Under the pieces are notes generated by a model, which saw only the letters and a program-made list of their open reading frames with translations, had not been told where the DNA came from and did no database searches. From IMG/VR virus record IMGVR_UViG_3300022745_000017, positions 62,001-126,000 of that record: a stretch of DNA of 64,000 nucleotides; one strand, given 5' to 3'. Below, one piece after another: positions 1 to 64,000 of the stretch. Both the position numbers and the translations under genes were made by a program. How positions within the stretch are numbered: position 1 is the stretch's first letter; every line of letters begins with the position of its first letter.

Positions 1-1215
1 GATCGCTTCTTGTTGCTCTTTCTCGCACGTCGCACGCACTTCACCATCCACCAAGATCGCTTCCACGAAGTGCGCGTATTGACGCATTGCCGTGGCTTTG
101 GCTTGATCGAAGAGGTAATCGTTGCGGGTTTGTGTGTCCGCGATCAGCGCTTCCGTGTAAGCCTTTTCCAGCTCACTGACCCAGCGGTAGCCGCTGTCGG
201 CGTAGTCCTGGATGGTGCAGATGCGCAGTTGCAGACCAATGCCTGTGTCCTGACCCAAGCTGATGATGCGGGGTTGGCCACGCAGGAACTCCTTTTGGTA
301 AGACTTCAAGTCTTCTACCGTGACGGAGTTGTAAGTGCGGCGAGCCAGTTGAGCACACTGACGCTTGGTGAGCGCTGTCAGATCGATCTGGTGCATGCGC
401 TGCGGGAACATCTTACCTGTCGAGACGTGTGTGCATTTGTCGGGATCGACTGTACAGGCTCGACTGTATTTCACGCCATTGGGCCAAGTCGCTGCGGCAA
501 TGGCAGTCACCAAGGCATCATGATCAAGCAGCTTGATGTGGCTCATCAGTGTTTCCACCGGGACATTCAAGGTAGACTCCTTGATATGTCGCATGATGAA
601 TCGCATCACTTCTGCACTGAAGTAAGAGCGCACATTGGAGAAGATCGCCCCAAAGGTTTGGCGACCCAGCGTAGCGCGCTCTTCGACGATCAGGCGATGC
701 AGCTCCAGCAGCTCACCTTCAGTGGCTGGCAAGATCGAGACACAAAAGCCCGAATGAGGCAGGGGTGTCCACTTGGGCGTGCCCAGGCCCAGGCGCTTGG
801 TGACGATGTCAGCCAGTTGTACTGAGCCAGTCCCACCTGAGGTGTTGACACTGCGCATCTGGATGAGGTCGCCTTCGTACTCGATCTCTTGCCGCCAGTC
901 GCTGTTTTTGTCTTCAGCCGATTTGACGAATCGGTCGGCGTGGGTGGTGGTGTAGGAGCCGTTGTTAACAGCACTGATCCATTCCCGCCCATCCTGCGTC
1001 CGCCCGAGCTTTTCGAGCAAAGCGGTGTTGCCCAGGAGCACACGGTAGCGCGTTTCAGAGGTCGTGGGAATAAAAAGCGTTTCAAAGCCCTTGACACCCT
1101 TGACATCATCGGAAAACAGTGGCGTCTTCGTGCTCCAGGTGATGTTCTTTCCTTCGGCGATGGGCGGTGTATCGTCGCCAGTGGGCACAGTGTTGGTATC
1201 GGTTTGATTGTTCAT
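1..1215 (-). CDS. Conserved phiKZ-like core protein (gp77-like by synteny), partial, runs off the window start; absent from the supplied ORF track
   Basis: Hand translation: ATG at 1215, open to position 1 (MNNQTDTN...PKWTPLPHSGFCVSI...ATWPNGVKYSRACTVDPDKCTH...MRQYAHFVE). The 10..825 + ORF is its antisense shadow. Confidence 0.85.
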   Translation of the reverse strand, partial: MNNQTDTNTVPTGDDTPPIAEGKNITWSTKTPLFSDDVKGVKGFETLFIPTTSETRYRVLLGNTALLEKLGRTQDGREWISAVNNGSYTTTHADRFVKSAEDKNSDWRQEIEYEGDLIQMRSVNTSGGTGSVQLADIVTKRLGLGTPKWTPLPHSGFCVSILPATEGELLELHRLIVEERATLGRQTFGAIFSNVRSYFSAEVMRFIMRHIKESTLNVPVETLMSHIKLLDHDALVTAIAAATWPNGVKYSRACTVDPDKCTHVSTGKMFPQRMHQIDLTALTKRQCAQLARRTYNSVTVEDLKSYQKEFLRGQPRIISLGQDTGIGLQLRICTIQDYADSGYRWVSELEKAYTEALIADTQTRNDYLFDQAKATAMRQYAHFVEAILVDGEVRATCEKEQQEAI

Positions 1216-1231
1216 GATGACGTTCTCCTGA

Positions 1232-1738
1232 TCAGAGTTGGCTCAAAAGAGTGGGTTGTTGTTTGGCGCGTTTGGTGGCTGCCACAGTTTTCTCAACGAT
1301 CAGCAGTTGCCGCGTCAGATCCACAGTCAACGGATGCATGACTGAGTTATAAAACATTTGCAGGTCGGCGTATTCTTGGCCTAATGCAAGGGCCTCCATG
1401 TTCTCGTCGGCATTGACAGCTGCTCCCTTGCGGTCAGTGTGTTTGTCACGCAAGGCGTACAGCCTGTCTCGGTATGTTTCATACTGAGCGTCCAGCGCTT
1501 CGACGACTTCACGCAGAGCTTGTGCGTTGGTGATGAGGGGAAGCACTTCCTGATCTTTGATGAAATCACACGCAAGCATCAGGGATTCGGTCACACGCGA
1601 GAAGCACTCCATCTGGATGTCTTTGAGGCCATTGACCTCATCCCAGATTTTCACACGGGTGTAGACTTGTTCTTTGGGAGGGCGTTCTTCCTTGGATTGG
1701 AGGACGCGCTGATGGACTTTGGACATACGAGAAGACAT
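1232..1738 (-). CDS. Hypothetical helical protein (gp78-like position)
   Basis: ORF track 1232..1792; start moved to MSSRMSKV, which follows an AT-rich intergenic region. Confidence 0.75.
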   Translation of the reverse strand: MSSRMSKVHQRVLQSKEERPPKEQVYTRVKIWDEVNGLKDIQMECFSRVTESLMLACDFIKDQEVLPLITNAQALREVVEALDAQYETYRDRLYALRDKHTDRKGAAVNADENMEALALGQEYADLQMFYNSVMHPLTVDLTRQLLIVEKTVAATKRAKQQPTLLSQL

Positions 1739-1857
1739 GGTGTGTAAACTCCAAGTTAAAATAAAGAGGTAAAACGCGCAATCCGCGTACACCTAGACCA
1801 AAAGATTGGTGCTTGGTTAATTTTTTATAGTACATCCACTGCGAAGGAACTCTCCAA

Positions 1858-2715
1858 ATGTTAGACCGCGAAGAGCTTTTCACTTACCTCTCACACGCCA
1901 CAGATGACACGGACATGGTGCTGACGCGTGCGTCTTTCGATGTGTTTGACAAGTATAACTTACCCGACTACATGGACATGTACGACATGATGGTTGGGGA
2001 GAGTGAGGACAAGTCCAACGAAGATTTCATCGTAGGCTTTCGAGCATTGACGGTCTCTACTCTCAAAGGCCTTTTGCGCATACAGGGCATCACCGTCAGT
2101 GATGAGGCACTATGGAACCAGGTCATCGATCTGTGTAACGCTGTGTTTGATCTGCCTTACTTTGAAGACAAAGAGAGCATCCTGGCGATCACGACGCTCT
2201 CGCTCAATGCCAATGAGACACTCGCCGAGATGCTCAAGGTATCGGCTTCTCTTTCTATCGAAGAAACACTGACAGTGTTAGAGACGGTAGAAGACAGTGT
2301 GATCGAGCGGCTCATCGAATTGCTTAACGGCGATGGGACTGTGCAAGAAGAGATGTCAGAAGAGCGGATCAAGGTGATCGATCAGTGTGTGAAGGTCTAT
2401 AGTCAGTACAAAAACTACTTAGATCAAAAGCCTTGCTATGCGGACATTTATACTGTCAACCCAGATGCAATTGGGCATCCTTTTGATATCTATCTCAAGC
2501 TCTATCTCCAACATGTCGTGGCCAAGATGAATCCGGTTGACACAGGCGTGGTGGCTAGTGATCTGGTGGCGCTGGCTTGTTTGAGTTTAGAAGGCTATAG
2601 CAACCCCATGCAAGTCGCTAAGGACGCTGTTGAGCAAATCACACCTGACATCAATTTGACCACACAGCTGAGTGTGCGCATTGGCGAGATCTGCGGGGAG
2701 GCTTTCCGTGACTAA
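1858..2715 (+). CDS. Conserved phiKZ-like protein, probably virion-associated (gp79-like position)
   Basis: 285-aa acidic ORF, AAGGA upstream, directly before the RNAP subunit gene. Confidence 0.75.
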   Translation: MLDREELFTYLSHATDDTDMVLTRASFDVFDKYNLPDYMDMYDMMVGESEDKSNEDFIVGFRALTVSTLKGLLRIQGITVSDEALWNQVIDLCNAVFDLPYFEDKESILAITTLSLNANETLAEMLKVSASLSIEETLTVLETVEDSVIERLIELLNGDGTVQEEMSEERIKVIDQCVKVYSQYKNYLDQKPCYADIYTVNPDAIGHPFDIYLKLYLQHVVAKMNPVDTGVVASDLVALACLSLEGYSNPMQVAKDAVEQITPDINLTTQLSVRIGEICGEAFRD

Positions 2716-4015
2716 GCAAGACTTCTATAAGCAAGCCCTAAAGAGTGGCTTGTACATGAATCTGCCATGGCTCATCTCCTGCTTTGCAGTCACGTCAGAA
2801 GAGCCAGAATCCTGGAAGGGCAACCCTTATCCTTACCGCGTTGTGAGGATGCCAACCGGAATGTTCTTTGTACACCCAACGACAGGTGTGCTAGAGCAGA
2901 TTGAGGGAGGTGATCCAACCAAACCACTGATCGATTTGTACGAAGAGCTCCCTGTGAGTCCCGAGGAGTGCATCATCGTCAAACAACCGATCGTGACAGA
3001 TTACGCTTGCTTGTTGTTGAACTACTTGACTCTGGTTTACCCCTTTGGCAATAAGTTAGAATTCATCAACGTGTACTTCGATATCCCTTACATCGAAGAC
3101 TTGATTGCGGGTCGTCTCAAGACAACACCTGATAAAGAGTCTGACCGACTAGAAACTGAGTTTTATGTCGATGAGTTCTTGAAGTTAGGCGAAGCTTGTG
3201 ACTTCATGCGGGGCTTAACGCAGGTGTGCTGCTGGGCTGGCACGGAGAAGTCGCTCTCCACTCACCCCGATGTGCCTAAGCGAAAGGCCGAGCTGTTCAA
3301 ACAATTTGAAGGTCGCTTAGACGATCCGATCGTCATCGCTTTCATCTCAGCTGAGCTCATCAAGCTCGACAAAGAGCACACCAAGGGCGACCCATGTGAG
3401 GACTTCTATCTCAGCAAGAAGTCACGAGAAGTCAACCGCGCTAAACTCTTCTTGATGGGTGGCGCTGAGTCCGGGTTGTCTGACGATGTGACTCGCGTTG
3501 CACTCATCAAGAACAGTCTGATTGAAGGTGTGGATATCAAGGATGTCCCCGTCAAGATCAACTCACTGCGGGCGGCTTCCTTTAACCGTGGTGCGCAAAC
3601 GGTGCTTGGTGGTGTGTCGGTTAAAGAGCTGCTGCGCGCACTGGCTAACTTGCGTGTCAAACAAGGTGACTGCAAAACTGTCGTGGGGTTGGAGTTCTTT
3701 GCTGATGCAAATAACGCTTTCCGTTTGGTCAATCGGTATCTGATCGACGGTAGTGAGACGGTGTTTGTCGAGAACCAGCAACAAGCTGAGTCCTACATCG
3801 GCAAGAAGCTGATGGTGCGTTCTCCGCAGTATTGCTCGTTTGGTGTGACTGACTTCTGTAGTGTCTGTGTGGGTAGTCTCTTGGCTGCTAACCCAATGGC
3901 TCTACCGATTGCTGGTTCTGACATGGGCTCTACGTTCTTGTCGATCTATCTGGCGATGGCTCACGGCAAGTCTACGGTGACAGAGTCTTTTAATTTAAAA
4001 GATATCTTGCACTGA
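2708..4015 (+). CDS. Split beta'-like RNA polymerase subunit (phiKZ gp80-like, virion RNAP)
   Basis: Bridge-helix-like SLRAASFNRGAQTVLGG, then DCKT..GL and the Zn site VRSPQYC...FCSVCVG as in RpoC. GTG start at 2708 with GGAG 7 nt upstream. Confidence 0.9.
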   Translation: MTKQDFYKQALKSGLYMNLPWLISCFAVTSEEPESWKGNPYPYRVVRMPTGMFFVHPTTGVLEQIEGGDPTKPLIDLYEELPVSPEECIIVKQPIVTDYACLLLNYLTLVYPFGNKLEFINVYFDIPYIEDLIAGRLKTTPDKESDRLETEFYVDEFLKLGEACDFMRGLTQVCCWAGTEKSLSTHPDVPKRKAELFKQFEGRLDDPIVIAFISAELIKLDKEHTKGDPCEDFYLSKKSREVNRAKLFLMGGAESGLSDDVTRVALIKNSLIEGVDIKDVPVKINSLRAASFNRGAQTVLGGVSVKELLRALANLRVKQGDCKTVVGLEFFADANNAFRLVNRYLIDGSETVFVENQQQAESYIGKKLMVRSPQYCSFGVTDFCSVCVGSLLAANPMALPIAGSDMGSTFLSIYLAMAHGKSTVTESFNLKDILH

Positions 4016-4047
4016 TATTCTATAGACGTTTTACAAGGAGAACGATC

Positions 4048-5031
4048 ATGCCTGAATCCTCTGACGACATCGAACAAATGTCCACCGAAGAGCTTGAAAA
4101 AGCTACAGCACCGGAAGAAACACTGACTCCAAGGGTAGAATTCCCTGTGGTTGGTGAACCAGAGCAAATCAAGCTCCCACAGTCTGTGGTCGACACGATC
4201 AAGTGGTTCTGTGAGAGGCCGCTAGTTGAGCTTGGTTCACAAACCGGTCAGCCAGTGGTTGTACCCGGAACCGTTGACGAGCCGCCTTTCTCGCCCCGTG
4301 GAAACATTGCGCCTGTACTGACTTCGGATGACCCGCAGTTTACCACCGCCGATAAGCCGGCTGAAGACCAAATCGCCTATGCGCGTGGCCTGACTCCGCA
4401 CGTCGTACAGATCGATGAATCCCCTTTTCAACCCTACCCATCTGAAGGAACTACCGTGAACCAACCTGAACAACTCACCCAGCCCGAAGAAGTCGAAGCC
4501 GCCCTGGCCCAAGAAGCCGTGCAAGCCGCTGTAGAAGTCGCTGCCAAAGTCTTCGAGAACAATGAGTTTCCAGCAGCTGTCAACGAGTACCTCGACAGCT
4601 TGCAAGGCAGCGACAAGTTCGAAGTGATCCATCTCTTTGAGCGCTTGCGCGAATACGTCAAGGGCATGGATCTCAAGAACGTCCAAAACGCTCAAACTGG
4701 CGCAGCCCATCAGCACACGCTGTTCAGCGCCATCATGCAGTTGTTTGAGCGTGTCGATTCGCAAGACTTCCGCACCGCCTTCACCTACGTGCGCCAAGTG
4801 TTTGCTCATCACCAAAAGACCATCTTCAGCTCCGACGCTGCGATGCGCTTTGTGGCCAACATGGATCTGGAAGCCAGTGAAAAAGACAGCTTCACGCGCC
4901 TGCTGATGCTGCTGATGCGCACCACCGGCAGCGACTACGCCTTGGCCGTAAAGAGCCTGAACCTGGGCCGCTGTATCGCTGGCCTGAGCGAAGAAGCACA
5001 GATGCGCGTGATCTCGTACTTCAAGAACTGA
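4048..5031 (+). CDS. Hypothetical protein with Pro/Glu-rich N-terminus and helical C-terminal domain (gp81-like position)
   Basis: 327-aa ORF, AGGAG RBS, C-ending codon bias. Confidence 0.8.
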   Translation: MPESSDDIEQMSTEELEKATAPEETLTPRVEFPVVGEPEQIKLPQSVVDTIKWFCERPLVELGSQTGQPVVVPGTVDEPPFSPRGNIAPVLTSDDPQFTTADKPAEDQIAYARGLTPHVVQIDESPFQPYPSEGTTVNQPEQLTQPEEVEAALAQEAVQAAVEVAAKVFENNEFPAAVNEYLDSLQGSDKFEVIHLFERLREYVKGMDLKNVQNAQTGAAHQHTLFSAIMQLFERVDSQDFRTAFTYVRQVFAHHQKTIFSSDAAMRFVANMDLEASEKDSFTRLLMLLMRTTGSDYALAVKSLNLGRCIAGLSEEAQMRVISYFKN

Positions 5032-5054
5032 TCCAGCCGATCTGGTAGTGTACT

Positions 5055-5096
5055 GTACAGGCAGAGGCGCTAGCGCCTCTGCCTGTACTTATGCCC
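5055..5096 (+). terminator. 34-bp perfect palindrome followed by TTATGCCC
   Basis: gtacaggcagaggcgc-ta-gcgcctctgcctgtac at 5055-5088. Confidence 0.7.
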
Positions 5097-5109
5097 ATTA
5101 TATTTCAAA

Positions 5110-5119
5110 CACATATCAC
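5110..5119 (+). promoter_or_regulatory. Putative early (virion-RNAP) promoter CACATATCAC
   Basis: The same 10-mer occurs at 10070, 46635 and 47988, with CACATATTAC at 34141. It resembles the phiKZ early consensus TATATTAC and always precedes accessory genes. Confidence 0.7.
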
Positions 5120-5170
5120 TCTTGTGAGCACATGGGTAACTGTGCTTACTTACTGTAGTAAAGGAAGAAA

Positions 5171-5731
5171 ATGCGAAATCTAAATTGCACTATTGATGTC
5201 TCATATTTTAGTGATGTTAGTGGTCCCGCGCCCTGGCTGTTACCTCATCTGGACTGCGGCATGGGATCTATTCTGCGACTACCTCTTACCGAAGTTATGT
5301 TTCCAAAGATGAGAAGTGCTGCGATTGACTTTCAGCAGAGTCTCATCAAAGGCAATGCGCTAGACGCCGTGGGGAAAATTCTCTTATGCCTAAATGAATG
5401 GGATGAGATTGAAATCTCTGCTTACGCAACGGTTGGATATAGTTGGTTAGCTAGTTGCTATGCTAAAACACAGAGTGTGGCTGACAAGTTTCTAGTGAGT
5501 GGGCAGTATATTCGCAAGGAGCTATCTGATTATTACAACCATATTTACGCTGTGTGGCGCGATAAACAAACCAATGATGAAACAATAGAGAGTCTGTACA
5601 ACCGTGTTGGGAAGGCGCTTCGAAATATGTTGTTCATGGTCTATACCCTGACCAACAACAATGAAGCGCTGGCGACTACGCTTATGGGGGAGTATGTAGA
5701 TACCCTAGCTGAGCAATTAGCCAAAGCGTAA
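5171..5731 (+). CDS. Hypothetical protein (AT-rich moron-like insert)
   Basis: 186-aa ORF with its own promoter, AAGGA RBS and downstream hairpin. Confidence 0.7.
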   Translation: MRNLNCTIDVSYFSDVSGPAPWLLPHLDCGMGSILRLPLTEVMFPKMRSAAIDFQQSLIKGNALDAVGKILLCLNEWDEIEISAYATVGYSWLASCYAKTQSVADKFLVSGQYIRKELSDYYNHIYAVWRDKQTNDETIESLYNRVGKALRNMLFMVYTLTNNNEALATTLMGEYVDTLAEQLAKA

Positions 5732-5743
5732 TTACTCACGGTG

Positions 5744-5776
5744 CTGATACCTCGGCTAACTTAGCCGAGGTATCAG
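5744..5776 (+). terminator. 16-bp inverted repeat
   Basis: ctgatacctcggctaa-c-ttagccgaggtatcag just after the stop codon. Confidence 0.65.
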
Positions 5777-5794
5777 TGACTTATTTGATCCTAT

Positions 5795-5871
5795 TTTTCT
5801 TCAGTCACATATATCGGTAGTGAGTTGGTAATGATGCTACGCTGACTCATATCCTTTAATGCATCAAGGAG
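5795..5871 (+). ncRNA. Conserved promoter plus pseudoknotted 5' leader, copy 1
   Basis: P1 5821-5828/5842-5849; loop TGATGC 5832-5837 complementary to GCATCA 5861-5866; GGAG 5868-5871. Homologous to 12967-13037 and 59450-59526. Confidence 0.65.
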
Positions 5872-5878
5872 TTCTATC

Positions 5879-6322
5879 ATGGCTACAAAGTTTTCCCTGA
5901 GTGCAGCAGACTTCTGCTTGTCTGAAGAGCAAATCGCTGCTGTCAATCTGACCGTGGAAATGGGAAGCGAGGCTTCGGCCCGCTTCCATCAGAAGTACGC
6001 TGCTTTGCGAGTGGTGCTCTTGCCGGCATTTGTGCCGGCGCGTTTGAAGGCCCTGCGTGATGTCGGTGTCCAAGCCGTCCCCGTGGAAGCAGGCACAATT
6101 GAAGTGCACCTTCCACTCATCGCATGGCTGAAGGCCAGTCCTAGCTGGGATGTGCCGGCAGTGCCAGCCCCATCGAGCCGGGGTTACACTCGGTCTACGA
6201 CCACTTCACTCGGTGAAGTGGTTACAGTCATTGTGGTCGCTGCGGTGTGTTACGCCGCCATCTTCTACATCGCGCGCGGCATCGTCCGCGCGCTCGACGG
6301 TGAGCATGACCGAGCAGCCTGA
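5879..6322 (+). CDS. Hypothetical protein with C-terminal transmembrane helix
   Basis: 147 aa; hydrophobic VVTVIVVAAVCYAAIFYIA; GGAG RBS. Confidence 0.75.
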   Translation: MATKFSLSAADFCLSEEQIAAVNLTVEMGSEASARFHQKYAALRVVLLPAFVPARLKALRDVGVQAVPVEAGTIEVHLPLIAWLKASPSWDVPAVPAPSSRGYTRSTTTSLGEVVTVIVVAAVCYAAIFYIARGIVRALDGEHDRAA

Positions 6323-6323
6323 G

Positions 6324-6385
6324 CTCACAGCTACAGGGATTGCCCCTGTAGCTGTGAGGAAAACCCTAGCGGGTTTTCTTTTTTT
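6324..6385. terminator. Tandem hairpins between convergent genes
   Basis: ctcacagctacaggg/ccctgtagctgtgag, then gaaaaccc-tagc-gggttttc plus a T-run. Confidence 0.7.
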
Positions 6386-6392
6386 CTTCTTC

Positions 6393-8078
6393 TTACATTG
6401 TTGCAATCATTTTGTCATAGGCTTGTACGATTTGCTCAAGGGTCGGGGCTCCGCAGATCAGTGTCACAATCTCAACAGCGTTAGTGCGTCCAGCAGACAG
6501 ATTGATGGTCTGCATGCGCTGCAAATCCTCAGAGATGCCTTCGATACGAATAGGCTCCTTAGAAGTCGTTTGCTTACACATGTTAAACACACACTGCCCA
6601 TTAGGGTAGCTGCCTGAGACATCTAAGTCAAACACAAAGATACGGATGTTAGTCCGCAAGTTTTGGTTTTCTAAGACGCACTTGAGCCCGTTGTCTGCCA
6701 CCATGTGAGACGGTAGCATAACGATCCAACCATCGATGCCAAGTGTCTCATCGTCAAACTCATCAGCCATCTCTTTAGAGGTCGTGGCCATGACGTGGCC
6801 GCGCTTTAAGACAAAGTGGTGTAGAGCGTCAATGGTGCGCTTAGGCTGAGATGGGAACTTCTCAAAGTCCGTACAACCTGCAAACAGTGGGAGCTGAATA
6901 GCCATGTCTTTGGTGACATCGTCGAGCTCCTCCATAATGACTACGTCACCTTGGTTATAGATGATGTACTCAAGTGGGTGGTACTTTTGCATGAATTGGT
7001 GTTTAGCCAACCCTTGGTATTTCTTAGCTGGTTCGAACTCAAGTTTGCTGGCCTTGGTGTTCTTTCTCACCAAGGCATCTAGGCCATAGCTAGGCTCCTC
7101 AGGTGAGCCTTGACGGCACTGATAGTAGCCGCACATCTGGTCGATGATGTAAAACGACGCAGGTGCGATCACTGTGTTCCAGCGATGCACGGGCTTGAAG
7201 TTCATGCGCTTGTTAGCGTTGGTAATGCGGTTAGCTTTACCTTCGATGAACTCGTAGTAGCGATAGCTAGCTGGAATGCTTGGGTCACTAAAGAGGTCTT
7301 CTAGCTTGACGTTAGCGCGAGCACATGCTTCTTGAATACGCCTGATGTCAAAGACCATGTTCCAGATACCTAGGAAGTCTGGTTTGATCTCGTGCGCTTT
7401 ACCAATAGACTTTTGAACGACTTCAATTTCTGTGTCGCAGAAGACGTAGTGCAGCGTAAGGTTGCGCCGCTTGATCAAGTCGCCTAAGTGCTCAGCAGCT
7501 AGGGCGCGTAATCTCTCTTCGACATTGGTGTAGCCTGCTACAAACCGCTTTTGTACATACGTGTAGACATTTGTCTTATGGCTGATAGAAGCCATCAAGA
7601 TGTGATTCTTGGTGTCGTAGTGCACGACATCAGTCTCGGTGTCGTACCCCGCAAAAGTATAAGCCGTGTTAAGGCCGTACTTGTCTAGGTAAGACTGTTT
7701 GAGCAAAGATGTCGAGCTGATGTCTGCGCCGTAGATGTAGGGAGACTTCTGTAAGTCACGCTGTGAGCCTCTAAACCACGGCATCTCCATAGAGGTAGCC
7801 ATCGAGCGCACCAGCCTGGTTTGAGTAGACTCGTAGCGATTGAGTCTCTCAATTTCCTCCCACTCTTTCTTATCCTCGTGATTGCGAAAGCCTTTCTTGG
7901 TAATGTAGTATGGGCGTTTATAGTTTAGAATCTTGCGCAGGTAAGGCACAATGGTGCCATCGTCTAGGTGGATCTGTTCTTTGACGACATGAACATCGTC
8001 GTCTGTTTCCTTATTTTTTACACAAATAGCAAAGCGGCACTCAATGCCGCGAATACGAGATGGGTCGATTTTTGACAT
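6393..8078 (-). CDS. N-terminal subunit of a split family-B DNA polymerase (3'-5' exonuclease plus palm motif A; phiKZ gp82-like)
   Basis: ExoI GYDTETD, ExoII WNMVFD, ExoIII YNQGD, then motif A-like DLDVSGSYP. The ORF ends before motifs B and C. Confidence 0.85.
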   Translation of the reverse strand: MSKIDPSRIRGIECRFAICVKNKETDDDVHVVKEQIHLDDGTIVPYLRKILNYKRPYYITKKGFRNHEDKKEWEEIERLNRYESTQTRLVRSMATSMEMPWFRGSQRDLQKSPYIYGADISSTSLLKQSYLDKYGLNTAYTFAGYDTETDVVHYDTKNHILMASISHKTNVYTYVQKRFVAGYTNVEERLRALAAEHLGDLIKRRNLTLHYVFCDTEIEVVQKSIGKAHEIKPDFLGIWNMVFDIRRIQEACARANVKLEDLFSDPSIPASYRYYEFIEGKANRITNANKRMNFKPVHRWNTVIAPASFYIIDQMCGYYQCRQGSPEEPSYGLDALVRKNTKASKLEFEPAKKYQGLAKHQFMQKYHPLEYIIYNQGDVVIMEELDDVTKDMAIQLPLFAGCTDFEKFPSQPKRTIDALHHFVLKRGHVMATTSKEMADEFDDETLGIDGWIVMLPSHMVADNGLKCVLENQNLRTNIRIFVFDLDVSGSYPNGQCVFNMCKQTTSKEPIRIEGISEDLQRMQTINLSAGRTNAVEIVTLICGAPTLEQIVQAYDKMIATM

Positions 8079-8202
8079 GTTTTTAACTTAGAATAGGGTG
8101 GGGATTGGTGATCTATTAGATGTATCCGTTGTTTTAAGTTTTGCACTCAAGCTGGACTTAAAGCATTTTTCATGTTCAGATTTATTTTTCTTTGGTGTCA
8201 AC

Positions 8203-9510
8203 ATGCGCTTAAATTTAGCATCTGAGGGCTATACCTCAGCGATGGAAAGCATTGAGTTTCAGTCGTACACAGTTTTCAATGAGCTGTGCGCAGCGGTGAA
8301 GGCTTGTCGTGAAAAAGGTCGCAATGGGCAAAAGATCAAGGAATACTACGAAAGTGGTGCGCCCCGGTTGATTGCCGAGGTTATCGAGAAAAGCTTTGGC
8401 TTTAAGAAGATCAACTTGTTCGATGGCGCTCCCACCGCGTTCCTCCCTCTCATCAACCGCAACCACATTTTCCTGAGCCCCTTCGCTAAGGAAGCTAGTG
8501 TCGATCCCGACATTGACTTCGATGCAAGCTCAGATATGTCGCGGCTTTTGAACCGTGACAAAAAGGAGATGGCTTACGGCAGTGTTGACATTCGCACAGC
8601 CAAACTCACGGGGGCGTTCCTGGAAATTCCTTGCGTGATGCTGCTGCCTCTCGATGAATTGCTCGGCAAGAAAACGCCGTCAGCTCTGACCGATGAGGAA
8701 TTCACCAGCATCATCTTGCATGAAGTTGGGCACTTGTTTACGACGTTCGAATATGTCGATCGCACGATCAAGACCAACCAAATCTTGCACGCCATGATCG
8801 CGGCTCAAAACAGCAAAGTGCCACCCGATCAACGCAAGGTCGTCTTCACCAAGTTTGGCCAAAAGATCAATATGTCTGAGAAAGACATTGAAGATGCTTT
8901 GGTGATCAAGGACAAGACGGCTCTTGGTGTGGTGGTGGTGAACGCATCGATTGATCACTCTAAGAGTGAGCTCGGTGAGAGTGTTTACGACACCACGAGT
9001 TGTGAAGCGCTGGCCGATCAATTTGCTATGCGCATGGGATGCCGCTCCTACCTGGCTTCTGGCTTGGACAAGATCTTGTCGTACTACGGCATGCGCAGCG
9101 CTGGCTCGGTTGGTCGGTTCTTCGCTAACGCTGTTGCATTCGTTAGCTTGATCTGTGCGACGGTTGTGACTTACGGGATTTTGCTCATCATCTTGATCGC
9201 TTGCACGACGCGTGAAGATGACTATGATCGCCCGCGCTCACGCTTTACACGCATGAAGCTCCAGCTCGTCGAAGCACTCAAGCAAGACGATCTGGATAGT
9301 GAGATGAAGACGGAGTTGACCAAAGAGATTGAAAACGTAGAAGGTATCTTGAAGCTCTACGATGACAACGACGGACTCATTGAAAAGATGGCTCTGTTCT
9401 TTAAGTCCTCTTTGCGCAAAGAAAAGAAAATGGAGTTGTTCCAAAAGGACTTGGAACTCTTGGCTGGCAACGACTTGTTCATCAAGTCTGCTAAACTCTC
9501 CACCATGTAA
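8203..9510 (+). CDS. Head/virion protein with zincin motif (phiKZ gp84-like position)
   Basis: IILHEVGH, downstream EALADQFA, hydrophobic segment near the C-terminus, N-terminal ASE/AME candidate prohead-protease sites. Start moved to MRLNL. Confidence 0.75.
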   Translation: MRLNLASEGYTSAMESIEFQSYTVFNELCAAVKACREKGRNGQKIKEYYESGAPRLIAEVIEKSFGFKKINLFDGAPTAFLPLINRNHIFLSPFAKEASVDPDIDFDASSDMSRLLNRDKKEMAYGSVDIRTAKLTGAFLEIPCVMLLPLDELLGKKTPSALTDEEFTSIILHEVGHLFTTFEYVDRTIKTNQILHAMIAAQNSKVPPDQRKVVFTKFGQKINMSEKDIEDALVIKDKTALGVVVVNASIDHSKSELGESVYDTTSCEALADQFAMRMGCRSYLASGLDKILSYYGMRSAGSVGRFFANAVAFVSLICATVVTYGILLIILIACTTREDDYDRPRSRFTRMKLQLVEALKQDDLDSEMKTELTKEIENVEGILKLYDDNDGLIEKMALFFKSSLRKEKKMELFQKDLELLAGNDLFIKSAKLSTM

Positions 9511-9532
9511 CTGTTTTTAAAGGAAGATCAAA

Positions 9533-10012
9533 ATGATCAACACGCGCTTTATGAACCTTGAGGAATATATCCGCAGCAAGGTCACCAACCCAGGCAACTT
9601 CCGCAACACAGTAGGCATCTGCGCTGGCATCGCTGTGTCACGCCTGGCTCCTTTGCCGACCAGTGAGATGGACAACATCGAGCAACATTGGCAAGACAGT
9701 GTCGCTTATGAGGCTCGGCGGGTGCTGGGATTGTTCAATGAGCAAATGGCCATTGACATTGACCTGGCTGTTGACACGGCTCGGCAGTTCTACATGGTGC
9801 GCTACACAGCTGCTTACTGCAACATCTGCTTGACACCCTTTGGTGCGCAAGGGGACAAACAGCCGTCTTTCTTGGAGTCTTACCAAGGGGCTTCCCAGTT
9901 TGTGAGCCAAGAGCTACAAGCCAAGCTCAACGCTTACCCTCTGGCTTACGCCAGTATTTGCAACCGCATTGCCATGGTGATGCGTGAAGAGTTCTTCATC
10001 AACAAAGCCTGA
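9533..10012 (+). CDS. Small virion protein (gp85-like position)
   Basis: 159 aa, AAGGA RBS, synteny. Confidence 0.7.
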   Translation: MINTRFMNLEEYIRSKVTNPGNFRNTVGICAGIAVSRLAPLPTSEMDNIEQHWQDSVAYEARRVLGLFNEQMAIDIDLAVDTARQFYMVRYTAAYCNICLTPFGAQGDKQPSFLESYQGASQFVSQELQAKLNAYPLAYASICNRIAMVMREEFFINKA

Positions 10013-10016
10013 TCGC

Positions 10017-10054
10017 TACTCCTCACTACCGTTTCAGGTAGTGAGGAGTATGCC
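10017..10054 (+). terminator. 14-bp hairpin plus TATGCC
   Basis: tactcctcactacc-gtttca-ggtagtgaggagta, then tgcc. Confidence 0.7.
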
Positions 10055-10069
10055 TCAATTTTTTACAAA

Positions 10070-10079
10070 CACATATCAC
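10070..10079 (+). promoter_or_regulatory. Putative early promoter CACATATCAC
   Basis: Exact copy of the repeated motif, ahead of the accessory island. Confidence 0.7.
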
Positions 10080-10108
10080 AACAATACAATGTCTTAAGAA
10101 AGGACACT

Positions 10109-10468
10109 ATGTTAACAGGCATCAATGAGCGATTGATAGTCGTCAAGACTTGTATCTTGACCGATGCGGTTGAGCCAGCGACTATAGACGCTGCCATGGC
10201 ATTTTTAAGTTTAATGGCAATAAGTCAGCCTAGGAGCATTGGGTTCTACAACACTGGTATGTTGGTTGAGTTTATCGTGTCTCGTAAAGATTACCCAACA
10301 GAGACCAGTGCCAAGATCACCTACCCTAAGTGCGTGGTAGGTTTGCCAGACGGACGCCTGTCAATGATGTTTTTAGTGCCCTTCCATTCAAAAACTACCT
10401 TCGACTACGCCAAAAGTAAGTCGGAGTTTATCGGCGACCAACCCTCTAACTTTGGAGAAAAACGATGA
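10109..10468 (+). CDS. Hypothetical protein
   Basis: 119 aa, AGAAAGGA RBS. Confidence 0.65.
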   Translation: MLTGINERLIVVKTCILTDAVEPATIDAAMAFLSLMAISQPRSIGFYNTGMLVEFIVSRKDYPTETSAKITYPKCVVGLPDGRLSMMFLVPFHSKTTFDYAKSKSEFIGDQPSNFGEKR

Positions 10469-11040
10469 GTTTCTTGGAAAAACTACGGGCCACTGAGCCA
10501 GCGGATATTAAGGCGTACACCTACTCAAGTCTCGATGTCCGCTTCACGACACAGGAAGCTAACTACATCGAAGCCATGAGTGCCGCATGTGCCAATCGTC
10601 ACGCAAAATACGATGCACAGCTAAGGGCTTGGGTGACGCCGGAGTTTATCGTAGAGACACCTGCAAGTGTGCTTAAATCTAGCCCAGAGTGGCCTGAGAA
10701 GGTCAGGTTGGAACCAACCGAGATCAGGGTTCTCGAACCAGATACGCTGATCCAGGGCTATGGCACAGCACTTAATGACTACTTACGTGTGCTATGGTCG
10801 TTGCTGACAGATGATATTCTCGCGCATCTGTCAGGTGCATCTGGTCGTATTAACGTGATGATAGCTTACTGTTTTGTATCGGTGAGCAAGATTGAATTCT
10901 GCTTGATATTGTCCGTTGACCGGGTGCGTTACGCTATTACAATCCGGTCAACGGATGAGCTCTACTGCCACACTGTGCGTAGCAATGTTGAAGTAGGTAA
11001 TTTTTACAGTCACCACAAACCCGTTCCCAATAAGGAATAA
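10465..11040 (+). CDS. Hypothetical protein
   Basis: 191 aa, ATGA overlap with the upstream ORF, GGAG RBS. Confidence 0.7.
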   Translation: MSFLEKLRATEPADIKAYTYSSLDVRFTTQEANYIEAMSAACANRHAKYDAQLRAWVTPEFIVETPASVLKSSPEWPEKVRLEPTEIRVLEPDTLIQGYGTALNDYLRVLWSLLTDDILAHLSGASGRINVMIAYCFVSVSKIEFCLILSVDRVRYAITIRSTDELYCHTVRSNVEVGNFYSHHKPVPNKE

Positions 11041-11050
11041 GGAGTCTACC

Positions 11051-12016
11051 ATGTTCGATATTCGCCACTATCAAGCCTTGCCAGACCATCACCCTCTGTG
11101 TGATTGGTGTGTGCGTGTTTACACCACCTACGCCGCATGTACTGAGGTCGCTGTAGTGCGTAAGAACGACTACAACGGGCTCAACAGTAACGGAGTTCCT
11201 ATCTCGCCTTACCGTGGGGATCAGCACGATCGCAAGATCGTATTGTTGAGTGGTGACTATAGATCCCCGCCTTCTGTCGTAAAGTTCATGGTGAACGCCG
11301 CTAAGGATTTGGCTAACCATCTGAACTTCGCTCGCCGGCAAAAGTACCGCAACAATCCTGAAGCAATGCAAATGCTCGGTGATGATGCGGAAAAGCCCAC
11401 TGTCATTCGACCGCCCAGGGGCGAGTTCCTGGAGTTCCACGCCAACTGGATGTGGGGGCACGATAACAAAATGTTCAAGTTTGTCACGCCGCTGCTTTAT
11501 ATCTGCGCGAACGGCCCCCTGCCCAAAGTACAGCTGTACTTGGCAAGCGACACCATCCAGGAAATCAAGTACATGCGGCGTGTTGGGTCTCTTAATAAAG
11601 ACCCTGAGCTGATCTCGAAGTTTTCGGACTACGTCGACGGTTTCTTGGCGGGGATGGATCGCACTGCGGCATATGCCTTGGCGAGTGACTTGATCTCTAT
11701 ACTGCCTCAAGAGACCCCAGACACCGCACTCTCTTTCAACCTGGCCTCTCTGATCCAATCGAATGGTGAAGAGATGAGCAAGGTCGTCTGGGAGCGCCTG
11801 CACCTGATTCGCACAGGGATCTATACCGTCATGGTGACGGAAGATAATGATGGTCAAGCGATCATGCAAACCATCAGTGCCTCTATGCACTTGTTGCTGC
11901 TGATCGCCATGATTCGTTTCATCTTGCTGACGATCAAGGTCTGCCCGGCAGCTGAGCTTGAGGCTCTGACACCACGCCTCACCGAACAAGTCAAAATCCT
12001 GGCCAACTGTCAGTAA
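11051..12016 (+). CDS. Hypothetical protein
   Basis: 321 aa, AAGGAG RBS. Confidence 0.75.
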   Translation: MFDIRHYQALPDHHPLCDWCVRVYTTYAACTEVAVVRKNDYNGLNSNGVPISPYRGDQHDRKIVLLSGDYRSPPSVVKFMVNAAKDLANHLNFARRQKYRNNPEAMQMLGDDAEKPTVIRPPRGEFLEFHANWMWGHDNKMFKFVTPLLYICANGPLPKVQLYLASDTIQEIKYMRRVGSLNKDPELISKFSDYVDGFLAGMDRTAAYALASDLISILPQETPDTALSFNLASLIQSNGEEMSKVVWERLHLIRTGIYTVMVTEDNDGQAIMQTISASMHLLLLIAMIRFILLTIKVCPAAELEALTPRLTEQVKILANCQ

Positions 12017-12020
12017 CCCC

Positions 12021-12044
12021 AGAGGCACCTCTAGAGGTGCCTCT
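12021..12044. repeat. 24-bp perfect palindrome
   Basis: agaggcacctctagaggtgcctct, intergenic. Confidence 0.7.
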
Positions 12045-12060
12045 AACTAAGGAATTCAAA

Positions 12061-12603
12061 ATGGCAAAAGCAGTCAAAAAAGAACCCGTTAAAATCCGCG
12101 AAGCCCTGCTCTTCTTTCGCCGCTACACAGATCAGTCAATCCTGCTCACAACCCACTATGAAGGCAGTCTGCTAGTCTTGGGTCTGCCTAAGGTAAGCTT
12201 ACCTGGCGACAACGATAAGATCGCAAATACAGATGCCTTTATTGCCAAAGAAGTCAGAAAACAGGCCGCTTTGCCGCTGGCCGTACCCATCCGAAAGTTG
12301 TACATGAATACAACTGCCTATGGTCCTAAGGATGATTGGTTTAAGCGAAACACCAAGGATTTTAAACTCAACCCGTTCCAGACGGTGGCATACACACCTG
12401 AGCTGCATTGCTACATAGAGTCTTCTCAGTCTACTTACCCGGCTTTGCCGGGCGGCACATGTTACGCCGAGATGCCAAAAGGTGATATACGACAAGCACT
12501 CGAAGAGTGGCGTGTCATCACAGGGGCAGATATGATCTGCCCCCACACCATCGCTGCGTTTGGAATCATACGCGCCGTCGACTCGTACAATAAGCCAGCG
12601 TGA
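12061..12603 (+). CDS. Degenerate Nudix-fold protein, paralog of 13044..13469
   Basis: Aligns by eye: KEPVKIREALL/KELVRVRAFL, VLGLPKVSL/IMCLPGGGV, FIAKEVRKQAALPLAVPI/ALHREVQEEVSLRLKSPV. Nudix-box acids are lost. Confidence 0.6.
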   Translation: MAKAVKKEPVKIREALLFFRRYTDQSILLTTHYEGSLLVLGLPKVSLPGDNDKIANTDAFIAKEVRKQAALPLAVPIRKLYMNTTAYGPKDDWFKRNTKDFKLNPFQTVAYTPELHCYIESSQSTYPALPGGTCYAEMPKGDIRQALEEWRVITGADMICPHTIAAFGIIRAVDSYNKPA

Positions 12604-12613
12604 GGATAGGGAC

Positions 12614-12961
12614 ATGATCACCCGTTTTACGATCTTCATACACACCCCCGAGTCAAAGACACTTGTGGAACAGCTCCCTGATGGTATTTCTCTGAGTTAT
12701 CCAGAAGTGCTGATGGACAGCCAGGCTGACTTAGAGACGTTCTTGATCAAAGACTTAGGTATCCCGAAGGCTGCCGAAATTGCTTGGTTCAATGATGCTT
12801 TTTGTATGGTTCACATTCGTGTCGACCCGTCGGTAAACCAGATGCTGGCTTTGCGCAAGTATTGGCCTGACATCGCTGGCTTACCGTGGGATGATGCTAG
12901 GACACGCCGGTTTGTACATCGCCCAATTGACCTCACTAAGAAGAATAGTTCGAACCTATAA
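12614..12961 (+). CDS. Hypothetical protein
   Basis: Start moved to MITRFT after the GAGGA/AGGG RBS. Confidence 0.65.
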   Translation: MITRFTIFIHTPESKTLVEQLPDGISLSYPEVLMDSQADLETFLIKDLGIPKAAEIAWFNDAFCMVHIRVDPSVNQMLALRKYWPDIAGLPWDDARTRRFVHRPIDLTKKNSSNL

Positions 12962-12966
12962 AAACA

Positions 12967-13037
12967 CAGTCACATATGCCGTTAGTGACTTGAGTAATGA
13001 TGCTAGCTTGAGTCACTCACTAATGTGCATCACGGAG
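12967..13037 (+). ncRNA. Conserved promoter plus pseudoknotted leader, copy 2
   Basis: P1 12984-12994/13007-13017; TGATGC 12998-13003 with GCATCA 13027-13032; GGAG 13034-13037. Confidence 0.6.
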
Positions 13038-13043
13038 ATAGAT

Positions 13044-13469
13044 ATGGCTAAGAAAGAGTTGGTTCGTGTGCGAGCTTTCCTTCAAAACGAAGAGGGTAAG
13101 TATCTCGTACTGTACCGCAAGTACAGTGAAAAGAAGGTGATCATGTGCCTGCCGGGTGGTGGCGTGGAAGAGGGTGAAGATCCCCTGCAAGCGTTGCACC
13201 GCGAGGTGCAAGAAGAAGTATCGTTACGGCTGAAAAGCCCGGTACACATCGGTGATCATTGTGTGCCAGGCGCGTATGAAGGGTATGAGAATACCCGATT
13301 TAGCTTCTATAGCGCGGGATGGGATGGGGAAGTCTTCATGCCACCCCAAGAGGTGGCTAAGCACGCCGGCTACGAATGGCTCACTAAATCTGAGATCGAG
13401 TGGGGTGGGGCGCTTAAGGTGGGGCGCTGTACCGAATATGGGCACGGCATTCTGTCGATGTTGGCTTAA
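13044..13469 (+). CDS. Nudix hydrolase
   Basis: Nudix box LPGGGVEEGEDPLQALHREVQEEVSL; start MAKKELV after GGAG. Confidence 0.9.
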   Translation: MAKKELVRVRAFLQNEEGKYLVLYRKYSEKKVIMCLPGGGVEEGEDPLQALHREVQEEVSLRLKSPVHIGDHCVPGAYEGYENTRFSFYSAGWDGEVFMPPQEVAKHAGYEWLTKSEIEWGGALKVGRCTEYGHGILSMLA

Positions 13470-13515
13470 GACATAGGCAGTACAGCGAGTGGCGTAAGCC
13501 ACTCGCTGTACTGCC
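13470..13515. terminator. 18-bp hairpin with GTAA loop between convergent genes; TATGTC follows on the minus strand
   Basis: ggcagtacagcgagtggc-gtaa-gccactcgctgtactgcc; T-run on the plus side. Confidence 0.75.
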
Positions 13516-13527
13516 CGTACTTCTTTT

Positions 13528-16443
13528 TTATTTCTTCGACACGATCTTGAAACTAATGTCGATGGCATTCTCGACAGTCAGTCTGCCATCAGTAGATGCG
13601 GCTAAGCGCTTCTTCAGAGACAATCGGTCTGAGTCGCTCACTAGCGTAACGACACTATAAGTATCGTCGATCAGTTTGCTAATCTCCACATCGTGCAACA
13701 GATCACCTAAGACATCTCGGATATCTGCAATGATGGCACTCACACTCACAATGCTCTTATCAAGACCACGCTTGATTGCTTTGATGGTCGCTTCTCGCAG
13801 CGTTGAGCAAAGCACGGTGTTGTTGTAAGTCTTTTCCGTGACATAGAGTTTGACGGTAAATGACTGAGCTGCGCTCACACTTCGCTGGGTAGAACCGTCC
13901 ACCAGCACATTGACTTGACCTTGGTCGACCTTCGGGTGGAAGTAAATAGCTGTGCGGTCAAGCACGCGCTTGTTCATCTCCACCAGGGTGTCTGTGATCC
14001 AATCCACCATCGTGCTGATAGCTGTCTTCAGGTAGTTTGTGGCTGATGCGTCAGTTGCGAAGTAGTAAGCTCCGTCGATCAGTGTAACCCCGATATGGCG
14101 AACCAAGGCAGCTCGGTAATTGGGGTCAGGGATCGGTACACCATTAGCGTCCAAAATCACATCACCCTCTCGGTAAGCGTAAATCGGCTGACCTGAGCCA
14201 TCTAACTGAGCGTCGCCTGCGCTATGGAGCTTTTGATTCCATGTCAACACGCCATCAACTACAGTAAATGGCAAGCCTGTGGTCGGGTCTAGCTGATACA
14301 CATCTTGCTCATATGTCAGCACGATGTCAGCCGTTCTGCGCAGGTAGTTCTGCACAGATACACTGCTGCGGTGCTGAGCCCACAAATTCTTGAGTGCAGT
14401 ACCAAACTTGAGCTGTATAGTTTCGTGTGTGAGGCCGTGAAACCCTTGTGTCAATTGATCGTCGGGTAACAATGCATCAAAGCTACTGGGCAAAGGTGTG
14501 TCGACAGATTTGTGACTATACACCAAGTCAAACGACTGTAGCAAATCACAGTAAGCGGTGGATGCACTACCGCCTTGTGTCACATCGGTCAAGAACAGTC
14601 TATCGTTGGCATCGATGAAGAAGTCTGTACTCAGAATGAACCGGTACTTGCGCTCATCGCTGCTGGAGATGCGCGCTATCAGACTGCCTTCAATATGGTA
14701 GCGAACACCGTCTGCTGGAGAAACAAATGACAACCACACACTCAGGTTGGCGTCATCTTCTGCTTTGAAGAAATCATTGGAAGACGTGTAGACATCTAAG
14801 GTGTAGAACTGCTGGAATCGCTTAAGGATGTAGTTACCTGCCGTAGCGACACTCAAGATGGATTCATCTTGATAATCTACAAAACTCTTGGTCACCGCCA
14901 GAGGGGCTTCCAGGTAGTAAGGCCTGACAGACAAAACATCTGTTTGCGCATCGATCACGTAGTGAAACGGTGAGAATGCATAAGCGTTTGTTTTGAAGTG
15001 CTCTGCTAGTTGCGCAGGAGTTAGTGCTAGCAAGGCATTGACTTCTTGTGCATCGAGCATGGTGTAAACACCATTGTCGTAGCGATAAAGTGTCTTAGGC
15101 GAGAGTGTCACTGCTTTGTCGCTGTGGTCAGTGACGCCGTAGCCGAGCATCGCTTGCTTGAGCGTCATCTCACACATCGCTAGCGACGAGGAGGCAGCGC
15201 CTAACAGCGGGTTGTCTGTTGGTGCCGGTAGGCCAGCCGTAGCCAGGTAAACTCGGCTCGTCACAGTGTCAACATCCTTGACCAAGGTGAAGCCTTGTTC
15301 TTCAAGTGCTGTGCTGAGCTGAGCGTCTGTGATGGGGATGTCTTGCACACCTAGTGAGCGATCAATTACACGCTGGCGAATAGTCTCAAAGCTATCGGGG
15401 TCACTACCACCCGTGACAACGTCAGTGGAGTAAACCATAGCGTTATCGATATTACCAAACGCTGCGGTATAAACGGTCGAATCCGAAGGGTCGATGGCTT
15501 TCCACTCATACTGCCAATCGCTCGGGCTGTACGCTGACAAAGCCATGTTGACAGCGCCCAAGGTCTCGTACACCACGATGCGGATACGCCCCGATGCTAA
15601 GCCGCTGGCAATGTAGTTGACAGGAATTATCACAGTGACTTTCTTATCACTGTACTGAACGATCGCTGTCAATACCAAGGGGTCATACAGGTAGGTCGAA
15701 GAGGTAGTTTGAATCTCTTTCCAAACACCTGAGACCTCCTGCCACACTCGCACAGCGTAGGGCTTGTCAGAGATGGTGATATCTGTCTTGAGTCCAGATG
15801 TCCACGACAAGTCTACCAAACGAGTTGTTGTTTTGAACTGATCGGTAGGGATCTTGAGCTGGAAATACTCTTGTCTATCTGTGGCAGTAAATGCCAGTGT
15901 CTCGATCTCATTGGTACTCAAAGACTTCAATGGGGAAACAACGTCGAGATCCCACTTTACGACAATCGCACCACTAGCAGTTTCCTGGATGACAATCGGG
16001 TATTGCATCGAAAACGTGGTCGAGCCTACCTTGAAGCATGAGTCCCGTGGAATCACTAACTTACGAGAAGCTGTGTTGGGGATGTCTACAAAGTTAGCCA
16101 AAAGATCGCTTTTGCGCAAAATCAAGTAAACCCAAGTGGAAGCCGGCTTGGCCCACAGGCCAATCTGGTCTTGGGTTGACATGTGCGGATAGAGCTCTTC
16201 CATGGTGGTGGCTAAGCGAGGATGTGTCTTGCGCAAGGTGGCTTGCAACTCATCGCACACAGCAGCTGTGCCAGCGGTGAAGGCTTCTAGCAAAAACACC
16301 ACAGGGTTGCTGGGATCGACGATATCGATCTCACCGGCGTTAGCCTTGTCCAGTGCTTTGAACATGACTTCGCGCATACTCAGTGGGTTATACTTGTAAT
16401 TGGCCAAGTCACCGACATAATCGCTAAATTTAGATGCAGCCAT
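13528..16443 (-). CDS. Baseplate wedge protein (T4 gp6/baseplate-J-like; phiKZ gp87-like)
   Basis: 971 aa from MAASKF; baseplate-J-like TGGSDPDSFETIRQRV; size and position match recalled gp87. Confidence 0.75.
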   Translation of the reverse strand: MAASKFSDYVGDLANYKYNPLSMREVMFKALDKANAGEIDIVDPSNPVVFLLEAFTAGTAAVCDELQATLRKTHPRLATTMEELYPHMSTQDQIGLWAKPASTWVYLILRKSDLLANFVDIPNTASRKLVIPRDSCFKVGSTTFSMQYPIVIQETASGAIVVKWDLDVVSPLKSLSTNEIETLAFTATDRQEYFQLKIPTDQFKTTTRLVDLSWTSGLKTDITISDKPYAVRVWQEVSGVWKEIQTTSSTYLYDPLVLTAIVQYSDKKVTVIIPVNYIASGLASGRIRIVVYETLGAVNMALSAYSPSDWQYEWKAIDPSDSTVYTAAFGNIDNAMVYSTDVVTGGSDPDSFETIRQRVIDRSLGVQDIPITDAQLSTALEEQGFTLVKDVDTVTSRVYLATAGLPAPTDNPLLGAASSSLAMCEMTLKQAMLGYGVTDHSDKAVTLSPKTLYRYDNGVYTMLDAQEVNALLALTPAQLAEHFKTNAYAFSPFHYVIDAQTDVLSVRPYYLEAPLAVTKSFVDYQDESILSVATAGNYILKRFQQFYTLDVYTSSNDFFKAEDDANLSVWLSFVSPADGVRYHIEGSLIARISSSDERKYRFILSTDFFIDANDRLFLTDVTQGGSASTAYCDLLQSFDLVYSHKSVDTPLPSSFDALLPDDQLTQGFHGLTHETIQLKFGTALKNLWAQHRSSVSVQNYLRRTADIVLTYEQDVYQLDPTTGLPFTVVDGVLTWNQKLHSAGDAQLDGSGQPIYAYREGDVILDANGVPIPDPNYRAALVRHIGVTLIDGAYYFATDASATNYLKTAISTMVDWITDTLVEMNKRVLDRTAIYFHPKVDQGQVNVLVDGSTQRSVSAAQSFTVKLYVTEKTYNNTVLCSTLREATIKAIKRGLDKSIVSVSAIIADIRDVLGDLLHDVEISKLIDDTYSVVTLVSDSDRLSLKKRLAASTDGRLTVENAIDISFKIVSKK

Positions 16444-16444
16444 T

Positions 16445-17521
16445 TTAGTAGTTCCTGTAATCGGGTGGAGAAGTGTTGCCGGTATAGAGCGCTTTATATT
16501 GGCGCTCAAATGCGCGCATTACGTTGTCATACGTGTTCTTATACACGTACCACTCTAAGTCCCAGCTACTCGGATCAATCCGTGGGTAGCCCTGGAAGTT
16601 AAAGAAGTCCAGTACAGAGATATCGATCTTCTGCATGTTGGACTTTCTCGTTGCGTCCTTCATTGACTCGCAGAAGATACCAACTAAGTCATTGAAATCT
16701 TCAACGATGATCGGATCATTGTAGCGCGCCCCAGAGTTGCGAAATGTCACCTCGATGGTATCGTAGGCTTGGTTGTAAACCTTATCTGCTTCGAAGTTAA
16801 AGCTCGACCCAATATTGATAGCAATGGGAACAGACACACCTGTGCAAGCTAGCTTGACCACACGCCTTTTTGTTCGGTCCAATACTAAGCGGTAAATGCG
16901 CGTTTGGTAATCGATCTCATCGAGTGCGATCATGTCCATATAGGGCACCATGATGCCCTTGTAGACATTACTGATGTAGAGTAGCCACGAATAGATCATC
17001 GCGGTGATTGGATCACCAGCCACACTGCGAAAAGTGGCCGTCATGTCGTATGACCAGAAAATATCGATGATTGAGTCAACGATAGAGAACTGCTCATTGT
17101 AGACGCCCTTGGCTGATGTAAAGGTGTCTAAGGAAGCGTCAGGCCATCCAGAGAGACTTTGTATCTGATTGCTCAGCAGTGGGATGAACGCGTTGTCATG
17201 GTCAATGAGACTGCACTCGAAACTACGGTCAACGTAGTTAAGCCGAGGGTCTAACATGCAGCGGATATAGCGCTGATAATGTGCTTGCTCCAGGGTGAGC
17301 ATGGGTATGAGCCGGCGGTCGGCGCGCACATTTTGTGTCGTTAAGTTCAACGCTGGGCGCGTCATGAAAGTCAAACCAAACACCTCCTTATTGGAAGGTG
17401 TCATGTTGGCTACTTGCCGGTGGTTAATCCCGTACAAGGTGTTTGCAATCGAGCGATTGGTACTCCCAATCGGTGAATTGCGGAACACTTCGTCGAGTGT
17501 TAGGTTGATTTTTGTGGTCAT
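16445..17521 (-). CDS. Tail-tube-like/baseplate virion protein (gp88-like)
   Basis: 358 aa, beta-rich, co-oriented with the wedge gene; assignment by synteny. Confidence 0.6.
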   Translation of the reverse strand: MTTKINLTLDEVFRNSPIGSTNRSIANTLYGINHRQVANMTPSNKEVFGLTFMTRPALNLTTQNVRADRRLIPMLTLEQAHYQRYIRCMLDPRLNYVDRSFECSLIDHDNAFIPLLSNQIQSLSGWPDASLDTFTSAKGVYNEQFSIVDSIIDIFWSYDMTATFRSVAGDPITAMIYSWLLYISNVYKGIMVPYMDMIALDEIDYQTRIYRLVLDRTKRRVVKLACTGVSVPIAINIGSSFNFEADKVYNQAYDTIEVTFRNSGARYNDPIIVEDFNDLVGIFCESMKDATRKSNMQKIDISVLDFFNFQGYPRIDPSSWDLEWYVYKNTYDNVMRAFERQYKALYTGNTSPPDYRNY

Positions 17522-17576
17522 GATACCGTGCAATAAGGGGTTAAAATGTTAAATGAATCATATATGACACTGATTT

Positions 17577-17619
17577 CACATCTAGCCTATGAGTGTTCAA
17601 ATCTCATAGGCTAGATGTG
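17577..17619. promoter_or_regulatory. 17-bp inverted repeat in a divergent intergenic region
   Basis: cacatctagcctatgag/ctcataggctagatgtg, preceded by promoter-like CATATATGAC. Confidence 0.55.
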
Positions 17620-17677
17620 CAGGGTAAACTTCTTTTTCGCATATCTGTTTTTATTTCTTTACCAGGAGCTTTTCACT

Positions 17678-18844
17678 ATGGACCCCCTCACCATTGGCAC
17701 CTCTACGATGGGTGCTATCCATGTCTTTGACCAAGTCGCCAACGGGCTGCGCAACATCAAGAGTACTGTCTCAACCTACGGCAAGATCGCTCAAGGTGGT
17801 GGTTCTCTGACCAGTGTGAGTGCGGCTACGCGAGTTGAGCCGTTCATGCTGATTGACGCCAGCTTGTCCAACCTGGAATGGCTTGATGTCATCAGCCACT
17901 CGATGCTGGCCAACTTCTCTGCGTTTTGGATGCTGGCTGTGGATGCCATCACCACTGTTTCAGATGTCACAGTGGGTGAAAAGCTAGCGCCTCTTAACCC
18001 TAACCGTGGGTTTGGGATGGAGCGTATCAGTGACGGGGGTAACAAGCGCGTGGCTTGTGCGCCTGAGTTCATGATGAAAGAGCAGTACCGTTACGGCTTG
18101 CCCCAACTAGGTGTGTCGCGCAGCCTAGAAGCCAACGGCGGTGATAAGCCTGAGCCGAGTAACAAGACCGGAACGTCCATCAAGCAAGCGATGGATGCTA
18201 TCAACACCCGCACTGACTTATCGGTGGGTAAGGTCATCGAGGTGACGATCTCTGAAAACAATCAGAAGGCCATGGTGAAGGTAGCCATTCGGCTGCTGAC
18301 TTCGCTGGTTCCCACAGGATTGCTTAAAGACATCACCACATCGGCCAATGTCTTTGACATGGACATCAAAGAGCGTTGGTACTCGACGTGGGCCGGGCGG
18401 CTGAGCTGGAATGAGTTTTTCTTTTTCGGCGACATCCTGAAAAAGCGCAAGCGCATCGCACTCAAAGACAAGAGCGGTGTTTTCCAGGCGATCTTGCAGC
18501 GTGGTAGCAGCAATCTGGTAGCTGGTCTGATCAGTCGTGTGCCTAGCTTGGCCACCATGAGCAACATCTTGGTGATCAACTCCACGACGCTCGATGAGAT
18601 CGAACCTCAGTTGGGTGGATCGATCCACAACCTGAGCATTCGCAATCAGTTGTTTGACTCTACCAACCTGATGATCATCTGTGTCGTGCACACCGACATG
18701 GATCGCTGCGAGATCTACTACCGCGAAATCAGCTCGTCGACGACTGTGAGCTTGAAAGACATGAAGGGCGCTAACAAGTCAGGTGGTGACAACATCGGTG
18801 ACTTGTTCCGAGCTTTCGTGCAAGGCAACGCACCGGCGTTCTGA
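17678..18844 (+). CDS. Abundant head/inner-body protein (gp89-like)
   Basis: 388 aa from MDPLTIG after AGGAG; GME and SLE candidate cleavage sites. Confidence 0.7.
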   Translation: MDPLTIGTSTMGAIHVFDQVANGLRNIKSTVSTYGKIAQGGGSLTSVSAATRVEPFMLIDASLSNLEWLDVISHSMLANFSAFWMLAVDAITTVSDVTVGEKLAPLNPNRGFGMERISDGGNKRVACAPEFMMKEQYRYGLPQLGVSRSLEANGGDKPEPSNKTGTSIKQAMDAINTRTDLSVGKVIEVTISENNQKAMVKVAIRLLTSLVPTGLLKDITTSANVFDMDIKERWYSTWAGRLSWNEFFFFGDILKKRKRIALKDKSGVFQAILQRGSSNLVAGLISRVPSLATMSNILVINSTTLDEIEPQLGGSIHNLSIRNQLFDSTNLMIICVVHTDMDRCEIYYREISSSTTVSLKDMKGANKSGGDNIGDLFRAFVQGNAPAF

Positions 18845-18912
18845 GCGTACTTCAAAAAACCAACAAGCAGGGCTTTTTAGTCCTGCTCCATCACTTACCG
18901 AGAAAGCACATC

Positions 18913-19806
18913 ATGAGTTTGTCTTCTTTTGTCTCTTCGCTGCCCAAAATCTTCGAGCGAGACACCATCAAAGAGCGGGCTGAGAAAGTCAGTGAAAATC
19001 TGCGCAAGTACAGCATTCCGGCCTATGACTTGGCCGTGAACCTGTACGCCAACCGCGATCCCAAGGCGGATGTCTTGAAGAGCTATCTGCCAGCAATCCG
19101 CCAGGTAGATACAGTGACTGCACGCTCGACCGGCTCCTTCGGTGTCATTCGTTCGCGCTTGATGAACTCCGTCAAACAACTCGAACAGATCATCGACAAG
19201 TCTGCAACACTCTTTAACACCAAGGAAACATCAGCAGGCCTGACCTACAGCAAAGCTACGCTGTTGCGTCTGGTAGAGTGCGCGCAGTTTGCTGAGCGAT
19301 ACAGTCGTGAGTTCCTCAACTTTTGCTACGTGGCTGAGTCCATCAAAGACCTCGACGACGACATCAGCAAGCCCACTGAGCGTGAACAGAAAACCGTGGT
19401 CAACGGGTTCAACGACTTCTTGATCTGTCTGAATGCCATGGGCATGGACTACAAGGTCTTGGATGACTACTTGACCAAGTTGCCTGACGCTGTGGTGACG
19501 CGTGTGAGCGAAGACACTTATAGTGCCACCATGGGGGCTTACAAGCTCGACCCGCTCAATGTGCGCAACATCTCGATCAAGTGGAGTCCCTTCTGGTGGG
19601 TGCGCTCTGCTGTCGCCGATTGGGACATCGCTAGTACGCGCAAGGCCCAAGCTGAGCTGGAGCTGTTGCAAGTGCGCGCCGCTTATCTGGAGCGGCTCAA
19701 TGAGCGTGTCAATGACCCAGCCCTAGCCGCAGAAATCGACAGCCTGCAAACACGCTGCTCGAACCTGCGCCTGAAGCTCGACAACGAGGAGCGTCAAAAT
19801 GCTTGA
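18913..19806 (+). CDS. Virion protein (gp90-like)
   Basis: 297 aa, helical with C-terminal coiled coil, synteny. Confidence 0.7.
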   Translation: MSLSSFVSSLPKIFERDTIKERAEKVSENLRKYSIPAYDLAVNLYANRDPKADVLKSYLPAIRQVDTVTARSTGSFGVIRSRLMNSVKQLEQIIDKSATLFNTKETSAGLTYSKATLLRLVECAQFAERYSREFLNFCYVAESIKDLDDDISKPTEREQKTVVNGFNDFLICLNAMGMDYKVLDDYLTKLPDAVVTRVSEDTYSATMGAYKLDPLNVRNISIKWSPFWWVRSAVADWDIASTRKAQAELELLQVRAAYLERLNERVNDPALAAEIDSLQTRCSNLRLKLDNEERQNA

Positions 19807-20431
19807 AAACACCGGTGCTTTGAAAATCTACCCCAGTGGTTTCATGGGGAGTGCGACGCAGCCTCAGACTTCTCCTGTCGATCTGATCGCTCTGTCGCGC
19901 CAGTTGGCACAGAGCGGTATGGCCAAAAAGCAAAGTCAGTACACGGCAAACCTGAATGTCGTAGACTTGGACTTGGGCAGCGTCAGCCATACCGAAGAGT
20001 CTCGCAGCTTTGAGTATTGCGAGAAAGTACTCAAGGTGGCGCTGGTGGCTTTTGGCACGAATGCTGTTTTGCCGTGGATTGAAGCTCAGACCCAATCCAC
20101 GGAATACGGAGACAATCACCGCAAGTTCATCGATGAAACTCTGACCTTTGTGTTCACTGGCACGGGGCGGCGCTTGTCCACGCACAGTTGGAAATCCATC
20201 TTGCGCGTGGGTGATAATGTGCTGACCAATCGCAATACGTCCAAGACTGTGGATCACTTCCTAAAAGGGTTGAACAATCCAGGGATGTTGAATGCGGGCT
20301 CACTGCCAGTGATCGGCCCTAAGAACCAGCCTGGTTTGACCTTCAAGGAACTCATCGCCATGTGGGTGACGCAGCCTGGTGGCATTCGTGACTTGCAAGC
20401 CAGTTTGTCAGTCTTGTTCGGTGATCGCTAA
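19799..20431 (+). CDS. Virion-associated protein (gp91-like position)
   Basis: 210 aa overlapping the upstream stop, GAGGAG RBS. Confidence 0.7.
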   Translation: MLENTGALKIYPSGFMGSATQPQTSPVDLIALSRQLAQSGMAKKQSQYTANLNVVDLDLGSVSHTEESRSFEYCEKVLKVALVAFGTNAVLPWIEAQTQSTEYGDNHRKFIDETLTFVFTGTGRRLSTHSWKSILRVGDNVLTNRNTSKTVDHFLKGLNNPGMLNAGSLPVIGPKNQPGLTFKELIAMWVTQPGGIRDLQASLSVLFGDR

Positions 20432-20450
20432 ACCATGAAAGGGTAACACC

Positions 20451-21935
20451 GTGGACGAGATGGAAGACCAAAGCAATGCGAGGCTGCTAACAGGTGTCGA
20501 TTTAGCGATCGAAGAACTCAGTGAGTCTGCAAGCGGTTTGCGCGAGGTGGGTGACTACCTTCAGCAAACCACGCAAACTGATGCTGATCTACAAGCCGTG
20601 GTGGAGCATCTGCGCAGCACCAAACAGCTATCAGCCGAGGCTGCAAACTGGGCTAACTTCGGGATTGAGAGCTTGCGAGAAAAGCTCAACCTCTTGGAGC
20701 GCCCCATGGTGTTTAGCACGGAAGGTATCAAGAACAAACAAGTCTTTGATACTGGCGTGGCTATTGAGGGTTTGAGCGAAACGCTGAGCGTGGCTCAGGC
20801 GGCTGTTTCTAACAGCTTGGCTGTGACCATGATTCGCATCACTGATTACTTAGACAAGTACAAACGTGCTTTGGCTAAGTTGCGGGAGTTGCAAACCAGT
20901 GTCGAAACCAAAGTAGCAGCAGTCAATCCCTCTGGTACACCAGTGGCAGCTTACATCAAACCAGAGCACTGGTGTGAGATGCTAATGTACACTGACTCAG
21001 GCTTCATCAAGGGGCTCAAAGGTGTGCCTGAAGCTGTGTCAGATTTGCTGAAAGAGCACGCTGACACTGTGATTGCAGCCAATACCAAGTACCGCAAGTG
21101 GGTAGCTGACAACGGCAAGAAGATGATGGAGGGTGATTACAAAGTCATCGATACATTAGGCTTCGATCCGAGTGACTTTGTCGTTGGCGGTGGGAAGGTC
21201 TACACGCAATCCGTTGGATCGAAAGTACCCACCGGTGAGAATGTCTTCTTTCAAGGTCGGGAACTGCCTGGCGGTATGTCACTGTACACAGAAGCTTACC
21301 GGGTTAAAGAGACGGGGCTGCATGCTATCTCCGCGATCAAGGCAGTCAACTACTTCCTTGACATCAAAAACCCGGCGGCTTTCTACCGAGCGCGTGTTGA
21401 GTTGACAGAGCAGATCGCATTGACATTCCTAGTGTGGACATGTCAGACGGTCATAGCCAACGCGATTGACAAAGTGTGGTCTGGTACAGACAGAAAAGTC
21501 CCTCTGTTTGCACCTATCGCTTACGTCGGCGCGAAGGTGATCGGCTATCACTGGGGTAAGGCCACACCACCGGGCAAGACCATCAAAATCACTGACAAGA
21601 TGCTCTTTCACACACTCACGCCGACTGAGATTCGATCCTCTTTGGCTGGTGTGCGAAAAGGCATCGATGAAGTGGAGAACTGGCGAGGCGTTGTTCTCAA
21701 TAGAAACTGGGGTGATCGGGCTAACGGGTTTGACAAGTATGTCGAACTCTTAGGCTTTGATTCTGTTGACGCTTACCGTGGTCGCAGTGTTGAGCAGCTC
21801 AAAGAGATCGTGTTAGGTTTGATCAACCTGACGAAGATGGGCCAGTGTGGACTTGATGTGTACGCATTCAAGGTCTATACTGCGATGCTCAAATACGTCG
21901 AGCAGTCTACACGCCGCTACGTCAAAATTGACTGA
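20451..21935 (+). CDS. Internal head (ejection) protein, divergent paralog
   Basis: 494 aa, acidic N-terminal propeptide, STE|GI and AIE|GL sites. Confidence 0.65.
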   Translation: MDEMEDQSNARLLTGVDLAIEELSESASGLREVGDYLQQTTQTDADLQAVVEHLRSTKQLSAEAANWANFGIESLREKLNLLERPMVFSTEGIKNKQVFDTGVAIEGLSETLSVAQAAVSNSLAVTMIRITDYLDKYKRALAKLRELQTSVETKVAAVNPSGTPVAAYIKPEHWCEMLMYTDSGFIKGLKGVPEAVSDLLKEHADTVIAANTKYRKWVADNGKKMMEGDYKVIDTLGFDPSDFVVGGGKVYTQSVGSKVPTGENVFFQGRELPGGMSLYTEAYRVKETGLHAISAIKAVNYFLDIKNPAAFYRARVELTEQIALTFLVWTCQTVIANAIDKVWSGTDRKVPLFAPIAYVGAKVIGYHWGKATPPGKTIKITDKMLFHTLTPTEIRSSLAGVRKGIDEVENWRGVVLNRNWGDRANGFDKYVELLGFDSVDAYRGRSVEQLKEIVLGLINLTKMGQCGLDVYAFKVYTAMLKYVEQSTRRYVKID

Positions 21936-21946
21936 AAACCAAACTT

Positions 21947-21980
21947 AGCAGTGTGAGGTGGCCAAACCCCTCACACTGCT
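21947..21980 (+). terminator. 12-bp intergenic hairpin
   Basis: agcagtgtgagg/cctcacactgct. Confidence 0.55.
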
Positions 21981-22006
21981 TTACCACTGAAAAAGGAAAC
22001 TGAAAA

Positions 22007-23545
22007 ATGGCACGCTACCGCCTCGCAGTAGAAGACGATCAAACCGACAACGCAAACACCAGCACCGATGATGGTGGGTCTGTTGGGGATGATCCTGTTC
22101 AACAAGATGACAAGATTGTCATCCCCGATCTGAAAGATCTCAACGTCAATGAAGTCGCCAAAGCTGAGCATGAGATCAAGAAGGATCTGGAGACTCAGCA
22201 AAAGGATATGACTGAAGCCAGCATTCCTGAAGAGCAGCGCACAGTCGCTCTGAAGGACGCACAGGTGGACACCCAAGGACTGCTTACCTCGCTGGAGAGC
22301 TTGATCAAAACCATGGGCAATGGTCGGGCGGCAGACTACCACCAAGCTCGCCAAGCTGACGTGTATCTCAAGCAAGTCAAGAAGCAAAACGGCTTGCAGA
22401 CGAAGTATTGGTACACAGTGGAGAACTTCGCTGCACAAGCTCGCAAGGCTCGTGAAACTGAGTACATGTGTGAAGGCTTTGTCGATACGCTCAAAGAGAT
22501 CTGGAACGCTTGTATGCGTCTGGTGGACAAAGCGATCGCTTGGTTCAAGGGATTCATCAGCAAGTACTTCTTCACGGTGAAAAACGACATCGAAGTCTCC
22601 AAAGACACGATGGGTGAGATCAAGGCGCTCGACAAGATCAATGGGGAGAAGATCATCCCTACTGATAAGAAGCACTGGATCAATTCACCTGAGCTGTTCA
22701 TGCAGCTCTCAATTGAGAACACCATCCCGAACTTGAAGACGCACTTCGAGAACGTCTATCAGCTCTCCCGGACTTACTCTGCGATTGAGAAGAACTTTGC
22801 ACCGAAGTTCATGGAGATCTTGGAAGAACATCTGGAAGTGTTGTCCAAAGACGGTGGGTCTCTGGCGGGTTTCAAGAGTCGCTTTTTGCCGGATGCCGAG
22901 GCTTACACGCTGACAGATCAACTCCTGCAACTCAAGCAGTCTGGCGGCAATCCTACGTTTAACAGTGAGTTCAACGGCGAGAAGGCGCTGCCTGGTTACG
23001 GCTGGATGGAAACCATCGACATGCCCGGCAACTTTGTGATCGGCTATCACACTGCAACGGTTTCCCAAAACCCTAGCCTGCGCAATCACCTCGATACGAT
23101 CATGGGCCTGGAGTTCTTGCGTGACTGGAAGATCAAGTGTGTGCGCAACACCTTCGCACAGACGCAAGACGGCTGGTTCCCTTATGGCTCAGCGGCTGAG
23201 CTAGAAGAAGTTACGGCGCTGCAAGTCAAAGCGCTGCGTGAGCTGGAGACCTTTGAGAAAAATCCCGACAGCGTAGAGCGGGTGTTTCAAAAGCTCAAGG
23301 CAATCGCTGAGAAAGCTAAGGTACAAGCGGCTGGCGTTGATCCCAAGAAGCTGGATGCAACAGGTGTTGAGAGTCTGAAGTACGTCAACACGATGGTGGC
23401 TGCAATCAACACAGTGATCAGCAACTTGAACTATGCCATCGCTGAGATCGGCAAGTACATCCGTGGGGTTTGCTTGGCTTGGAACTACTTCCTGAAGCTG
23501 GTCAAGCAAGAATACATCAAGGCAGGTGCTGCTAGCCGGAATTAA
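22007..23545 (+). CDS. phiKZ-type internal head protein (gp93-97 family)
   Basis: Acidic propeptide, TVE and MCE sites, then amphipathic LKEIWNACMRLVDKAIAWFKGF. Confidence 0.8.
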   Translation: MARYRLAVEDDQTDNANTSTDDGGSVGDDPVQQDDKIVIPDLKDLNVNEVAKAEHEIKKDLETQQKDMTEASIPEEQRTVALKDAQVDTQGLLTSLESLIKTMGNGRAADYHQARQADVYLKQVKKQNGLQTKYWYTVENFAAQARKARETEYMCEGFVDTLKEIWNACMRLVDKAIAWFKGFISKYFFTVKNDIEVSKDTMGEIKALDKINGEKIIPTDKKHWINSPELFMQLSIENTIPNLKTHFENVYQLSRTYSAIEKNFAPKFMEILEEHLEVLSKDGGSLAGFKSRFLPDAEAYTLTDQLLQLKQSGGNPTFNSEFNGEKALPGYGWMETIDMPGNFVIGYHTATVSQNPSLRNHLDTIMGLEFLRDWKIKCVRNTFAQTQDGWFPYGSAAELEEVTALQVKALRELETFEKNPDSVERVFQKLKAIAEKAKVQAAGVDPKKLDATGVESLKYVNTMVAAINTVISNLNYAIAEIGKYIRGVCLAWNYFLKLVKQEYIKAGAASRN

Positions 23546-23757
23546 AAATTTACCTATAGTGTGTGTATTGTCCCCGCGAGATAAGCAGAGGGCGACGCCT
23601 CGGCTTCATTTGGCTTTATACCGGGTCTCACCACCTGGTTTTAGCTGACTTCCTGCTGCTTTTCTGCGCTGGGCTTGCATCTCCACGAGAAGGCTACTCG
23701 TGGATTTCCAACAGCGCTGCTGAAAATCCAACTTTTCTTTTTCTGAAAGACACTATC
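23546..23757 (+). promoter_or_regulatory. Long structured 5' leader with overlapping hairpins
   Basis: 212-nt gap; hairpins 23682-23704 and 23701-23730 share TGGA; the second is followed by a T-rich tract. Confidence 0.5.
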
Positions 23758-25101
23758 ATGGCTCGAATCAAACTGGTTACCGAAGGCCTGGACGAACCCC
23801 TGGGCGGCGATGGCGCGGTGGAGGATTCCTCACAACTGCCCGAAAACGACATGGCCGAAATGGCCACCGCTCAAGAAGAAATCGACGATCTGGCCGATGG
23901 CGTGAACGAGTCGATCGATTCCGCCCAAGTGCTGACCGATGCCGCTGACGACGTGCAAGCTTCGGTGGACAGCGGCGAAGGCTTGACCGAACCTGCCGCA
24001 CAAGCGCTGGAACGCCTGGCCAACAAGATCTGCGCCGGTGTGGGTGTGTGGAAAGCTCCGCTCAAGATCGCTCGTGAAGGCCACAAGCTGCCGATCACTC
24101 GCGTGCAAGCAACCAAAGAAGCCCTCGACGGTCTGCGTGAGCGCATCAAGAAGATCTGGGAATCGGTCAAGAAGTACTTCTGGAAGGCCGTCGAAGCCGT
24201 CAAGAACTTCTTCAAGGGCCTGTTCAACTCGGCTACCAAGCTGAAGAACCGCGCCGAATCCATCAAGAAGAAGGCTGTGGAGCTCAAGGACAAGAAGTAC
24301 GGTGCTGAAGCCAAGGTCGATGCCGACAGCTTTGGCCAACCCCTGCGCAAAAACAACAAGCTGGCCGAGGTCGCAACCATTTCGCTGTGGGCAAGTGGCT
24401 TTTCCATGGGTGACAAGGGCGCTCTCAAGAAAGCCAGTGTCGAATCCATCGCTGAGTTCTCCACTGCGGTGAAAGACGCCATTGGCAGCGTTGATGTCGA
24501 AGCCGATTTCGACAGCAAGCTCAACAAAGCCTTCTCGCTGTTCAGCACCAAGCTGGCCATGGCCAGCGCCAAGCAAACGAAGTCAGCAGACCACCCCGCG
24601 CCTGCTGGTTGCAACGTCTACGAACAAGAGCTGGCGATGGGCGACATGTCCATTTACGCTATCAATCCGATGGCGTTCACCAAAGCTGCTCTGAAACCAG
24701 TTCTGAACAGCTTGAAGATCACGATCGGCAAGAAGGACGGTTTCAAGGACGATGTGAAGTTCGGTGAAGTGGCCCCGTTGCCGCAAGCGACCATCGAGTC
24801 GTTGGCGGAAAACATCGCCAAAGGATGCGCAGGCATCGAAGGTGAAACCAAGGTCGTTGCTGAAATCGAAAAGATGGGCAAAGATCTGGAAGCAGCCTGC
24901 AACGAAGCGGCCAAGAAGGGAGGGGAGGACAAAGACAAGCAAAAGGTCGTTGCCGAAAACTCGCCTTTGGCCTCCACCGCCGCCAAGGTGGCCCAGAACC
25001 TGCTGGGTCAACTGGCTGCCGGTTTGAAGAGCTGGGAAATCAAGACCGCCAAGGGCGCTCTTGACTACTGCTCGGCTTCGCTGGCCAAGCTGGAAGACTG
25101 A
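23758..25101 (+). CDS. phiKZ-type internal head protein, likely high copy
   Basis: Start MARIKLVTEG; ARE and TKE sites, then RIKKIWESVKKYFWKAVEAVKNFF; very strong C/G-ending codon bias. Confidence 0.8.
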   Translation: MARIKLVTEGLDEPLGGDGAVEDSSQLPENDMAEMATAQEEIDDLADGVNESIDSAQVLTDAADDVQASVDSGEGLTEPAAQALERLANKICAGVGVWKAPLKIAREGHKLPITRVQATKEALDGLRERIKKIWESVKKYFWKAVEAVKNFFKGLFNSATKLKNRAESIKKKAVELKDKKYGAEAKVDADSFGQPLRKNNKLAEVATISLWASGFSMGDKGALKKASVESIAEFSTAVKDAIGSVDVEADFDSKLNKAFSLFSTKLAMASAKQTKSADHPAPAGCNVYEQELAMGDMSIYAINPMAFTKAALKPVLNSLKITIGKKDGFKDDVKFGEVAPLPQATIESLAENIAKGCAGIEGETKVVAEIEKMGKDLEAACNEAAKKGGEDKDKQKVVAENSPLASTAAKVAQNLLGQLAAGLKSWEIKTAKGALDYCSASLAKLED

Positions 25102-25130
25102 TGAGCCTGTAGTAACCCTACAGACCTAAA

Positions 25131-25164
25131 TAGAGGCAGGGGATCAAACCCCTGCCTCTATGCC
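25131..25164 (+). terminator. 12-bp hairpin plus TATGCC
   Basis: tagaggcagggg-atcaaa-cccctgcctcta, then tgcc. Confidence 0.7.
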
Positions 25165-25211
25165 GCATGTTCTTATCTTTTGATTCACCACCTAACTTTG
25201 CGAGAATTATC

Positions 25212-26720
25212 ATGGCCTACAAGCTTGTGCAAGAAACGTCCAATCCTGTTACTGTCACGATGCTGAACATCGTGGAAACGAGCATCTCTTTGAATCGCTC
25301 ATTTGAAGAAGCCGAGGAAATGCTCGATAACATCTGTACTGTCCAAGATCTGAAAGACGATCTCGAACCCATCACCGATGGTAAAGAGATCGCTGCTCTG
25401 GGGGCAGTCATCGAGCACTTTGTCACTAAGTTACATGCTTCTGTTCAAGTACCCACCTATGAGAGCTACATGGGTAATAAGTCTCAACTAGCTTTGAAGT
25501 ACACCAAAGAAGGCGTAGGTAGTGCATTGAAAGCTGGTTGGGATTGGTTGATCGAGCTGATCAAGACCATCGTCGAGAAGATCGGTAACTTCTTCAAGTC
25601 AGTGTGGGCGTGGTTGTTTGGTAAGGATAGTAGCTCTATATCTTCGTCTTCAACTGAGGTCAAGAAGGCTGAAGTGGCAGTGCAACAGGTCATCAAAGAA
25701 AATGTCAGTAAGCCATCGGCTGCTAAACCTGCTGAAGTCATCAAAACTGTCGAACAGATCAGCAAAGCCGGTACAGAACCACCGGTAAATGGAAAGCCAA
25801 AGATAGACATCGCCGAATTGCAAAAACGGCTTGAAGAGACAAAGAAGGGAGAGGAAGACGCTGCCAAGGCCGTAGCTGAAGTTGAAGCTGCTCACAAGCA
25901 AAGCTACTTATCTGGCTTCCAGAAGGCTATTAACAACAACAACGAACTTTTTGCTGACTTTTATAGTAGTAACGCTCCGATAGATGAGAATGGTAATCCC
26001 TTATACAAAAAAATAGGGGTATCACAGCTTTCGGAGATGTATAAGAGTATTGAAGAGCTTATGGATAAAACTAAATTATTTGGTCACAATTACCTAGTAG
26101 AGTTAGGCAAAAACACGACCACCGCTCTAATCGAGTCCGATTTATTTAAGGCGTTTAAATCTGACGTTAATCAAGACGTAACTACTAAAGACGAGTACGA
26201 AAAACTCATCGATCAAATAGCCTCTAAGTTTTTTATGGAGTTAGACATATTCGTAGGTTTCAAAGTAAACAAAAAGATGAAGTCACGGCCACTAGAAAAT
26301 GGTTCGAAAATTCCATCTGTAGAGAGCACTTATGTCGAGCCAAAAATACCTTACGTCGCTGTACTCGACCACGATAGCTTTAGTGCGGATAACTACTCAC
26401 ACGTAGAGACCCAGCGAGAAAAGCTTCGCTCTAAAATCGGCGTGTCTTTAAAAGATTTAAATGGTGTTAGTGATAAAATGCAAGCAGATGCTGATGCAAT
26501 TCTCACTAAGTTTAAAGATGAGCTGCCAAATAGACGATACAAGCAGGTCATCGAATTCTCCACCTATGTGGTTCAGGGGGCAATCCGAAACATCCTTAAA
26601 GTAATGCAAAATATTTTACAGGCGTTCCACAACCTGATGGACTTCGATAAGCGAATCACTGGCCATGGGGTCGCGCTGCGTAACTTACATATTAGTTTAG
26701 AAGAAGCTAAGAAGAGCTAA
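25212..26720 (+). CDS. phiKZ-type internal head protein with AT-rich C-terminal domain
   Basis: TYE and TKE sites, GWDWLIELIKTIVEKIGNFF; compositional shift after ~25900. Confidence 0.75.
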   Translation: MAYKLVQETSNPVTVTMLNIVETSISLNRSFEEAEEMLDNICTVQDLKDDLEPITDGKEIAALGAVIEHFVTKLHASVQVPTYESYMGNKSQLALKYTKEGVGSALKAGWDWLIELIKTIVEKIGNFFKSVWAWLFGKDSSSISSSSTEVKKAEVAVQQVIKENVSKPSAAKPAEVIKTVEQISKAGTEPPVNGKPKIDIAELQKRLEETKKGEEDAAKAVAEVEAAHKQSYLSGFQKAINNNNELFADFYSSNAPIDENGNPLYKKIGVSQLSEMYKSIEELMDKTKLFGHNYLVELGKNTTTALIESDLFKAFKSDVNQDVTTKDEYEKLIDQIASKFFMELDIFVGFKVNKKMKSRPLENGSKIPSVESTYVEPKIPYVAVLDHDSFSADNYSHVETQREKLRSKIGVSLKDLNGVSDKMQADADAILTKFKDELPNRRYKQVIEFSTYVVQGAIRNILKVMQNILQAFHNLMDFDKRITGHGVALRNLHISLEEAKKS

Positions 26721-26741
26721 TCATTTACAAGGACAAGTGAC

Positions 26742-28046
26742 ATGCCAACACTCATTGAACTAGCCGGAAGCGACTTCGATTCGCCTAACGGTAAAGCCAG
26801 CCTCTACACCGAACCTGAAAATATCGGTGAAGTCCCTATCAACCTGGTAGACCCAGAAGCACAGAGCATCTTCGACTCAGAATCTGAGCGGGTTGAGGAA
26901 GTGGTCGATGCAACTGGGGCTCTAATCGATGCTTCTGGCGACATCCAGAAAATGAACCCAGCTGACACTGGTGCATCAGCTTACAACGCCTTGCGAGCTG
27001 TGACAGAAAAGCTGATGCGCACCATCGATCCGCAGAAAGCTTACTTCCCTGTCATGGAGCAGTATGCAGGACTGGCCAATAAGCGACAAGTCTTACAGCG
27101 GTCGTTTGAAGCCATGTCGGATCTGATCATCGCCGGTGTTCGCCACATCGTTGAGTGGATCAAGAAGGTGGGTATCTGGGTGCGTAACCTTTTCCAAAAG
27201 GCTCGCACCTCTTCCGAGGGCATCGCCACGCGTGCTAAGCGCATTCAAGACGATGCCAAGGATGCCATCATCAAGAAGCTCCCCAAAGACGCTGCGGTGA
27301 CTTCAGATACCCTGCTGCGCTACTTCTCCGCTGACGGCACAGCCATCAAGAGCGATCACATCGCTGTGGAGTATAAGCGCTACACCTCAGAGATCGGCGG
27401 TACGTTTGGTGTGGATCTCGTCAAGCGTGCTGGTGACCAGGTCTTGGCTGTGATCCCAGAAGTCACCAAAGACACGGACAAAGCAGCAGTCCTTGGCAAG
27501 ATCGATCCCATCATCACAGATCTGCGCAATCAGTTGCTCAAGCACTTCAAAGAAGGTTTTGGTGACCAAAAGAGCGACGCCAACAATCACATCATCAGCT
27601 ACAAGCTGCCGTTTAACAATGAGTCGCTTGTTTGCACGATACAGATTGAAGACGGCAAACAAACCAGCATGAAAATGCTGGGGCAAGATGTCAAGACCAA
27701 AGGCCAAGTCAAAGACAAGAGTCTGGATGTGCTCTCTGCCAATGAGGTCGGTATGCTCGCTAAGCTAGTCGAGGAGCAAGCTACCTACGGCATCTATAAG
27801 CAGCATGACACCATCGTCGGTGAAGTCAACAAGATCGAGAATGCGATCAACAAGGCCACTAACGACTTGGTCAAGATGATCGAGGCTAAGCCGCAAGAAG
27901 CCAAGAAAGACATGTACAGCTTGGAGTTCTTGCGCTCGATCTTCACAGCCATGGCCAAGTATGTGGACTTGTTCTACAACTACGACGTGCGGGCTGCTGG
28001 GCGTATCCTAGACTACTGTGAAGCCAGTTTGTTGAAGTACGAATGA
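26742..28046 (+). CDS. phiKZ-type internal head protein
   Basis: VME and SFE sites, GVRHIVEWIKKVGIWVRNLF; C-terminal ILDYCEASL matches ALDYCSASL of the 23758 gene. Confidence 0.8.
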   Translation: MPTLIELAGSDFDSPNGKASLYTEPENIGEVPINLVDPEAQSIFDSESERVEEVVDATGALIDASGDIQKMNPADTGASAYNALRAVTEKLMRTIDPQKAYFPVMEQYAGLANKRQVLQRSFEAMSDLIIAGVRHIVEWIKKVGIWVRNLFQKARTSSEGIATRAKRIQDDAKDAIIKKLPKDAAVTSDTLLRYFSADGTAIKSDHIAVEYKRYTSEIGGTFGVDLVKRAGDQVLAVIPEVTKDTDKAAVLGKIDPIITDLRNQLLKHFKEGFGDQKSDANNHIISYKLPFNNESLVCTIQIEDGKQTSMKMLGQDVKTKGQVKDKSLDVLSANEVGMLAKLVEEQATYGIYKQHDTIVGEVNKIENAINKATNDLVKMIEAKPQEAKKDMYSLEFLRSIFTAMAKYVDLFYNYDVRAAGRILDYCEASLLKYE

Positions 28047-28050
28047 GCTG

Positions 28051-28088
28051 AGTAGGTAGGGATGGGGTAATTCCCATCCCTACCTACT
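28051..28088 (+). terminator. 16-bp hairpin
   Basis: agtaggtagggatggg-gtaatt-cccatccctacctact. Confidence 0.65.
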
Positions 28089-28132
28089 GTTAGTAATTCA
28101 TCATGTGTTTAAGCCACTGCCTCGGTGCCATC

Positions 28133-29743
28133 ATGCCATCTGCTGTACTCCCTATTTCCAACATTCAAGACTCTATTGATCGCCCTGTCACTTTTGATGT
28201 GGTCAGGCAAGTCATGGATGTGACCCATATCTCTAGCAAGACTCCAATTCGTTTTCTAGGCGATGAAGCCAAGGCCGCTCAAATGGGTAGTCTCATTACC
28301 AAAGACTACATGAAAGAAAACATTTGGCCCAGTGATGAGTTTGTAACGATCGAGATTGAAGCTGAGCTCGATAAAGACTACGCTGGTCGTATCAGTGGGC
28401 TCTACGTGAATAGTGCGCTCACGTTCTGTGACGATCAAATTGGACTCGTTGTCAAACCGATCTACGCTATGGAGAGTATCACGATCAACTTCAAATACTC
28501 TGCCAAAGACAGGGCTAGTGCCAAGGCTTGGCATCAGCGCATGGCTTCGATGGTAGGCAATCAAGCGCTGGTGCGCTACCACGATATCACCTACCATTAC
28601 GAGTTTCCTGAACAAATCCTCCAACTCGTTCACCACTGCTGGGAGTTGAGGGAAAACCAAGGTGGCTGGGGCGATACGTTTGAAGATTACGTGAAAGCTC
28701 ACTTGTCTCGCTCTGCTACATGTATTACAGATAGCTCGGGCAAGAACGCAACCATGGTGATTGCTGAACGCCAGACACGGGTACAAGGCTGGTTTGAGTT
28801 TGATGTGTTTCCAGATAAGCCTTCTAAGGCTGGAGATACAGAAGTATTTGACACGTCATTTACTTACAAGTTCATGTTTGAAAAGCCCATCGATTACCAG
28901 GTCTTTTATCCGAACGTCGTACACAACCAACTCGTCAACCCCGAGTACCGGTACACGCCGATTCGCGCTCCAGAAGTCAGGCATAAAGCCAGCGGATTTG
29001 AAACGCAAGCACTCATGTACTTTGAAAACGATCAACGTGCAAAGTCCATGCAAATATCTCCAAGTGTGACGATCCCGTGGTTTGATGAGTTTAGTCCTAT
29101 CTACGTGCTACCGTCGAGTGTCAAGGTATTTTCAATGTTAGTTGGGATTACACCCACTGACCTGCGCAGCTTGGTCAACATCAAAACAGACATTGTAGAC
29201 TGGGAGCTACGTCCAGAGGTACTGGATTATCTCTTGGGGGCTGAGCGCAATCACGTTTGCTCACCGTTTCAATCTATCTTCAATCTGAGTCTGTATGAAG
29301 GCAATGACTTCAAACCAGGCCAAGCTCTGGAGTTACTGCCCAATGGACAAATCAGGAGCTTAACTGATTTGAATATTCGCAAGACTTATCACATTCGCTT
29401 GAGCCTCATCACTAACTTACAACTGGTCGCTACAGCTGCCTTTAGTCGCATCAAGAGTCAACCCGTCGTTCGTGATCAATTGATAGCAGCCATTAGTCAC
29501 GCGCTTGCGAACTGCTCCGGTGATGCCGATATCGTTAAGAGTAAGCTCGACTACAGGGATTTGATTCGCTTAGGTGTTGATCCTACTACTGCTTACAGCT
29601 TGGTAACAGGTGGGAAAACCCGCACCGAAGGGCGATGGAGAGATGTCTCTGATGAAGCTATCGATCCGGTGTTTGCTGCGACTTACTGCAACTGGTTGCC
29701 ATCCTTGACTGCAACCCTCATGACCCAAATTCATAAAGGATAA
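28133..29743 (+). CDS. Virion structural protein (gp98-like position)
   Basis: 536 aa from MPSAVLP; synteny only. Confidence 0.7.
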   Translation: MPSAVLPISNIQDSIDRPVTFDVVRQVMDVTHISSKTPIRFLGDEAKAAQMGSLITKDYMKENIWPSDEFVTIEIEAELDKDYAGRISGLYVNSALTFCDDQIGLVVKPIYAMESITINFKYSAKDRASAKAWHQRMASMVGNQALVRYHDITYHYEFPEQILQLVHHCWELRENQGGWGDTFEDYVKAHLSRSATCITDSSGKNATMVIAERQTRVQGWFEFDVFPDKPSKAGDTEVFDTSFTYKFMFEKPIDYQVFYPNVVHNQLVNPEYRYTPIRAPEVRHKASGFETQALMYFENDQRAKSMQISPSVTIPWFDEFSPIYVLPSSVKVFSMLVGITPTDLRSLVNIKTDIVDWELRPEVLDYLLGAERNHVCSPFQSIFNLSLYEGNDFKPGQALELLPNGQIRSLTDLNIRKTYHIRLSLITNLQLVATAAFSRIKSQPVVRDQLIAAISHALANCSGDADIVKSKLDYRDLIRLGVDPTTAYSLVTGGKTRTEGRWRDVSDEAIDPVFAATYCNWLPSLTATLMTQIHKG

Positions 29744-29748
29744 TCATC

Positions 29749-31137
29749 ATGCCATTACTCGACGGAAGAACACCTCCTACCTCCTTGCTGACGCCCAGTA
29801 GTGCTTCTCAGGTGGCGTTAGATGTCAACCCAATCGCTGTCGAATCTTCTCTAGCTAAATCGACTTATGTCGACACTCGCTGGATCAGCCGGTCTGACTT
29901 AGGGAGTTTCTCCGAGGGCGCTACATGGGTCGTTGACAAGTACTTCTCCCAAGTACTCAATACCGACTCTCAGCTCTCAGGTCAACAGCTCGGGCGTGAC
30001 GCGGCTTATCAGTCGTATCGCTGTATCGAGAAACTGCCGTTTAAGGTGACATCCGCACTATCGGAGAGTCAAGACGAGCAAACCAAAGCCATGCAAGTCG
30101 GTGGCACCTCAGTCATCCCGCAAGGTGTCGTTCCTAATGAGGGGGACATGTTTGTCTCCGATATCGGTGAAGGCCGGCTGGGTGTATTCAAAGTCACCTC
30201 GACGGTGCGTAAGTCACACTTTAAATCCAGTGTGTATGAAGTCAACTATGTCTTGATCACTGACAATGCTGTCAACCTGGAAGACTTGCTGCAAAAGACA
30301 ATCGCCACATTTGTCTACCAAGCTGATTTGCAAAAGTACGGACTTGATCCACTGATCTTGCCTAGTACAGCTGCCAACAAGGAGAAGGTGGAAAAGCTGT
30401 TTCCAGTGATCATGGCCAGCTATCTGCGTCAGTTCTTGAGTGAAGAGCGGCGCTGCTTTCTCGTACCAGGACAGCCTTACCAGACTTACGAGATTTTCCT
30501 CACGCACTACTTCCTGCAAACCTTTAACCAGATGGATCACCGCGCTATCAGTGAGATCATCTACCTAAGGCCAGGTCACCGACAGGAGTACGACACGCCC
30601 TCTGTTTGGGATGCTATCCTTAAGCGCGATGCGGTCATTTTAGGTGAGTGCTTTACCAAAATATCTGCTATCGCTGTAGACTATTTCAGTAAAGACCCTC
30701 TACAGTCTTCGATTCGCTACTGTGGTGTAGGCAGATGTGTATACCCTCAAGACGCTGCTTCACGCACTGACACCGTGCTAGAGCACTGGGATGGCCAAAC
30801 ACTGAGCATGCTCATGACACACCCAGAGTTGGTGACAGGTGAAGTCAATGACGTGATCCCTCCAGCTAACCTACAAGTTCTTGCTGGGTCAAGTCGCGTG
30901 CCTCTTAACCGAGCTTGTTTGGAAGACTACTACGTCTTGTCCAGTGAGTTCTACAGCGGTGAGCCTACGACAGCGTTTGAGCAAATGGTCAAAGACTATA
31001 TTGACAACGAGCCTGTAGACATCGCACAGATTTTAGACGCTGGGCAGTCGTTTAAGAAGTGGGGGATTTTCGAGCGGTTTTACTACGGCCCTATCATCCT
31101 AACACTGATGAAGTCAGCTATTTACGGAGCACTGTAA
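29749..31137 (+). CDS. Virion structural protein (gp99-like, possibly neck)
   Basis: 462 aa, beta-rich N-terminus with PNEGDMF; AAGGA RBS. Confidence 0.7.
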   Translation: MPLLDGRTPPTSLLTPSSASQVALDVNPIAVESSLAKSTYVDTRWISRSDLGSFSEGATWVVDKYFSQVLNTDSQLSGQQLGRDAAYQSYRCIEKLPFKVTSALSESQDEQTKAMQVGGTSVIPQGVVPNEGDMFVSDIGEGRLGVFKVTSTVRKSHFKSSVYEVNYVLITDNAVNLEDLLQKTIATFVYQADLQKYGLDPLILPSTAANKEKVEKLFPVIMASYLRQFLSEERRCFLVPGQPYQTYEIFLTHYFLQTFNQMDHRAISEIIYLRPGHRQEYDTPSVWDAILKRDAVILGECFTKISAIAVDYFSKDPLQSSIRYCGVGRCVYPQDAASRTDTVLEHWDGQTLSMLMTHPELVTGEVNDVIPPANLQVLAGSSRVPLNRACLEDYYVLSSEFYSGEPTTAFEQMVKDYIDNEPVDIAQILDAGQSFKKWGIFERFYYGPIILTLMKSAIYGAL

Positions 31138-31733
31138 TGAAGCCAATGCGAGCAGATGATGACCCAATCGAGTATTGGGGCCGTAAAGTTTTTCATGCAA
31201 TCTTCCGGGTGAAGCTGCATCAGCGAGACATGTACAGCCGCGAAGAGATCTCTACCATGGGGCTGCCTACTCGCGGGGACCGGGAACTCGATGAAGATAC
31301 CATGGCAGCTCTCGTACATGTGCAAATCACCATCAATGAAATGCTCATGCGCTTTAACGAGGGTCAGCGGGTCTACATTGTCAACCCTGCGGATACGGAG
31401 TTGATTTACAAGATCTGCATCAACTACATCAGTGCGTGGCTCGATCATGAGCGAACGGAGCTAAACCGCAGGCCTGTGCCTGCGGAAGACCTGATGAGCT
31501 TAGACAGGTTTGCGGCTTCGCTATACCCTCACGCCAAGCCCTACATGGAAGTCAAGACGGGTAGTAACTTGGCAGACCGACTGCGTGGGCAGAGCATCGA
31601 AGCGTACCGAGTAGGACCTAAGAAGAAGCTAGCACGCCGCGAGCTCCCCGACGATCACACCAGTCAAGCTGAAGAGTTGGCTAAGACCTTAATGCGCGCA
31701 GGAACGATTGGAAGGTTTGATCATGGAGTTTAA
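31137..31733 (+). CDS. Conserved hypothetical protein (gp100-like position)
   Basis: TAATG coupling to the upstream stop; 198 aa. Confidence 0.7.
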   Translation: MKPMRADDDPIEYWGRKVFHAIFRVKLHQRDMYSREEISTMGLPTRGDRELDEDTMAALVHVQITINEMLMRFNEGQRVYIVNPADTELIYKICINYISAWLDHERTELNRRPVPAEDLMSLDRFAASLYPHAKPYMEVKTGSNLADRLRGQSIEAYRVGPKKKLARRELPDDHTSQAEELAKTLMRAGTIGRFDHGV

Positions 31734-33069
31734 CGAAACGACGCTTTACTTGGATGCCATGCGTGTGATCTCTAACACCGCTACGGCACCCAACGTCAAG
31801 GTAGACTACATTCTTGTCACACCGATTGAAGAGATTGAGCCGCTCTACCAAACGAATAAAATCGTCAGACGTGACTATGTCGATGGCTACGCCGATGAAA
31901 CCAGTGTAACGCTGGCGTTTGGGGCAGGTACTTACGCTAAACGCATTTTAGCCAATCGCACCAACCTGAGAATGCGTGTGAAGAAAGTGTTTACCAAAAC
32001 ACTAACTCGCACCACGGATGATACTGCCGATACACAGGCCATGGAGTTTACAGCCATTCTAGCAGATGAGGGACAAAACCCTACCGTAGGGCAGGGCCGA
32101 GAATCTGACGACGAAGACGCTTTGAACAACACACAAATCGTTGAGGTTATGTTTCAGTTGATCGACCCTGCGATTGAGCGGCTGAAAGCTACCTATGTCG
32201 GAGGCGTGCCTAGGCAAAGCACACCTGAGCAAATCCTACAGATGTACGTGGTCAAAACAGTGGAGTCTCTAAAGGCCGATGATAAGATTCTCATTGACAG
32301 GGTGCAAACCGATACACCCAACAACAAGTCTAAAATCGAGCAGCTCACCATCCCGCAGAAACTACCAGTCTACGAGATCCCTCGGTTTTTACAGTCTCGC
32401 TGCGGCGTCTATAGTGCTGGGCTTGGTACATTCATTCAAAACCAAGTCTGGTACACCTATCCACTTTTTGATACCACCAGGTTCAATGAGCGGGCACAGA
32501 GACTAACCGTATTGGTCTTGCCTAAGAACAAGTTCTCCAGTATCGAGGTCACGTATGAAATCCCTTCTGAGAATAGTCTGACAATTGTCACCACCAGTGA
32601 AACAGCATTCAGAGATGATGCTGGTACACAGGCACTCAATCACGGTAACGGAGTGCGGTTTGCTGACTTAGAAGCTCAAGATGACTTGATTGTCACTAAG
32701 GGCAATAAGACAACGATTGACAAGTCTAAAGTCAGTAATGCGTTCGTAGCGACAAAGCGGGAGAATGGCGTTAACTACGCTCCGGCTGCGGCAGTCAGTG
32801 CGACAGCTAATCCTTACCAGATTTACTCCCAGCTCTCGGCTCGCACAGGTGCTTTGTTTAAGTTCATTTGGGAAAACTCCCAAGGTGATCTGCTTTTACC
32901 TGGCATGGCTGCAAAGGTGATTTACTTTGATGAGAAAGACATTCAGACGCTAGATGGTGTGGTGGTAGGTGTAACTCACGTTAGCACAAACCTAGGGGGT
33001 GTGAATAGCAGTGGTACATCTGTCAATAGTTTTGTGAACTTGTTTGTTAGGCCCTCTGAGGCGGCATAG
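31723..33069 (+). CDS. Virion protein, probable baseplate hub (gp101-like)
   Basis: 448 aa from MEFNETT, beta-rich; last gene of the core block; assignment by synteny. Confidence 0.6.
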   Translation: MEFNETTLYLDAMRVISNTATAPNVKVDYILVTPIEEIEPLYQTNKIVRRDYVDGYADETSVTLAFGAGTYAKRILANRTNLRMRVKKVFTKTLTRTTDDTADTQAMEFTAILADEGQNPTVGQGRESDDEDALNNTQIVEVMFQLIDPAIERLKATYVGGVPRQSTPEQILQMYVVKTVESLKADDKILIDRVQTDTPNNKSKIEQLTIPQKLPVYEIPRFLQSRCGVYSAGLGTFIQNQVWYTYPLFDTTRFNERAQRLTVLVLPKNKFSSIEVTYEIPSENSLTIVTTSETAFRDDAGTQALNHGNGVRFADLEAQDDLIVTKGNKTTIDKSKVSNAFVATKRENGVNYAPAAAVSATANPYQIYSQLSARTGALFKFIWENSQGDLLLPGMAAKVIYFDEKDIQTLDGVVVGVTHVSTNLGGVNSSGTSVNSFVNLFVRPSEAA

Positions 33070-33109
33070 CTCTCACTGGTACATGGCGTAAGCCATGTAC
33101 CAGTGAGAG
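33061..33109. terminator. 18-bp hairpin with GTAA loop; CTATGCCGC follows on the minus strand
   Basis: ctctcactggtacatggc-gtaa-gccatgtaccagtgagag between convergent genes. Confidence 0.75.
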
Positions 33110-33130
33110 TGCGTTGTGCCTGCTATTCGG

Positions 33131-34057
33131 TCACAGGGCTGTATTGAACCCGAACTTCAGCAGTATGGACTCTACAGCAATAGCTGCTTGAAACATTTGT
33201 TGCTTCTCCACATCAAGATCACGATCAGGTAGAGGTGATAGCTGATCGATGCGTCCACGCACTTCAATCAGAGTTTTGGTGAGAAACACATTCAGCTCTC
33301 TCAGGAGCATGACTTTTTCTCGTCCCTTTACTGCCTGAGTGATAACGTCTTGGGCTTGCTCGGGGGAGGTGGCTTCGGCCACGACGACAGTGCGCTCTTT
33401 GTTTTGACGCGGGCAGTCGTGGCAGCCTTGCTCTGGCTGAATCCGCTGGATTTGGATCGTCTTGGTGTCGGGGTCTTGTGAAACTGTAGCGGTAAAGCCA
33501 GCTGAAATGACTTTCGGACCACGATCCGCGTTGGTCTCAGAATTGACGAGGAAGTCCATCGGATGCGGTTGTCCTTCTCCACGCTCAACCAGACTCTCGA
33601 CATAGTAACCAGTGCGGCGCTCACCATTGCCGTAATTACTGGCGGCGTTGTGTTCACCTTGTGCCTCCATGATGGAATCCATCAACAACCGTGCTCGTGC
33701 CCAGATCGACTTGTTTTGCAGAGAGTCAGGACAAATCCCTAAGATGTTCAGAATCTCACTAGCTCGGTCAGCTAGCGTATTGAGTTTTTCTGGGCTGAGC
33801 ACCTGTCGGACTTCGGTAGCTGGCATCTCCACCATCTTGGCCTTTTGCTTGTCGAAATCGCTCAGTCGTTGGCCCAAAACCGAGCTGAGCTTTTGCATGG
33901 CTTCCAGTTGAGCTTTCATCAGTAGCAGCTGGGTGGCTGAAACCACATTGTTTTTGTTTTCCAAGAACGATGTCAGGCGAGCGATGTTCTTGTCGATGTA
34001 GTCTTTTTCATCTTGAACGCGTTTGGTGACATCTTGCAAAGAAGAAACTGAGCTCAT
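33131..34057 (-). CDS. Protein with N-terminal crAss001_48-like helical domain
   Basis: KRVQDEKDYIDKNIARLTSFL...LMKAQLEAMQKLSSVLGQRLSDF matches the remembered family pattern; AAGGA RBS. Confidence 0.65.
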   Translation of the reverse strand: MSSVSSLQDVTKRVQDEKDYIDKNIARLTSFLENKNNVVSATQLLLMKAQLEAMQKLSSVLGQRLSDFDKQKAKMVEMPATEVRQVLSPEKLNTLADRASEILNILGICPDSLQNKSIWARARLLMDSIMEAQGEHNAASNYGNGERRTGYYVESLVERGEGQPHPMDFLVNSETNADRGPKVISAGFTATVSQDPDTKTIQIQRIQPEQGCHDCPRQNKERTVVVAEATSPEQAQDVITQAVKGREKVMLLRELNVFLTKTLIEVRGRIDQLSPLPDRDLDVEKQQMFQAAIAVESILLKFGFNTAL

Positions 34058-34140
34058 GATAACTTCCTTTAAGGTAAGTGTGGTGGTAGACAAACTATAC
34101 TCAAGGTAGTTACTTTTTGATGAATCTAAAAATCTGTGTC

Positions 34141-34150
34141 CACATATTAC
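34141..34150 (+). promoter_or_regulatory. Putative early promoter CACATATTAC
   Basis: Closest to phiKZ TATATTAC; 40 nt before the dTMP kinase start. Confidence 0.7.
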
Positions 34151-34189
34151 CTAACTGGTACAGTGGGTACTTTTATGAGGTAAATTCAA

Positions 34190-34939
34190 ATGGATGATCT
34201 GAAACAAGTCAACTCGTTGCGTGCTCCCTTTGTCGTCGTCGAAGGGCCTGATGGATGTGGCAAGTCCACAATCGTTAAGCAGCTCAAAGAGATGCTCTCA
34301 GAGATGTCTCTCGTGCGCGTGGATGGTACGTTACAGGCGTGTGATGTTTATACCACCCGGCAACCAGAAGGCGTCTACCGAGAGATTTTGCTCAAATCGT
34401 TTGCGCCGGACAGCACGGAGTCACCTGTGGATCAAGCGATGCTAGCGATCCTGTCTCGTCGCAAGAGCTACTTCGGTGATATTTTGCCTCGATTGGGGAA
34501 CAAACAAGTCGTTATCAGCGACCGCTGGGACATCTCGACGTTTGCGACCCAAGGGATCTACGGTGATCACGCACTTGATGTGGCCAAACTGGAAGCTGTC
34601 AGTGGTAAGCTGGTTCCTGATTACTACATCCATGTACGCGCGAAGTTTGAGACTTGCATGGAGCGTACACGCGGGCGTAGCGATAACAACGAATTCGAAG
34701 TGCATCACACCGATGAAGCCAAACTCAGAAAGCTCCACGAGGCTTATGACACACTGAGTACAGGCTACTACCAGTTTGCAGTGGACTGGATGCCCACGTA
34801 TATGTTTGGTAATGAAAACACAAGGCATCTGCTCGTGCGAAATGATCCATTGGTGGAGGGCAGGCCGCTAGATCGTGACTTGAAAACCATTGCTCGCTTG
34901 ATTTATAACAAGTGGCGCAATGCTGTTCAGGGTGGTTAA
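34190..34939 (+). CDS. tmk: Thymidylate (dTMP) kinase
   Basis: VVVEGPDGCGKST P-loop, TRQP, ISDRW, PDYYIHV. Confidence 0.9.
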   Translation: MDDLKQVNSLRAPFVVVEGPDGCGKSTIVKQLKEMLSEMSLVRVDGTLQACDVYTTRQPEGVYREILLKSFAPDSTESPVDQAMLAILSRRKSYFGDILPRLGNKQVVISDRWDISTFATQGIYGDHALDVAKLEAVSGKLVPDYYIHVRAKFETCMERTRGRSDNNEFEVHHTDEAKLRKLHEAYDTLSTGYYQFAVDWMPTYMFGNENTRHLLVRNDPLVEGRPLDRDLKTIARLIYNKWRNAVQGG

Positions 34940-35024
34940 TCCACTCACTCGGCAAACATTCTGGATGTAGGGGATAAACCCATCCAGAATACCTTTTAAA
35001 CGCGTTTATAGGACGATACAGACC

Positions 35025-35606
35025 ATGTCTGAAGAAATCAATACCAGCACCTCTAAAGGCTTGAAAATCCTCGTATGTGGACATAATACAAGTCTGGTAG
35101 CTGAAATGGCCAAGTCCCTGGCTACGACCTTAGGCAGCTTTGATCTTGCGTGTCGGTGTGCAACTCCTTACTCTGAGCCCAGGGTCGTGCCCACTGCATG
35201 GACAGATGGCACAGGCATGGATGCTTTCATACGAGCTGTCTTGAATCTGCGCCTTGACATTGGTTGCACATCTACTGACCGTGACAGTGGCAAGACAATC
35301 TTTTACATTCAGGTGCTCGACAACTACCTTGAGACTTACCGTGATCTGAAGTTGCCTGATTACCGCTGTATGCAAAAGGCCGATATGCTTCAGTTTTTGT
35401 CGCGTGCAGGGGTCGATATACCTGGCTTTGACTGGATATTTCACTATGGCAATCCTGGCAGTGATAACGCTTTTGAGGACTACATTGCTGAGACCGGCAC
35501 CAAAGTGTTTTGCTACGACCCAGAGGCTGAGAGCTTTAACAAAGCTAAAAGTCGTTTCATCACCCAACTTTTGAATGAGTTATCCCATGAATCAAAATCA
35601 AACTAA
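35025..35606 (+). CDS. Hypothetical protein, possibly degenerate NMP-kinase fold
   Basis: KILVCG-helix, SEP, IQVLDNYLETY and IPGFDWIFHY occur in TMPK order; no GKT. Confidence 0.6.
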   Translation: MSEEINTSTSKGLKILVCGHNTSLVAEMAKSLATTLGSFDLACRCATPYSEPRVVPTAWTDGTGMDAFIRAVLNLRLDIGCTSTDRDSGKTIFYIQVLDNYLETYRDLKLPDYRCMQKADMLQFLSRAGVDIPGFDWIFHYGNPGSDNAFEDYIAETGTKVFCYDPEAESFNKAKSRFITQLLNELSHESKSN

Positions 35607-35709
35607 AGTCGTGGCCCATCAAAAGAAAGCTCCATAAATCCCCTATCCCCTGCTGCTACCATCAAACAGCGGTAGTGGCAAGGGAGTTCTTTTCTCAAGA
35701 AAGCAAATC

Positions 35710-36414
35710 ATGAAAAAGACCATTCTCTTTATCGAAAGTCCCAGCCAAGCACTCGCCATTCAGACAGCCATGACGCTGCGTGATGAGATCATTAGTGACC
35801 CCGAGGCGAGAGGTATCCCTAAACTCAGCCTTGATTCTTATGACTTTATGGAGGAAGACGCGACACCCGTCTTACAAAAAGGGCCTAGCAAAGAGCTGGT
35901 TATGTTTCTCAACATGCTCGCCAATATCACAGTAAGGCTAGAAATGTTGTCCAATGAATCGCATCGGCGTACCGATTTGTTCGTCTGCATTAACTACTTG
36001 TCACGGTGCTGGTTTCAACTACTGATGTGCGATGAGGATCGTCACGACTCCTTGATTGATCTGATGCAAACTATGCTACCAGTCGCTGATCATGTTCTCA
36101 TCATTGGCCAGCACCTGTCAAAAGACGAAAACATGCTGAAGTCCCGTGGGACTTTGTTCAATGATCTCTACATCCGAACAACAAAGCGTGCCTCTAGCAG
36201 TATTGTCCGTAATAGTGATGCGGCGCAGGAGTTTTGTGCACCTGAGCTAACAATTGGTCACTGTGGTCAGCCCTTCACTAAGGCACCTTTCATGGTCGCT
36301 AATACGGTACATGTCAAAGACGATCCATATGGCGGCTACTCACCTACCGAAGATGCGATGAAGCCCTATGCTGAGGTCGTCAGGGCAATCGTTCGCAACC
36401 GTAAAATCGCCTAA
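35710..36414 (+). CDS. Hypothetical protein, possibly degenerate TMPK fold
   Basis: ILFIES, ELVMFL, LFVCINY...WFQ and LPVADHVLI occur in TMPK order; no P-loop Gly or Lys. Confidence 0.6.
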   Translation: MKKTILFIESPSQALAIQTAMTLRDEIISDPEARGIPKLSLDSYDFMEEDATPVLQKGPSKELVMFLNMLANITVRLEMLSNESHRRTDLFVCINYLSRCWFQLLMCDEDRHDSLIDLMQTMLPVADHVLIIGQHLSKDENMLKSRGTLFNDLYIRTTKRASSSIVRNSDAAQEFCAPELTIGHCGQPFTKAPFMVANTVHVKDDPYGGYSPTEDAMKPYAEVVRAIVRNRKIA

Positions 36415-36430
36415 CTAAGGAGGACGTGTC

Positions 36431-37345
36431 ATGGAAACCCCCACCACATTCAACTTCTCATTTACATCTGATCGTGTCAGTGTTAAAGAGAAGTTGACAC
36501 CTGTTAGCCAAGGCCTAAATCCGCATGAAGTGTGTAATAAAGTTTTGGACGATGTCTACGATATCCATAAAGCTTACGGGATATTCCAATCCTTGGCTCA
36601 AATGGATATCGTTCGAGTCCTTAAAATGCACTTGACCAAAAATCAAGTCAGGCACACCCAAGTCCCTTACTTATTCATCTCCCACTTTAAAACCGATTCT
36701 TTAATCACTATCAACCTAGGATTGCAAGACTATATGGACATCGTCGGCGTACACCTCAAACATAACTCCAAGCCAGCAATGGTCTTTGGAGAGATTCTTT
36801 TTAACTCCAAGCTCGCCAGAGCCAATCAGCAACTCCCCAAAGAAGACAGGCACTACCTATGTATGACTAAAGATCGTAGTGTCGGGGCCTATATCCATTA
36901 CGATGCTGCCAATGTAGAAAACATAGTGTCGTACTACGACATCACGGGTATCCTAGCTCCCGATCAAGGACTTCTCGACACCGATCATAGTTTGATCCCG
37001 GCACTTATCGACAATGCCATTTTGTCAAACTTCTTTCACAAACCCATCAACCCAGCTAACGACATTGAAGCCAGCGCTTTCGATACCGTGTTTCAAACCA
37101 CGCCTGAAACCATCTGCCAGATCATTGCGCGCAGCGTGTTTGCTAACAAGGACAATAAACCCGTGTGCGACTTCGTCATGGATACCTTCGTGCTAGTCCA
37201 CGCGCGTATAGAAAAAGCCACCATTGGTGAGCGACGGTTTGAAGAGAGCAATGCTTGTAGTGCGGGGCTCACGAAATCAGTGGTCAACCGTATCTTCGGT
37301 CTGGACAACTGCGCAAACATCCATCAGCGCCACTTCGTTGCCTAA
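36431..37345 (+). CDS. Hypothetical protein
   Basis: 304 aa, AAGGAGG RBS. Confidence 0.75.
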   Translation: METPTTFNFSFTSDRVSVKEKLTPVSQGLNPHEVCNKVLDDVYDIHKAYGIFQSLAQMDIVRVLKMHLTKNQVRHTQVPYLFISHFKTDSLITINLGLQDYMDIVGVHLKHNSKPAMVFGEILFNSKLARANQQLPKEDRHYLCMTKDRSVGAYIHYDAANVENIVSYYDITGILAPDQGLLDTDHSLIPALIDNAILSNFFHKPINPANDIEASAFDTVFQTTPETICQIIARSVFANKDNKPVCDFVMDTFVLVHARIEKATIGERRFEESNACSAGLTKSVVNRIFGLDNCANIHQRHFVA

Positions 37346-37369
37346 CCCCTTAAGAAAGCAGACACTACC

Positions 37370-38191
37370 ATGGCCAACACCATCACTCTCCAACACGACT
37401 GGGCTAAGCTCACCATCGACAACTATGAAAACACACCCCTACACACCACCAAGTGTTTTCTGACTGCGCTAGAGTACTTCAACGCTCTTGATCGCTACCA
37501 TATCTTTGGACGCATCTTGCGTGCTACTCATCACTTCTACGAACACGCCACTGCGCTACCTGGCACCGCCGTTAGTGACTATGGTAATCGACTCGGTGCC
37601 TTGGTCTTAGACTTCCAACACTTCGATTATAATCGCTTGACAAGTGATTACGTGGAGATGATCAAGCAAATACCAGCCATCGCATGCCAACCTCTGAAAC
37701 TAATAGATGATCCTAGTATCCTAACTGAGAGTGATACTCACCGGTTTTACTTCTCATCGTGTAAGACGACAGCCCTGTACGTCTTCTATGACGAGAGTAT
37801 GCAAATCTCTCGTGCTATGCTATTACAATGGCCTAATACTCCCATTGTGCAAACCCTTGAAGATCGGACACAGAACCCTATCATCCACCCCATCACCACT
37901 CAAAAAGAAATCAACGAGGCACTAGCTCTGGATTGGAGTCCTTTAGCTTATGAGATGGATAATCGCTACGCCGTCTCCTTGCTTTATCAGGCAATCTACC
38001 GCACCAGTGCTCACACCACGGATACAGCAGTGTGTGCAGCCTATCTCGATACCATCCTAGCGAGTGTATTCACCCGCATGGACATCACTCTGGCTGGTAT
38101 CAATCACCAGATGAAACTACCTCCTAAGTTCTCTTCTATTGTCCCTGATCCAGGTGGTTTTGGTGTACAACTGATCAGAACGAAGGTGTAA
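37370..38191 (+). CDS. Hypothetical protein
   Basis: 273 aa, AGAAAG upstream. Confidence 0.75.
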   Translation: MANTITLQHDWAKLTIDNYENTPLHTTKCFLTALEYFNALDRYHIFGRILRATHHFYEHATALPGTAVSDYGNRLGALVLDFQHFDYNRLTSDYVEMIKQIPAIACQPLKLIDDPSILTESDTHRFYFSSCKTTALYVFYDESMQISRAMLLQWPNTPIVQTLEDRTQNPIIHPITTQKEINEALALDWSPLAYEMDNRYAVSLLYQAIYRTSAHTTDTAVCAAYLDTILASVFTRMDITLAGINHQMKLPPKFSSIVPDPGGFGVQLIRTKV

Positions 38192-38520
38192 GGGTCGTGT
38201 GAATGGCTGTGTGTACCTACTACTATCCAACTGGGGTAGGGTAGGTACACTCCTTACCACTTACTTATTTCTTTGTCTATCAAAGAGTGACTTCCAGTAG
38301 AGACTAAGAAGTGAGGAGGGGATGGAGATCCCCTCCTATAAATAAGAGTTTATCCACACACATAACCCCTACCCCACCTACCAACCACTCCTACAAATGA
38401 GAAGAGAGTTAACAAGACATAACAATGCACGTATCCATATCTTTTTAAACATATATCATGCTGTAGTACACAAACAGGTGTACTACCTATCCATCCCTTA
38501 CTCAAAAGGAAAAGACTATC

Positions 38521-38667
38521 ATGGTCAGTATCTTCAACCCTTATGTCTTTATGAATGTCATGCTCACTCCCTGGCTGTGGCCAGCACTGAGTGTGATGGT
38601 CGCCGTAGAGGCAGCAGAGCGACTGAGCGATGAGCTCTCTGGCAAACCCAAGATGCCTATTCTTTAA
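38521..38667 (+). CDS. 48-aa small protein (not in the ORF track)
   Basis: MVSIFNPYVFMNVMLTPWLWPALSVMVAVEAAERLSDELSGKPKMPIL; AAAGGA RBS, promoter-like ACATATATCAT at 38449, hairpin after the stop. Confidence 0.6.
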   Translation: MVSIFNPYVFMNVMLTPWLWPALSVMVAVEAAERLSDELSGKPKMPIL

Positions 38668-38675
38668 TCAACTCC

Positions 38676-38718
38676 CTCTCTACCCTGACGCGTTATTGTC
38701 AGGGTAGAGAGCTATGCC
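38676..38718 (+). terminator. 14-bp hairpin plus CTATGCC
   Basis: ctctctaccctgac/gtcagggtagagag. Confidence 0.7.
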
Positions 38719-38745
38719 CTTTTTCACCTCTATAGGAAAACCACC

Positions 38746-39234
38746 ATGAACCGTACCGCTAACATTCGCCTGACTCAAGAAGACGGGATCACTGTTGTGA
38801 TGAAAACTCCTGTGGTGCATTACCCTAACGATCCCAACCGAGCCCCTATCATGCCACAGCTCATACCCATCCCTGATGCCGGCTTGACGGAAGAAGAGAA
38901 CATCATTCTCTTGATTGTCAGTGGGTATGACGCCCTCTTGACGACATTGTTGTCTTCTACACTCGTGACAGCTGTGGAAGTACCACTGCCCTCTATTGGG
39001 GAAAAGCTCAATGCTTTGCGTGATCACCAAGACACCATCGTGGATATTTTTCAACAGAGTTCAGAACTGAGTCAACCAGCTGAGCGCTTTGAAGCTGTGG
39101 TGGCTAACATGACCAAGTTTTTCGAAGGTTACCCCGGCTACGATCAGGCTGATCCTGGCCCAGCATGTCAGTACCTCGCCGACACGCTCCGGGGGTATGA
39201 ACACGAGTGCTTCCGCAAGATCATCTTCTGCTAA
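38746..39234 (+). CDS. Hypothetical protein
   Basis: 162 aa, AGGA RBS. Confidence 0.7.
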   Translation: MNRTANIRLTQEDGITVVMKTPVVHYPNDPNRAPIMPQLIPIPDAGLTEEENIILLIVSGYDALLTTLLSSTLVTAVEVPLPSIGEKLNALRDHQDTIVDIFQQSSELSQPAERFEAVVANMTKFFEGYPGYDQADPGPACQYLADTLRGYEHECFRKIIFC

Positions 39235-39308
39235 TCGACAACCACTGACAACCCTAGCACATGCGTAAGACTTTAACCTACGCATGTGCCATCTATAGGA
39301 GATCTCAA

Positions 39309-40136
39309 ATGACTTTATCTGCCACCGTGACTGCTAAATCCGGCATCATCTTCTCCAGCGAAGATATCCGCCCCGACGGCATTGACTCTATCACGCGAGT
39401 GAGTCAAGTCATCTCCATGGCTGACAAGATCGGTTATAAGGAGCTGGCCGAACACATTTACCAAGCCGTGATTGATCGACAAGACAAAGTGCTGAGCGTT
39501 CCTCAGGACATCTCCATAAGAGATCTGGATATCACCATCGATGCGCTTCAGTTGTGCGTGGAGGTGATTCGAAAGCCTCTGGACAGCGATCCTTTTGCTA
39601 ATGCTGAGCGCGTAGCTGGTAAAGGTCAAAATCTGCTGAACCTCCTGCGCGACCCCACGTATGCTGGGTGTAGCTTCTTTACCTACTCTCTGAGAGACAA
39701 GAATAAAATCGACTTCTCTGTCATTATCGTTGATCTGGAAGGAGTGCCGCTAGACAATGACCCCAAGAGCCTCTATAAGAGCGGGTTTTCAGTGGGGTTG
39801 TACAAGGATGTTTATAGAGATCTGCGTGAAGATGTGTTTTCTGGGATTGAAGACATCTCTTACCGAGACTTGGAGGAAGCCCTCACCGATTCGAATATGC
39901 TGGCTAGCAAACTTTGTATTGGCCGTGACGAATGGTTGTACGGCGAATTCCTGGACAGACCGGCAACCATCTTTGTTCTCAGACCTCACCTGAAGTGTCG
40001 CATCGCGTATCAGATACTGCGTAACGTGGCTCTCGGCGGTCGCGTTGGCGCTACGGAGAAACTGCTCGAAGTTCTGCAAGAAAAGCGCAAGGATAAGCCG
40101 CAAGACATTCTGCACTACCTCACGGTAGCAAACTAA
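39309..40136 (+). CDS. Hypothetical protein
   Basis: Start moved to MTLSATV after AGGAG; upstream hairpin 39257-39289. Confidence 0.7.
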   Translation: MTLSATVTAKSGIIFSSEDIRPDGIDSITRVSQVISMADKIGYKELAEHIYQAVIDRQDKVLSVPQDISIRDLDITIDALQLCVEVIRKPLDSDPFANAERVAGKGQNLLNLLRDPTYAGCSFFTYSLRDKNKIDFSVIIVDLEGVPLDNDPKSLYKSGFSVGLYKDVYRDLREDVFSGIEDISYRDLEEALTDSNMLASKLCIGRDEWLYGEFLDRPATIFVLRPHLKCRIAYQILRNVALGGRVGATEKLLEVLQEKRKDKPQDILHYLTVAN

Positions 40137-40180
40137 ACCACAACAGAGGGCTTAGGCCCTCCATTACCGAAAGGCGTACC

Positions 40181-40684
40181 ATGTTTTCAGCAATCATTGC
40201 ACTCTACGATAAGCTAGATAAACAGATCGATTTATCTACACAGTTACATGAACAAACAACCAGGTTAAGCAATCTGTTTGCGCAATACACTAAACACGCT
40301 CCTTTTACCGGTTTGGGTATAAGCGATCCCAGACATCTGTGGTGGGTCGAGAGTATTCTTTGGAATATCTCTTTGATGAATGGGTTTGCTCAGCGCGTAT
40401 TGGGCTTGGTAAGGAGTGAAGATCCGCGAAAGACTTTACGAGAGCTAACAGAGACATTTCATAAGAGCTGGATCAACACCAACAGCGTGTGTCCGGATCA
40501 GCTTCAATCGCAAGTGCTGGCGCAAGCCTATGGGATTACAAAAGAGATTGACCGGCTGCTCTTGCTGCGCCCGACATTCTCACGGTTTGAAATCACCGTA
40601 GGAAAACTGATTATGATTGTAACGCTAGATTACCGAGCTGTCATGAAAAACATGTACGCTTTTCGCACCACCCAACAACTGTGA
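40181..40684 (+). CDS. Hypothetical protein
   Basis: 167 aa, GAAAGG RBS. Confidence 0.65.
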   Translation: MFSAIIALYDKLDKQIDLSTQLHEQTTRLSNLFAQYTKHAPFTGLGISDPRHLWWVESILWNISLMNGFAQRVLGLVRSEDPRKTLRELTETFHKSWINTNSVCPDQLQSQVLAQAYGITKEIDRLLLLRPTFSRFEITVGKLIMIVTLDYRAVMKNMYAFRTTQQL

Positions 40685-40691
40685 GGCTATT

Positions 40692-41957
40692 ATGCACACC
40701 ATCAGAGAAATCCCCTTCGTCATTGACGACCATGACCGCTCTACAGTGATCGAAGCCACCTTGGTGATCACTACTACGGGCACTTCTTTTTCTATGGAAA
40801 CGACCTACATCGATGACAAGAGTCGTGAAGTCGTCAAAGAAGTGTTGGCTAAGCGGACTGGAGTCTTTACCAGACTCGTCGCTATCAGGGACGAGTCTGG
40901 TAGCATCCAAGCATTCGCTGACGATCTGTCCTTCGAGCGACTGAGCAAAAAATCCGCCGATGCTATCTGGGGCTCTCGCAGTGTCGAAATGCCTGAAATC
41001 TTGCAGTACCTCTTTGAAATCTCTTTACAAGGCGCAGAACGCTTGACTGGGTTTGACTTGCAGGAGTGCTATGACTTTATTGCCAAGATCATCTTTTACC
41101 ATACCAACGGCAGCATCCGTCCGAATCTGTACGTTGGTGAAGTCGGCCATCCGGAAGAGATGCGCGCCTTTAGCGTCCACAGAAAGCAGTTGCCTATCAG
41201 TCACCAACAGCTTGAGCAAGCTTTACGCAATATCCCTTGGGCCCCCATGATTGAGTCTGGTTCTTTTACTCCGGATATCGAGCCAGACTACTTTAACATA
41301 TGGACGGCTACTGATTCACAAAAACCCCTACCACCGGCTCTGACTATCCATCCCAAACCACCGATGGCGTGCATTAAACCATCGTTTACTGAAAGCTTAC
41401 TGACTAAATCATCGGGACTATATTACCGTGGACGTGATTACCACCGCCGTAAACAGTTGGCAGAAAATACCTACGATTTCCTTTGGGAAGATTTGCGCAA
41501 GCCTTTACCTGACTCTAAACTGGACTTCAAGCTTGTTGCGAATAAGCAGCGAAAACCAGTCGGTGATCTAGGTACTTCTTTCCACATGAAGGACGTAGGT
41601 GACGCTTTTGCCTTAACACTGTTTCCTAAAGCTCAAGGCAGTGTTGGTGGCTACAAATACGGTACACCCTGCCCCTATGTACCATATCACGATGATTTGC
41701 CACTGTGGGCGGAGTATCCCGAAGAGCTCACTGCGACGATCCCGATGGAGCGCCGTAGCGCGCAGTCAGGAATGCCATTTACCCTCAATCACTTAGCCCA
41801 AAAAATCGCCGGAGCCTATGGCTATGACGCAGACGCAAGACAAAGCCCATCGTTTCAATTTATTCCATCAGATCACGGAGAACCGCTGTTGAAGTTTTTC
41901 AAATTTTGGCCGGACTATATCGAAGCAACAGGCCCCTCTAAAGGAGATAAAGCATGA
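40692..41957 (+). CDS. Hypothetical protein
   Basis: 421 aa, GAGG RBS. Confidence 0.75.
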   Translation: MHTIREIPFVIDDHDRSTVIEATLVITTTGTSFSMETTYIDDKSREVVKEVLAKRTGVFTRLVAIRDESGSIQAFADDLSFERLSKKSADAIWGSRSVEMPEILQYLFEISLQGAERLTGFDLQECYDFIAKIIFYHTNGSIRPNLYVGEVGHPEEMRAFSVHRKQLPISHQQLEQALRNIPWAPMIESGSFTPDIEPDYFNIWTATDSQKPLPPALTIHPKPPMACIKPSFTESLLTKSSGLYYRGRDYHRRKQLAENTYDFLWEDLRKPLPDSKLDFKLVANKQRKPVGDLGTSFHMKDVGDAFALTLFPKAQGSVGGYKYGTPCPYVPYHDDLPLWAEYPEELTATIPMERRSAQSGMPFTLNHLAQKIAGAYGYDADARQSPSFQFIPSDHGEPLLKFFKFWPDYIEATGPSKGDKA

Positions 41958-42706
41958 TCCACACTTTCCGCTCCCTCATTCCTTTTCACCTGTCTTTCAA
42001 AGAAACAGATAGTGTTGAATACGAACACAACCGCGATCAAAAGATCGCATACATTGCACATGCACTCGATGACATCTTCACTGATGTCGTCAAGGCCCCA
42101 CCTGCCAAAGTGCAGTACGTCACCCCTGTGTTTGAAACCGTTCTTGCGGTAAAAGAAGGCGGTGACCAAGGTGTTGTGTGCACCGGCATTCAAACGACTG
42201 CGCCACGTCTGCTATCCAAGACAAATTGGGGTAGCTTGGTGCTGAGCTCCATCGAAGTGTATCCACCCATGGGTGCGAGGCACGGTGTACGCAATTACGC
42301 ACGCACGCCTTGGAAGGACATGCATGCACCTTTGTGCGAGCTCATGACTGAGAGCCCTGCGCTGATGAGTGCCATTGATGCGATCCAGCCTCGCTATAAC
42401 ACCAAAGAGATCTTGCTCCACGCTCCGCAAGGACTTTATGGTCGTATGAGCTTGATCAACAATGGTTTTCCGTCAGAAGACCTCACGATTGTTATCAACC
42501 TGCACTTTCTCCAACGCTACATGAATAGTGAAAGTGTCAGTGTAGCAGGGTTGCAAAACCTGGTGACTACCAACGGTATCGATAACTTGCGGAAATACTT
42601 CGATGATCGCAACGTGTATGGGATCTATAGCGACCCCGACGGTGGCGTCTTGTTGCCAAGCGGCCTGCACCACACCGATCCCGATAAGTGGTTCTTGCGC
42701 CGGTAA
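41954..42706 (+). CDS. Hypothetical protein
   Basis: 250 aa, ATGA overlap, AAGGAG RBS. Confidence 0.75.
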   Translation: MIHTFRSLIPFHLSFKETDSVEYEHNRDQKIAYIAHALDDIFTDVVKAPPAKVQYVTPVFETVLAVKEGGDQGVVCTGIQTTAPRLLSKTNWGSLVLSSIEVYPPMGARHGVRNYARTPWKDMHAPLCELMTESPALMSAIDAIQPRYNTKEILLHAPQGLYGRMSLINNGFPSEDLTIVINLHFLQRYMNSESVSVAGLQNLVTTNGIDNLRKYFDDRNVYGIYSDPDGGVLLPSGLHHTDPDKWFLRR

Positions 42707-42710
42707 ATAG

Positions 42711-42757
42711 CCGACATAGTCCTGTACTGCTGTGCCTAGGCACAGCAGTACAGGACT
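42711..42757. terminator. 40-bp perfect palindrome between convergent genes; TATGTC follows on the minus strand
   Basis: agtcctgtactgctgtgcc-ta-ggcacagcagtacaggact at 42718-42757. Confidence 0.75.
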
Positions 42758-43497
42758 TACGCCAGGGCTTGTATTCTCTGGACATAGGTGCAGACACTGT
42801 GTTGGTCTCTGCGCCAAGGATTAGTGTCGATTGCCATCTCTAGCAGTAGTATAGCCTTGGCTGTACGTGACAGTGTTATCGGTTGGGCACTGCCGTCCAG
42901 ACAGTATGTAGGGGTTTTACGAGGATGATGGTAGCTACCCAAGTAAGGGATAAGGTCTCCCTTGTTCTGATAGCGATGGTACTTATCTCCTAAGATGCTT
43001 TCAACGTGCTGGGCATGTATCTTGTCACCAAACGCCGGTTGTCCAAACGTCGTCACTCTCGTGACCTGAAAGGCCAAAGGATGTGAGGGGTGAGAGTGTG
43101 CACACATCGCAAAGAATAAAGCCAGTGCGCCACCTGTTGAATGGCCTGTCACGTACAGTGGTAGGTCCCGGTTTCCTTGACGCAGCGTTAAGCAAATCGC
43201 GGTGTAGATTTGCATGAGTGCTGTATAGACAGGATCACAGACTTGACAGCTCGGCAAAGAGGTGCCGTACTTGACGAAGTGATCGTTAAGGCTAAAGTCA
43301 CAGATATCACTGTACTCATCTTTGTAAGCCCCAAAGGCTACGACATTTTCTTTGCCGTTTGTGGCGACGAGGCAGTCAGATTGTGAGGATTCAATCACAC
43401 TGGCTTGCCAGCCTTTTTGCTTAGCACGGCTCAGCATTCCGGTTTCATCGTAGCGGGTAAGGGCAGCGAATTCAACGAGGTCTTTATCGGTCAACAT
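42757..43497 (-). CDS. Class-3 lipase (alpha/beta hydrolase)
   Basis: YVTGHSTGGALA nucleophile elbow, TTFGQPAFGD, NKGDLIP (Asp), DQHSV (His). Confidence 0.85.
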   Translation of the reverse strand: MLTDKDLVEFAALTRYDETGMLSRAKQKGWQASVIESSQSDCLVATNGKENVVAFGAYKDEYSDICDFSLNDHFVKYGTSLPSCQVCDPVYTALMQIYTAICLTLRQGNRDLPLYVTGHSTGGALALFFAMCAHSHPSHPLAFQVTRVTTFGQPAFGDKIHAQHVESILGDKYHRYQNKGDLIPYLGSYHHPRKTPTYCLDGSAQPITLSRTAKAILLLEMAIDTNPWRRDQHSVCTYVQRIQALA

Positions 43498-43608
43498 TTT
43501 AAACTCCAGCTATTGAGAGGAAGGGAAACGATATGTGTTTTTAATCAAGGAACCAGTAAATTGAGTGGTGAGCTAAAAACGTATTTGTAAAAAGGAAAAA
43601 AGACAATC

Positions 43609-44091
43609 ATGTCAGCATTTAAATGTACTACCAATGCTTTTAGTCCTATGACGATCGCACTCAATGAAGCCAAAGGGCCGATTGATTTAGTGCGCTTACA
43701 CAGTCTTCACCGACTACATCGTCGCCACGATGTGAGTGAAGTCACAGTGATTAAAGATCCGCACGGCAAAATTCTTAACCTGCGGAGCATCGAAAACCAA
43801 CTGCAAGGCTTACGGGTTTGGGTACAGATCATACGTGTGCGCCGAGACATCGGCCTGCGCACCAGGATAGCACTTCAGGTAAATGGTAGTGCTGGTGGAA
43901 GTTATTACGACCACGAATTAAGAAGACACGTCAAACCGCCCATGGATTTAAACAGTTCAGTGTATTTGCTGCACTACGGTGGTATCGGGGCAGTAAGTCC
44001 TAAATTCAAAACTCTCGATGAGCTCAGACAATACGCGCTAGATAAGAGAGTACCTGGCATATCTGAGTATTTAACTGATAAAGGATGGTAA
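43609..44091 (+). CDS. Hypothetical protein
   Basis: 160 aa, AAAGGA RBS. Confidence 0.65.
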   Translation: MSAFKCTTNAFSPMTIALNEAKGPIDLVRLHSLHRLHRRHDVSEVTVIKDPHGKILNLRSIENQLQGLRVWVQIIRVRRDIGLRTRIALQVNGSAGGSYYDHELRRHVKPPMDLNSSVYLLHYGGIGAVSPKFKTLDELRQYALDKRVPGISEYLTDKGW

Positions 44092-44093
44092 TC

Positions 44094-44303
44094 ATGGCCG
44101 CACTACTGCACGACGTTTGTTACTTTACCGGTGATATCACCGGCATTGACTCCGATTTACAGGTTATCAATAGCGACGAAGTTAAATTGATCTTGTTAGG
44201 CAGGAGTGGCCTAGGGTTTCAGGGTTGTTTTAAGGAGTCCGTGGCCCACCCAATACTCTTTGAATCCGAACGATTTATTGAACGAAGAGCTGTACCCGAT
44301 TGA
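44094..44303 (+). CDS. Possible small hypothetical protein
   Basis: 69 aa after AAGGA; overlaps the next ORF by 44 nt. Confidence 0.35.
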   Translation: MAALLHDVCYFTGDITGIDSDLQVINSDEVKLILLGRSGLGFQGCFKESVAHPILFESERFIERRAVPD

Positions 44304-44592
44304 AAAGCCGAATGGAGATAACGCCCCATCGACTTATGTGGAGATAGGTGGTTATGCGCGACACCGCCACATCTACCTAGGTCCCATTCCGCTGTTCCGA
44401 GTGACAGATGAGTATCCTGCGCAGAGCTGTGTTAGCGCACAAGCTGAGGAAATTGATCACCTGCGCGAAGCTCTGCGCATCACTCGTGAGCAAATCAAAG
44501 GTGGCATTAAAGTAGATCCAGAAATGGTCTGGAGTCTGATAAGGGCCATTCTCATCCTCAACAACTTTGAAGGAATTCATTATGGGTGTTGA
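44260..44592 (+). CDS. Hypothetical protein
   Basis: 110-aa ORF with a non-ATG start as given in the track. Confidence 0.5.
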   Translation: MNPNDLLNEELYPIEKPNGDNAPSTYVEIGGYARHRHIYLGPIPLFRVTDEYPAQSCVSAQAEEIDHLREALRITREQIKGGIKVDPEMVWSLIRAILILNNFEGIHYGC

Positions 44593-45031
44593 TATTCACT
44601 CCATCGGCTACAGAGTAGATGGCACCAAGGTCGATGCGATGACATCTTTGGTGTTGTTGCGCGGGCCTTTCTATGAATGCTGGCGGCGCACCTTTGCTTT
44701 TCTAGGCAATGAGGTTCAAAACAGAGATGACATTGTGAACTGCGGGTTCTTTCATGAAGGCCTACCTAAAGAAATGCCTCTGGAGCACCGAGAGGGTTTC
44801 CTAGAGCGAGCGGGTCAGGGTGTTGGATATGTATTGGCAAGTGATTTGTTGGCATTCGATTACGACAAGCCACTAGCCCACATCCCGAGCGATGACTCCA
44901 GTGAAGGCCCTCCGCTCCCACCCATGACCTACCGAGAATACTTGACTCCGGACTTGTTTTTCGACAGCTTACAAAAGCTGAAAGATAGTGGGATAACTCA
45001 CATCGTCATTGGTTACGACAACAACCGCTAG
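44582..45031 (+). CDS. Hypothetical phage protein; paralog fragment at 49479
   Basis: MGVDIH...LLAFDYD...TYREYL...FFDSLQKLK..G; AAGGA RBS. Confidence 0.7.
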   Translation: MGVDIHSIGYRVDGTKVDAMTSLVLLRGPFYECWRRTFAFLGNEVQNRDDIVNCGFFHEGLPKEMPLEHREGFLERAGQGVGYVLASDLLAFDYDKPLAHIPSDDSSEGPPLPPMTYREYLTPDLFFDSLQKLKDSGITHIVIGYDNNR

Positions 45032-45042
45032 GAGTTAATAAA

Positions 45043-46632
45043 ATGGAATCTCTTTTATTGCCAACAGAGGTCACCTTTTCCTCACTCAGAGGACTGTCGA
45101 CTAACAAAGATCGACAGATTACAGATGGGGTTCTGCGAGTGATTCTCGCAGGCGACTACGCTGGGGCACTGATTTCAAGCGGAGTGAAGTATTACTCTTT
45201 TAACCCCAACAAACTCATTGATGAGTCTAGTGAGCGAGACTTTCCAATAAAGCCACAGCCCTTTAACCTCAGTGATCCGAGACTCTTTATTAAAGATGGC
45301 TGGATCTGGTTGAAGTGGTTGGAACCCCAGTGTTATCACGAGATCAAACTCTGTCAAAGTGAAGGAGTCATTAGCGATCCAACTACTACGTCACACGGCA
45401 GACCATTGATAGGGTATCTGGCTGAGGGCTTGCGACTATCCAGACAACAACTCCAAAAGGACAAACATTCTGAGGAGTGGTTCCATCAGCTACAAGTGCT
45501 CATCGGGTACATCCTGGCAGTAAACAGCTTTAATCAAATGCACTTTTCGGGCTACAAAGAAAAGCCCAATCTGGAGTTCTCTATGTCTGAACAAAAACAC
45601 TTCCATTTCCCCAAGATCCCCGACTTCTACAAAGCTCAGCGTGATATGCGCAAGTATTGTGAGTACAAGAAGATCCCTCTGCCCGTTCAGCGGTTTCGTG
45701 GCACCCCTAAGCTGCATGGAACCAATGCGGGGGTGTTGATGAGCTTGCGAACCAAAGAGATCTATGCGGTCTCTCGTGAGCAAATCCTCAGTGACCAACT
45801 CCCCTTGGGTGGCTTTTACGCTCACTTCAAGGAAAACGAAAACTTCTATCGCATCTATCTCGAAGCCATGGTGGATAGTTTGCCACACAGTGAGAATGCG
45901 ACACATGTCGGTGTGTGGGGTGAGTGGGTTGGTGCTGGTGTTCAAGCGCTGTTTAACAAGGCCGCCATCTCCAAGATCCCCAAGACACACATTCTCTTGC
46001 GCGGTGCGTTCATCACTGACCGAGGTGAAAAGGAATCACTGAAAGAGTGGTTCCACCGCATCAACCACGATTTCTGGATCAACGCGGTGGACGACTTGCT
46101 GCCGTGTGCAAGGCACATCTTCGAGTTCCCTTGCCTGGAAGTCGAGGTGGACTTCACAAAGCCCGATGCGATCCAAAACGAACTGGTAGTCTATACCCAG
46201 GCTTACGAGAAAGAGTGTCCTGTGGCAGCTACCTACGGGATCAACGGCGTGGGTGAAGGCATCGTTTGGCACAATGTGCCTGATGGTGGGGATTGGCCTG
46301 ACATCACTTTCAAGGTCAAGGGCCAAGAGCACAGCAAGTCGCATGTACGACCCCTGGATGCGAAGAACCAAGATAAGGTGGAAGCCATCAATCGGTTCGT
46401 AACCGAAGCTGCTTCACCGATGCGCATGTCTGAGATCGCGCAGAAGATGAAAGACAATGGCTACGAGCTGATTTACGAATACCGAAATGTCTTCGTGGGT
46501 CGTGTGTGTAAAGACATCCACGATGAAGAGGCGTGGAAGCTGGAAAACACGGACATTGGTTGGGGCAACTGTACACCGGGGATTGTGCGTATCGCGCACA
46601 ACTGGTGGGCTGAGCTAACCAAGATGGCTTAA
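45043..46632 (+). CDS. Rnl2-family RNA ligase with a 180-aa N-terminal extension
   Basis: Motif I PKLHGTN, motif III WGEW, motif IV GEGIV, motif V FKVKG; internal GGAG-ATG at 45583. Confidence 0.85.
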   Translation: MESLLLPTEVTFSSLRGLSTNKDRQITDGVLRVILAGDYAGALISSGVKYYSFNPNKLIDESSERDFPIKPQPFNLSDPRLFIKDGWIWLKWLEPQCYHEIKLCQSEGVISDPTTTSHGRPLIGYLAEGLRLSRQQLQKDKHSEEWFHQLQVLIGYILAVNSFNQMHFSGYKEKPNLEFSMSEQKHFHFPKIPDFYKAQRDMRKYCEYKKIPLPVQRFRGTPKLHGTNAGVLMSLRTKEIYAVSREQILSDQLPLGGFYAHFKENENFYRIYLEAMVDSLPHSENATHVGVWGEWVGAGVQALFNKAAISKIPKTHILLRGAFITDRGEKESLKEWFHRINHDFWINAVDDLLPCARHIFEFPCLEVEVDFTKPDAIQNELVVYTQAYEKECPVAATYGINGVGEGIVWHNVPDGGDWPDITFKVKGQEHSKSHVRPLDAKNQDKVEAINRFVTEAASPMRMSEIAQKMKDNGYELIYEYRNVFVGRVCKDIHDEEAWKLENTDIGWGNCTPGIVRIAHNWWAELTKMA

Positions 46633-46634
46633 AG

Positions 46635-46675
46635 CACATATCACCACAGTGGTGAGGAGAAACCCTCACCACTGT
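46635..46675 (+). promoter_or_regulatory. Early promoter CACATATCAC plus 5' hairpin
   Basis: Motif 46635-46644; acagtggtgagg/cctcaccactgt. Confidence 0.65.
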
Positions 46676-46701
46676 TTCAAACTACATTGAGGTACATGAA
46701 A

Positions 46702-47505
46702 ATGACTGAAGAACACTTATATCAACAACGTGTTGATTACGAAGCACGGCGTCACGAAATGATAAGAAAACTAAAACGGTATCGGTTAGTTGCCGAAAAA
46801 ATGCCCCGGCAACTACTAGAGAAAGACTTCGTTAAAGAAGACGCTGCCTTTTGCCGAATTGCTGACTACTGTCAGAGAACAGCTGATAGTTTTGGCTTTA
46901 CTGAAAATAAGCACGCCAGAGAAGAGGTGTTGGCTTACCTCAATCGTTTCTATCTGCGCAAGATAAAGGCGCGGGCTTGTCCAGAAATAGCCAAACACAA
47001 TCGGCGCTTGCTCGATAACATCTTGGCAAAGCAGTCCGGTATGTCTATTTTTGCCAAATGTGACGATGAAGAAGAGCTGGTGATACGCAACATCATTGGT
47101 GAGTCGATTGACTGGCATTTGCGACCTAAGCATTGGTTCGACTATGGTGGTGGTCATATTTACTACAAATTGGGTTGGCTAGACTACCTGAGACTACATC
47201 CGTTAGAGCAGTACGAAGATAGCCAACGGATAGAATATGAAATGGAGGGGGGTACGACAAAAACTGTCAAAGAACTCAAAGGCTTAGATCCAAGTACGGC
47301 ACACCGCTGGTTCAAGTATTGCTTGGCCAAGTTAGAAGAGTACACCAAAGGAACCAGCCAAGAACAAAAGGTTTGGTTCCGTAAAGAAAATGTGCTCACC
47401 AAGTTCGAAGCTCTAGAGTATGTGTATTTCGTACTCGATCTGAAAACCATTCGGATCGTAGTGCAACTAGACTGCTTTGCAGCCGAGGTACTAGACTCGG
47501 TGTAA
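46702..47505 (+). CDS. Hypothetical protein
   Basis: Start chosen at GAGG spacing; basic, helical. Confidence 0.7.
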   Translation: MTEEHLYQQRVDYEARRHEMIRKLKRYRLVAEKMPRQLLEKDFVKEDAAFCRIADYCQRTADSFGFTENKHAREEVLAYLNRFYLRKIKARACPEIAKHNRRLLDNILAKQSGMSIFAKCDDEEELVIRNIIGESIDWHLRPKHWFDYGGGHIYYKLGWLDYLRLHPLEQYEDSQRIEYEMEGGTTKTVKELKGLDPSTAHRWFKYCLAKLEEYTKGTSQEQKVWFRKENVLTKFEALEYVYFVLDLKTIRIVVQLDCFAAEVLDSV

Positions 47506-47561
47506 TGTAGTTTAAGTAGCTTTTATCAACCTCCAACCAACACTCACTAGGAGTCTTTACC

Positions 47562-47969
47562 ATGAAAACCTTCTCCCTGGAAAACAGACCCAGCAACACC
47601 ACTACCTTTCGCAAGAAAGCTCTGGCGCATGCCGTGTTCATCACCGAGCCCTTTATTGCCCAGACGCAAGAAGGACCCATCGAGTACAGCCCGGCGACAT
47701 GTGAAAACTGGGAGGGTGGCTACTGGTTGGTTTACCCGGATGACGGCAGCAAGCCTTACGGCTGGAGCCCCAAGTTCTGCCGGGAAAACATGGTCGCTGT
47801 CACTATTGGTGATGTGAAACCATCGCTGCTTGATCGCATCAAGTGTGCACTTGGCTGGCACAAGTGGAGCTGGAAGCTGTTCGCCGAAGACGACGTTGAT
47901 CGCAAGCATGCGCGACTGGACTGCCCGCCTGATACCCGGTGCAGCTCTTGCAAGCAGCGTCACGGCTAA
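47562..47969 (+). CDS. Small protein resembling PGDYG-like phage domains, with a C-terminal Cys cluster
   Basis: FRKKA.AHAV...TQEG...GYWLVYPDDG..YGWSP.F; C-terminal C...C..C; AGGAG RBS. Confidence 0.6.
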   Translation: MKTFSLENRPSNTTTFRKKALAHAVFITEPFIAQTQEGPIEYSPATCENWEGGYWLVYPDDGSKPYGWSPKFCRENMVAVTIGDVKPSLLDRIKCALGWHKWSWKLFAEDDVDRKHARLDCPPDTRCSSCKQRHG

Positions 47970-47987
47970 CACCCAAAAAGTTTAAGC

Positions 47988-48036
47988 CACATATCACTCA
48001 CTTGGTGCGGTCGCGCAGACATGCACCAAGTGAGTG
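47988..48036 (+). promoter_or_regulatory. Early promoter CACATATCAC plus 14-bp hairpin
   Basis: Motif 47988-47997; cactcacttggtgc/gcaccaagtgagtg. Confidence 0.65.
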
Positions 48037-48077
48037 TTTAGCTCATTTATTTTCTACCCCTGTAAGAAGGATTAACA

Positions 48078-49385
48078 ATGTTCGAATTGATCAAAGAATA
48101 CCCCACCCTCTCTGCTGCGATTGGTATGGCCAGTGTCACCGTCATCGGGATGGGTCGGCAGTTTCTAACCATGGCGGTCAGTAAGTTGTCGGGCTTGTAT
48201 AAACACGAGTTTAGCATCGACAGCGACAATGTGCTGTTTTCAAGCCTGCTTCAATATATCAAGGAAAATGTGCGCGGCGTTCGCAGCTTTAAGGTGACTA
48301 ACTTTTTCGCTGGAGATATGGTAGCCCACGGCAACTGGATTACAAATGATTTTGAATATCGTGAATTGGTCGTTAACTTAATACCTGAGAATATAGCCGG
48401 TATTTTGCGATTAGGCGGTGTTTTATACATCATTCGTGTTAGTGCTACTGAGTCTCGGATTGCCGGCACAGGAACAAATTCTTTAACCACGCAGAAAACA
48501 CGTATTACAATTACCGCTTTCACCAGTGACCTGGAAAAAGCTAAACTCATATTTGAACAGGTAAATAATCGTAATCGGGCGCGTGAATCAAAAGCATTGA
48601 AATACTGTAACTCAAAAGGTGCAATTTATATCCTAAGGGATCAAAACGTGAGAGAGCGCAAGAATCTCCGCCACTTTGAAAATTTAGCAGTAAAGGCATG
48701 CATCACGGAGGAGCTCATCGCTGACATTCGCAAGTTCATGGATGCACAAGATACCTATCATCGCACTGGCTGTACATGGAAGCGTATTTATCTGCTGCAC
48801 GGTCCTAGCGGCACTGGCAAGACTTCTTTGGCGATGGCAGCAGCAAACCATTTCAGAAGTGATATTTACTATATCCAGATGGGCTTGATCAGAAGTGGTA
48901 GCTTCAGTGAAACACTCAACCAGTGTGGGAAATTTAAGTTCATCCTGATTGATGACATCACTTCATCTGGGCTTGACTTGTCTGACAGCGAAGAGTCGGT
49001 TAAAGCGAGCGAAAGCTTACTGCTAAGACAACCAACCTTGGCTGAGATCTTGACAGGTCTGGACGGCCCCGATAGCCCTGAAGCACAAATCATCTTCATC
49101 ACCACTAACCACATCAATCGCTTGTCGGATAACTTTGTTCGCACAGGTCGCATCGACAAAGCGTTCTTGATTGGCAATGCTGGTCAAGAAGAGCAACGCA
49201 AGATCGCTGCGATGTACTACGATACGGTAGTTCCAGGGGTAGATGCATATATCAAGCCTTCTCGCGTGGTAGAGATCGTTCGAAGCGCAGAGAGTGCTGA
49301 GCAGGCTCAAGCTGCACTGGAGGTGGAGGTCGTCAATAACCCAGGGATCGGGTACGAGCAAGAATACACGGTCAAGCTGGACTAA
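48078..49385 (+). CDS. BCS1-like membrane-anchored AAA+ ATPase, copy 1
   Basis: N-terminal hydrophobic helix, HGPSGTGKTS, ILIDD, ITTNH, RTGRID. Confidence 0.85.
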   Translation: MFELIKEYPTLSAAIGMASVTVIGMGRQFLTMAVSKLSGLYKHEFSIDSDNVLFSSLLQYIKENVRGVRSFKVTNFFAGDMVAHGNWITNDFEYRELVVNLIPENIAGILRLGGVLYIIRVSATESRIAGTGTNSLTTQKTRITITAFTSDLEKAKLIFEQVNNRNRARESKALKYCNSKGAIYILRDQNVRERKNLRHFENLAVKACITEELIADIRKFMDAQDTYHRTGCTWKRIYLLHGPSGTGKTSLAMAAANHFRSDIYYIQMGLIRSGSFSETLNQCGKFKFILIDDITSSGLDLSDSEESVKASESLLLRQPTLAEILTGLDGPDSPEAQIIFITTNHINRLSDNFVRTGRIDKAFLIGNAGQEEQRKIAAMYYDTVVPGVDAYIKPSRVVEIVRSAESAEQAQAALEVEVVNNPGIGYEQEYTVKLD

Positions 49386-49478
49386 TCGGAAAAACAACTG
49401 GGGATTGCTCAATCCCCAGCTTAACTTTTAAAGGAGTGCATATGAGTACCTACAAGTATAGTGTCTTGCAAAGGCGAG

Positions 49479-49619
49479 ATGAGAGGTGGTGTTTTGGAGT
49501 TCGATGCTGTCGTTGGGCGAAAAGAAACCTTACGGCAGTATTTGGATGAGCGCTACTTTGAGCGACTCGAAGCTCTCAAAGCGCTCGGTGTAGAGCGCAT
49601 TATCTACGGATTTGACTGA
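49479..49619 (+). pseudogene. Truncated or minimal paralog of 44582..45031
   Basis: Hand translation: MRGGVLEFDAVVGRKETLRQYLDERYFERLEALKALGVERIIYGFD. A good AGGAG-ATG at 49442 is in another frame. Confidence 0.5.
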
Positions 49620-50137
49620 TGAAAAACAAACTCATTGCTCGGCGTAAATCGATCGCTAACAAGATCATTTTCAACAACGGGTACTTGGATTGCAATACGC
49701 TCTTAAACCCGGACTACACGATCCCCAAAATCATCGCCCGTTTTTCAACAAACGCTGCGACACTGTTTGGTTTTGCCAGGCGATATATCTCGGTCTATGA
49801 CCAAGACGAGAGGATGTCCAAAGGCTGGCTTAGTGGCAGTTTCATGTCTTACTTTGCACAGGCTTATCTCCTCCAACGGTTTGCTAAAGCGCTTGACCAT
49901 AACCCAGGCGACAATATCGCTGAACAGTTACGAGAGCTGTTTTATGATTACGCCTGGGAGGGATCATGTAAAATCGACTTAGCTTCGCTTAAGAAGGTCA
50001 TATTGTTGCACAAAAAGTTAACCCGTCTTCACAGCAAACGTAAAATACATCTGTCGAAAGCGGTCTTATATGACAACGAGATAATCATCAGCGTAAAAGG
50101 ATATAGTTGTACTGTAGAAATAATCAGGCCCATATAA
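49619..50137 (+). CDS. Hypothetical basic protein
   Basis: 172 aa, TGATG coupling. Confidence 0.6.
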   Translation: MKNKLIARRKSIANKIIFNNGYLDCNTLLNPDYTIPKIIARFSTNAATLFGFARRYISVYDQDERMSKGWLSGSFMSYFAQAYLLQRFAKALDHNPGDNIAEQLRELFYDYAWEGSCKIDLASLKKVILLHKKLTRLHSKRKIHLSKAVLYDNEIIISVKGYSCTVEIIRPI

Positions 50138-50186
50138 CTAACCCGGACTCTCTTGTCCTTTCACAACCTTTCATGATTGGAATGCC

Positions 50187-50855
50187 ATGAAATCACTCTT
50201 CGAAATGCACACCGACATCCTGGCCCACCATATCCAGCACGACCCAGCTCAAGCGGCTAAGGTCAAGCTGCTGGATGCCATCGGCAAATGCCTGGGGAAT
50301 ATTTACAAAAGGCCCGTGGCTACCACGATCTGTACTGACCTCAAGAGCGCCGCTAACTCACTCTTCGACGAGATCGAAGACGCTCCTGACGGCATTTACA
50401 GCAACATCGCTGTACAGCAAGGCGTTGGTGAAGCTAGCGACTTGTTTGAGCGCAGCGCTGTTGTCATCTATACGGCTGAGCCCCATTTGGTGGGTAATGT
50501 AGGCGATGCCTATTTGCCCAGCACCGGCATCTGGAAGCACAAGCTCTTGCAGTTTGGTGCTGCTTGGGTTGAGCGCTTGCAGCAGCTTGGCTTCAGTATC
50601 GATGATGCTGTGGTTTTGTCGCCCCAGGACTACGGGATCAATGAAAGCTGTATATTGTTTCACAAGGACGATGTGTGGCTTGAGTTGCGTGTGAGTTACT
50701 GGCGCAAGCTCGACCCGGCAGAAATGTCTGATTGGCCACATGGAGCTTACGAGCAAAGCCCGAAGTATCGTCTGGCACCGGCTGGCCGCACGAACTTGGT
50801 AGACAATCAGTCGTGCTTCGTGCGGGTTCGTGCTAAGGACACTGCTGGCGAGTAA
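50187..50855 (+). CDS. Hypothetical protein
   Basis: 222 aa, followed by hairpin 50865-50891 and a T-run. Confidence 0.75.
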   Translation: MKSLFEMHTDILAHHIQHDPAQAAKVKLLDAIGKCLGNIYKRPVATTICTDLKSAANSLFDEIEDAPDGIYSNIAVQQGVGEASDLFERSAVVIYTAEPHLVGNVGDAYLPSTGIWKHKLLQFGAAWVERLQQLGFSIDDAVVLSPQDYGINESCILFHKDDVWLELRVSYWRKLDPAEMSDWPHGAYEQSPKYRLAPAGRTNLVDNQSCFVRVRAKDTAGE

Positions 50856-50915
50856 GTCTTTTCAGGGTGGTGCTATAATCTAGCACCACCCCACTCATTT
50901 TCTTTTTGAGGACAC

Positions 50916-51482
50916 ATGGAAAACCCAACAAACGTGCAAAACAGCCTTGAATACCTGCAAACACTGCGTGATGCAGGCGTTGATAAGACTGATATTTTAG
51001 GACGACTTACTGAGCAAGAAATGCTTTTGCTCAGTAAGCTATTGCTTACACCGGTTGACAAGTCATTCGTGCTTTGGCAAAACATCGATGTGTCACGTTT
51101 TTATCCAAACAGTGCGCCAGAAACTGACGCACTGCCTGTTGCAAAATTGTCGTTTGACTTGGCGGCACTTGTAGATGGTTACAAGGGTGAGGTTATTGTC
51201 AGCAGTCGTGACGAGTCCATCAGCGACATTCGTCAGCAGGCGATGTTCGCTCATCACTACAACCATGCCGACTACTACAGCATCACAAATTGGCCTAAAA
51301 ACCAATACAGCGATGATTTAAAGAAAGGACTTGGGCCATGCTCTGGGTTTCTGGATAAGATATCAGACACTATCTTGGATGAGTACTATTTTGCAACAAA
51401 GCAAGTCGAGGAGGCTATCCTCTTAGTGATCTTATGCACTACTATCGCCATTGACATTTGCTTCAAACCAGTGAAAGGTTAA
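50916..51482 (+). CDS. Hypothetical protein
   Basis: 188 aa, GAGGA RBS. Confidence 0.7.
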   Translation: MENPTNVQNSLEYLQTLRDAGVDKTDILGRLTEQEMLLLSKLLLTPVDKSFVLWQNIDVSRFYPNSAPETDALPVAKLSFDLAALVDGYKGEVIVSSRDESISDIRQQAMFAHHYNHADYYSITNWPKNQYSDDLKKGLGPCSGFLDKISDTILDEYYFATKQVEEAILLVILCTTIAIDICFKPVKG

Positions 51483-51487
51483 ACATC

Positions 51488-52171
51488 ATGAAACAGTATA
51501 TCCTGCCATCGTTTAATAACCTGGCCACCTTCTGCGAATTATATTTCAAAGATAACCCTGAAGCGTTCGGTAAGTTCCGGCAGATGTGTGGAAGAATCGA
51601 CTCCATGGTAAATGGAGCTCCGGCCCAACTACTCTACAACAACCGGATGGTAGTAGGGTTAGAGTTGGCTTCCGCTGCGCCGTTCTTTTGTGAGCCGCGT
51701 GAAGGCTACCGGATGATGCTGCGCATCGAGGAGCTCAAAATCCTCATGGGCGGTTCGCCATATTCGGATGGCTCTGAGACGATAGATGTGCTCACTACCG
51801 CTCCATCGGTGGTCATTGAGCATTTCTTTAAAGATGCTTTCGATCACTTGTTAGGTATGAACATCTATAGCCACAACACCGACCATACCGGCTTTCACTA
51901 CATCAACGCCCCAGTTGGCAAAGGTGCGTACTTAGCTGTCACAAAGAAGTATCTTCCAGACTTCTTTGTGAGATTGAGAATGGGTCTATGGCGCAAAATT
52001 CACCACCATGACAAATTGACAATGGGTGAGTTGCTGGATAGCGACTTTGTTGAAAATCTAACAGCAGCGTTTGGGGTGCATCAAAAATCTACAGTACTTA
52101 TGCCGCTGACAGATAAACAAGTCGGTGAGTTTGCTGAGCAAGCTCGTAAAGAAAAACAACCCAAGTCATGA
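51488..52171 (+). CDS. Hypothetical protein
   Basis: Start moved to MKQYIL after AAAGG. Confidence 0.7.
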   Translation: MKQYILPSFNNLATFCELYFKDNPEAFGKFRQMCGRIDSMVNGAPAQLLYNNRMVVGLELASAAPFFCEPREGYRMMLRIEELKILMGGSPYSDGSETIDVLTTAPSVVIEHFFKDAFDHLLGMNIYSHNTDHTGFHYINAPVGKGAYLAVTKKYLPDFFVRLRMGLWRKIHHHDKLTMGELLDSDFVENLTAAFGVHQKSTVLMPLTDKQVGEFAEQARKEKQPKS

Positions 52172-52181
52172 AAGGTTAGTC

Positions 52182-52586
52182 ATGGATAAGCAAATCATCG
52201 AGATGATGGACCGGGAACTCACCCTGCTCCAAGATGCCTTGAAATACGGGCTGGATAGCGTTGCCTTTTGTACATGTCCTACTAATACACCGCTATTCTT
52301 GCAGCTATATGCCAAAGTCTCCACACAGCGAAATTCGTGTCAATTCGAACTACCTGCTTCAAGCATCGAAACTCTGTTCTTTACAGCGTGTGAAGAATCA
52401 GAGCCCACCATCTTGAGGCTGTTTAGTCCGAGATCAGAAATAACTGACGAGGGCCAGCGCAGACATCTGGCGCGCCTGTCATTTGTTTTGGTCAATGCGA
52501 TGTCCTTCAACCAGTGTAAGGACATCGCCCGGTATGTTGGGCGAGAAGATGAGTTCGTGCACAGCTGGATGTACTGGGCTGGTTAA
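52182..52586 (+). CDS. Hypothetical protein
   Basis: Start moved to MDKQII after GAAAGG. Confidence 0.65.
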   Translation: MDKQIIEMMDRELTLLQDALKYGLDSVAFCTCPTNTPLFLQLYAKVSTQRNSCQFELPASSIETLFFTACEESEPTILRLFSPRSEITDEGQRRHLARLSFVLVNAMSFNQCKDIARYVGREDEFVHSWMYWAG

Positions 52587-52592
52587 GGAATA

Positions 52593-52640
52593 GTAGTAGC
52601 AGGGAGAGGTCTTGACCTCTCCCTGCTACTACGCTTATTT
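52593..52640 (+). terminator. 19-bp hairpin with CTTG loop region
   Basis: gtagtagcagggagaggtc-tt-gacctctccctgctactac, then gcttatttt. Confidence 0.7.
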
Positions 52641-52659
52641 TTGTTAAGAAGGATTAGAA

Positions 52660-53880
52660 ATGATAGAATCGTTAAGCAGTCTGCCTACTGTGTCTTTGTT
52701 AGCTGGTGGGCTTGTCATGTCCCTTGCGACACTTGGCCGGTCTTATATCAACAAAGCGTTTATAAGCATATCTGAACGGTTTCTTCAGCGCTTTACTATC
52801 TGTCTAGGTGAAGATGGGCACAGCCAGCTTGTCTGGTATATCTCTACCCATCCTAGTATTGTCAATGCTTACAACACAAAAATCATTCGAACGGTTAAAG
52901 GGTCTTATCCGACCTGGAACCGGGATGGTGATGACAATAGTCGTTTTCATCAACATGTACAGCCTATTCCAGCTAAGGTATCAGGCTACATGCGTGTGCT
53001 CTCGACTCTTGTGTTCATCAAGTCCGATATTCAAAAAGATCGCTCGGACTCGATGGGGGATATTAGCATTACGGTGTTTACACTCGATGAGCAACGTGCT
53101 AAGAGTGTGATAGAGCATATGCTTAATAGAGGAGCTGCTCACCGCATCCATACTAATCGACAAAACAGTGAGTCTAGGATTAAAGTACCGGGCACAAATT
53201 CCAACTGGACAACATTTCCGAATACGCGTGACTTGAGTAAGTTGTATTTGAAGAAAGGTCTTAAAGAAGAGATCATTCGAGATTTGACGGAGTTCATGAA
53301 CTCTCCTGATCTGTACTACAAACGCGGTACGCCGTGGCGTAGAAACTACATGTTCCACGGCCCAAGCGGAACGGGTAAAACTTCTTTGGTATTGGCGCTT
53401 GCCAACCACTTTAAGACAGATGTCAGCATAGTTCAGTTGTCTACCGTTGTACGCGGAAAGTTAGCGTATACCTTGACGAGCATTGGTACATTCTCCTTCG
53501 TACTCATAGAAGACGCCGACCGTGATCAGCTCCGCCCAACAAAAACCGGTATGCTTGAAGAAGTGTTAGGGCCTAGCTTGAGTGAGTTGTTTCAAGCGTT
53601 TGACGGGCCAGCGAGCACAGAGGCGCAGATCATCTTTATCAATACGAACAACCCTGACGCGTTTGATAAAGACCTCTTGCGCCCAGGTCGCATTGACCGT
53701 GAGTTCTACATCGGACTGATGGAGCAAGAGCAACAAGTGAGCCTGAGCGAGCTCTACTACGACACACCTGTAACTGGAGTGGTAACGCCTATCAAACCCG
53801 CAGCGGTGCAACAAGTCTACCAGATGTGTAAAACACCACAGCAAGCGCAAGCAAGACTCGAAGAGTTAGCTAACATGTAA
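52660..53880 (+). CDS. BCS1-like membrane-anchored AAA+ ATPase, copy 2
   Basis: N-terminal hydrophobic helix, HGPSGTGKTS, VLIEDAD, INTNN, RPGRID. Confidence 0.85.
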   Translation: MIESLSSLPTVSLLAGGLVMSLATLGRSYINKAFISISERFLQRFTICLGEDGHSQLVWYISTHPSIVNAYNTKIIRTVKGSYPTWNRDGDDNSRFHQHVQPIPAKVSGYMRVLSTLVFIKSDIQKDRSDSMGDISITVFTLDEQRAKSVIEHMLNRGAAHRIHTNRQNSESRIKVPGTNSNWTTFPNTRDLSKLYLKKGLKEEIIRDLTEFMNSPDLYYKRGTPWRRNYMFHGPSGTGKTSLVLALANHFKTDVSIVQLSTVVRGKLAYTLTSIGTFSFVLIEDADRDQLRPTKTGMLEEVLGPSLSELFQAFDGPASTEAQIIFINTNNPDAFDKDLLRPGRIDREFYIGLMEQEQQVSLSELYYDTPVTGVVTPIKPAAVQQVYQMCKTPQQAQARLEELANM

Positions 53881-53887
53881 GCATTAT

Positions 53888-53923
53888 TTTCACACCACAG
53901 CGCTAAATTGCTGTGGTGTGAAA
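53888..53923 (+). terminator. 15-bp hairpin
   Basis: tttcacaccacagcg/tgctgtggtgtgaaa followed by a T-rich tract. Confidence 0.6.
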
Positions 53924-53954
53924 CCTTTTCGTTCTTTTTATTTGGAGTAAGACT

Positions 53955-54623
53955 ATGCTTGAAATCTGTAAGCCCTCTTTTAAAAGTCTCTCAGGTGCTA
54001 TCGCCCATGAGCTTTGTCGCAATAACGTGTCTCCAGACTTGGCTAAATTGACCGATGTCTGTAAGAGCCTAGACAGTACTAACACATTCGGACACTACTG
54101 CAACTACACAACCATTTATTCAGAGGGTAAGAGGTATGTCGATCGATTCTTTGTTGATGGGGCTAATCGAACAGCTCACACTGAAGATGGTTACTATGTC
54201 GAGTACTGGGTAAAACTGGTGCTCGATAAGAGATGTCATTTCTTGACAAAAGGTGATACGTTGGGTGAGCGCTGTATTTCGCCCTTGTTTTCAAAAACCA
54301 TTGAGGGCACACGTCTGGAATCGGCCCTGAGTAAACTCGGTTTTGTATGTCCAGACACCGGGGGATTTCGAGGCAAGATTACTAACAAAGGAGCTACTCT
54401 AGAGTTTATCTCCGAAATAAGCAATAGGTTTCCGGTCGTAATGATTGATGCTTGGTTGCGCAAGCACTTTGATGCTGACTCACAGCTAAGCTGGGCTGAC
54501 ATTGAGCTAGGTAAGAAAGCCGGTTTCACCGATATGAGTGACTGGTTGCGTAAAGACCCGAGCCGTGTCGTAGACATCGATGTGCCTGTATTACCTGAGA
54601 CAAGCGTCTTGCTAGAGAGATGA
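53955..54623 (+). CDS. Hypothetical protein
   Basis: 222 aa, GGAG RBS. Confidence 0.7.
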   Translation: MLEICKPSFKSLSGAIAHELCRNNVSPDLAKLTDVCKSLDSTNTFGHYCNYTTIYSEGKRYVDRFFVDGANRTAHTEDGYYVEYWVKLVLDKRCHFLTKGDTLGERCISPLFSKTIEGTRLESALSKLGFVCPDTGGFRGKITNKGATLEFISEISNRFPVVMIDAWLRKHFDADSQLSWADIELGKKAGFTDMSDWLRKDPSRVVDIDVPVLPETSVLLER

Positions 54624-54716
54624 CCCCTCAAACAAGATAATATCAACCCCATATTACAGCTGAGCATATGGATCTAAGCCAGTGCTCTGTTGTAACTCCT
54701 TTAAAAGGAAATCGTT

Positions 54717-55163
54717 GTGAAAATCACTCCCACCCCCATGCATGAAGTCAATTTGAAGTTCTTTATCGAAATGCTTGGCTTGACAGATACTGAGGCCAAA
54801 ATGCTCACCGAGGCGGCTACACCTGGTCGCCATTGGGCTACTGCTCCGGGCTATGGTTCAAGTATTTATCTGTGCACAGACAAAGAAAACAGACTCACCT
54901 ATGGTGATTGGGCTGTGGTGTGTAATACATACCCTCTGTTTGTGCGTTACTTTTACGGTGAGCAAAATACAGCAGCTGAGAAAGAAGATGAGTCTGATCA
55001 AGCGCTCACTATAGTCAAGCGATTACTACCTAGTCTTTTCCCCAAAGACACCATTGTGACTAGCAGCCATCTCCCTGGTGACAATATCTATAAGTTTTCA
55101 ATGGAGTCTATGCATCTGAACTTTGATGTGTTTGTTTGCAAAAACCCCGACGCACTTAACTGA
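54717..55163 (+). CDS. Hypothetical protein, paralog of 55188
   Basis: Shared PGRxW, TDKxNxLxYGxW, RLLP..PK, FDVFV.K. Confidence 0.75.
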   Translation: MKITPTPMHEVNLKFFIEMLGLTDTEAKMLTEAATPGRHWATAPGYGSSIYLCTDKENRLTYGDWAVVCNTYPLFVRYFYGEQNTAAEKEDESDQALTIVKRLLPSLFPKDTIVTSSHLPGDNIYKFSMESMHLNFDVFVCKNPDALN

Positions 55164-55187
55164 TTACCGAGCGTAGTCCAAAAGGAG

Positions 55188-55688
55188 TTGATGATGAGAT
55201 TCCCAAATACAGACACTGTACATGAATGTGACATGGCTCTTCTTGAGAAGTTACGCGTGATTGGCCCAGACACACAGGTGTACAAAGATACCGCTAGACC
55301 AGGCAGGTGGTGGGGTACAAGCGCACTGATGAATCGCATGCACCTCATGACTGATAAAGGCAATTGTCTTGAATATGGTAGTTGGAGCGTAGCCTGTATT
55401 TCTCACTACGGTTGGGTTGAGTATTTGCCAGCCGCTATTACGAGCAAAGCAATCCCCACGCCGGAGTTAAGCTCCGATTATCGGAAAGCTCTAGATATAG
55501 CGAGTCGGTTACTACCGAAGATATTGCCTAAAGGCTGTCAAGTCGTAACTAACACTTATCTCAATTGCGAAGATGAGTTAGTTTACCGATTCTCAAGAAG
55601 AGTTGGTACATCTAGCTTCGACGTGTTTGTTGTTAAGGCTAAATGCATGGGTGAGCCTATTCTCAGTCATTTGACGAAAGGAAACTGA
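55188..55688 (+). CDS. Hypothetical protein, paralog of 54717
   Basis: Same motifs as 54717; AAGGAG RBS. Confidence 0.75.
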   Translation: MMMRFPNTDTVHECDMALLEKLRVIGPDTQVYKDTARPGRWWGTSALMNRMHLMTDKGNCLEYGSWSVACISHYGWVEYLPAAITSKAIPTPELSSDYRKALDIASRLLPKILPKGCQVVTNTYLNCEDELVYRFSRRVGTSSFDVFVVKAKCMGEPILSHLTKGN

Positions 55689-55748
55689 AGTAAAGATATC
55701 AATACCCACCTCACACCCCAGAGATTAACTCTTATCTAGGTAAACATC

Positions 55749-56213
55749 ATGCCACACTTATCCGACATAATTCTCACTGATAACCCGGTAAAATATAGTC
55801 ACAATACAGAACTTACTCAAGAGGAGTACGACATTCTCCTAGGCCTGGTTACTGATGGCCTGGAATGGCGAGATTACAGTTTGCAAAAGAGTAAGGCGCT
55901 CGTACCGTCCGAGTGCCAGGAATTCGTAATTTTGCCAAGAACTTATTTAACTGTTGTCACTCCGTACAAAGTTATTGGCTATGTCTTCCGTGATTCACCA
56001 GAAATACCTGCTGAGCGCACAGAAAAGGTAAAAGCGGCTTTTTCTAAAGCACACCCCAACATCCCGACCCATCAGTTCAAGGTGTATGAGTTTATAAGCT
56101 GTCAACCGCCGCACTTACTCAGCCTGGCCTCAGTTAGCCTGACCATTGTGGTTGGGCTGACCAATGTCAACCTGGTTTTCAAATCCAGGCCCGGTGACCA
56201 GCTGTTCTTTTAA
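55749..56213 (+). CDS. Hypothetical protein
   Basis: 154-aa ORF. Confidence 0.6.
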   Translation: MPHLSDIILTDNPVKYSHNTELTQEEYDILLGLVTDGLEWRDYSLQKSKALVPSECQEFVILPRTYLTVVTPYKVIGYVFRDSPEIPAERTEKVKAAFSKAHPNIPTHQFKVYEFISCQPPHLLSLASVSLTIVVGLTNVNLVFKSRPGDQLFF

Positions 56214-56231
56214 CCCAATAGAATACCCCAA

Positions 56232-56666
56232 ATGAACAAACCCGACCAACCATGGCTCAACGAGCCTAACTACGCCCACTGGGTCAATGAGCAAACAGGC
56301 TTACAATGCATCTTGTCCCGGCATCCTGACGCCCTGTTTTGGGCAGGGTATGTGGGAGTGGATGCAAATAACCCCCTGTACCAGAAGGACTATTGCACAG
56401 TTGAAATTGGTAGTATGTGGGTACATAAAGGGTTGACGAACAGCTCCTTTGGTTTGCCTCACATGTGGGACTGTCAAGACGTGCAAATGCTCGAAGACAA
56501 GGGTCTGTGGTACTTTGGCTTTGACGCTGGTCACCTCTATGATTACCAACCATATAGGGCAGATAGCAGACCACCTATGTCTTGCGAGACCTATCGCGCC
56601 TACGAATACATGCGTGAAAACTGCAATGCCTTGGCTTTGAAAATCTTCGAGGAGTCTAAGAAATGA
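56232..56666 (+). CDS. Widespread uncharacterised phage protein
   Basis: W.NEP...G.QC...R....WAGYV.V...NP.Y...VHKGLT...WYFGFDAGH..D...YR pattern recalled from many phages. Confidence 0.7.
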   Translation: MNKPDQPWLNEPNYAHWVNEQTGLQCILSRHPDALFWAGYVGVDANNPLYQKDYCTVEIGSMWVHKGLTNSSFGLPHMWDCQDVQMLEDKGLWYFGFDAGHLYDYQPYRADSRPPMSCETYRAYEYMRENCNALALKIFEESKK

Positions 56667-57289
56667 AATACGATGGGTTCACGACTCTACCCTGGGCAAG
56701 CATTCCACCGGTGCTAAAAGAGTACCGGTTTGACGAGCACATATGTGTTTTACCAGCGGGTGTTACTGTGTCAGGCAGGGCGTCTCGCAACACGCCTCGC
56801 TTCATGGTCAGCAAATCATCGACAGTGTATGACTACGTCGGTGTAAAAAGCTTAGGTGTTCGAAAAGACCAGACGGTCCGGGAAGTCTACTACACGTTAG
56901 TAGGCCTGTGCCGAAAAAGTCAAACTTACCTGAGCGCAAATCACCTGAAGATTGCACATACAAAATCGAGGGCGTCTAGCATAGCCGCAATGCTGTCAGT
57001 CGACCTGGGCCTGAATATCCCTGACAGTGCTATCTTGGTTTATCTTGGTCGCAAGGCAGGCTGGCTCACGGTGCGCTATGCGCCGCCTGTGCGGTTGTTG
57101 CCGTATCTGAGTCCCTTGCAAAGACTTGCTTATACCTTCAAACTCGGGGCTGATGTCGGCCCACTTGCCCAGGCAGCAGTTGACAAGTTCGTTGCTGTTC
57201 AAAATGCCGCATGCGAAGCGCTGCTCAAGGACTTCAAACGCCGGCAAGCCGATGTAGAGCGTTATCGGTTCTTTGGAATGATTCAGTAA
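56663..57289 (+). CDS. Member 1 of a four-gene paralog array
   Basis: MKYDGFTTLPWASIPP, VLPAG, YLSANHL, PPVRLLPY, LLKDF. Confidence 0.8.
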   Translation: MKYDGFTTLPWASIPPVLKEYRFDEHICVLPAGVTVSGRASRNTPRFMVSKSSTVYDYVGVKSLGVRKDQTVREVYYTLVGLCRKSQTYLSANHLKIAHTKSRASSIAAMLSVDLGLNIPDSAILVYLGRKAGWLTVRYAPPVRLLPYLSPLQRLAYTFKLGADVGPLAQAAVDKFVAVQNAACEALLKDFKRRQADVERYRFFGMIQ

Positions 57290-57308
57290 GTTAGAAAGGG
57301 TATCTGGT

Positions 57309-57899
57309 ATGCATTACGACGAATACACTCACCTGAAGTGGGGCAGTGTCCCACCAGCACTGGAAGTGCGTCAATACGAAGGCAACGATTATGTCATGCC
57401 AGTAGGAATGTTTTTCGTCAATGCCACTTACGCAGCTAACGCGCGTTTGGGCTTGACGCCGTCTAGCATCTTCAATAAAGTGCTAGGCAAGACAAGCATT
57501 GGCTATAAGAAACACGGTAGCATGACACAGCTGTATCGCAGCTGTGCTTGGCAGCTAGATGTGCCTGAAGTTCTCAACCACAACCACCTACTGCAAGCGG
57601 GCTATAAATTCCCCGAAGCAGATTCTGCGGTGTCACGTATCTTTACTGATCTGGGTATTAACCGCATCAAAGAGATGCCCACTCTGATCAAAAAGAACGG
57701 CGAACACTACGACATCATCTACCGTGTGCCGGTGCGACTGTTGCAGTACTGTGATGGTCAGAAGAACTTTTGCAGGCGCTGTGATTGTTCTGATGGTGCC
57801 GTTGGCGTACAAAACGCGCTAGCTCATCTGGAGAAGATTCACAACGACCTGTGCACGCGGTTGATTGAAGACTTTAACGCTAAGCGTGCTAAGAAGTAA
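57309..57899 (+). CDS. Member 2 of the paralog array
   Basis: MHYDEYTHLKWGSVPP, VMPVG, LNHNHL, VPVRLLQY, LIEDF. Confidence 0.8.
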   Translation: MHYDEYTHLKWGSVPPALEVRQYEGNDYVMPVGMFFVNATYAANARLGLTPSSIFNKVLGKTSIGYKKHGSMTQLYRSCAWQLDVPEVLNHNHLLQAGYKFPEADSAVSRIFTDLGINRIKEMPTLIKKNGEHYDIIYRVPVRLLQYCDGQKNFCRRCDCSDGAVGVQNALAHLEKIHNDLCTRLIEDFNAKRAKK

Positions 57900-57943
57900 T
57901 CCATCTGTACTGACTGACTAACTCAGAAAGGTAGTGTAGACAA

Positions 57944-58051
57944 ATGTCTAAAGACGAAACCATCTGTAAAGACGTGATTAAGTGGCCTGTGGGAAGCGAG
58001 ATCTTGCGGGTTCACACCGGTGAAATGGTGGAGTTTCTCAGACACCCTTGA
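57944..58051 (+). CDS. Possible 35-aa ORF or remnant inside the array
   Basis: MSKDETICKDVIKWPVGSEILRVHTGEMVEFLRHP; AGAAAGG upstream. Confidence 0.35.
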   Translation: MSKDETICKDVIKWPVGSEILRVHTGEMVEFLRHP

Positions 58052-58096
58052 GTGCATGTGGTGCGAAATGGAAAAAGCCGGAATCGTCTAATCAAT

Positions 58097-58129
58097 GCTA
58101 GTACGGTGGGACAATCCCACCGTACTAGC
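58097..58129 (+). terminator. 14-bp hairpin
   Basis: gctagtacggtggg-acaat-cccaccgtactagc. Confidence 0.55.
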
Positions 58130-58145
58130 CAACTAGGAAACTGCC

Positions 58146-58769
58146 ATGAAATATGATCTCTTTAGCCTTATGGACTGGACTTCTATTCCTCCCCAAATGA
58201 CTGAATACGTTGCTGGGGATGATGTCTTTGTTTTGCCAACTGGTTTGAGCTTGTACCGTATACACCGTGGCATCTACTGCATCGATGCTACTAATAACGT
58301 AAAGCTAAGAAACATACTCGAAAAGGATCGATTTTACGATAGTCGGTTTGAATCCGTCGCGCAGTTGTACCGGTATGTGGCAAACAAAATCCGGCATAAC
58401 CAAGATTACTTGAGCGCTAACCACTTGCGCATCAAGGGCGGTCCTAAGGTTGCTTTTAATAAGAGCGATGAGATTTTTGCTTCGTTCGGTGTTGTAAAGC
58501 CTGAAGGGATTGGCATTATAGCTTCTCGGTCACATAAAGGGCATGTGGCGCTTCGTTACTATGTACCTGTACGTCTTCGAAAGTATAACGGAGGAGATAT
58601 AGATGTCAAAAAGACCCTGGTGCATGAACCCCAAGCACAAGCTGCACACATGCAAGAAATCCTAGACTTGTTTGCAGAACTTAACAAGACGTTCATCGAA
58701 ATGCTTTTGGCTGACTTCAAACAAAGCCAGGAGCAGCTCAGAAACGATCCCACAGTCATCACCAGATAA
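58146..58769 (+). CDS. Member 3 of the paralog array
   Basis: MKYDLFSLMDWTSIPP, VLPTG, YLSANHL, VPVRLRKY, LLADF. Confidence 0.8.
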   Translation: MKYDLFSLMDWTSIPPQMTEYVAGDDVFVLPTGLSLYRIHRGIYCIDATNNVKLRNILEKDRFYDSRFESVAQLYRYVANKIRHNQDYLSANHLRIKGGPKVAFNKSDEIFASFGVVKPEGIGIIASRSHKGHVALRYYVPVRLRKYNGGDIDVKKTLVHEPQAQAAHMQEILDLFAELNKTFIEMLLADFKQSQEQLRNDPTVITR

Positions 58770-58808
58770 ACACCATAGGGTTAAACCCCATGACGATAGG
58801 AGAGATGC

Positions 58809-59444
58809 ATGAACTATGACCTCTTTACATTGATGCCTTGGCGTTCAATTCCGCCTACTCTCATCAACCGGTTTATCGGTGATGACAGCTATGTCTTGCC
58901 AATGGGTATTAGCTTGAGCGTGAGCTCAGATCGAAAGAGGGCTTACATTCACATCAGTACAGCAAACGCTGCTTATGACACTCTGAAGGTCAAACAAATC
59001 GGTGTGCGACGAGAAGATCTCGCTGATGCATACACCGATATGGCTGCTAAGCTAGCAGTCGATGAAGCCTATCTGCAAGCAAATCAGCTCACACCTAACC
59101 GAGTGTTTGCTAAAACAGATACGTTTACCAAGCAGATGCTTGACAAAGTCGGTGTGCAAGTCAGTGGCTACCGTGTAACGATCTCTGAGCAAAATAACCC
59201 CCGGCTAAAAGCACAGCTCATACGGGTGTCACGCCACATCCCTAAGCGCTTGCAAGCTTATTCAGACGGTAAGGAGTGTCTGATCTGTTACCACTGGCCT
59301 GTGGACTTTACAACCAAAGACTTACGGCGCACACTGAGCTACTTTGAGTGGAAATTCAAGGAGTATGAAGACAAACTGATGAAGGATTTCGAGCTGCTGC
59401 GTGAGCGAGTTCGTGCGAGAAAACAAAGTGGCGCGGTGTTGTAA
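58809..59444 (+). CDS. Member 4 of the paralog array
   Basis: MNYDLFTLMPWRSIPP, VLPMG, YLQANQL, IPKRLQAY, LMKDF. Confidence 0.8.
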   Translation: MNYDLFTLMPWRSIPPTLINRFIGDDSYVLPMGISLSVSSDRKRAYIHISTANAAYDTLKVKQIGVRREDLADAYTDMAAKLAVDEAYLQANQLTPNRVFAKTDTFTKQMLDKVGVQVSGYRVTISEQNNPRLKAQLIRVSRHIPKRLQAYSDGKECLICYHWPVDFTTKDLRRTLSYFEWKFKEYEDKLMKDFELLRERVRARKQSGAVL

Positions 59445-59449
59445 TACAG

Positions 59450-59526
59450 TTTTCTTCAGTCACATATATCGTCAGTGTGTTAGTGATGATGCTAATCTGA
59501 CACACTCCTTTATCTGCATCGTGGAG
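59450..59526 (+). ncRNA. Conserved promoter plus pseudoknotted leader, copy 3
   Basis: P1 59474-59483/59497-59506; TGATGC 59487-59492 with GCATCG 59516-59521; GGAG 59523-59526. Confidence 0.65.
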
Positions 59527-59532
59527 ATTGAA

Positions 59533-59631
59533 ATGAAAAACGTACTGATTACCGCAAGCCTGGTCAACGTGCTGACCAAGTTGACGGGTTGGTGGCTGGA
59601 GCTAGGCTGGGACGGTGAGTGGTGTACGTGA
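59533..59631 (+). CDS. 32-aa Trp-rich peptide
   Basis: MKNVLITASLVNVLTKLTGWWLELGWDGEWCT; GGAG RBS, own promoter/leader and terminator. Confidence 0.6.
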   Translation: MKNVLITASLVNVLTKLTGWWLELGWDGEWCT

Positions 59632-59638
59632 AGCGTTG

Positions 59639-59686
59639 AGTACAGACAGGGGCTAGCTAGCCCCTGTCTGTACTATCTTTTTTTCT
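59639..59686 (+). terminator. 36-bp perfect palindrome plus T-run
   Basis: agtacagacaggggctagctagcccctgtctgtact at 59639-59674. Confidence 0.75.
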
Positions 59687-59752
59687 TGATCAAAATAATA
59701 TCACCCGCATATCATCCCTTTGAGCACTGTCGCTCACAACGGAAAGAAACAA

Positions 59753-61744
59753 ATGTCTGTTACCGAATCTGAAAAGCTCCCATATCAAGAATTCTTGCAA
59801 AAGGCCGTGGGGATTATTGGCACACTCCCTTTGATACCACTCAACGATTTCACCAACGGTGACGAGCATTTCTATATCGATCTGAGTCCCGTGTCCCGCC
59901 TCTGTAATGCTGTTTTGGCCACAGCAGACCGTGTCACGGATGCCATCAAAAATCACGGGGTGAAAAAGATCTATGTCGGGATAGAAAACGTGCCGGTGAA
60001 CGAACCTGTTCGCCACGTCGTACTGGCTGATAATACCGTCGACTTGAACATGAGAGCGCCACTACTGCTCGAAGCTATTGATCACATTTTGAAAAACCGT
60101 CACCAAGGTCTGGTCATCCTGCACAACCCCGGCTTCAACACCACCATTTACCTGATTGAAAAAGCCATGACACCTGATACCCAAGTCGAAGAAAACAGCG
60201 TGCAACCCCTCTCCCATTTTACGATCACGCCGCAGCGATACATCTACATTTCCCCGAAAGCTACGGTGGAAAACTTGACATGCTTTATGGCTGACGCCAT
60301 GAGTCAGCATCTGAAGATAGATGGAAAAGCCTGTGTAGTACTCGGGCACACCACCTTCAGCGACCAAACCCTCGTCAAGCCTGTATACAGCGTAACCGTC
60401 TCCGGTACTTTGAATCAATTGGAGGAAGTTGTTGGGTCTTTGGTTAAGCGAGTCCGAAATGATAAAGACTGCTTTTTGGTCGTCACCAATATGGGCGGCT
60501 CCCCTACCGGCGACACCTTCCTTTTACTAAAGCGAGTCGAAATGCCTGAAAATACCCTGGCTAATACCATGAATCAACCAGCGGCACCCAAACGATTAGT
60601 GCGGCTGTTTGCAAACCCCGAGATAGTCAACAGCGTTATTATCAACGCGGTGCTCGAAGCCTTTACAGACATGCGTAACGGGGGCGTTGACTCGATTACT
60701 GTGGACACTACAGTCAATCCACATGAAGGACAAGAACTTTGCAAGGTGCACACTCTGGACCGCGCAAACCTGAATGGCACTGATATCGAACGCTACGTCA
60801 TGTGGGTGTGGACTCAGCATTTCCACCGTGTGATCTTCAGCATTGATGACGGTAGCGGCCAATATAGCGTTGAGGCCTATCGGTATAACCCGACGTACAC
60901 CACTGGATCGAACGTGGTGGAGCAAGCACCGCCCACCCAGACATATCCTGCCAAGCTGGATTTGGTCGCCGACCAACAGTTGGGGTTCACTGCTTTGGAA
61001 AGCCAGATCAAAGAGGCGTTCCCTGGCATCTATTTGGGTCAAACACAAATTAGCTGTGTGGCCAAGTCCAATGATTGCCCAGCAGGATGGATGGAAGAAA
61101 CCACCCACGCCATCGATACGAAAGAGCTAACCATCGAGCTAATTCTTGGTGAGGCCAAGAAGATTTACATGAAGCAGTTCGACAAACTCACCGTCACGCA
61201 CAGTGGTAGTTGGTGTATGCTGCGGCAATGGAAATATGTCGCAGTAACTACTGCTGCTGAGGAAAAAGCAGAACCGGTGCCGGAACCCGCAGCTGCGACC
61301 GATACACAGCCCACACCGGCGGAGCCTGCGTTCAAACGCCGGCGTGCTGATGTCTTGGTGAAAAAGATGCTCATGTGCACACGGGTGCTGTACAAGGACA
61401 GTGAGTTCATCACCATTCGTGTCTTAAGCGCGGAGCATAAAGAAACCATCACACTCCCGAATGGGTTGGTTGTGCGTCTCGGCAACTGCTTTGATACACG
61501 GGTGATGGCGCTGACGGGTCGTCACAATACCACGGACAAACCTGCTGCTAATTTCGAAACCTTCATCGATGCCAATAAGCTGGAGCCTGTCCAGCTTTAT
61601 TGGGTGCGCAGCATCAACAACAAAGAGCGCTGGCAAGACATCGAAGGCATGAAGTTTTCAACGGAGGACCTCTCGCAGCTTCTACAACAATACAGCAGTT
61701 TGGTGAGCGTTGCTCTCGATGGGCGTGTGTCTTACCTCGCTTGA
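59753..61744 (+). CDS. Large modular hypothetical protein
   Basis: Start MSVTESEK after GGAAAG; about four alpha/beta blocks separated by P/Q/T/E-rich linkers. Confidence 0.75.
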   Translation: MSVTESEKLPYQEFLQKAVGIIGTLPLIPLNDFTNGDEHFYIDLSPVSRLCNAVLATADRVTDAIKNHGVKKIYVGIENVPVNEPVRHVVLADNTVDLNMRAPLLLEAIDHILKNRHQGLVILHNPGFNTTIYLIEKAMTPDTQVEENSVQPLSHFTITPQRYIYISPKATVENLTCFMADAMSQHLKIDGKACVVLGHTTFSDQTLVKPVYSVTVSGTLNQLEEVVGSLVKRVRNDKDCFLVVTNMGGSPTGDTFLLLKRVEMPENTLANTMNQPAAPKRLVRLFANPEIVNSVIINAVLEAFTDMRNGGVDSITVDTTVNPHEGQELCKVHTLDRANLNGTDIERYVMWVWTQHFHRVIFSIDDGSGQYSVEAYRYNPTYTTGSNVVEQAPPTQTYPAKLDLVADQQLGFTALESQIKEAFPGIYLGQTQISCVAKSNDCPAGWMEETTHAIDTKELTIELILGEAKKIYMKQFDKLTVTHSGSWCMLRQWKYVAVTTAAEEKAEPVPEPAAATDTQPTPAEPAFKRRRADVLVKKMLMCTRVLYKDSEFITIRVLSAEHKETITLPNGLVVRLGNCFDTRVMALTGRHNTTDKPAANFETFIDANKLEPVQLYWVRSINNKERWQDIEGMKFSTEDLSQLLQQYSSLVSVALDGRVSYLA

Positions 61745-61791
61745 TCAACCGGGGGCTTAGGCCCCCATTTCTTTACTCTGGAGCGTTTGAA

Positions 61792-62643
61792 ATGGAAAAA
61801 CCAGTCATTGGTACTGAAATCGGCCAATACCTGTTTGGTGTGTATCACAACGGCGATGATGTGCGTGTCAAGCTGTTTGTGCAAATCCCTCCCAATGGGG
61901 CCGATGAAAACAAAGAAGGTGTTTGGCTGGATGAGCATACAGAGCTGCTGTACAAACTCACTCTTAAAGACATCGGTGGTCCTGCTGTTTTCCGCCGTGT
62001 TAATCAAGATGGTGAAGATTACTACACACCGCTCTTGTCCGATTTTGAGCGTGATGATGTCAAGGCTGCCATCATTGCACTAGCCACTTCTGCTCAGGTT
62101 TCTTACTCGCAAAAGTCACTAGCAGAAGCACTGACTGCTTGCTATAGCCACTACGCTGATTACGTCTACATGCTCTCGCAGTCTCGTCAAAGTACACCTG
62201 AAAAACAGGATGATGATGTCTGTTTGCCCATTGATTACCCACGTCTTGTCGACGTGTATGGAATTGGCAAGGAGCTGGTGCTGGTGGACGCCTCTGGCAA
62301 GACAATCCCAGAAAAGACAAGTCAGCGGTTTGTAGGCGTGATTACATCGGCACAGATCTTTACCAGTGTCAAGCAAAATGGTACGCTAATGATGCTAGAC
62401 GCACCATATGTGCGTTTTACGGCATCAAAAAAGGTCGGCCACGAACCGAGCTTTGTCGCACTGGTTCGACTTAACACCACAGCACACCCTGGGGCCGATC
62501 AGGTTTGCTGGGAAGACGCCAATGTCGAGGAAGACTACTGGGCCGATGCTCGCCAGTACCTTTGGCTAATGGGCAATAAAAATCCAGTTCTCAAGAACAT
62601 CAGGACAGAAAATCCCGGTGTTGACTGGAGTGTCTGGCAATGA
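61792..62643 (+). CDS. Hypothetical protein
   Basis: Start moved to MEKPVIG after GGAG. Confidence 0.75.
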   Translation: MEKPVIGTEIGQYLFGVYHNGDDVRVKLFVQIPPNGADENKEGVWLDEHTELLYKLTLKDIGGPAVFRRVNQDGEDYYTPLLSDFERDDVKAAIIALATSAQVSYSQKSLAEALTACYSHYADYVYMLSQSRQSTPEKQDDDVCLPIDYPRLVDVYGIGKELVLVDASGKTIPEKTSQRFVGVITSAQIFTSVKQNGTLMMLDAPYVRFTASKKVGHEPSFVALVRLNTTAHPGADQVCWEDANVEEDYWADARQYLWLMGNKNPVLKNIRTENPGVDWSVWQ

Positions 62644-62948
62644 GCTTTGCACAAACGATCGCTGCGTTCTACATCTCCCAGTACCACCAGATCCAAGCCG
62701 GTGGCTGGGCCGTGGCCATTACCATCATCATGCCTTACGTGCTGAGCGTCAACACCATGTTCAGCATGCACTACGTCGGCAAGCTGCGCACCATTGGCTG
62801 GGCACTCCAGTTGGGTGGACAGTTTGGCTGGCTGCTGTGGATGGTGGTGTCTCAGAACTTCGGGTTCTTGTTGCTCAACGCCTTCATGTGGTATGTGATC
62901 ATCAAGAACCTCTTGGCCTGGCGTAAGAACCCGCCGTCACAAGGCTAA
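62640..62948 (+). CDS. Small 3-4 TM membrane protein, PnuC-half-like pattern
   Basis: GWALQLGGQFGWLLW...FGFLLLNAFMWYVIIKNLLAW; ATGA overlap. Confidence 0.65.
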   Translation: MSFAQTIAAFYISQYHQIQAGGWAVAITIIMPYVLSVNTMFSMHYVGKLRTIGWALQLGGQFGWLLWMVVSQNFGFLLLNAFMWYVIIKNLLAWRKNPPSQG

Positions 62949-62960
62949 ACAACAACCACT

Positions 62961-63007
62961 GCGCTGTACTGCTTGGCTAAATACCAAGCAGTACAGCGCT
63001 CTTTTTT
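62961..63007 (+). terminator. Intrinsic terminator
   Basis: gcgctgtactgcttgg/ccaagcagtacagcgc, then tctttttt. Confidence 0.75.
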
Positions 63008-63020
63008 GAGGATGATAAAC

Positions 63021-63440
63021 ATGTCTGGTTTTAAAGCATTTCTGGAATTGGCTCAGATGGAACAAGAGGAGTTAATCCAGCCAGCTGATGGTAGTGGCGC
63101 TATCGCTGTGACTTATTATGTTGACTTTCATGGCACACGCTACCGTGTAAAATGCGAGTATGTTAATAACGCAGTTGGAGCTACTAACGAGATCTCTTTC
63201 ACGCATAGTGACGAAGGGTTTAACTTACAGGAAGCTCTCACGACCCGCAAGGATGAGTTAATCTTTCAATACCTCATCAGGATGCCTAAGCGCAATACAC
63301 GGATTTATCTGGCCTTCGACGATGCAAACAACGAGGCTAGCTGTATTTGCAAACACCCCCGTTGGTGCATCAAGATCACCACCACTAAAATAACCAAACA
63401 GCTCGCAGAGGTTAACAATGAAAAAGTTCAACCCGAGTGA
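63021..63440 (+). CDS. Hypothetical protein
   Basis: Start moved to MSGFKAF after GAGGA. Confidence 0.65.
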   Translation: MSGFKAFLELAQMEQEELIQPADGSGAIAVTYYVDFHGTRYRVKCEYVNNAVGATNEISFTHSDEGFNLQEALTTRKDELIFQYLIRMPKRNTRIYLAFDDANNEASCICKHPRWCIKITTTKITKQLAEVNNEKVQPE

Positions 63441-63903
63441 GTTAGCACAGGTGCGCCAGCGGGTAGAAGAGTTGATGGCTAAGCCCATTGATGAAAATGT
63501 CGAACCTGAGCTACTGGCTTGTGAGTTGAGTAGCTTATACTGGGCTGGCAGCTTTTACAACGCGCTCATGCGCTCTGTGCACATGGCGTGGCGAGGTAGA
63601 ATCACTGTAGATGAGCGCCCGGTCATCTCTGGCGTTTTTGTGTGCTCAAAGTACCTACACCTCGATGTCTTGATCGCTGAGGGTAGTCTGGTTAGACAAC
63701 TATTCAATGAAACCAATACCGAGCCTGCTACCGACCCTACAAAGGCTATCCGGGCCATACTACCTGACTGCCACATCTTCGGTCAGTACTTTGAAAACAA
63801 CGGCAAGACGTACCGCGCAGTCTACACATTTCGTGTGAGTGGCTTCAAAGAGCCACCTATCTTACTTATCTCAACCACCTCTTGCAAGAAAGAACTGTTA
63901 TGA
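63418..63903 (+). CDS. Hypothetical protein
   Basis: 161 aa, GAGG RBS. Confidence 0.7.
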   Translation: MKKFNPSELAQVRQRVEELMAKPIDENVEPELLACELSSLYWAGSFYNALMRSVHMAWRGRITVDERPVISGVFVCSKYLHLDVLIAEGSLVRQLFNETNTEPATDPTKAIRAILPDCHIFGQYFENNGKTYRAVYTFRVSGFKEPPILLISTTSCKKELL

Positions 63904-64000
63904 GCCAACAAGAATATGTGATCGGTGAACAAGTCGGTCAATGCTTACTAGCGACGGAGCGCGCTGACATCTTTCTTTTTCAGCGACTACCCGATGACAA
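63900..64000 (+). CDS. Partial CDS running off the window end
   Basis: ATGA overlap; MSQQEYVIGEQVGQCLLATERADIFLFQRLPDD. Confidence 0.55.
   Translation, partial: MSQQEYVIGEQVGQCLLATERADIFLFQRLPDD

What the first reader, a model, noticed from the sequence alone, without database searches (positions are those of the whole stretch)
5055..5096. Long hairpins followed by TATG(C/T)C instead of a U-tract
Seen, read in the direction of the upstream gene: 5055-5088+TTATGCCC, 10017-10050+(TA)TGCC, 25131-25160+(TA)TGCC, 38676-38711+CTATGCCC. On the minus strand: 33109-33070+CTATGCCGC, 13515-13476+TATGTC, 42757-42718+(T)ATGTCGG. Seven 12-19-bp stems lack a poly-U tail but share this tail. Known: TATG is the phiKZ late-promoter core, and the non-virion RNAP used it in vitro only on pre-opened templates. 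Inference: either a phage-RNAP-specific terminator or processing signal (favoured, since three face into convergent genes), or a hairpin/cruciform-assisted start site.
Basis: partly seen in the sequence, partly recalled or inferred. Interest (0 to 1): 0.62.

Follow-up and report, generated by a model that had tools for sequence, protein, structure and literature searches.

The report
Jumbo-phage terminators: hairpin plus TATGYC
The long hairpins followed by TATG(C/T)C are real and far from chance; they are this uncultured phiKZ-like jumbo phage's copies of a transcription-terminator signal already mapped by RNA sequencing in phiKZ and 201phi2-1, here almost without the usual run of U's.

Summary
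The window belongs to a 218-kb freshwater phiKZ-like (chimallivirus) genome. That genome has 77 perfect hairpins of at least 10 bp, against 0-2 in shuffles. Of their 154 tails, 17 carry TATGYC within 4 nt of the stem, against 0.5-1.1 expected (P <= 2e-15).

Each tail lies 0-45 nt behind the stop codon of a gene on the same strand. About half face the 3' end of a convergent gene. None sits at a divergent junction.

The same signal, a hairpin plus (Y)TATG(Y)(C), is the strongest tail feature in phiKZ, 201phi2-1, Burkholderia phage FLC9 and Xanthomonas phage Xoo-sp14 (GC 38-58%). It also recurs at one orthologous gene junction in most of 19 jumbo phages, on stems of unrelated sequence. It matches the published phiKZ terminator motif (hairpin + TTATKYYGT). 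Five published 201phi2-1 termination sites fall 1-2 nt (four of them 2 nt) past the fourth base of this tetranucleotide (G in four, A in one).

So this is a known kind of terminator, not a start site. "Phage-polymerase-specific" is not shown. No RNA data exist for this phage. One reading stays open: the polymerase's own TATG pocket may read the tail as a pause signal that replaces the U-tract.

The parts
5055..5095 (+). Terminator-type element: 15-bp stem, CTAG loop (5055-5088), one T, then TATGCC (5090-5095).
   Evidence: Lies 24 nt after the stop of gene 4048-5031 (+).
10017..10054 (+). Terminator-type element: 14-bp stem, 6-nt loop; TATGCC at 10049-10054, its first two bases inside the stem.
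   Evidence: Lies 5 nt after the stop of gene 9533-10012 (+). Among the differences listed for related strains, only loop positions 10030-10036 fall inside the element, but that list was truncated.
25130..25164 (+). Terminator-type element: 13-bp stem, 6-nt loop; TATGCC at 25159-25164.
   Evidence: Lies 29 nt after the stop of the internal-head-protein-like gene 23563-25101 (+).
38676..38718 (+). Terminator-type element: 14-bp stem, 8-nt loop, C, then TATGCC (38713-38718).
   Evidence: Lies 9 nt after the small ORF 38521-38667 (+). The next gene starts at 38746.
33063..33109 (-). Terminator-type element read on the minus strand: 18-bp stem (33070-33109), C, then TATGCC (33068 down to 33063). 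It faces and overlaps the last codons of the convergent + gene 31708-33069.
   Evidence: Lies 22 nt after the stop of the minus-strand gene 33131-34093.
13470..13515 (-). Terminator-type element read on the minus strand: 18-bp stem (13476-13515), then TATGTC (13475 down to 13470). It follows the 993-aa virion gene 13528-16509 (-), the phiKZ gp87 orthologue.
   Evidence: Most of 19 jumbo phages show hairpin + TATG tails at this same junction.
13516..13535 (+). T-rich tail of the same hairpin read on the plus strand, behind the NUDIX-like gene 12891-13469. One hairpin carries two tail types.
   Evidence: Only this strand is called by the classic terminator scan.
42713..42757 (-). Terminator-type element read on the minus strand: 18-bp stem with CTAG loop (42718-42757); TATGTC at 42718 down to 42713. 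It faces the convergent + gene 41954-42706.
   Evidence: It abuts the stop of the minus-strand gene 42757-43497.
5110..5116 (+). CACATAT core of a separate promoter-like motif (A-run, spacer, CACATATCAC), 15 nt downstream of the 5090 tail.
   Evidence: 27 of the 37 CACATAT copies in the genome lie in the upstream regions of genes.
10070..10076 (+). CACATAT core of the same promoter-like motif, 16 nt downstream of the 10049 tail and 39 nt before the start codon at 10109.

Best explanation
The hairpin + (Y)TATG(C/T)C elements are transcription terminators of the type conserved in phiKZ-like nucleus-forming jumbo phages (Chimalliviridae).

Shown:
- The window belongs to such a phage.
- The elements sit just behind genes on the same strand, on the transcribed side.
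- The same signal is family-wide, and RNA 3' ends have been mapped to it in two cultured relatives.

Inferred:
- In this phage the nascent RNA folds the 12-19-bp hairpin and the transcript ends about 2 nt past the G of UAUG. That is 5-8 nt behind the stem, the usual distance for hairpin-driven release.
- Because these phages transcribe with their own two multisubunit polymerases, those enzymes are the likely users.
- The conserved TATG, rather than a U run, supplies the slow-down or weak-hybrid step.
- At convergent gene pairs one hairpin serves both directions.
For: Identity of the phage:
- A 993-aa virion protein is 23-35% identical to proteins of 290 jumbo-phage records.
- The genome encodes a nuclear-shell (chimallin) protein, an RNA polymerase beta-like subunit and a homologue of phiKZ nvRNAP subunit gp123 (E 7e-74).

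Position:
- In every clear case a gene on the same strand ends 0-45 nt before the stem.
- 16 of 18 convergent junctions hold a hairpin of at least 10 bp, and no divergent junction holds a hairpin with a TATG tail.
- At co-directional junctions the tail is on the transcription-downstream side in 11 cases. It is on the other side in 2 at the same close spacing and 2 more at 5-7 nt.

Spacing: the T of TATG starts -3 to +4 from the stem end in 25 of 29 cases.

Family-wide signal:
- TATG is the most enriched tail 4-mer in phiKZ (10x), the 201phi2-1 sample (18x), FLC9 (58x), Xoo-sp14 (73x) and this genome (9x).
- A T4 control shows 0 of 24 tails, against 1.1 expected.
- At the orthologous gp87/gp86-like convergent junction of 19 phages the stems differ completely in sequence but always pair. 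Most are flanked by TATG on one or both sides.

Experimental anchor:
- The phiKZ motif is a hairpin followed by TTATKYYGT, found at 61 mapped terminators (PMC10914365). The matching motif A of 201phi2-1 occurs 59 times (PMC11512511).
- The published termination coordinates 179552, 183876, 189851, 229201 and 230027 each fall on a C just after such a tail. It is 2 nt past the fourth base at four sites and 1 nt past the G at 189851; the tetranucleotide is TATG at four sites and TATA at 230027.
Against: - No RNA data exist for this phage. It is known only from freshwater metagenomes, so transcript ends here are inferred by homology.
- Mapped 3' ends in the relatives cannot separate termination from processing.
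- Only about a third of this genome's long hairpins carry the tail. 17 gene-downstream tails are T-rich and 38 fit neither class, so the tail is not required for every hairpin.
- The stems here are longer than the phiKZ stem consensus and unlike it in sequence.
Confidence: 0.8

Rival explanations
1. The element is an RNA processing and stability signal. Transcripts read through, an endonuclease cuts at or near UAUG(C/U)C, and the hairpin then protects the new 3' end from exonucleases.
For: - The 3' ends mapped by ONT-cappable-seq in relatives cannot tell termination from cleavage.
- Stems of 12-19 bp are longer than termination needs.
- The tail is a defined sequence rather than a U run.
Against: - Elements from 201phi2-1 with this tail reduce downstream reporter expression as strongly as, or more strongly than, the lambda T0 terminator in uninfected cells. 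That is the behaviour of a terminator.
- The published 3' ends lie 8-9 nt behind the stem, the classic release distance.
- No dedicated nuclease was identified.
Confidence: 0.1
2. The element is a late promoter whose TATG start site is helped by an upstream hairpin or cruciform, either exclusively or as a second function at co-directional junctions.
For: - TATG with G as +1 is the phiKZ late-promoter core.
- It is bound as single-stranded non-template DNA by gp123.
- Many gp123 pocket residues are kept in this phage's homologue.
- At co-directional sites a gene starts roughly 10-200 nt downstream.
- Hairpin-less TATGTC copies occur 50-90 nt upstream of genes at divergent junctions.
Against: - At least 10 of about 22 hairpin-attached tails point into the 3' end of an opposing gene.
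- None is at a divergent junction.
- Both-sided tails occur at convergent junctions in the relatives.
- P119L has no hairpin.
- Separate promoter-like motifs follow several tails.
Confidence: 0.07
3. The element works at the DNA level: the palindromes are binding, cleavage or recombination sites, for example for a dimeric protein or a structure-specific nuclease.
For: - Several elements are perfect palindromes with CTAG centres.
- GTAC is 5.7-fold enriched in the stems.
Against: - At co-directional junctions the tail is mostly one-sided and follows the direction of transcription. A symmetric DNA site would not do this.
- Stem sequences are unrelated between sites and between phages, while pairing is kept.
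- The elements are confined to gene ends.
Confidence: 0.03

Closest known systems
Conserved terminator motif of phage phiKZ (Putzeys et al. 2024, PMC10914365): stem-loop followed by TTAT(G/T)YYGT, found at 61 of 133 mapped termination regions.
   Same: - A GC-rich hairpin is followed at once by (T)TATG, two pyrimidines and often G.
- It lies behind genes and works in both directions at convergent pairs.
- My scan of 100 kb of phiKZ finds TATG in 39 of 102 tails.
   Different: - Stems here are 12-19 bp of varied sequence, not the 7-10-bp CCYCCCC/GGGRRGG consensus.
- The T's before TATG are mostly missing.
- The sixth base is C more strictly.
- Termination has not been measured for this phage.
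Terminator motif A (with motif B) of phage 201phi2-1 (PMC11512511).
   Same: Five published termination sites lie on hairpin + TTTATGCC-type tails. Those elements terminate in vivo.
   Different: The 201phi2-1 tails keep three U's next to the stem and work with host polymerase. Whether the U-poor tails of this phage would do so is unknown.
Canonical intrinsic (Rho-independent) bacterial terminators.
   Same: A GC-rich hairpin, with the inferred RNA 3' end 5-9 nt behind it. Some hairpins in this genome do have T-rich tails.
   Different: There is no U-tract. The tails average 3.1 T in 8 nt and a fixed TATGYC takes its place. A classic scan misses them.
phiKZ late promoter TATG and the gp123 beta-lobe pocket that binds it (PMC4666361, PMC12809450).
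   Same: The tetranucleotide is identical. This phage has a gp123 homologue with a partly conserved pocket.
   Different: Promoters lie upstream of genes and need no hairpin. The elements studied here lie behind genes and always have one.
Consensus elemental pause of multisubunit RNA polymerases (pyrimidine at the RNA 3' end, G incoming). This is from my own knowledge and was not tested here.
   Same: U followed by G within UAUG fits the pyrimidine/G pause rule.
   Different: The pause consensus does not explain the conserved T and A two and three bases earlier.

Membership tests
phiKZ-type conserved terminator (hairpin + TTATKYYGT) | Stem-loop directly followed by (T)TAT(G/T) and pyrimidines. 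| tested here: met
   - 25 tails have TATG starting -3 to +4 from the stem end.
- The fifth base is C/T in 21 of 25 and the sixth is C in 20 of 25.
- Enrichment P <= 2e-15.
phiKZ-type conserved terminator (hairpin + TTATKYYGT) | Located behind a gene on the same strand, and bidirectional at convergent gene pairs. | tested here: met
   16 of 18 convergent junctions carry a long hairpin. Both-sided tails occur at genome positions 149960 and 217760, and in phiKZ, FLC9 and Xoo-sp14.
phiKZ-type conserved terminator (hairpin + TTATKYYGT) | Carried by a phiKZ-like phage that has its own multisubunit RNA polymerases. | tested here: met
   gp123 homologue, RNA polymerase beta-like subunit and chimallin, and virion proteins shared with 290 jumbo-phage records.
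phiKZ-type conserved terminator (hairpin + TTATKYYGT) | Stem sequence consensus CCYCCCC ... GGGRRGG. | tested here: not met
   Stems here are longer and varied, often with GTAC and CTAG loops. Stem sequence also differs among the other genera. I treat it as lineage-specific rather than defining.
phiKZ-type conserved terminator (hairpin + TTATKYYGT) | RNA 3' ends map to the tail. | not testable with these tools
   No RNA run holds this phage. The feature was shown only for 201phi2-1, using published coordinates.
Canonical intrinsic terminator | U-tract (T-rich run) directly after the hairpin. | tested here: not met
   4 of 24 TATG tails reach 5 T in 8 nt. The classic scan does not call the sites at 5055, 10017 or the minus-strand reading at 13476.
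phiKZ late promoter | TATG positioned upstream of, and pointing into, a gene that it drives. | tested here: not met
   Three of the seven window sites, and at least 10 of about 22 genome-wide, point into the 3' end of an opposing gene.
phiKZ late promoter | Primary transcripts start at the G of TATG. | not testable with these tools
   No RNA data.

The most novel reading that the evidence does not exclude
The conserved TATG in the tail is not a decayed U-tract. It is read during elongation by the same non-template-strand pocket of the beta-like polymerase subunit (phiKZ gp123) that recognises TATG at late promoters.

On this reading the pocket holds the polymerase at U/G while the long hairpin forms. 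One four-base word would then mean 'start' when it stands alone and 'stop' when a hairpin precedes it. This would be a sequence-specific, U-tract-independent form of intrinsic termination for this polymerase lineage.

Facts consistent with it:
- TATG stays the top tail signal from 38% to 58% GC, while the flanking T's disappear.
- The spacing to the stem is tight.
- Published 3' ends lie 1-2 nt past the fourth base of the tetranucleotide.
- 7 of 14 pocket residues are identical and 3 more conservatively replaced, in a protein that is only 29% identical overall.

Facts against it:
- In phiKZ the G alternates with T.
- Several lineages use TTTTATTT tails instead.
- TATG tails follow chimallin, reductase and virion genes alike.
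- U-rich versions work with host polymerase.
Probability: 0.3. Interest if true: 0.75.

Novelty: new member of a known kind. Interest (0 to 1): 0.45.

Why it matters
It gives a practical rule for annotating transcription units in uncultured phiKZ-like phages. A long hairpin followed by TATGYC marks a gene-end signal that classic terminator finders miss because there is no U run.

The comparison across GC contents also shows which part of the published phiKZ motif is conserved. It is TATG plus pyrimidines, not U-richness. That tetranucleotide is the one the non-virion polymerase binds at its late promoters. The link is a clear idea about how these unusual polymerases stop, and it can be tested at the bench.

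Tried and rejected
- **Close relatives by DNA or protein.** A near-identity DNA search of phage records found nothing. A single-protein scan of viral contigs found nothing. I could not align close relatives for base-by-base covariation at the window's own sites.
- **RNA evidence.** All six public runs that hold this DNA are metagenomic and none is on record as RNA.
Among the listed differences only loop changes fall in hairpin 10017-10050. The list was truncated and contigs break at the 5055 palindrome, so this is weak support only.
- **Early/late split of tail types.** I tested whether TATG tails mark late (virion) genes and T-rich tails mark early genes. The idea is not supported: TATG tails follow chimallin, ribonucleotide reductase and virion genes alike. 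There is a strand bias. By my count, about 12 of the 17 terminators behind minus-strand genes are TATG-type if distant and variant tails are included. On the plus strand 13 of 60 have TATG near the stem. I could not explain this bias.
- **Controls.** The first 50 kb of Bacillus phage AR9 had no GC-rich perfect hairpins, so it was uninformative. T4 served as the negative control.
- **Other look-ups.** An Rfam scan of the window gave no hits. The supplementary tables of the two ONT-cappable-seq papers are not held. I therefore could not relate all published start and stop sites to the motif.
- **Gene map.** It comes from a crude ORF scorer of my own. It missed at least the gp123 homologue, so counts by junction type are approximate.

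Full report
**What the window is.** The 64-kb window is bases 62,001-126,000 of a single 217,973-bp contig with 50% GC and direct terminal repeats. It has no near-identical phage record. Its proteins place it among the phiKZ-like, nucleus-forming jumbo phages:
- A 993-aa virion protein is 23-35% identical to proteins of 290 jumbo-phage records. It is the orthologue of phiKZ gp87.
- The genome encodes a chimallin-like nuclear shell protein and an RNA polymerase beta-like subunit.
- It encodes a homologue of the phiKZ non-virion polymerase subunit gp123 (E 7e-74).

The DNA occurs only in freshwater and aquatic metagenomes, and none of the six runs that hold it is on record as RNA. Sigma-70-like promoter matches are at chance level, 16 against 15.7 expected. 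That fits a phage which does not rely on host polymerase.

**Check of the observation.** All seven hairpins and tails are present as described.
- The genome has 77 perfect hairpins with stems of at least 10 bp and loops of 3-10 nt. Dinucleotide-preserving shuffles gave 0-2.
- Of the 154 tails (both orientations), 17 carry TATG(C/T)C starting between 3 nt inside and 4 nt beyond the stem end. Random genome windows predict 0.53 and random intergenic windows 1.10 (P 1e-20 and 2e-15). Shuffled tails never exceeded 5.
- 25 tails carry TATG at that spacing. Aligned, they give not-A, T, A, T, G, C/T (21 of 25), C (20 of 25).
- The tails are not U-tracts. They average 3.1 T in the first 8 nt. The classic hairpin-plus-T scan does not call sites 5055 or 10017, and calls 13476 only on the opposite strand.

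**Where the elements sit.** I used a crude gene map of my own. By this map every clear hairpin+TATGYC element lies behind a gene on the same strand, whose stop codon is 0-45 nt before the stem.
- About half lie at convergent gene pairs and point into the end of the opposing gene. In the window these are 13476, 33070 and 42718.
- 16 of the 18 convergent junctions carry a long hairpin. No divergent junction carries a hairpin with this tail.
- At co-directional junctions the tail is on the transcription-downstream side in 11 cases. It is on the other side in 2 at the same close spacing and 2 more at 5-7 nt.
- Hairpin 13476-13515 carries TATGTC on the strand of the virion gene and a T-rich tail on the strand of the NUDIX-like gene.
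- After several plus-strand elements a different, strongly conserved promoter-like motif with a CACATAT core follows within 15-30 nt. Examples are at window 5110 and 10070. The TATG is therefore not needed to explain expression of the next gene.

**Relatives.**
- The first 50 kb of phiKZ shows the same arrangement: short GC-rich hairpins followed by TTATG, on both sides at convergent pairs.
- TATG is the most enriched four-letter word in hairpin tails of phiKZ (10x, GC 38%), a 201phi2-1 sample (18x), Burkholderia phage FLC9 (58x, GC 56%), Xanthomonas phage Xoo-sp14 (73x, GC 58%) and this genome (9x).
- In the two GC-rich phages 12 of 17 and 19 of 23 hairpins have it on at least one side. Almost no tail there reaches 5 T in 8 nt.
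- A T4 control has 0 of 24.
- I then looked at one orthologous place, the junction between the gp87-like and gp86-like virion genes. It covers 19 phages of Pseudomonas, Ralstonia, Burkholderia, Xanthomonas, Erwinia, Salmonella, Klebsiella, Serratia, Vibrio and Aeromonas. Every one has a hairpin there and every stem sequence is different. Most are flanked by TATG on one or both sides. A few lineages (Caitlin, SPLA3, FBKp24, the EL-like phage) have TTTTATTT-type or other tails.

Structure and tail are thus conserved while sequence is not.

**What is already known.**
- ONT-cappable-seq of phiKZ found 133 termination regions. 61 share a stem-loop followed by TTATKYYGT (PMC10914365).
- The same motif A occurs 59 times in 201phi2-1. 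Eight terminators of that phage were active in uninfected P. chlororaphis (PMC11512511).
- I fetched five of the termination coordinates printed in that paper. Each falls on a C just after a hairpin tail of this type: 2 nt past the fourth base at four sites and 1 nt past the G at 189851. The tetranucleotide is TATG at four sites and TATA at 230027. The C lies 8-9 nt behind the stem.

The elements in this window are new examples of a described terminator class, in a U-poor form.

**Promoter reading.** TATG with G as +1 is the phiKZ late-promoter core. It is necessary but not sufficient (PMC4666361). The beta-like subunit gp123 binds it as non-template single strand (PMC12809450).
- The model promoter P119L has no upstream hairpin.
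- In this genome hairpin-less TATGTC copies lie 50-90 nt upstream of genes at several divergent junctions. They are candidate late promoters, but the enrichment is weak.

The hairpin-attached copies do not behave like promoters, for the positional reasons given above.

**Mechanism.** The best-supported account is hairpin-driven termination by the phage's own polymerases, with the RNA ending about 2 nt past the G. Two things remain inference: what the TATG contributes, and which polymerase reads it.
- TATG tails follow chimallin, ribonucleotide reductase and virion genes alike. I could not tie them to one temporal class or one polymerase.
- The more novel reading is that the gp123-type pocket reads the tail as a pause signal. 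It fits the GC-independent conservation, the tight spacing and a partly conserved pocket. Of 14 pocket residues, 7 are identical and 3 conservatively replaced, against 29% identity overall. It is not demonstrated, and some lineages do without the G.
- Processing rather than termination cannot be excluded from the sequence.

**Limits.**
- There is no transcript evidence for this phage.
- My gene map is approximate.
- The strain comparison by laid contigs was truncated and weak.
- The supplementary tables of the two key papers were not available.

Noticed in passing
window 5761-5891, 12926-13056, 59416-59546; also genome 20076-20206, 27198-27328, 126513-126643, 129961-130091, 136862-136992, 138375-138505, 139160-139290, 145699-145829: A repeated cassette of about 110 nt, 11-12 copies, each ending at a start codon. 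It runs: T-rich run, CAGTCACATATATC, a leader hairpin with a conserved 10-13-nt loop, then a pentamer just before the Shine-Dalgarno sequence. That pentamer is complementary to the loop and changes together with it between copies (GATGC/GCATC, GGTGT/ACACC, AGTGC/GCACT). It looks like a promoter plus a structured 5' leader, perhaps a loop-to-ribosome-site pairing that controls translation. Rfam gave no match in the window.
   Followed up: partly
window 5110, 10070, 34141, 43537 (minus strand), 46635, 47988; more elsewhere in the genome: A second promoter-like motif: an A-run, 6-8 nt, then CACATATCAC, lying 37-90 nt before start codons. 27 of the genome's 37 CACATAT copies lie in the upstream regions of genes.
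   Followed up: partly
stems and loops of the 77 long hairpins, e.g. window 5055, 13476, 33070, 42718, 59639, 62961: GTAC is 5.7-fold enriched in the stems (16 of 77 stems). CTAG makes up 9 of the 28 four-base loops, so several elements are perfect DNA palindromes. I have no explanation for this.
   Followed up: no
window 33110-33125 (+); genome 187283-187297 (-) and 212290-212304 (+): Three hairpins at convergent junctions carry TGTGCC where TATGCC would be expected. This may be a variant tail.
   Followed up: no
genome 33413 (-), 42076 (-), 178797 (-), 203814 (+), all outside the window: Hairpin-less C/G-TATGTC copies lie 50-90 nt upstream of start codons at divergent junctions. They are candidate late promoters of the phiKZ type, but the enrichment is weak.
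   Followed up: partly
whole genome, terminators behind minus-strand genes: By my count, about 12 of the 17 hairpins behind minus-strand genes have TATG-type tails if distant and variant tails are included. Behind plus-strand genes, 13 of 60 have TATG near the stem. The gene functions found do not explain this bias.
   Followed up: partly
window 6057-6164: In contigs of related strains (runs X3 and X6) a stretch of about 100 nt is replaced by a diverged stretch of the same length. Contigs of all runs break at 5781-5848, where the repeated cassette lies.
   Followed up: no
window 4000-18000: Sigma-70-type promoter matches are no more frequent than in shuffles (16 against 15.7). This fits transcription that does not use host polymerase.
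   Followed up: no

What the first reader, a model, noticed from the sequence alone, without database searches (positions are those of the whole stretch)
5795..5881. Three dispersed copies of a promoter plus pseudoknotted leader RNA abutting the Shine-Dalgarno (candidate new cis-regulatory RNA or mobile regulatory cassette)
Seen: 5795-5881, 12967-13046 and 59450-59535 share CAGTCACATAT(ATC/GCC)G, a stem, a 12-13-nt loop T(A/G)ATGATGCTA, a 9-11-nt linker, GCATC(A/G), one base, GGAG, and an ATG 6-7 nt later. The stem sequence differs between copies but pairing is kept (tgagttgg/ctgactca; agtgacttgag/cttgagtcact; agtgtgttag/ctgacacact), always with G-U wobble(s) near the loop. Loop TGATGC pairs with the GCATC(A/G) that ends 1 nt before the SD, which gives an H-type pseudoknot. 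The three downstream genes are unrelated: a membrane protein, a Nudix hydrolase and a 32-aa peptide. Known: pseudoknots at the SD are the architecture of SAM-II/V, SAM-SAH, preQ1 and NAD+-II riboswitches and of the T4 gene 32 operator, and mobile promoter-stem-loop cassettes (PeSL) occur in T4-type phages. I cannot match this sequence to a riboswitch consensus I recall. Inference: a translational switch (ligand- or phage-protein-controlled) spread as a cassette.
Basis: partly seen in the sequence, partly recalled or inferred. Interest (0 to 1): 0.88.

Follow-up and report, generated by a model that had tools for sequence, protein, structure and literature searches.

The report
Pseudoknotted leader on phage early genes
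An uncultivated giant (phiKZ-like) phage places the same promoter plus a folded, pseudoknotted RNA leader in front of at least eleven unrelated small genes; the fold is backed by compensatory mutations and matches no catalogued RNA family, but what it does is still inferred.

Summary
The window is part of a 218-kb chimallivirus-like contig. It holds the three copies, and eight more lie just downstream on the same genome. Each copy has a conserved promoter box (CAGTCACATAT), a hairpin P1 of 6-13 bp, and a 10-13-nt loop. Five loop bases (P2) pair with five bases that end 1-4 nt before GGAG, and the start codon follows 5-8 nt later. Both helices covary. In P1, 8 of 10 pairs show double changes. 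P2 is paired in 54 of 55 cells, with three of five pairs switching (GAUGC/GCAUC, GGUGU/ACACC, AGUGC/GCACU). No shuffle reached these values. Rfam gives nothing, even with permissive settings. The box is a clade-wide promoter of related jumbo phages, probably the early promoter read by the virion RNA polymerase, not part of a private mobile cassette. Those phages keep a 5' hairpin but lack P2. The variable linker and the unrelated downstream genes argue against a riboswitch. Best reading: a shared 5' leader of early transcripts, a 5' hairpin docked onto the pre-SD segment, that acts on mRNA stability and translation initiation and may be a common operator. The structure is well supported. The function is inferred.

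The parts
5746..5774 (+). terminator-like palindromic hairpin after gene 5171-5731, upstream of copy c1
   Evidence: read; terminator-like hairpins are enriched in this genome region
5787..5814 (+). c1 extended promoter: GATCCTA, T-rich run, box CAGTCACATATAT
   Evidence: same layout in all copies and in other jumbo-phage contigs
5820..5829 (+). c1 P1 5' arm (GTGAGTTGGT)
5833..5837 (+). c1 P2 5' strand GATGC inside the P1 loop (loop 5830-5840)
5841..5850 (+). c1 P1 3' arm (GCTGACTCAT)
5851..5860 (+). c1 linker L3, unconserved and G-poor
5861..5865 (+). c1 P2 3' strand GCATC
5868..5871 (+). c1 Shine-Dalgarno GGAG
5879..6322 (+). c1 downstream gene, 147 aa, C-terminal hydrophobic segment, no family match
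12952..12979 (+). c2 extended promoter: GAACCTA, A/T-rich run, box CAGTCACATATGC
12984..12995 (+). c2 P1 5' arm (AGTGACTTGAGT)
12999..13003 (+). c2 P2 5' strand GATGC (loop 12996-13005)
13006..13017 (+). c2 P1 3' arm (GCTTGAGTCACT)
13018..13026 (+). c2 linker L3
13027..13031 (+). c2 P2 3' strand GCATC
13034..13037 (+). c2 Shine-Dalgarno GGAG
13044..13469 (+). c2 downstream gene, Nudix hydrolase, 141 aa
   Evidence: Pfam PF00293 at E 1.4e-15; phrog_1198
59443..59469 (+). c3 extended promoter (AATACAG, T-run, box CAGTCACATATAT); overlaps the stop codon of gene 58809-59444
59474..59483 (+). c3 P1 5' arm (AGTGTGTTAG)
59488..59492 (+). c3 P2 5' strand GATGC (loop 59484-59496)
59497..59506 (+). c3 P1 3' arm (CTGACACACT)
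59507..59515 (+). c3 linker L3
59516..59520 (+). c3 P2 3' strand GCATC
59523..59526 (+). c3 Shine-Dalgarno GGAG
59533..59631 (+). c3 downstream gene, 32-aa peptide, also called as a gene in an independent ENA assembly
59639..59674 (+). strong intrinsic-terminator-like hairpin plus T-run that closes the c3 unit
   Evidence: L199:1558-1593; offset 58081

Best explanation
This is the common 5' leader of one promoter class of an uncultivated chimallivirus-like jumbo phage. That class is most likely the early genes read by the injected virion RNA polymerase.

The extended promoter (GATYCTA, a T-rich run, CAGTCACATAT) fires about 6-8 nt downstream of ACATAT, so the transcript begins at or a few bases before P1 (RGUGA...). 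P1 forms a 5'-proximal hairpin. Five bases of its loop (R-R-U-G-Y) pair with five bases (R-C-A-Y-Y) that end 1-4 nt before the SD. The whole untranslated leader is thereby closed into an H-type pseudoknot, and only GGAG, the spacer and the start codon are left single-stranded.

I infer that it acts after transcription. The 5' hairpin shields the 5' end from 5'-end-dependent decay. The pseudoknot fixes the geometry of the ribosome-binding site directly behind the SD, where structured operators dock on the 30S platform. Eleven unrelated early mRNAs would then be translated, and probably later switched off, as one group through one shared RNA element.

Shown: the copies, the fold and its covariation, and the absence of the fold from Rfam and from other phages that carry the same promoter box. 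Inferred: the temporal class, the start site, and every functional step.
For: - Eleven copies lie on one genome, and each starts a gene.
- P1 is 93.5% paired, with 8 of 10 pairs changed on both sides. P2 is 98.2% paired, with 3 of 5 pairs changed on both sides and one G-U intermediate. At most 1 of 500 shuffles reaches any observed measure (0 of 500 for four of the five), and slid controls pair in only 28-44% of cells. P2 was not part of the model that made the alignment.
- G-U pairs are frequent, so only the sense strand can fold this way.
- The distance from P2 to the SD is held at 1-4 nt and from the SD to the start codon at 5-8 nt. L3 varies from 6 to 14 nt and is unconserved. This ties the element to the ribosome-binding site.
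- Loop bases A62, U63, U69 and U96 are invariant although P1 and L3 have diverged. That indicates selection beyond base pairing.
- Eight copies lie among clustered small genes; nine of the eleven downstream genes match no family, one is a 32-aa peptide, and several units are bounded by terminator-like hairpins. Sigma-70-like sites are not enriched.
- Jumbo phages with their own RNA polymerases have a conserved AT-rich motif centred near -10 upstream of early operons (PMC7598289).
- Other jumbo-phage contigs carry the same box followed by a 5' hairpin that starts at the same distance; Vibrio phage phiKT1019 has a similar box and hairpin.
Against: - No transcript data exist, so the start site, the temporal class and the RNA fold in vivo are all untested.
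- Single-sequence folding energies are unremarkable (z -0.6 to -1.5).
- Nested-fold estimates of SD accessibility vary from 0.16 to 0.78 and show no consistent effect of P2.
- P1 length and L3 length are anticorrelated (their sum is about 19-23 nt). Copy A, with a 13-bp P1 and a 6-nt L3, would be sterically taut.
- Copy K has an uncompensated A-C at the terminal P2 pair.
- P2 haplotypes cluster physically (D, G, E; C, F), so independent covariation events are few, about three.
- Only one genome carries the element, and the other assemblies of it are 100% identical.
- A box-like promoter before thyA has a short unstructured leader, so the box does not require the fold.
Confidence: 0.55

Rival explanations
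1. Shared operator for a trans-acting phage protein. A repressor, or a nuclease guide in the manner of T4 RegA/RegB, would recognise the pseudoknot and shut off (or activate) the whole early class. The RNA would be a protein-binding site, not a self-sufficient stabiliser or enhancer.
For: - Unpaired loop bases are invariant while P1 and L3 have drifted.
- Eleven unrelated genes share one element.
- The SD is an invariant GGAG in 10 of 11 copies. T4 RegB cleaves GGAG in early mRNAs (PMC1702504).
- Related loop sequences (CAAT[A/G]GTG) recur in other phages that carry the same promoter box.
Against: - No candidate RNA-binding protein was identified.
- Early mRNAs must be translatable before any new phage protein exists, so the unbound state must be ON.
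- The invariant bases could equally be tertiary contacts within the RNA.
Confidence: 0.2
2. Promoter plus an ordinary 5' stabilising hairpin only. The loop/pre-SD complementarity would have been inherited by duplication and would have no function.
For: - Other phages with the same box have only a hairpin.
- Class II promoters in this window have plain hairpins.
- Folding z-scores are weak.
- P2 haplotypes cluster physically, as expected after local duplication.
Against: - Three of the five P2 pairs changed on both strands while keeping Watson-Crick pairing, and a G-U intermediate is present. 54 of 55 cells are paired against 28-44% in the slid controls.
- L3, which lies between the two strands, has diverged freely, so the copies are not recent duplicates.
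Confidence: 0.08
3. Ligand-sensing riboswitch of the SD-proximal pseudoknot type (like SAM-II/V, preQ1, NAD+-II, guanidine-III).
For: - It is a small H-type pseudoknot next to the SD.
- A few loop bases are invariant.
- One downstream gene is a Nudix hydrolase.
Against: - No Rfam match, even at E up to 10.
- L3 and P1 vary in length and sequence, so no conserved binding pocket is evident.
- The SD is not inside P2.
- The downstream genes are functionally unrelated ORFans.
- Eleven copies sit behind one promoter class in a single genome.
Confidence: 0.05
4. Leader mini-ORF. The loop reads AUG-(A/G)UG-(C/U)U(A/G), 6-8 nt after an SD-like RGUGA, in most copies. A 4-11-codon peptide (M-M/V-L...) would be translated. 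P2 would mask its start codon, or its translation would open the leader.
For: - An in-frame start codon is kept in all 11 loops (ATG or GTG at columns 65-67).
- The stop codon falls after 4 codons in c1, c2, c3 and D, and after 8 in A, E and F (read).
- The spacing from RGUGA to AUG is 6-8 nt.
Against: - The putative SD is buried in P1.
- ORF lengths are inconsistent. In C the ORF runs into the main ORF, and in G it runs on out of frame.
- Stop codons in AT-rich linkers are expected by chance.
- This reading does not explain the compensatory changes in the pre-SD strand.
Confidence: 0.07
5. Recombination module in the PeSL sense, or a nascent-RNA signal for the phage RNA polymerase (put-like). 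In the first case the conserved cassette exists mainly to shuffle early genes. In the second it acts on transcription, not on translation.
For: - The units are terminator-promoter-leader-gene, and homology stops sharply at the ATG.
- Paralogous HExxH genes sit behind copies A and C.
- PeSLs are composite terminator/promoter motifs that flank variable genes (PMC4122927).
- In phiKZ, sequence downstream of the start site matters for its RNA polymerase (PMC7598289).
Against: - Covariation shows selection on an RNA fold, which recombination does not require.
- The fixed P2-SD distance points to the ribosome, not to the polymerase.
- No related genome is available to reveal exchanges.
- Each gene has its own terminator and promoter, which argues against antitermination.
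Confidence: 0.05

Closest known systems
PeSL (promoter-early stem-loop) cassettes of T4-type phages (PMC2839356, PMC4122927)
   Same: - Many dispersed copies of a conserved regulatory module stand in front of small, variable, mostly unknown early genes.
- A terminator-like hairpin and T-run lie directly upstream of the promoter.
- Homology ends at the gene start.
   Different: - The PeSL stem-loop is the terminator upstream of a sigma-70 promoter. Here the conserved structure lies downstream of the promoter in the 5' UTR and is a covarying pseudoknot.
- The promoter is not sigma-70-like.
- Recombination was not tested.
T4 post-transcriptional control of early mRNAs: gene 32 leader pseudoknot, RegA, RegB (PMC3014915, PMC1702504)
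   Same: - A phage 5'-leader pseudoknot lies upstream of the ribosome-binding site.
- A whole class of early mRNAs is controlled through a shared short RNA feature at or near GGAG.
   Different: - The gene 32 pseudoknot is a single autogenous operator, separated from the ribosome-binding site by an unstructured tract.
- RegA and RegB sites are short single-stranded sequences.
- No sequence similarity was seen and no protein partner was found here.
SD-proximal H-type pseudoknot riboswitches (SAM-II/V, preQ1-II/III, NAD+-II, guanidine-III)
   Same: The topology and size match (about 50-60 nt), and the 3' strand of the second helix lies next to the SD.
   Different: - In those families the SD is part of the helix, and L1/L3 carry the conserved ligand pocket.
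- Here the SD lies 1-4 nt outside P2 and L3 is unconserved.
- The downstream genes are unrelated and Rfam is negative.
Structured operators that dock on the 30S platform (rpsO/S15 pseudoknot, thrS operator). This comparison rests on my own knowledge.
   Same: A compact fold lies immediately 5' of an exposed SD and AUG, compatible with 30S binding without unfolding.
   Different: Those are single-gene autoregulatory sites with known protein ligands. This is a multi-copy element with no known ligand.
Early (virion RNA polymerase) promoters of phiKZ-like jumbo phages (PMC7598289, PMC8244752)
   Same: - A highly conserved AT-rich motif with an upstream T-rich part precedes clustered early operons and is found by sequence alone.
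- It does not resemble the host sigma-70 consensus.
   Different: - The motif sequence differs from phiKZ.
- phiKZ 5' UTRs are mostly 31-40 nt, and the paper read here (PMC8244752) describes no conserved leader fold. Here the leader is about 60 nt and folded.
5'-terminal stabiliser hairpins (ompA leader, T7 phi10 leader). This comparison rests on my own knowledge.
   Same: A hairpin at or within a few nt of the 5' end of the mRNA is followed by a strong ribosome-binding site.
   Different: Those hairpins have no loop-to-pre-SD pairing and no conserved loop.

Membership tests
H-type RNA pseudoknot (structural class) | Stem 1 hairpin supported by covariation | tested here: met
   P1 is 93.5% paired and 8 of 10 pairs changed on both sides. 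RNAalifold finds it independently.
H-type RNA pseudoknot (structural class) | Loop bases of stem 1 pair with a segment 3' of the hairpin, supported by covariation | tested here: met
   P2 (columns 64-68 with 97-101) is 98.2% paired and 3 of 5 pairs changed on both sides. Slid controls pair in 28-44% of cells. P2 was not in the model that made the alignment.
H-type RNA pseudoknot (structural class) | Loop lengths sterically compatible with both helices at once | tested here: inconclusive
   L1 is 3-4 nt, L2 2-4 nt and L3 6-14 nt for a P1 of 6-13 bp. This is plausible for most copies but taut in copy A. No 3D modelling or probing was done.
Known Rfam families, including SAM-II/V, preQ1, NAD+-II, guanidine-III and fluoride | Match to the family covariance model | tested here: not met
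   No match at gathering score in the 64-kb window. At E up to 10 on four copies, only chance miRNA/lncRNA matches appeared.
SD-sequestering pseudoknot riboswitch | The SD is part of the pseudoknot helix | tested here: not met
   GGAG lies 1-4 nt 3' of P2 in all copies.
SD-sequestering pseudoknot riboswitch | Conserved pocket nucleotides in the connecting loops, and genes related to one metabolite | tested here: not met
   L3 is unconserved in length and sequence. The downstream genes are unrelated ORFans plus one Nudix.
SD-sequestering pseudoknot riboswitch | Ligand-dependent conformational change | not testable with these tools
   Needs in-line probing or ITC.
PeSL cassette (T4-type) | Composite terminator stem-loop directly upstream of the promoter | tested here: met
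   Terminator-like hairpins number 40 against 16.9 expected. Several sit directly before boxes D, G, B and K and after the c3 and E genes.
PeSL cassette (T4-type) | Near-consensus sigma-70 early promoter | tested here: not met
   Sigma-70-like sites number 21 against 20.5 expected, and none coincides with the box.
PeSL cassette (T4-type) | Gene insertions, deletions or swaps bounded by the cassettes between close relatives | not testable with these tools
   No close relative exists. The best DNA polymerase identities are 34% in IMG/VR, 46% in GenBank phages and 54% in the 5.8-billion-protein set. Other assemblies of this phage are identical.
Jumbo-phage early (virion RNA polymerase) promoter | Conserved AT-rich motif upstream of clustered early operons, in a phage that encodes multisubunit RNA polymerases | tested here: met
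   The box with its T-rich upstream part lies before 11 genes, 8 of them in a 24-kb cluster of small ORFans. An RNA polymerase beta-like subunit is in the window. The same box occurs in other jumbo contigs.
Jumbo-phage early (virion RNA polymerase) promoter | Early, protein-synthesis-independent transcription from a mapped start site | not testable with these tools
   The phage is uncultivated and no RNA data exist.
T4 gene 32-type autogenous operator | Single copy on the regulator's own mRNA, with a pseudoknot followed by an unstructured AU-rich tract reaching the ribosome-binding site | tested here: not met
   There are eleven copies on unrelated genes, and P2 abuts the SD.

The most novel reading that the evidence does not exclude
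The leader is a class tag for the first mRNAs of a nucleus-forming jumbo phage. A fold, with its conserved loop (also seen without P2 in related phages), would be read by an injected or very early phage factor, or directly by the host 30S subunit. That would give early transcripts privileged handling: export from the early infection compartment, protection from a phage-induced mRNA decay programme (one copy drives a Nudix hydrolase), or preferential ribosome loading. This would be a new post-transcriptional layer in chimallivirus infection.
Probability: 0.15. Interest if true: 0.85.

Novelty: new variant of a known kind. Interest (0 to 1): 0.6.

Why it matters
Gene expression in jumbo phages that carry their own RNA polymerases is understood mainly at the level of promoters. 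Little is known about what happens to their early mRNAs afterwards, although those mRNAs must outcompete host messages before any new phage protein exists.

Here is a compact, covariation-supported pseudoknot welded to one promoter class and repeated at least eleven times in one genome. It is a ready-made, synthesisable handle for asking how such phages stabilise, translate or later silence their early messages.

It also gives an uncatalogued RNA family. The promoter box and its 5' hairpin can be used to annotate probable early genes in related metagenomic jumbo phages.

If it proves to be only a stabiliser and ribosome-binding-site insulator, it is still a natural, portable 60-nt expression leader.

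Tried and rejected
- Rfam at gathering score on the window and at E up to 10 on four copies: nothing relevant.
- Megablast of the locus against GenBank phages: no match. The nearest DNA polymerase is 46% identical.
- Exact-pattern scans:
  - IMG/VR, loop...GCATCNNGGAG: only this contig has real copies, and the 18 other hits lack the box and hairpin.
  - The metagenome scan (box + loop) found only this contig plus three short contigs with a related loop and at best a 4-bp P2.
- Close relatives for orthologous covariation: none. IMG/VR gives 34% and the large protein set at most 54%. The polymerase loci of the three best relatives have ACATAT-core promoters with short leaders and no P1/P2. The DUF7448 neighbour has no homologue at all. 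Other assemblies of the phage are 100% identical.
- SD masking by nested folding, with and without the P2 strands blocked: inconsistent across copies, so no ON/OFF call can be made.
- A possible linker:SD helix (CU-rich L3 with GGAG): 4-6 bp by eye in c1, c3, A, D and F but 3 bp or fewer in the rest. Rejected as a general feature.
- The fourth loop match at 62377-62430: a nested hairpin inside an ORF with no box and no start codon. Rejected as a copy.
- Family searches of the downstream proteins for a common theme: none found.
- Not done:
  - About 135 kb of the contig was not read base by base. Only pattern scans covered it, so the count of 11 is a lower bound.
  - There was no pseudoknot-aware energy calculation and no R-scape.
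Full report
**What the window is.** PHROG searches place an RNA polymerase beta-like subunit, a DNA polymerase and several phiKZ-group families in the window. The DNA polymerase has 291 tblastn hits among GenBank jumbo phages of Pseudomonas, Erwinia, Vibrio, Ralstonia and others. The best is only 46% identical (Burkholderia phage FLC9), and megablast finds nothing. The window is bases 62004-126003 of IMG/VR contig IMGVR_UViG_3300022745_000017 (217,973 bp; also Ga0228698_1000013). Independent assemblies exist in ENA (ERZ27252001, 217,987 bp) and Logan, and they are 100% identical where compared. The closest relatives anywhere reach 50-54% DNA polymerase identity.

**Checking the observation.**
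- GATGC-N12-36-GCATCNNGGAG occurs three times against 0.01 expected.
- I wrote a descriptor that knows nothing of the sequence: a hairpin, a loop segment complementary to the bases just before GGAG, then a start codon. It scores the three copies 16-18 and everything else in the window 13 or less.
- Over 1.23 Mb of other fetched DNA, the top scores are again copies from this genome.

**More copies.** Pattern scans and a covariance model built from nine copies (R1) found eight further copies just beyond the window's 3' end: D, G, E, A, B, C, F and K. They lie in a ~24-kb stretch of small genes, so the genome has at least 11. The unread ~135 kb was covered only by exact-pattern scans, so 11 is a lower bound.

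**Anatomy.**
- Extended promoter: GATYCTA-like element, a T-rich run, and the box CAGTCACATAT (variants GGTAACATAT in B and CAATCACATAT in G).
- Then 4-8 nt, followed by P1 of 6-13 bp that often starts RGTGA.
- A loop of 10-13 nt made of L1 (RAU), the 5-nt P2 strand, and L2 (UA or UR).
- L3 of 6-14 nt, G-poor and unconserved.
- The 5-nt P2 partner, then 1-4 nt, then GGAG (AAGG in G).
- Then 5-8 nt and ATG or GTG.
- The spacer after GGAG is also similar in several copies (often ATTGAT).
- Homology ends at the start codon.

**Is the fold real?**
- RNAalifold on a plain MAFFT alignment recovers P1, with 7 of 10 pairs compensated.
- On the model-guided alignment of 11 distinct copies, P1 is 93.5% paired with 8 of 10 pairs changed on both sides.
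- P2 was not part of the model. It is paired in 54 of 55 cells, and three of its five pairs change on both sides: A-U in 6 copies and G-C in 5; C-G in 8 and U-A in 3; G-C in 8, A-U in 1, G-U in 1, and one A-C in copy K.
- Four haplotypes result: GAUGC/GCAUC, GGUGU/ACACC, AGUGC/GCACU, and the G-U intermediate GGUGC/GCACU.
- At most 1 of 500 shuffles reaches any observed measure (0 of 500 for four of the five), and sliding the partner by 1-3 columns drops pairing to 28-44%.
- Frequent G-U pairs mean the complementary strand could not form the structure. It is therefore an RNA fold of the sense strand, not a DNA cruciform.
- Caveats:
  - Haplotypes are physically clustered (D, G, E; C, F), so there are only about three independent events.
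  - All data come from one genome.
  - Single-sequence energies are ordinary.
  - P1 and L3 lengths are anticorrelated (their sum is about 19-23 nt), which leaves copy A taut.

**What the promoter part is.**
- The box is not private to this element. T-rich run plus CAGTCACATATA, often preceded by GATTCYAG, stands in front of genes in many other jumbo-sized IMG/VR contigs. A close variant (CAGATCTATATAA followed by a GGTGA... hairpin) sits in an intergenic gap of Vibrio phage phiKT1019.
- In most of these a hairpin begins at about the same distance from the box. Several loops resemble the ones here (CAATAGTG, CAATGGTG). None has a convincing partner before its SD.
- Within the window a second, shorter promoter type (aaACACATATCAC) precedes other genes, with plain hairpins or none.
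- Relatives at 50-54% polymerase identity also use an ACATAT core with short leaders.
- The literature states that RNA-polymerase-encoding jumbo phages have a conserved AT-rich motif centred near -10 upstream of early operons, read by the virion RNA polymerase (PMC7598289; PMC8244752).
- From this I infer that the box is this clade's early promoter, that the transcript starts at or just before P1, and that P2 is a lineage-specific addition to a clade-wide 5' hairpin.
- Sigma-70-like sites are not enriched (21 against 20.5 expected), while terminator-like hairpins are (40 against 16.9). Several of those sit immediately upstream of boxes. The units are therefore terminator-promoter-leader-gene.

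**What it most likely does.**
- The distances P2-SD and SD-start are held constant while L3 is free. This ties the element to the ribosome-binding site, not to the polymerase.
- The SD itself is not in a conserved helix, and nested-fold accessibility is inconsistent, so a simple SD-masking switch is not supported.
- Early mRNAs must work before any new phage protein is made, so the folded state should be translatable.
- My best reading has two parts. The 5' hairpin protects the 5' end. The pseudoknot packs the rest of the leader and presents a standard ribosome-binding site. This gives eleven unrelated messages the same stability and initiation behaviour.
- Loop bases (A62, U63, U69, U96) stay invariant against a background of diverged P1 and L3. 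That suggests either tertiary contacts or a trans-acting reader, so the operator model is the strongest rival.
- A riboswitch is unlikely. There is no Rfam match, no conserved pocket, and the genes are unrelated.
- A leader mini-ORF (AUG-RUG-YUR, 6-8 nt after RGUGA) is noted but cannot be separated from chance, and it does not explain the compensatory changes.

**Comparison with known systems.**
- In architecture it is closest to T4-type PeSL cassettes (PMC4122927). It fails their sigma-70 criterion, and its conserved structure lies on the other side of the promoter.
- In topology it resembles SD-proximal pseudoknot riboswitches and the T4 gene 32 operator. It fails their defining features (see the membership table).
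- I file it as a new RNA family of a known general kind: a structured 5' leader at the ribosome-binding site. Its unusual traits are multi-copy coupling to one phage promoter class and a pseudoknot that abuts the SD without including it.

**Verdict.**
- The structure is well supported.
- The function is inferred.
- The element is so far restricted to one uncultivated phage.
- Interest is moderate to high for phage RNA biology.

Noticed in passing
window 5103-5173, 10063-10111, 34130-34192, 38441-38523, 46628-46704, 47981-48080: There is a second promoter-like motif, (a/c)aACACATAT(C/A)AC. At four of the six sites it is followed 7-8 nt later by a plain 5' hairpin (none at 10071, only a weak one at 34142), then an SD and a start codon, with no loop/pre-SD pairing. 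The ACATAT core is also seen before genes in relatives with 50-54% DNA polymerase identity.
   Followed up: partly
window 62377-62430 (+), inside ORF 61600-62643: The sequence TAATGATGCTA ... GGCATCA recurs here. In this case GATGC/GCATC close a nested 19-bp hairpin. There is no promoter box, no GGAG and no start codon. It may be a relic or a coincidence.
   Followed up: partly
L199:16899-17357 and L199:18412-18924 (about 11-13 kb beyond the window's 3' end): Two paralogous small proteins with an HExxH motif (HEAVH, HELCH) each sit behind their own copy of the leader (A and C). Pfam gives only a sub-threshold metallopeptidase-toxin-like match (E 0.075).
   Followed up: partly
window 13044-13469; L199:16321-16521: The phage has a full Nudix hydrolase behind leader c2 and a second, 66-aa Nudix-domain ORF in the early cluster. 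A phage Nudix could act on RNA 5' ends, which might connect with the 5'-hairpin leaders. This was not tested.
   Followed up: no
L203:16840-16875: A box-like CAGCTAACATAT with a T-rich upstream run precedes thyA-DHFR-RNR with a ~25-nt unstructured leader. The promoter class therefore can occur without the pseudoknot.
   Followed up: partly
all 11 leader loops, e.g. window 5831-5845, 12997-13011, 59486-59500: The loop reads ATG-(A/G)TG-(C/T)T(A/G), 6-8 nt after an SD-like RGTGA, in most copies. This gives possible mini-ORFs of 4 codons (c1, c2, c3, D), 8 codons (A, E, F) or 11 codons (B). In copy C the GTG is in frame with the main ORF.
   Followed up: partly
window 58529-58616: A degenerate box GGTCACATAA is followed by a weak hairpin, GGAG and ATG inside ORF 58146-58769. 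The descriptor scored it 12.5. It may be an internal start or chance.
   Followed up: no
L152:696-800, L189:946-1051 (OGVH01 contigs), L188:2837-2943 (Ga0228699): Short metagenomic contigs carry the same box and a hairpin with the loop CAATGGTG. L152 has a possible 4-bp loop/pre-SD pairing (TGGT/ACCA, 1 nt before GGAG), while L189 has none. These may be the nearest outside relatives of the leader.
   Followed up: partly
window 45043-46632: A 529-aa protein with an RNA ligase family match (phrog_548, E 3e-30). This is another RNA-handling enzyme in the same phage.
   Followed up: no

What the first reader, a model, noticed from the sequence alone, without database searches (positions are those of the whole stretch)
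12967..13046. Leader copy 2 controls a Nudix hydrolase and has a competing helix
Seen: this is the most diverged copy (CACATATGCC; 11-bp P1), yet loop, GCATCA and GGAG spacing are conserved. TTAGTG (12982-12987) can alternatively pair with CACTAA (13018-13023) in the linker. Inference: if the motif senses a ligand, a nucleotide derivative is the natural guess from this gene context.
Basis: partly seen in the sequence, partly recalled or inferred. Interest (0 to 1): 0.6.

Follow-up and report, generated by a model that had tools for sequence, protein, structure and literature searches.

The report
Phage early-gene leader with pseudoknot
The stretch in front of the Nudix gene is one of 13 copies of a portable expression cassette in a giant phage (a predicted phage promoter followed by a short leader RNA that folds into a pseudoknot beside the ribosome-binding site), and nothing ties it to sensing nucleotides.

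Summary
The described sequence features are all present at 12967-13046. The window lies in a 218-kb phiKZ-like jumbo phage genome that carries 13 good copies of the element, not 3.

Each copy has the same order of parts:
- an AT-rich stretch and a CAGTCACATAT box, which fits published descriptions of virion-RNA-polymerase early promoters;
- a 9-12 bp hairpin, P1;
- a G-poor linker;
- a 5-7 nt segment complementary to the P1 loop (TGATGC:GCATCA);
- GGAG and the start codon.

The loop-to-downstream pairing makes an H-type pseudoknot. It is backed by compensatory changes: one pair is AU in 10 rows and GC in 6, another is CG in 11 and UA in 4. Overall 87.6% of cells pair, against 33-41% in slid controls. 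In two related phages the P1-to-pseudoknot segment is 100% identical, while the adjacent genes are 78-86% identical.

Only 1 of the 13 downstream genes is a Nudix hydrolase. The competing helix is real, and is 8 bp rather than 6, but it is specific to copy 2 and may lie upstream of the transcription start.

Best reading: a mobile early-expression cassette with a structured 5' UTR. The leader's function is inferred, not shown.

The parts
12953..12987 (+). Predicted phage early promoter of copy 2: C.A (12956-12958), an AT-rich run, the CACATAT box (12971-12977), 8 variable nt, then the invariant TG (12986-12987) near the inferred transcription start.
   Evidence: The same layout is shared by the 13 leader copies and 15 other mostly intergenic sites in the genome. 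It fits published descriptions of phiKZ and 201phi2-1 early promoters (PMC7598289, PMC8244752, PMC11512511). No sigma-70-like promoter is found here. The start site is inferred, not mapped.
12984..13017 (+). Hairpin P1: 12984-12995 pairs with 13006-13017, with a 10-nt loop at 12996-13005. The core that covaries is 12987-12995 with 13006-13014.
   Evidence: RNAfold. 9 of the 11 pairs show changes on both sides across the 16 aligned rows (13 paralogous copies, 2 orthologs, 1 degenerate copy).
12998..13003 (+). Pseudoknot 5' strand, TGATGC, inside the P1 loop.
   Evidence: Pairs with 13027-13032. One pair is AU in 10 rows and GC in 6, another is CG in 11 and UA in 4, and 91.5% of cells pair.
13018..13026 (+). 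Linker (pseudoknot loop 3), CACTAATGT. It holds the 3' half of the copy-specific competing helix.
   Evidence: Linkers of all copies are G-poor (4 G in 133 nt) and show no excess pairing to the Shine-Dalgarno region. This linker is 100% conserved in the ortholog L015.
13027..13032 (+). Pseudoknot 3' strand, GCATCA.
12980..12987 (+). 5' half of the competing helix, CGTTAGTG, which pairs with 13018-13025. It overlaps the base of P1 and the predicted promoter and start site.
   Evidence: Not conserved in the paralogous copies.
13034..13046 (+). Shine-Dalgarno GGAG (13034-13037), a 6-nt spacer and the ATG (13044-13046).
   Evidence: The spacer varies between orthologs.
13044..13469 (+). Nudix hydrolase gene, 141 aa, with an intact Nudix box.
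   Evidence: Pfam NUDIX E 1.4e-15. No NCBIfam subfamily reaches its cut-off.
13476..13535 (+). Terminator-like 18-bp hairpin (13476-13515) followed by a T-rich run, which closes a one-gene unit.
   Evidence: 100% conserved in L015.
5802..5881 (+). Leader copy 1: box 5806-5812, P1 5820-5829 with 5841-5850, pseudoknot 5832-5837 with 5861-5866, ATG 5879. It precedes a 147-aa ORFan.
59457..59535 (+). Leader copy 3: box 59461-59467, P1 59474-59483 with 59497-59506, pseudoknot 59487-59492 with 59516-59521, ATG 59533. It precedes a 32-aa ORF.

Best explanation
The region is one copy of a modular early-expression cassette of a phiKZ-like jumbo phage.

DNA part (about 12953-12987): a promoter, most likely read by the phage's own multisubunit RNA polymerase. 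Transcription probably starts at or near the invariant TG (12986-12987).

RNA part (about 57 nt): a 5' UTR that folds from its first nucleotides into hairpin P1. The P1 loop pairs with the 6 nt lying 1 nt upstream of the Shine-Dalgarno sequence, giving a compact H-type pseudoknot. GGAG and the ATG sit just 3' of it.

Shown here:
- The element is repeated 13 times in the genome.
- Both helices are kept by compensatory change.
- The folded segment is under purifying selection.
- The copies precede mostly unrelated genes, and 9 of the 13 are preceded by a terminator-like hairpin.

Inferred:
- The promoter assignment and the start site.
- The role of the pseudoknot. I propose it is a constitutive leader that shields the 5' end and the AU-rich linker from 5'-end-dependent decay, and presents a standard ribosome-binding site whatever gene is plugged in behind it.

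The Nudix gene is simply one cargo of this cassette.
For: - Phage identity: the window is part of a 217,973-bp virus record that encodes a phiKZ-type RNA polymerase beta subunit (PHROG E 4e-114; best cultured relatives 39% identical).
- Copy number: the covariance model finds 13 copies at E <= 8e-9, plus one degenerate copy. The box-to-start distance is 67-77 nt in the 12 copies measured.
- Structure: 87.6% of cells pair, against 33-41% in slid controls, and 0 of 500 shuffles reach the covariation score. One pseudoknot pair is AU in 10 rows and GC in 6, another is CG in 11 and UA in 4.
- Selection: P1 to the pseudoknot is 46/46 and 43/43 identical in orthologs whose adjacent coding sequences are 78.3% and 85.8% identical.
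- Promoter: the same box, AT-rich stretch and N8-TG layout occurs at 15 further sites without the leader. This matches literature descriptions of early promoters of this phage group, whose downstream genes are hypothetical proteins (PMC7598289, PMC8244752, PMC11512511).
- Units: 9 of 13 copies are preceded by an 11-18 bp hairpin, and the Nudix gene is followed by an 18-bp terminator-like hairpin.
- Cargo: 12 of 13 downstream genes have no family and they are mostly unrelated.
- Modularity: the cassette slot differs in a syntenic relative.
- Linker: it is G-poor and shows no anti-Shine-Dalgarno enrichment, as expected for a pseudoknot loop rather than a switch.
Against: - There are no RNA data.
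- The stability and insulator role is argued from architecture only.
- Nearest-neighbour folding gives only about 0.5 mean probability that the Shine-Dalgarno sequence is unpaired, and it cannot model the pseudoknot.
- Pairs at the base of P1 (alignment columns 19-21) lie upstream of my proposed start site yet pair in 10-14 of 16 rows. The start may therefore be a few nt further upstream.
- The family is known from one phage lineage only, so the paralogous copies are not fully independent.
Confidence: 0.6

Rival explanations
1. Operator model. The pseudoknot is the common binding site of a trans-acting protein from the phage or the host. That protein would co-ordinately repress, activate, time or localise translation of the 13 early mRNAs, in the manner of T4 RegA or gene 32 control.
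For: - 13 unrelated genes share one leader.
- The whole folded segment, including the unpaired linker, is 100% conserved between orthologs.
- The two central pseudoknot pairs are invariant in every row with letters at both positions (UA 16/16, GC 15/15).
- This model is compatible with the cassette model.
Against: - No RegA homolog is found in the genome.
- No candidate protein was identified.
- Linker sequences differ widely among the paralogous copies.
- The helices covary freely, so any recognition would have to be of shape.
Confidence: 0.2
2. Riboswitch model. The pseudoknot is an aptamer for a small molecule, such as a nucleotide derivative, that gates translation of the downstream gene.
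For: - H-type pseudoknots next to a Shine-Dalgarno sequence are a common riboswitch architecture (general knowledge).
- Copy 2 has a competing helix that would be incompatible with the pseudoknot.
- Copy 2 precedes a Nudix gene.
Against: - Only 1 of 13 copies precedes a nucleotide-metabolism gene.
- No Rfam family matches, even at E <= 10.
- Few unpaired positions are conserved.
- The Shine-Dalgarno sequence is outside the pseudoknot, and no conserved anti-Shine-Dalgarno helix exists.
- The competing helix is absent or weak in the other copies.
- All copies carry the same promoter, which points to temporal rather than metabolic control.
Confidence: 0.07
3. Recombination model. The repeats are kept alike mainly by duplication and gene conversion between cassettes, as with T4-type PeSL elements, and the RNA fold has no function of its own.
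For: - The cassettes flank ORFans, and the slots are variable between relatives.
- Recombination between composite promoter and stem-loop motifs is documented in T4-like phages (PMC2839356, PMC4122927).
Against: - Homogenisation does not produce compensatory double changes in two helices.
- The folded segment is more conserved than the promoter or the spacer between orthologs.
Confidence: 0.08
4. DNA-hairpin model. P1 acts in DNA as part of promoter recognition or pausing, as in N4 virion polymerase promoters, and is not transcribed as a functional RNA.
For: - Most promoter-like sites without the leader are also followed by a predicted hairpin.
Against: - The P1 loop covaries with a segment 25-30 nt downstream, next to the Shine-Dalgarno sequence. 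That makes sense only if both lie on one RNA strand.
- The stems are far longer than N4-type hairpins (general knowledge).
Confidence: 0.05

Closest known systems
Early (virion RNA polymerase) promoters of phiKZ-like jumbo phages
   Same: A roughly 10-nt conserved box with a T- or AT-rich element upstream and conservation near -10, -20 and -30. It recurs about 30 times, mostly in front of small hypothetical genes, in a genome that encodes split beta/beta' RNA polymerase subunits (PMC7598289, PMC8244752, PMC11512511).
   Different: The box sequence (CACATAT) is specific to this phage. No start site has been mapped. In 13 sites the promoter is fused to a conserved structured leader, which the papers I read do not describe for phiKZ or 201phi2-1.
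PeSL cassettes (promoter-early stem-loop) of T4-like phages
   Same: A conserved composite intergenic element of about 100 bp (AT-rich stretch, early promoter, stem-loop, Shine-Dalgarno sequence, start codon) that precedes ORFans in variable regions and gives each a ready-made expression signal (PMC2839356, PMC4122927).
   Different: PeSL promoters are sigma-70-like, and their stem-loop sits within or beside the promoter and acts as a terminator. Here there is no sigma-70 match, the hairpin lies downstream of the box inside the 5' UTR and forms a pseudoknot, and separate terminator hairpins lie upstream. Recombination between copies was not tested here.
H-type pseudoknot leaders (preQ1-I-type riboswitches, T4 gene 32 leader)
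   Same: A hairpin loop pairs with a segment downstream, close to the ribosome-binding site, with a G-poor A/U/C linker.
   Different: No Rfam model matches. The first stem is 9-12 bp, about twice as long as in preQ1-I. The Shine-Dalgarno sequence is not part of the second helix. The element occurs 13 times in front of mostly unrelated genes, not on one autoregulated or pathway-specific gene.

Membership tests
Any Rfam family, including the known riboswitch classes | A match to the family covariance model. | tested here: not met
   No hit at gathering thresholds across the 64-kb window. Only chance-level hits (E 4-9) for 12900-13120.
Riboswitch (generic) | Association with genes of one metabolic pathway or ligand. 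| tested here: not met
   1 of 13 downstream genes is a Nudix hydrolase. The other 12 have no Pfam or PHROG family and are mostly unrelated.
Riboswitch (generic) | A set of highly conserved unpaired nucleotides forming a pocket. | tested here: inconclusive
   Only about 3-4 unpaired positions are near-invariant (the A before the pseudoknot strand, UA after it, U before GCATC). The linker is variable.
Riboswitch (generic) | Ligand-dependent structural change. | not testable with these tools
   Needs in-line probing or similar.
phiKZ-type early promoter | A conserved box of about 10 nt plus an upstream T- or AT-rich element, recurring before many genes. | tested here: met
   28 aligned sites share C.A, an AT-rich run, CACATAT and N8-TG.
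phiKZ-type early promoter | The genome encodes multisubunit phage RNA polymerase subunits. | tested here: met
   phrog_2962 RNA polymerase beta subunit, E 4e-114. Homologs are found in phiKZ-like phages.
phiKZ-type early promoter | A transcription start mapped a few nt downstream of the box, with early timing. | not testable with these tools
H-type pseudoknot | The hairpin loop base-pairs with a downstream single strand, supported by covariation. | tested here: met
   6 pairs, 91.5% of cells paired, 3 pairs with changes on both sides, and all four combinations of the two covarying pairs occur.
H-type pseudoknot | Loop lengths long enough to span the helices. | tested here: inconclusive
   Loop 1 is about 2 nt, loop 2 is 2-3 nt and loop 3 is 7-12 nt for a 9-12 bp stem. 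This is plausible by rule of thumb, but no 3D model was made.
PeSL cassette | A composite conserved intergenic motif with promoter, stem-loop and Shine-Dalgarno sequence in front of ORFans. | tested here: met
PeSL cassette | A sigma-70-like early promoter. | tested here: not met
   No sigma-70-type match at the element. The box is CACATAT.
PeSL cassette | The stem-loop overlaps the promoter and acts as a terminator. | tested here: not met
   P1 lies downstream of the box and pairs with the region next to the Shine-Dalgarno sequence. Separate hairpins upstream (9 of 13 copies) look like the terminators.
PeSL cassette | Recombination between copies shuffles the flanked genes. | tested here: inconclusive
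   The cassette slot holds different genes in a syntenic relative, and a neighbouring gene is replaced right at its ribosome-binding site in another relative. No recombinant junction inside a leader was seen.
T4 gene 32 / RegA-type translational operator | A cognate RNA-binding repressor encoded by the phage. | tested here: not met
   No PF01818 (RegA) match in the genome. The downstream genes are unrelated, so autoregulation by the product is unlikely.

The most novel reading that the evidence does not exclude
The pseudoknot leader is a responsive regulatory RNA that defines a 13-gene early regulon in a nucleus-forming-type jumbo phage. It would be either a new riboswitch class sensing a global host or phage signal, or the tag recognised by a phage factor that times, localises or protects early mRNAs. 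Copy 2's competing helix would be a tuned variant.
Probability: 0.15. Interest if true: 0.8.

Novelty: new variant of a known kind. Interest (0 to 1): 0.45.

Why it matters
Early genes of phiKZ-like phages are mostly unknown host-takeover functions, and little is known about how they are controlled after transcription. This element offers three things:
- A 57-nt pseudoknot leader with strong covariation, fused to the predicted early promoter and reused in front of 13 mostly unrelated genes, is a compact and testable handle on that control.
- It may be a natural insulated expression cassette of use in phage engineering.
- It extends the idea of promoter-plus-stem-loop gene cassettes from T4-like phages to a jumbo phage that uses its own polymerase.

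For the original finding, the practical message is negative: the Nudix context does not point to a ligand.

Tried and rejected
- **Known RNA families:** none match.
- **Relatives in IMG/VR:** a 17-mer scan, a structured pattern and a polymerase-protein scan gave only chance hits or nothing.
- **Cultured phages:** megablast and blastn of the region and the leader gave nothing meaningful.
- **JGI metagenome scan:** 65 hits, of which 64 lack the fold.
- **The one look-alike (L037):** it sits after a thiolase gene and is identical to a Leptolinea genome contig, L096. It lacks the GGAG-ATG part and is not found by the covariance model. I rejected it as a chance resemblance.
- **Conserved anti-Shine-Dalgarno helix between linker and ribosome-binding site:** no enrichment over shuffles.
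- **Shine-Dalgarno accessibility by nearest-neighbour folding:** uninformative.
- **Conservation of the competing helix in the paralogous copies:** only weak analogues, at genome positions 137498, 145744 and 27243.
- **RegA homolog:** none.
- **Nudix subfamily:** not resolved. The single-sequence fold had pLDDT 38, so no fold search was made.
- **Atlas look-up of the copy-1 ORFan:** nothing usable.

Full report
**1. What is at the site**

Window 12962-13043 is the 82-nt gap between an ORF ending at 12961 and an ORF starting at ATG 13044. That downstream ORF has a NUDIX domain (E 1.4e-15). Its Nudix box looks intact, but no subfamily model reaches its cut-off.

P1 pairs 12984-12995 with 13006-13017, which is 12 pairs including 3 G-U (-14.0 kcal/mol). 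The loop is AATGATGCTA.

**2. Copy number and genome**

The window is bases 62001-126000 of a 217,973-bp virus record with terminal repeats. The record encodes a phiKZ-type RNA polymerase beta subunit. The nearest cultured relatives, Ralstonia phages RP12 and RP31, are only 39% identical in that protein.

Three leader copies lie in the window. A covariance model built from 12 copies finds 13 in the genome at E <= 8e-9, plus one degenerate copy. All are on the + strand. In the 12 copies measured, the start codon lies 67-77 nt after the CACATAT box.

**3. Structure**

Counts come from the model-based alignment of 16 rows: 13 paralogous copies, 2 orthologs and 1 degenerate copy.
- The two helices pair in 87.6% of cells, against 33-41% when partners are slid by 1-3 columns.
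- No shuffle out of 500 reaches the observed covariation score.
- In the pseudoknot helix, one pair is AU in 10 rows and GC in 6, and another is CG in 11 and UA in 4.
- All four combinations of these two pairs occur, so the loop reads GATGC, GATGT, GGTGT or GGTGC/AGTGC, each with its matching partner.
- The two central pairs are invariant.
- 9 of the 11 P1 pairs show changes on both sides.

Because the loop covaries with its partner on the same strand, it is unlikely to pair with a common RNA elsewhere in the cell, such as rRNA.

The linker between P1 and the 3' pseudoknot strand is 7-12 nt and G-poor (4 G in 133 nt). It pairs with the Shine-Dalgarno region no better than shuffled linkers do. 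This suits a loop lying along a helix groove, not an anti-Shine-Dalgarno switch. GGAG follows the pseudoknot after 1-4 nt.

**4. Selection**

Two contigs from related phages carry orthologs, found through a Nudix protein 79% identical and a 142-aa protein 88% identical. Identity by segment is as follows:

| Segment | L015 (Nudix copy) | L085 (copy at 137498) |
|---|---|---|
| P1 through pseudoknot | 46/46 | 43/43 |
| Adjacent coding sequence | 78.3% | 85.8% |
| Promoter part | 92% | 92% |
| Shine-Dalgarno-to-ATG part | 73% | 86% |

**5. The 5' part is probably a promoter**

CACATAT occurs 37 times in the genome. I aligned 28 sites, most of them intergenic and facing a gene: the 13 leader copies and 15 sites without the leader. 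They share a layout: C.A, an AT-rich run, A at -3 of the box, CACATAT, 8 variable nt, then TG.

Reviews and transcriptome papers describe the early promoters of phiKZ-like phages in matching terms:
- a phage-specific conserved box of about 10 nt near -10, found by inspection upstream of early operons (PMC7598289);
- a T-rich element further upstream (PMC8244752);
- conservation at -10, -20 and -30, with hypothetical genes downstream (PMC11512511).

No sigma-70-like promoter is predicted at the site. I therefore read 12953-12987 as an early promoter and place the start at or near the invariant TG. With that start, the 5' UTRs are 51-61 nt and begin inside the base of P1.

**6. Gene context**

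- 9 of 13 copies are preceded by an 11-18 bp hairpin that looks like the terminator of the previous unit.
- The Nudix gene is followed by an 18-bp terminator-like hairpin.
- Between genome positions 136.9 and 139.7 kb, four leader-headed units stand in tandem.
- Only the Nudix gene has a recognisable family.
- The 13 products are unrelated, apart from one clear pair and one marginal match.
- A syntenic contig from a relative with 50% polymerase identity has a different small gene and no leader in the slot that holds copy 1.

This pattern resembles the PeSL cassettes of T4-like phages (PMC2839356, PMC4122927). It differs in having a non-sigma-70 promoter and a hairpin that belongs to the 5' UTR.

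**7. The competing helix**

The helix is real and longer than reported: 12980-12987 pairs with 13018-13025 (8 bp, -9.4 kcal/mol as a duplex, 0 of 500 shuffles reach it). It arises from a CACT-CACT repeat, which lets the base of P1 slip.
- As a full alternative it is less stable than P1 (-9.8 against -14.0 kcal/mol).
- The upper part of P1 stays formed (pair probability 0.998).
- It is identical in the ortholog but absent or weak in the other 12 copies.
- 7 of its 8 5' nucleotides lie upstream of my inferred start.

Its relevance is therefore open.

**8. Mechanism**

I commit to the following. The cassette provides early transcription, and the leader folds constitutively from the 5' end. This leaves no free 5' tail or exposed AU-rich linker for 5'-end-dependent decay (general knowledge of RNase E and RppH) and places a standard ribosome-binding site after a fixed structure.

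A shared protein operator is the main rival. A ligand-sensing riboswitch is unlikely for the reasons given in section 6 and under the rivals.

**9. Distribution and novelty**

No further members were found in IMG/VR, cultured phages, JGI metagenomes or GTDB genomes with the patterns used. One bacterial look-alike was rejected. The motif is not in Rfam.

It is best described as a new, lineage-restricted variant of two known kinds of element: promoter-plus-stem-loop gene cassettes, and pseudoknotted 5' leaders.

Noticed in passing
window 5110, 10070, 34141, 43531(-), 46635, 47988; further sites elsewhere in the genome: A second class of the same promoter-like motif (AT-rich run, aaCACATATCAcc, N, TG) without the pseudoknot leader. 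Most sites are followed by their own predicted hairpin, strong in several cases (for example 46635 and 47988, 11-14 bp stems).
   Followed up: partly
window 59533-59631 and 59720-61744: Leader copy 3 drives only a 32-aa hydrophobic ORF. After an 88-nt gap comes a 674-aa ORF with no Pfam or PHROG family. The small ORF may be a short membrane peptide or an upstream ORF.
   Followed up: no
G000:C1:136903-139654 (outside the window; L083): Four leader-headed units stand in tandem. Two of their products (genes starting at 136980 and 138487) are 32% identical paralogs.
   Followed up: partly
L085:556-1086 compared with G000:C1:138000-138360: In a relative 88% identical at the nucleotide level, the gene after the 142-aa ORF is replaced by an unrelated 172-aa ORF. 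The breakpoint falls right at the ribosome-binding site, an example of ORFan swapping.
   Followed up: partly
window 5171-6322 compared with L112:6689-7261: The slot between conserved genes (the homologs of window 4048-5031 and 6393-8078) holds two small genes here, one of them with the leader. In a relative with 50% polymerase identity it holds one unrelated 190-aa gene.
   Followed up: yes
window 48078-49385 and 52660-53880: Two paralogous AAA+-like ATPase genes about 4.5 kb apart. They share 72-74% identical DNA stretches (repeat families D4 and D17) and hit a PHROG of unknown function and a clamp-loader PHROG.
   Followed up: no
window 45043-46632: A 529-aa protein with an RNA ligase PHROG match (E 3e-30).
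   Followed up: no
window 24904-27719: Lys/Glu-rich repeated DNA (family D3) in two of a run of consecutive ORFs of about 430-520 aa. A neighbouring ORF (22007-23545) hits an internal head protein PHROG.
   Followed up: no
L096 (Leptolinea sp. MAG) around 1249 on the minus strand; identical to L037: A bacterial intergenic sequence after a thiolase gene mimics the box, a 7-bp hairpin and a 7-nt loop complement, but it lacks the ribosome-binding part. Judged to be coincidence.
   Followed up: yes
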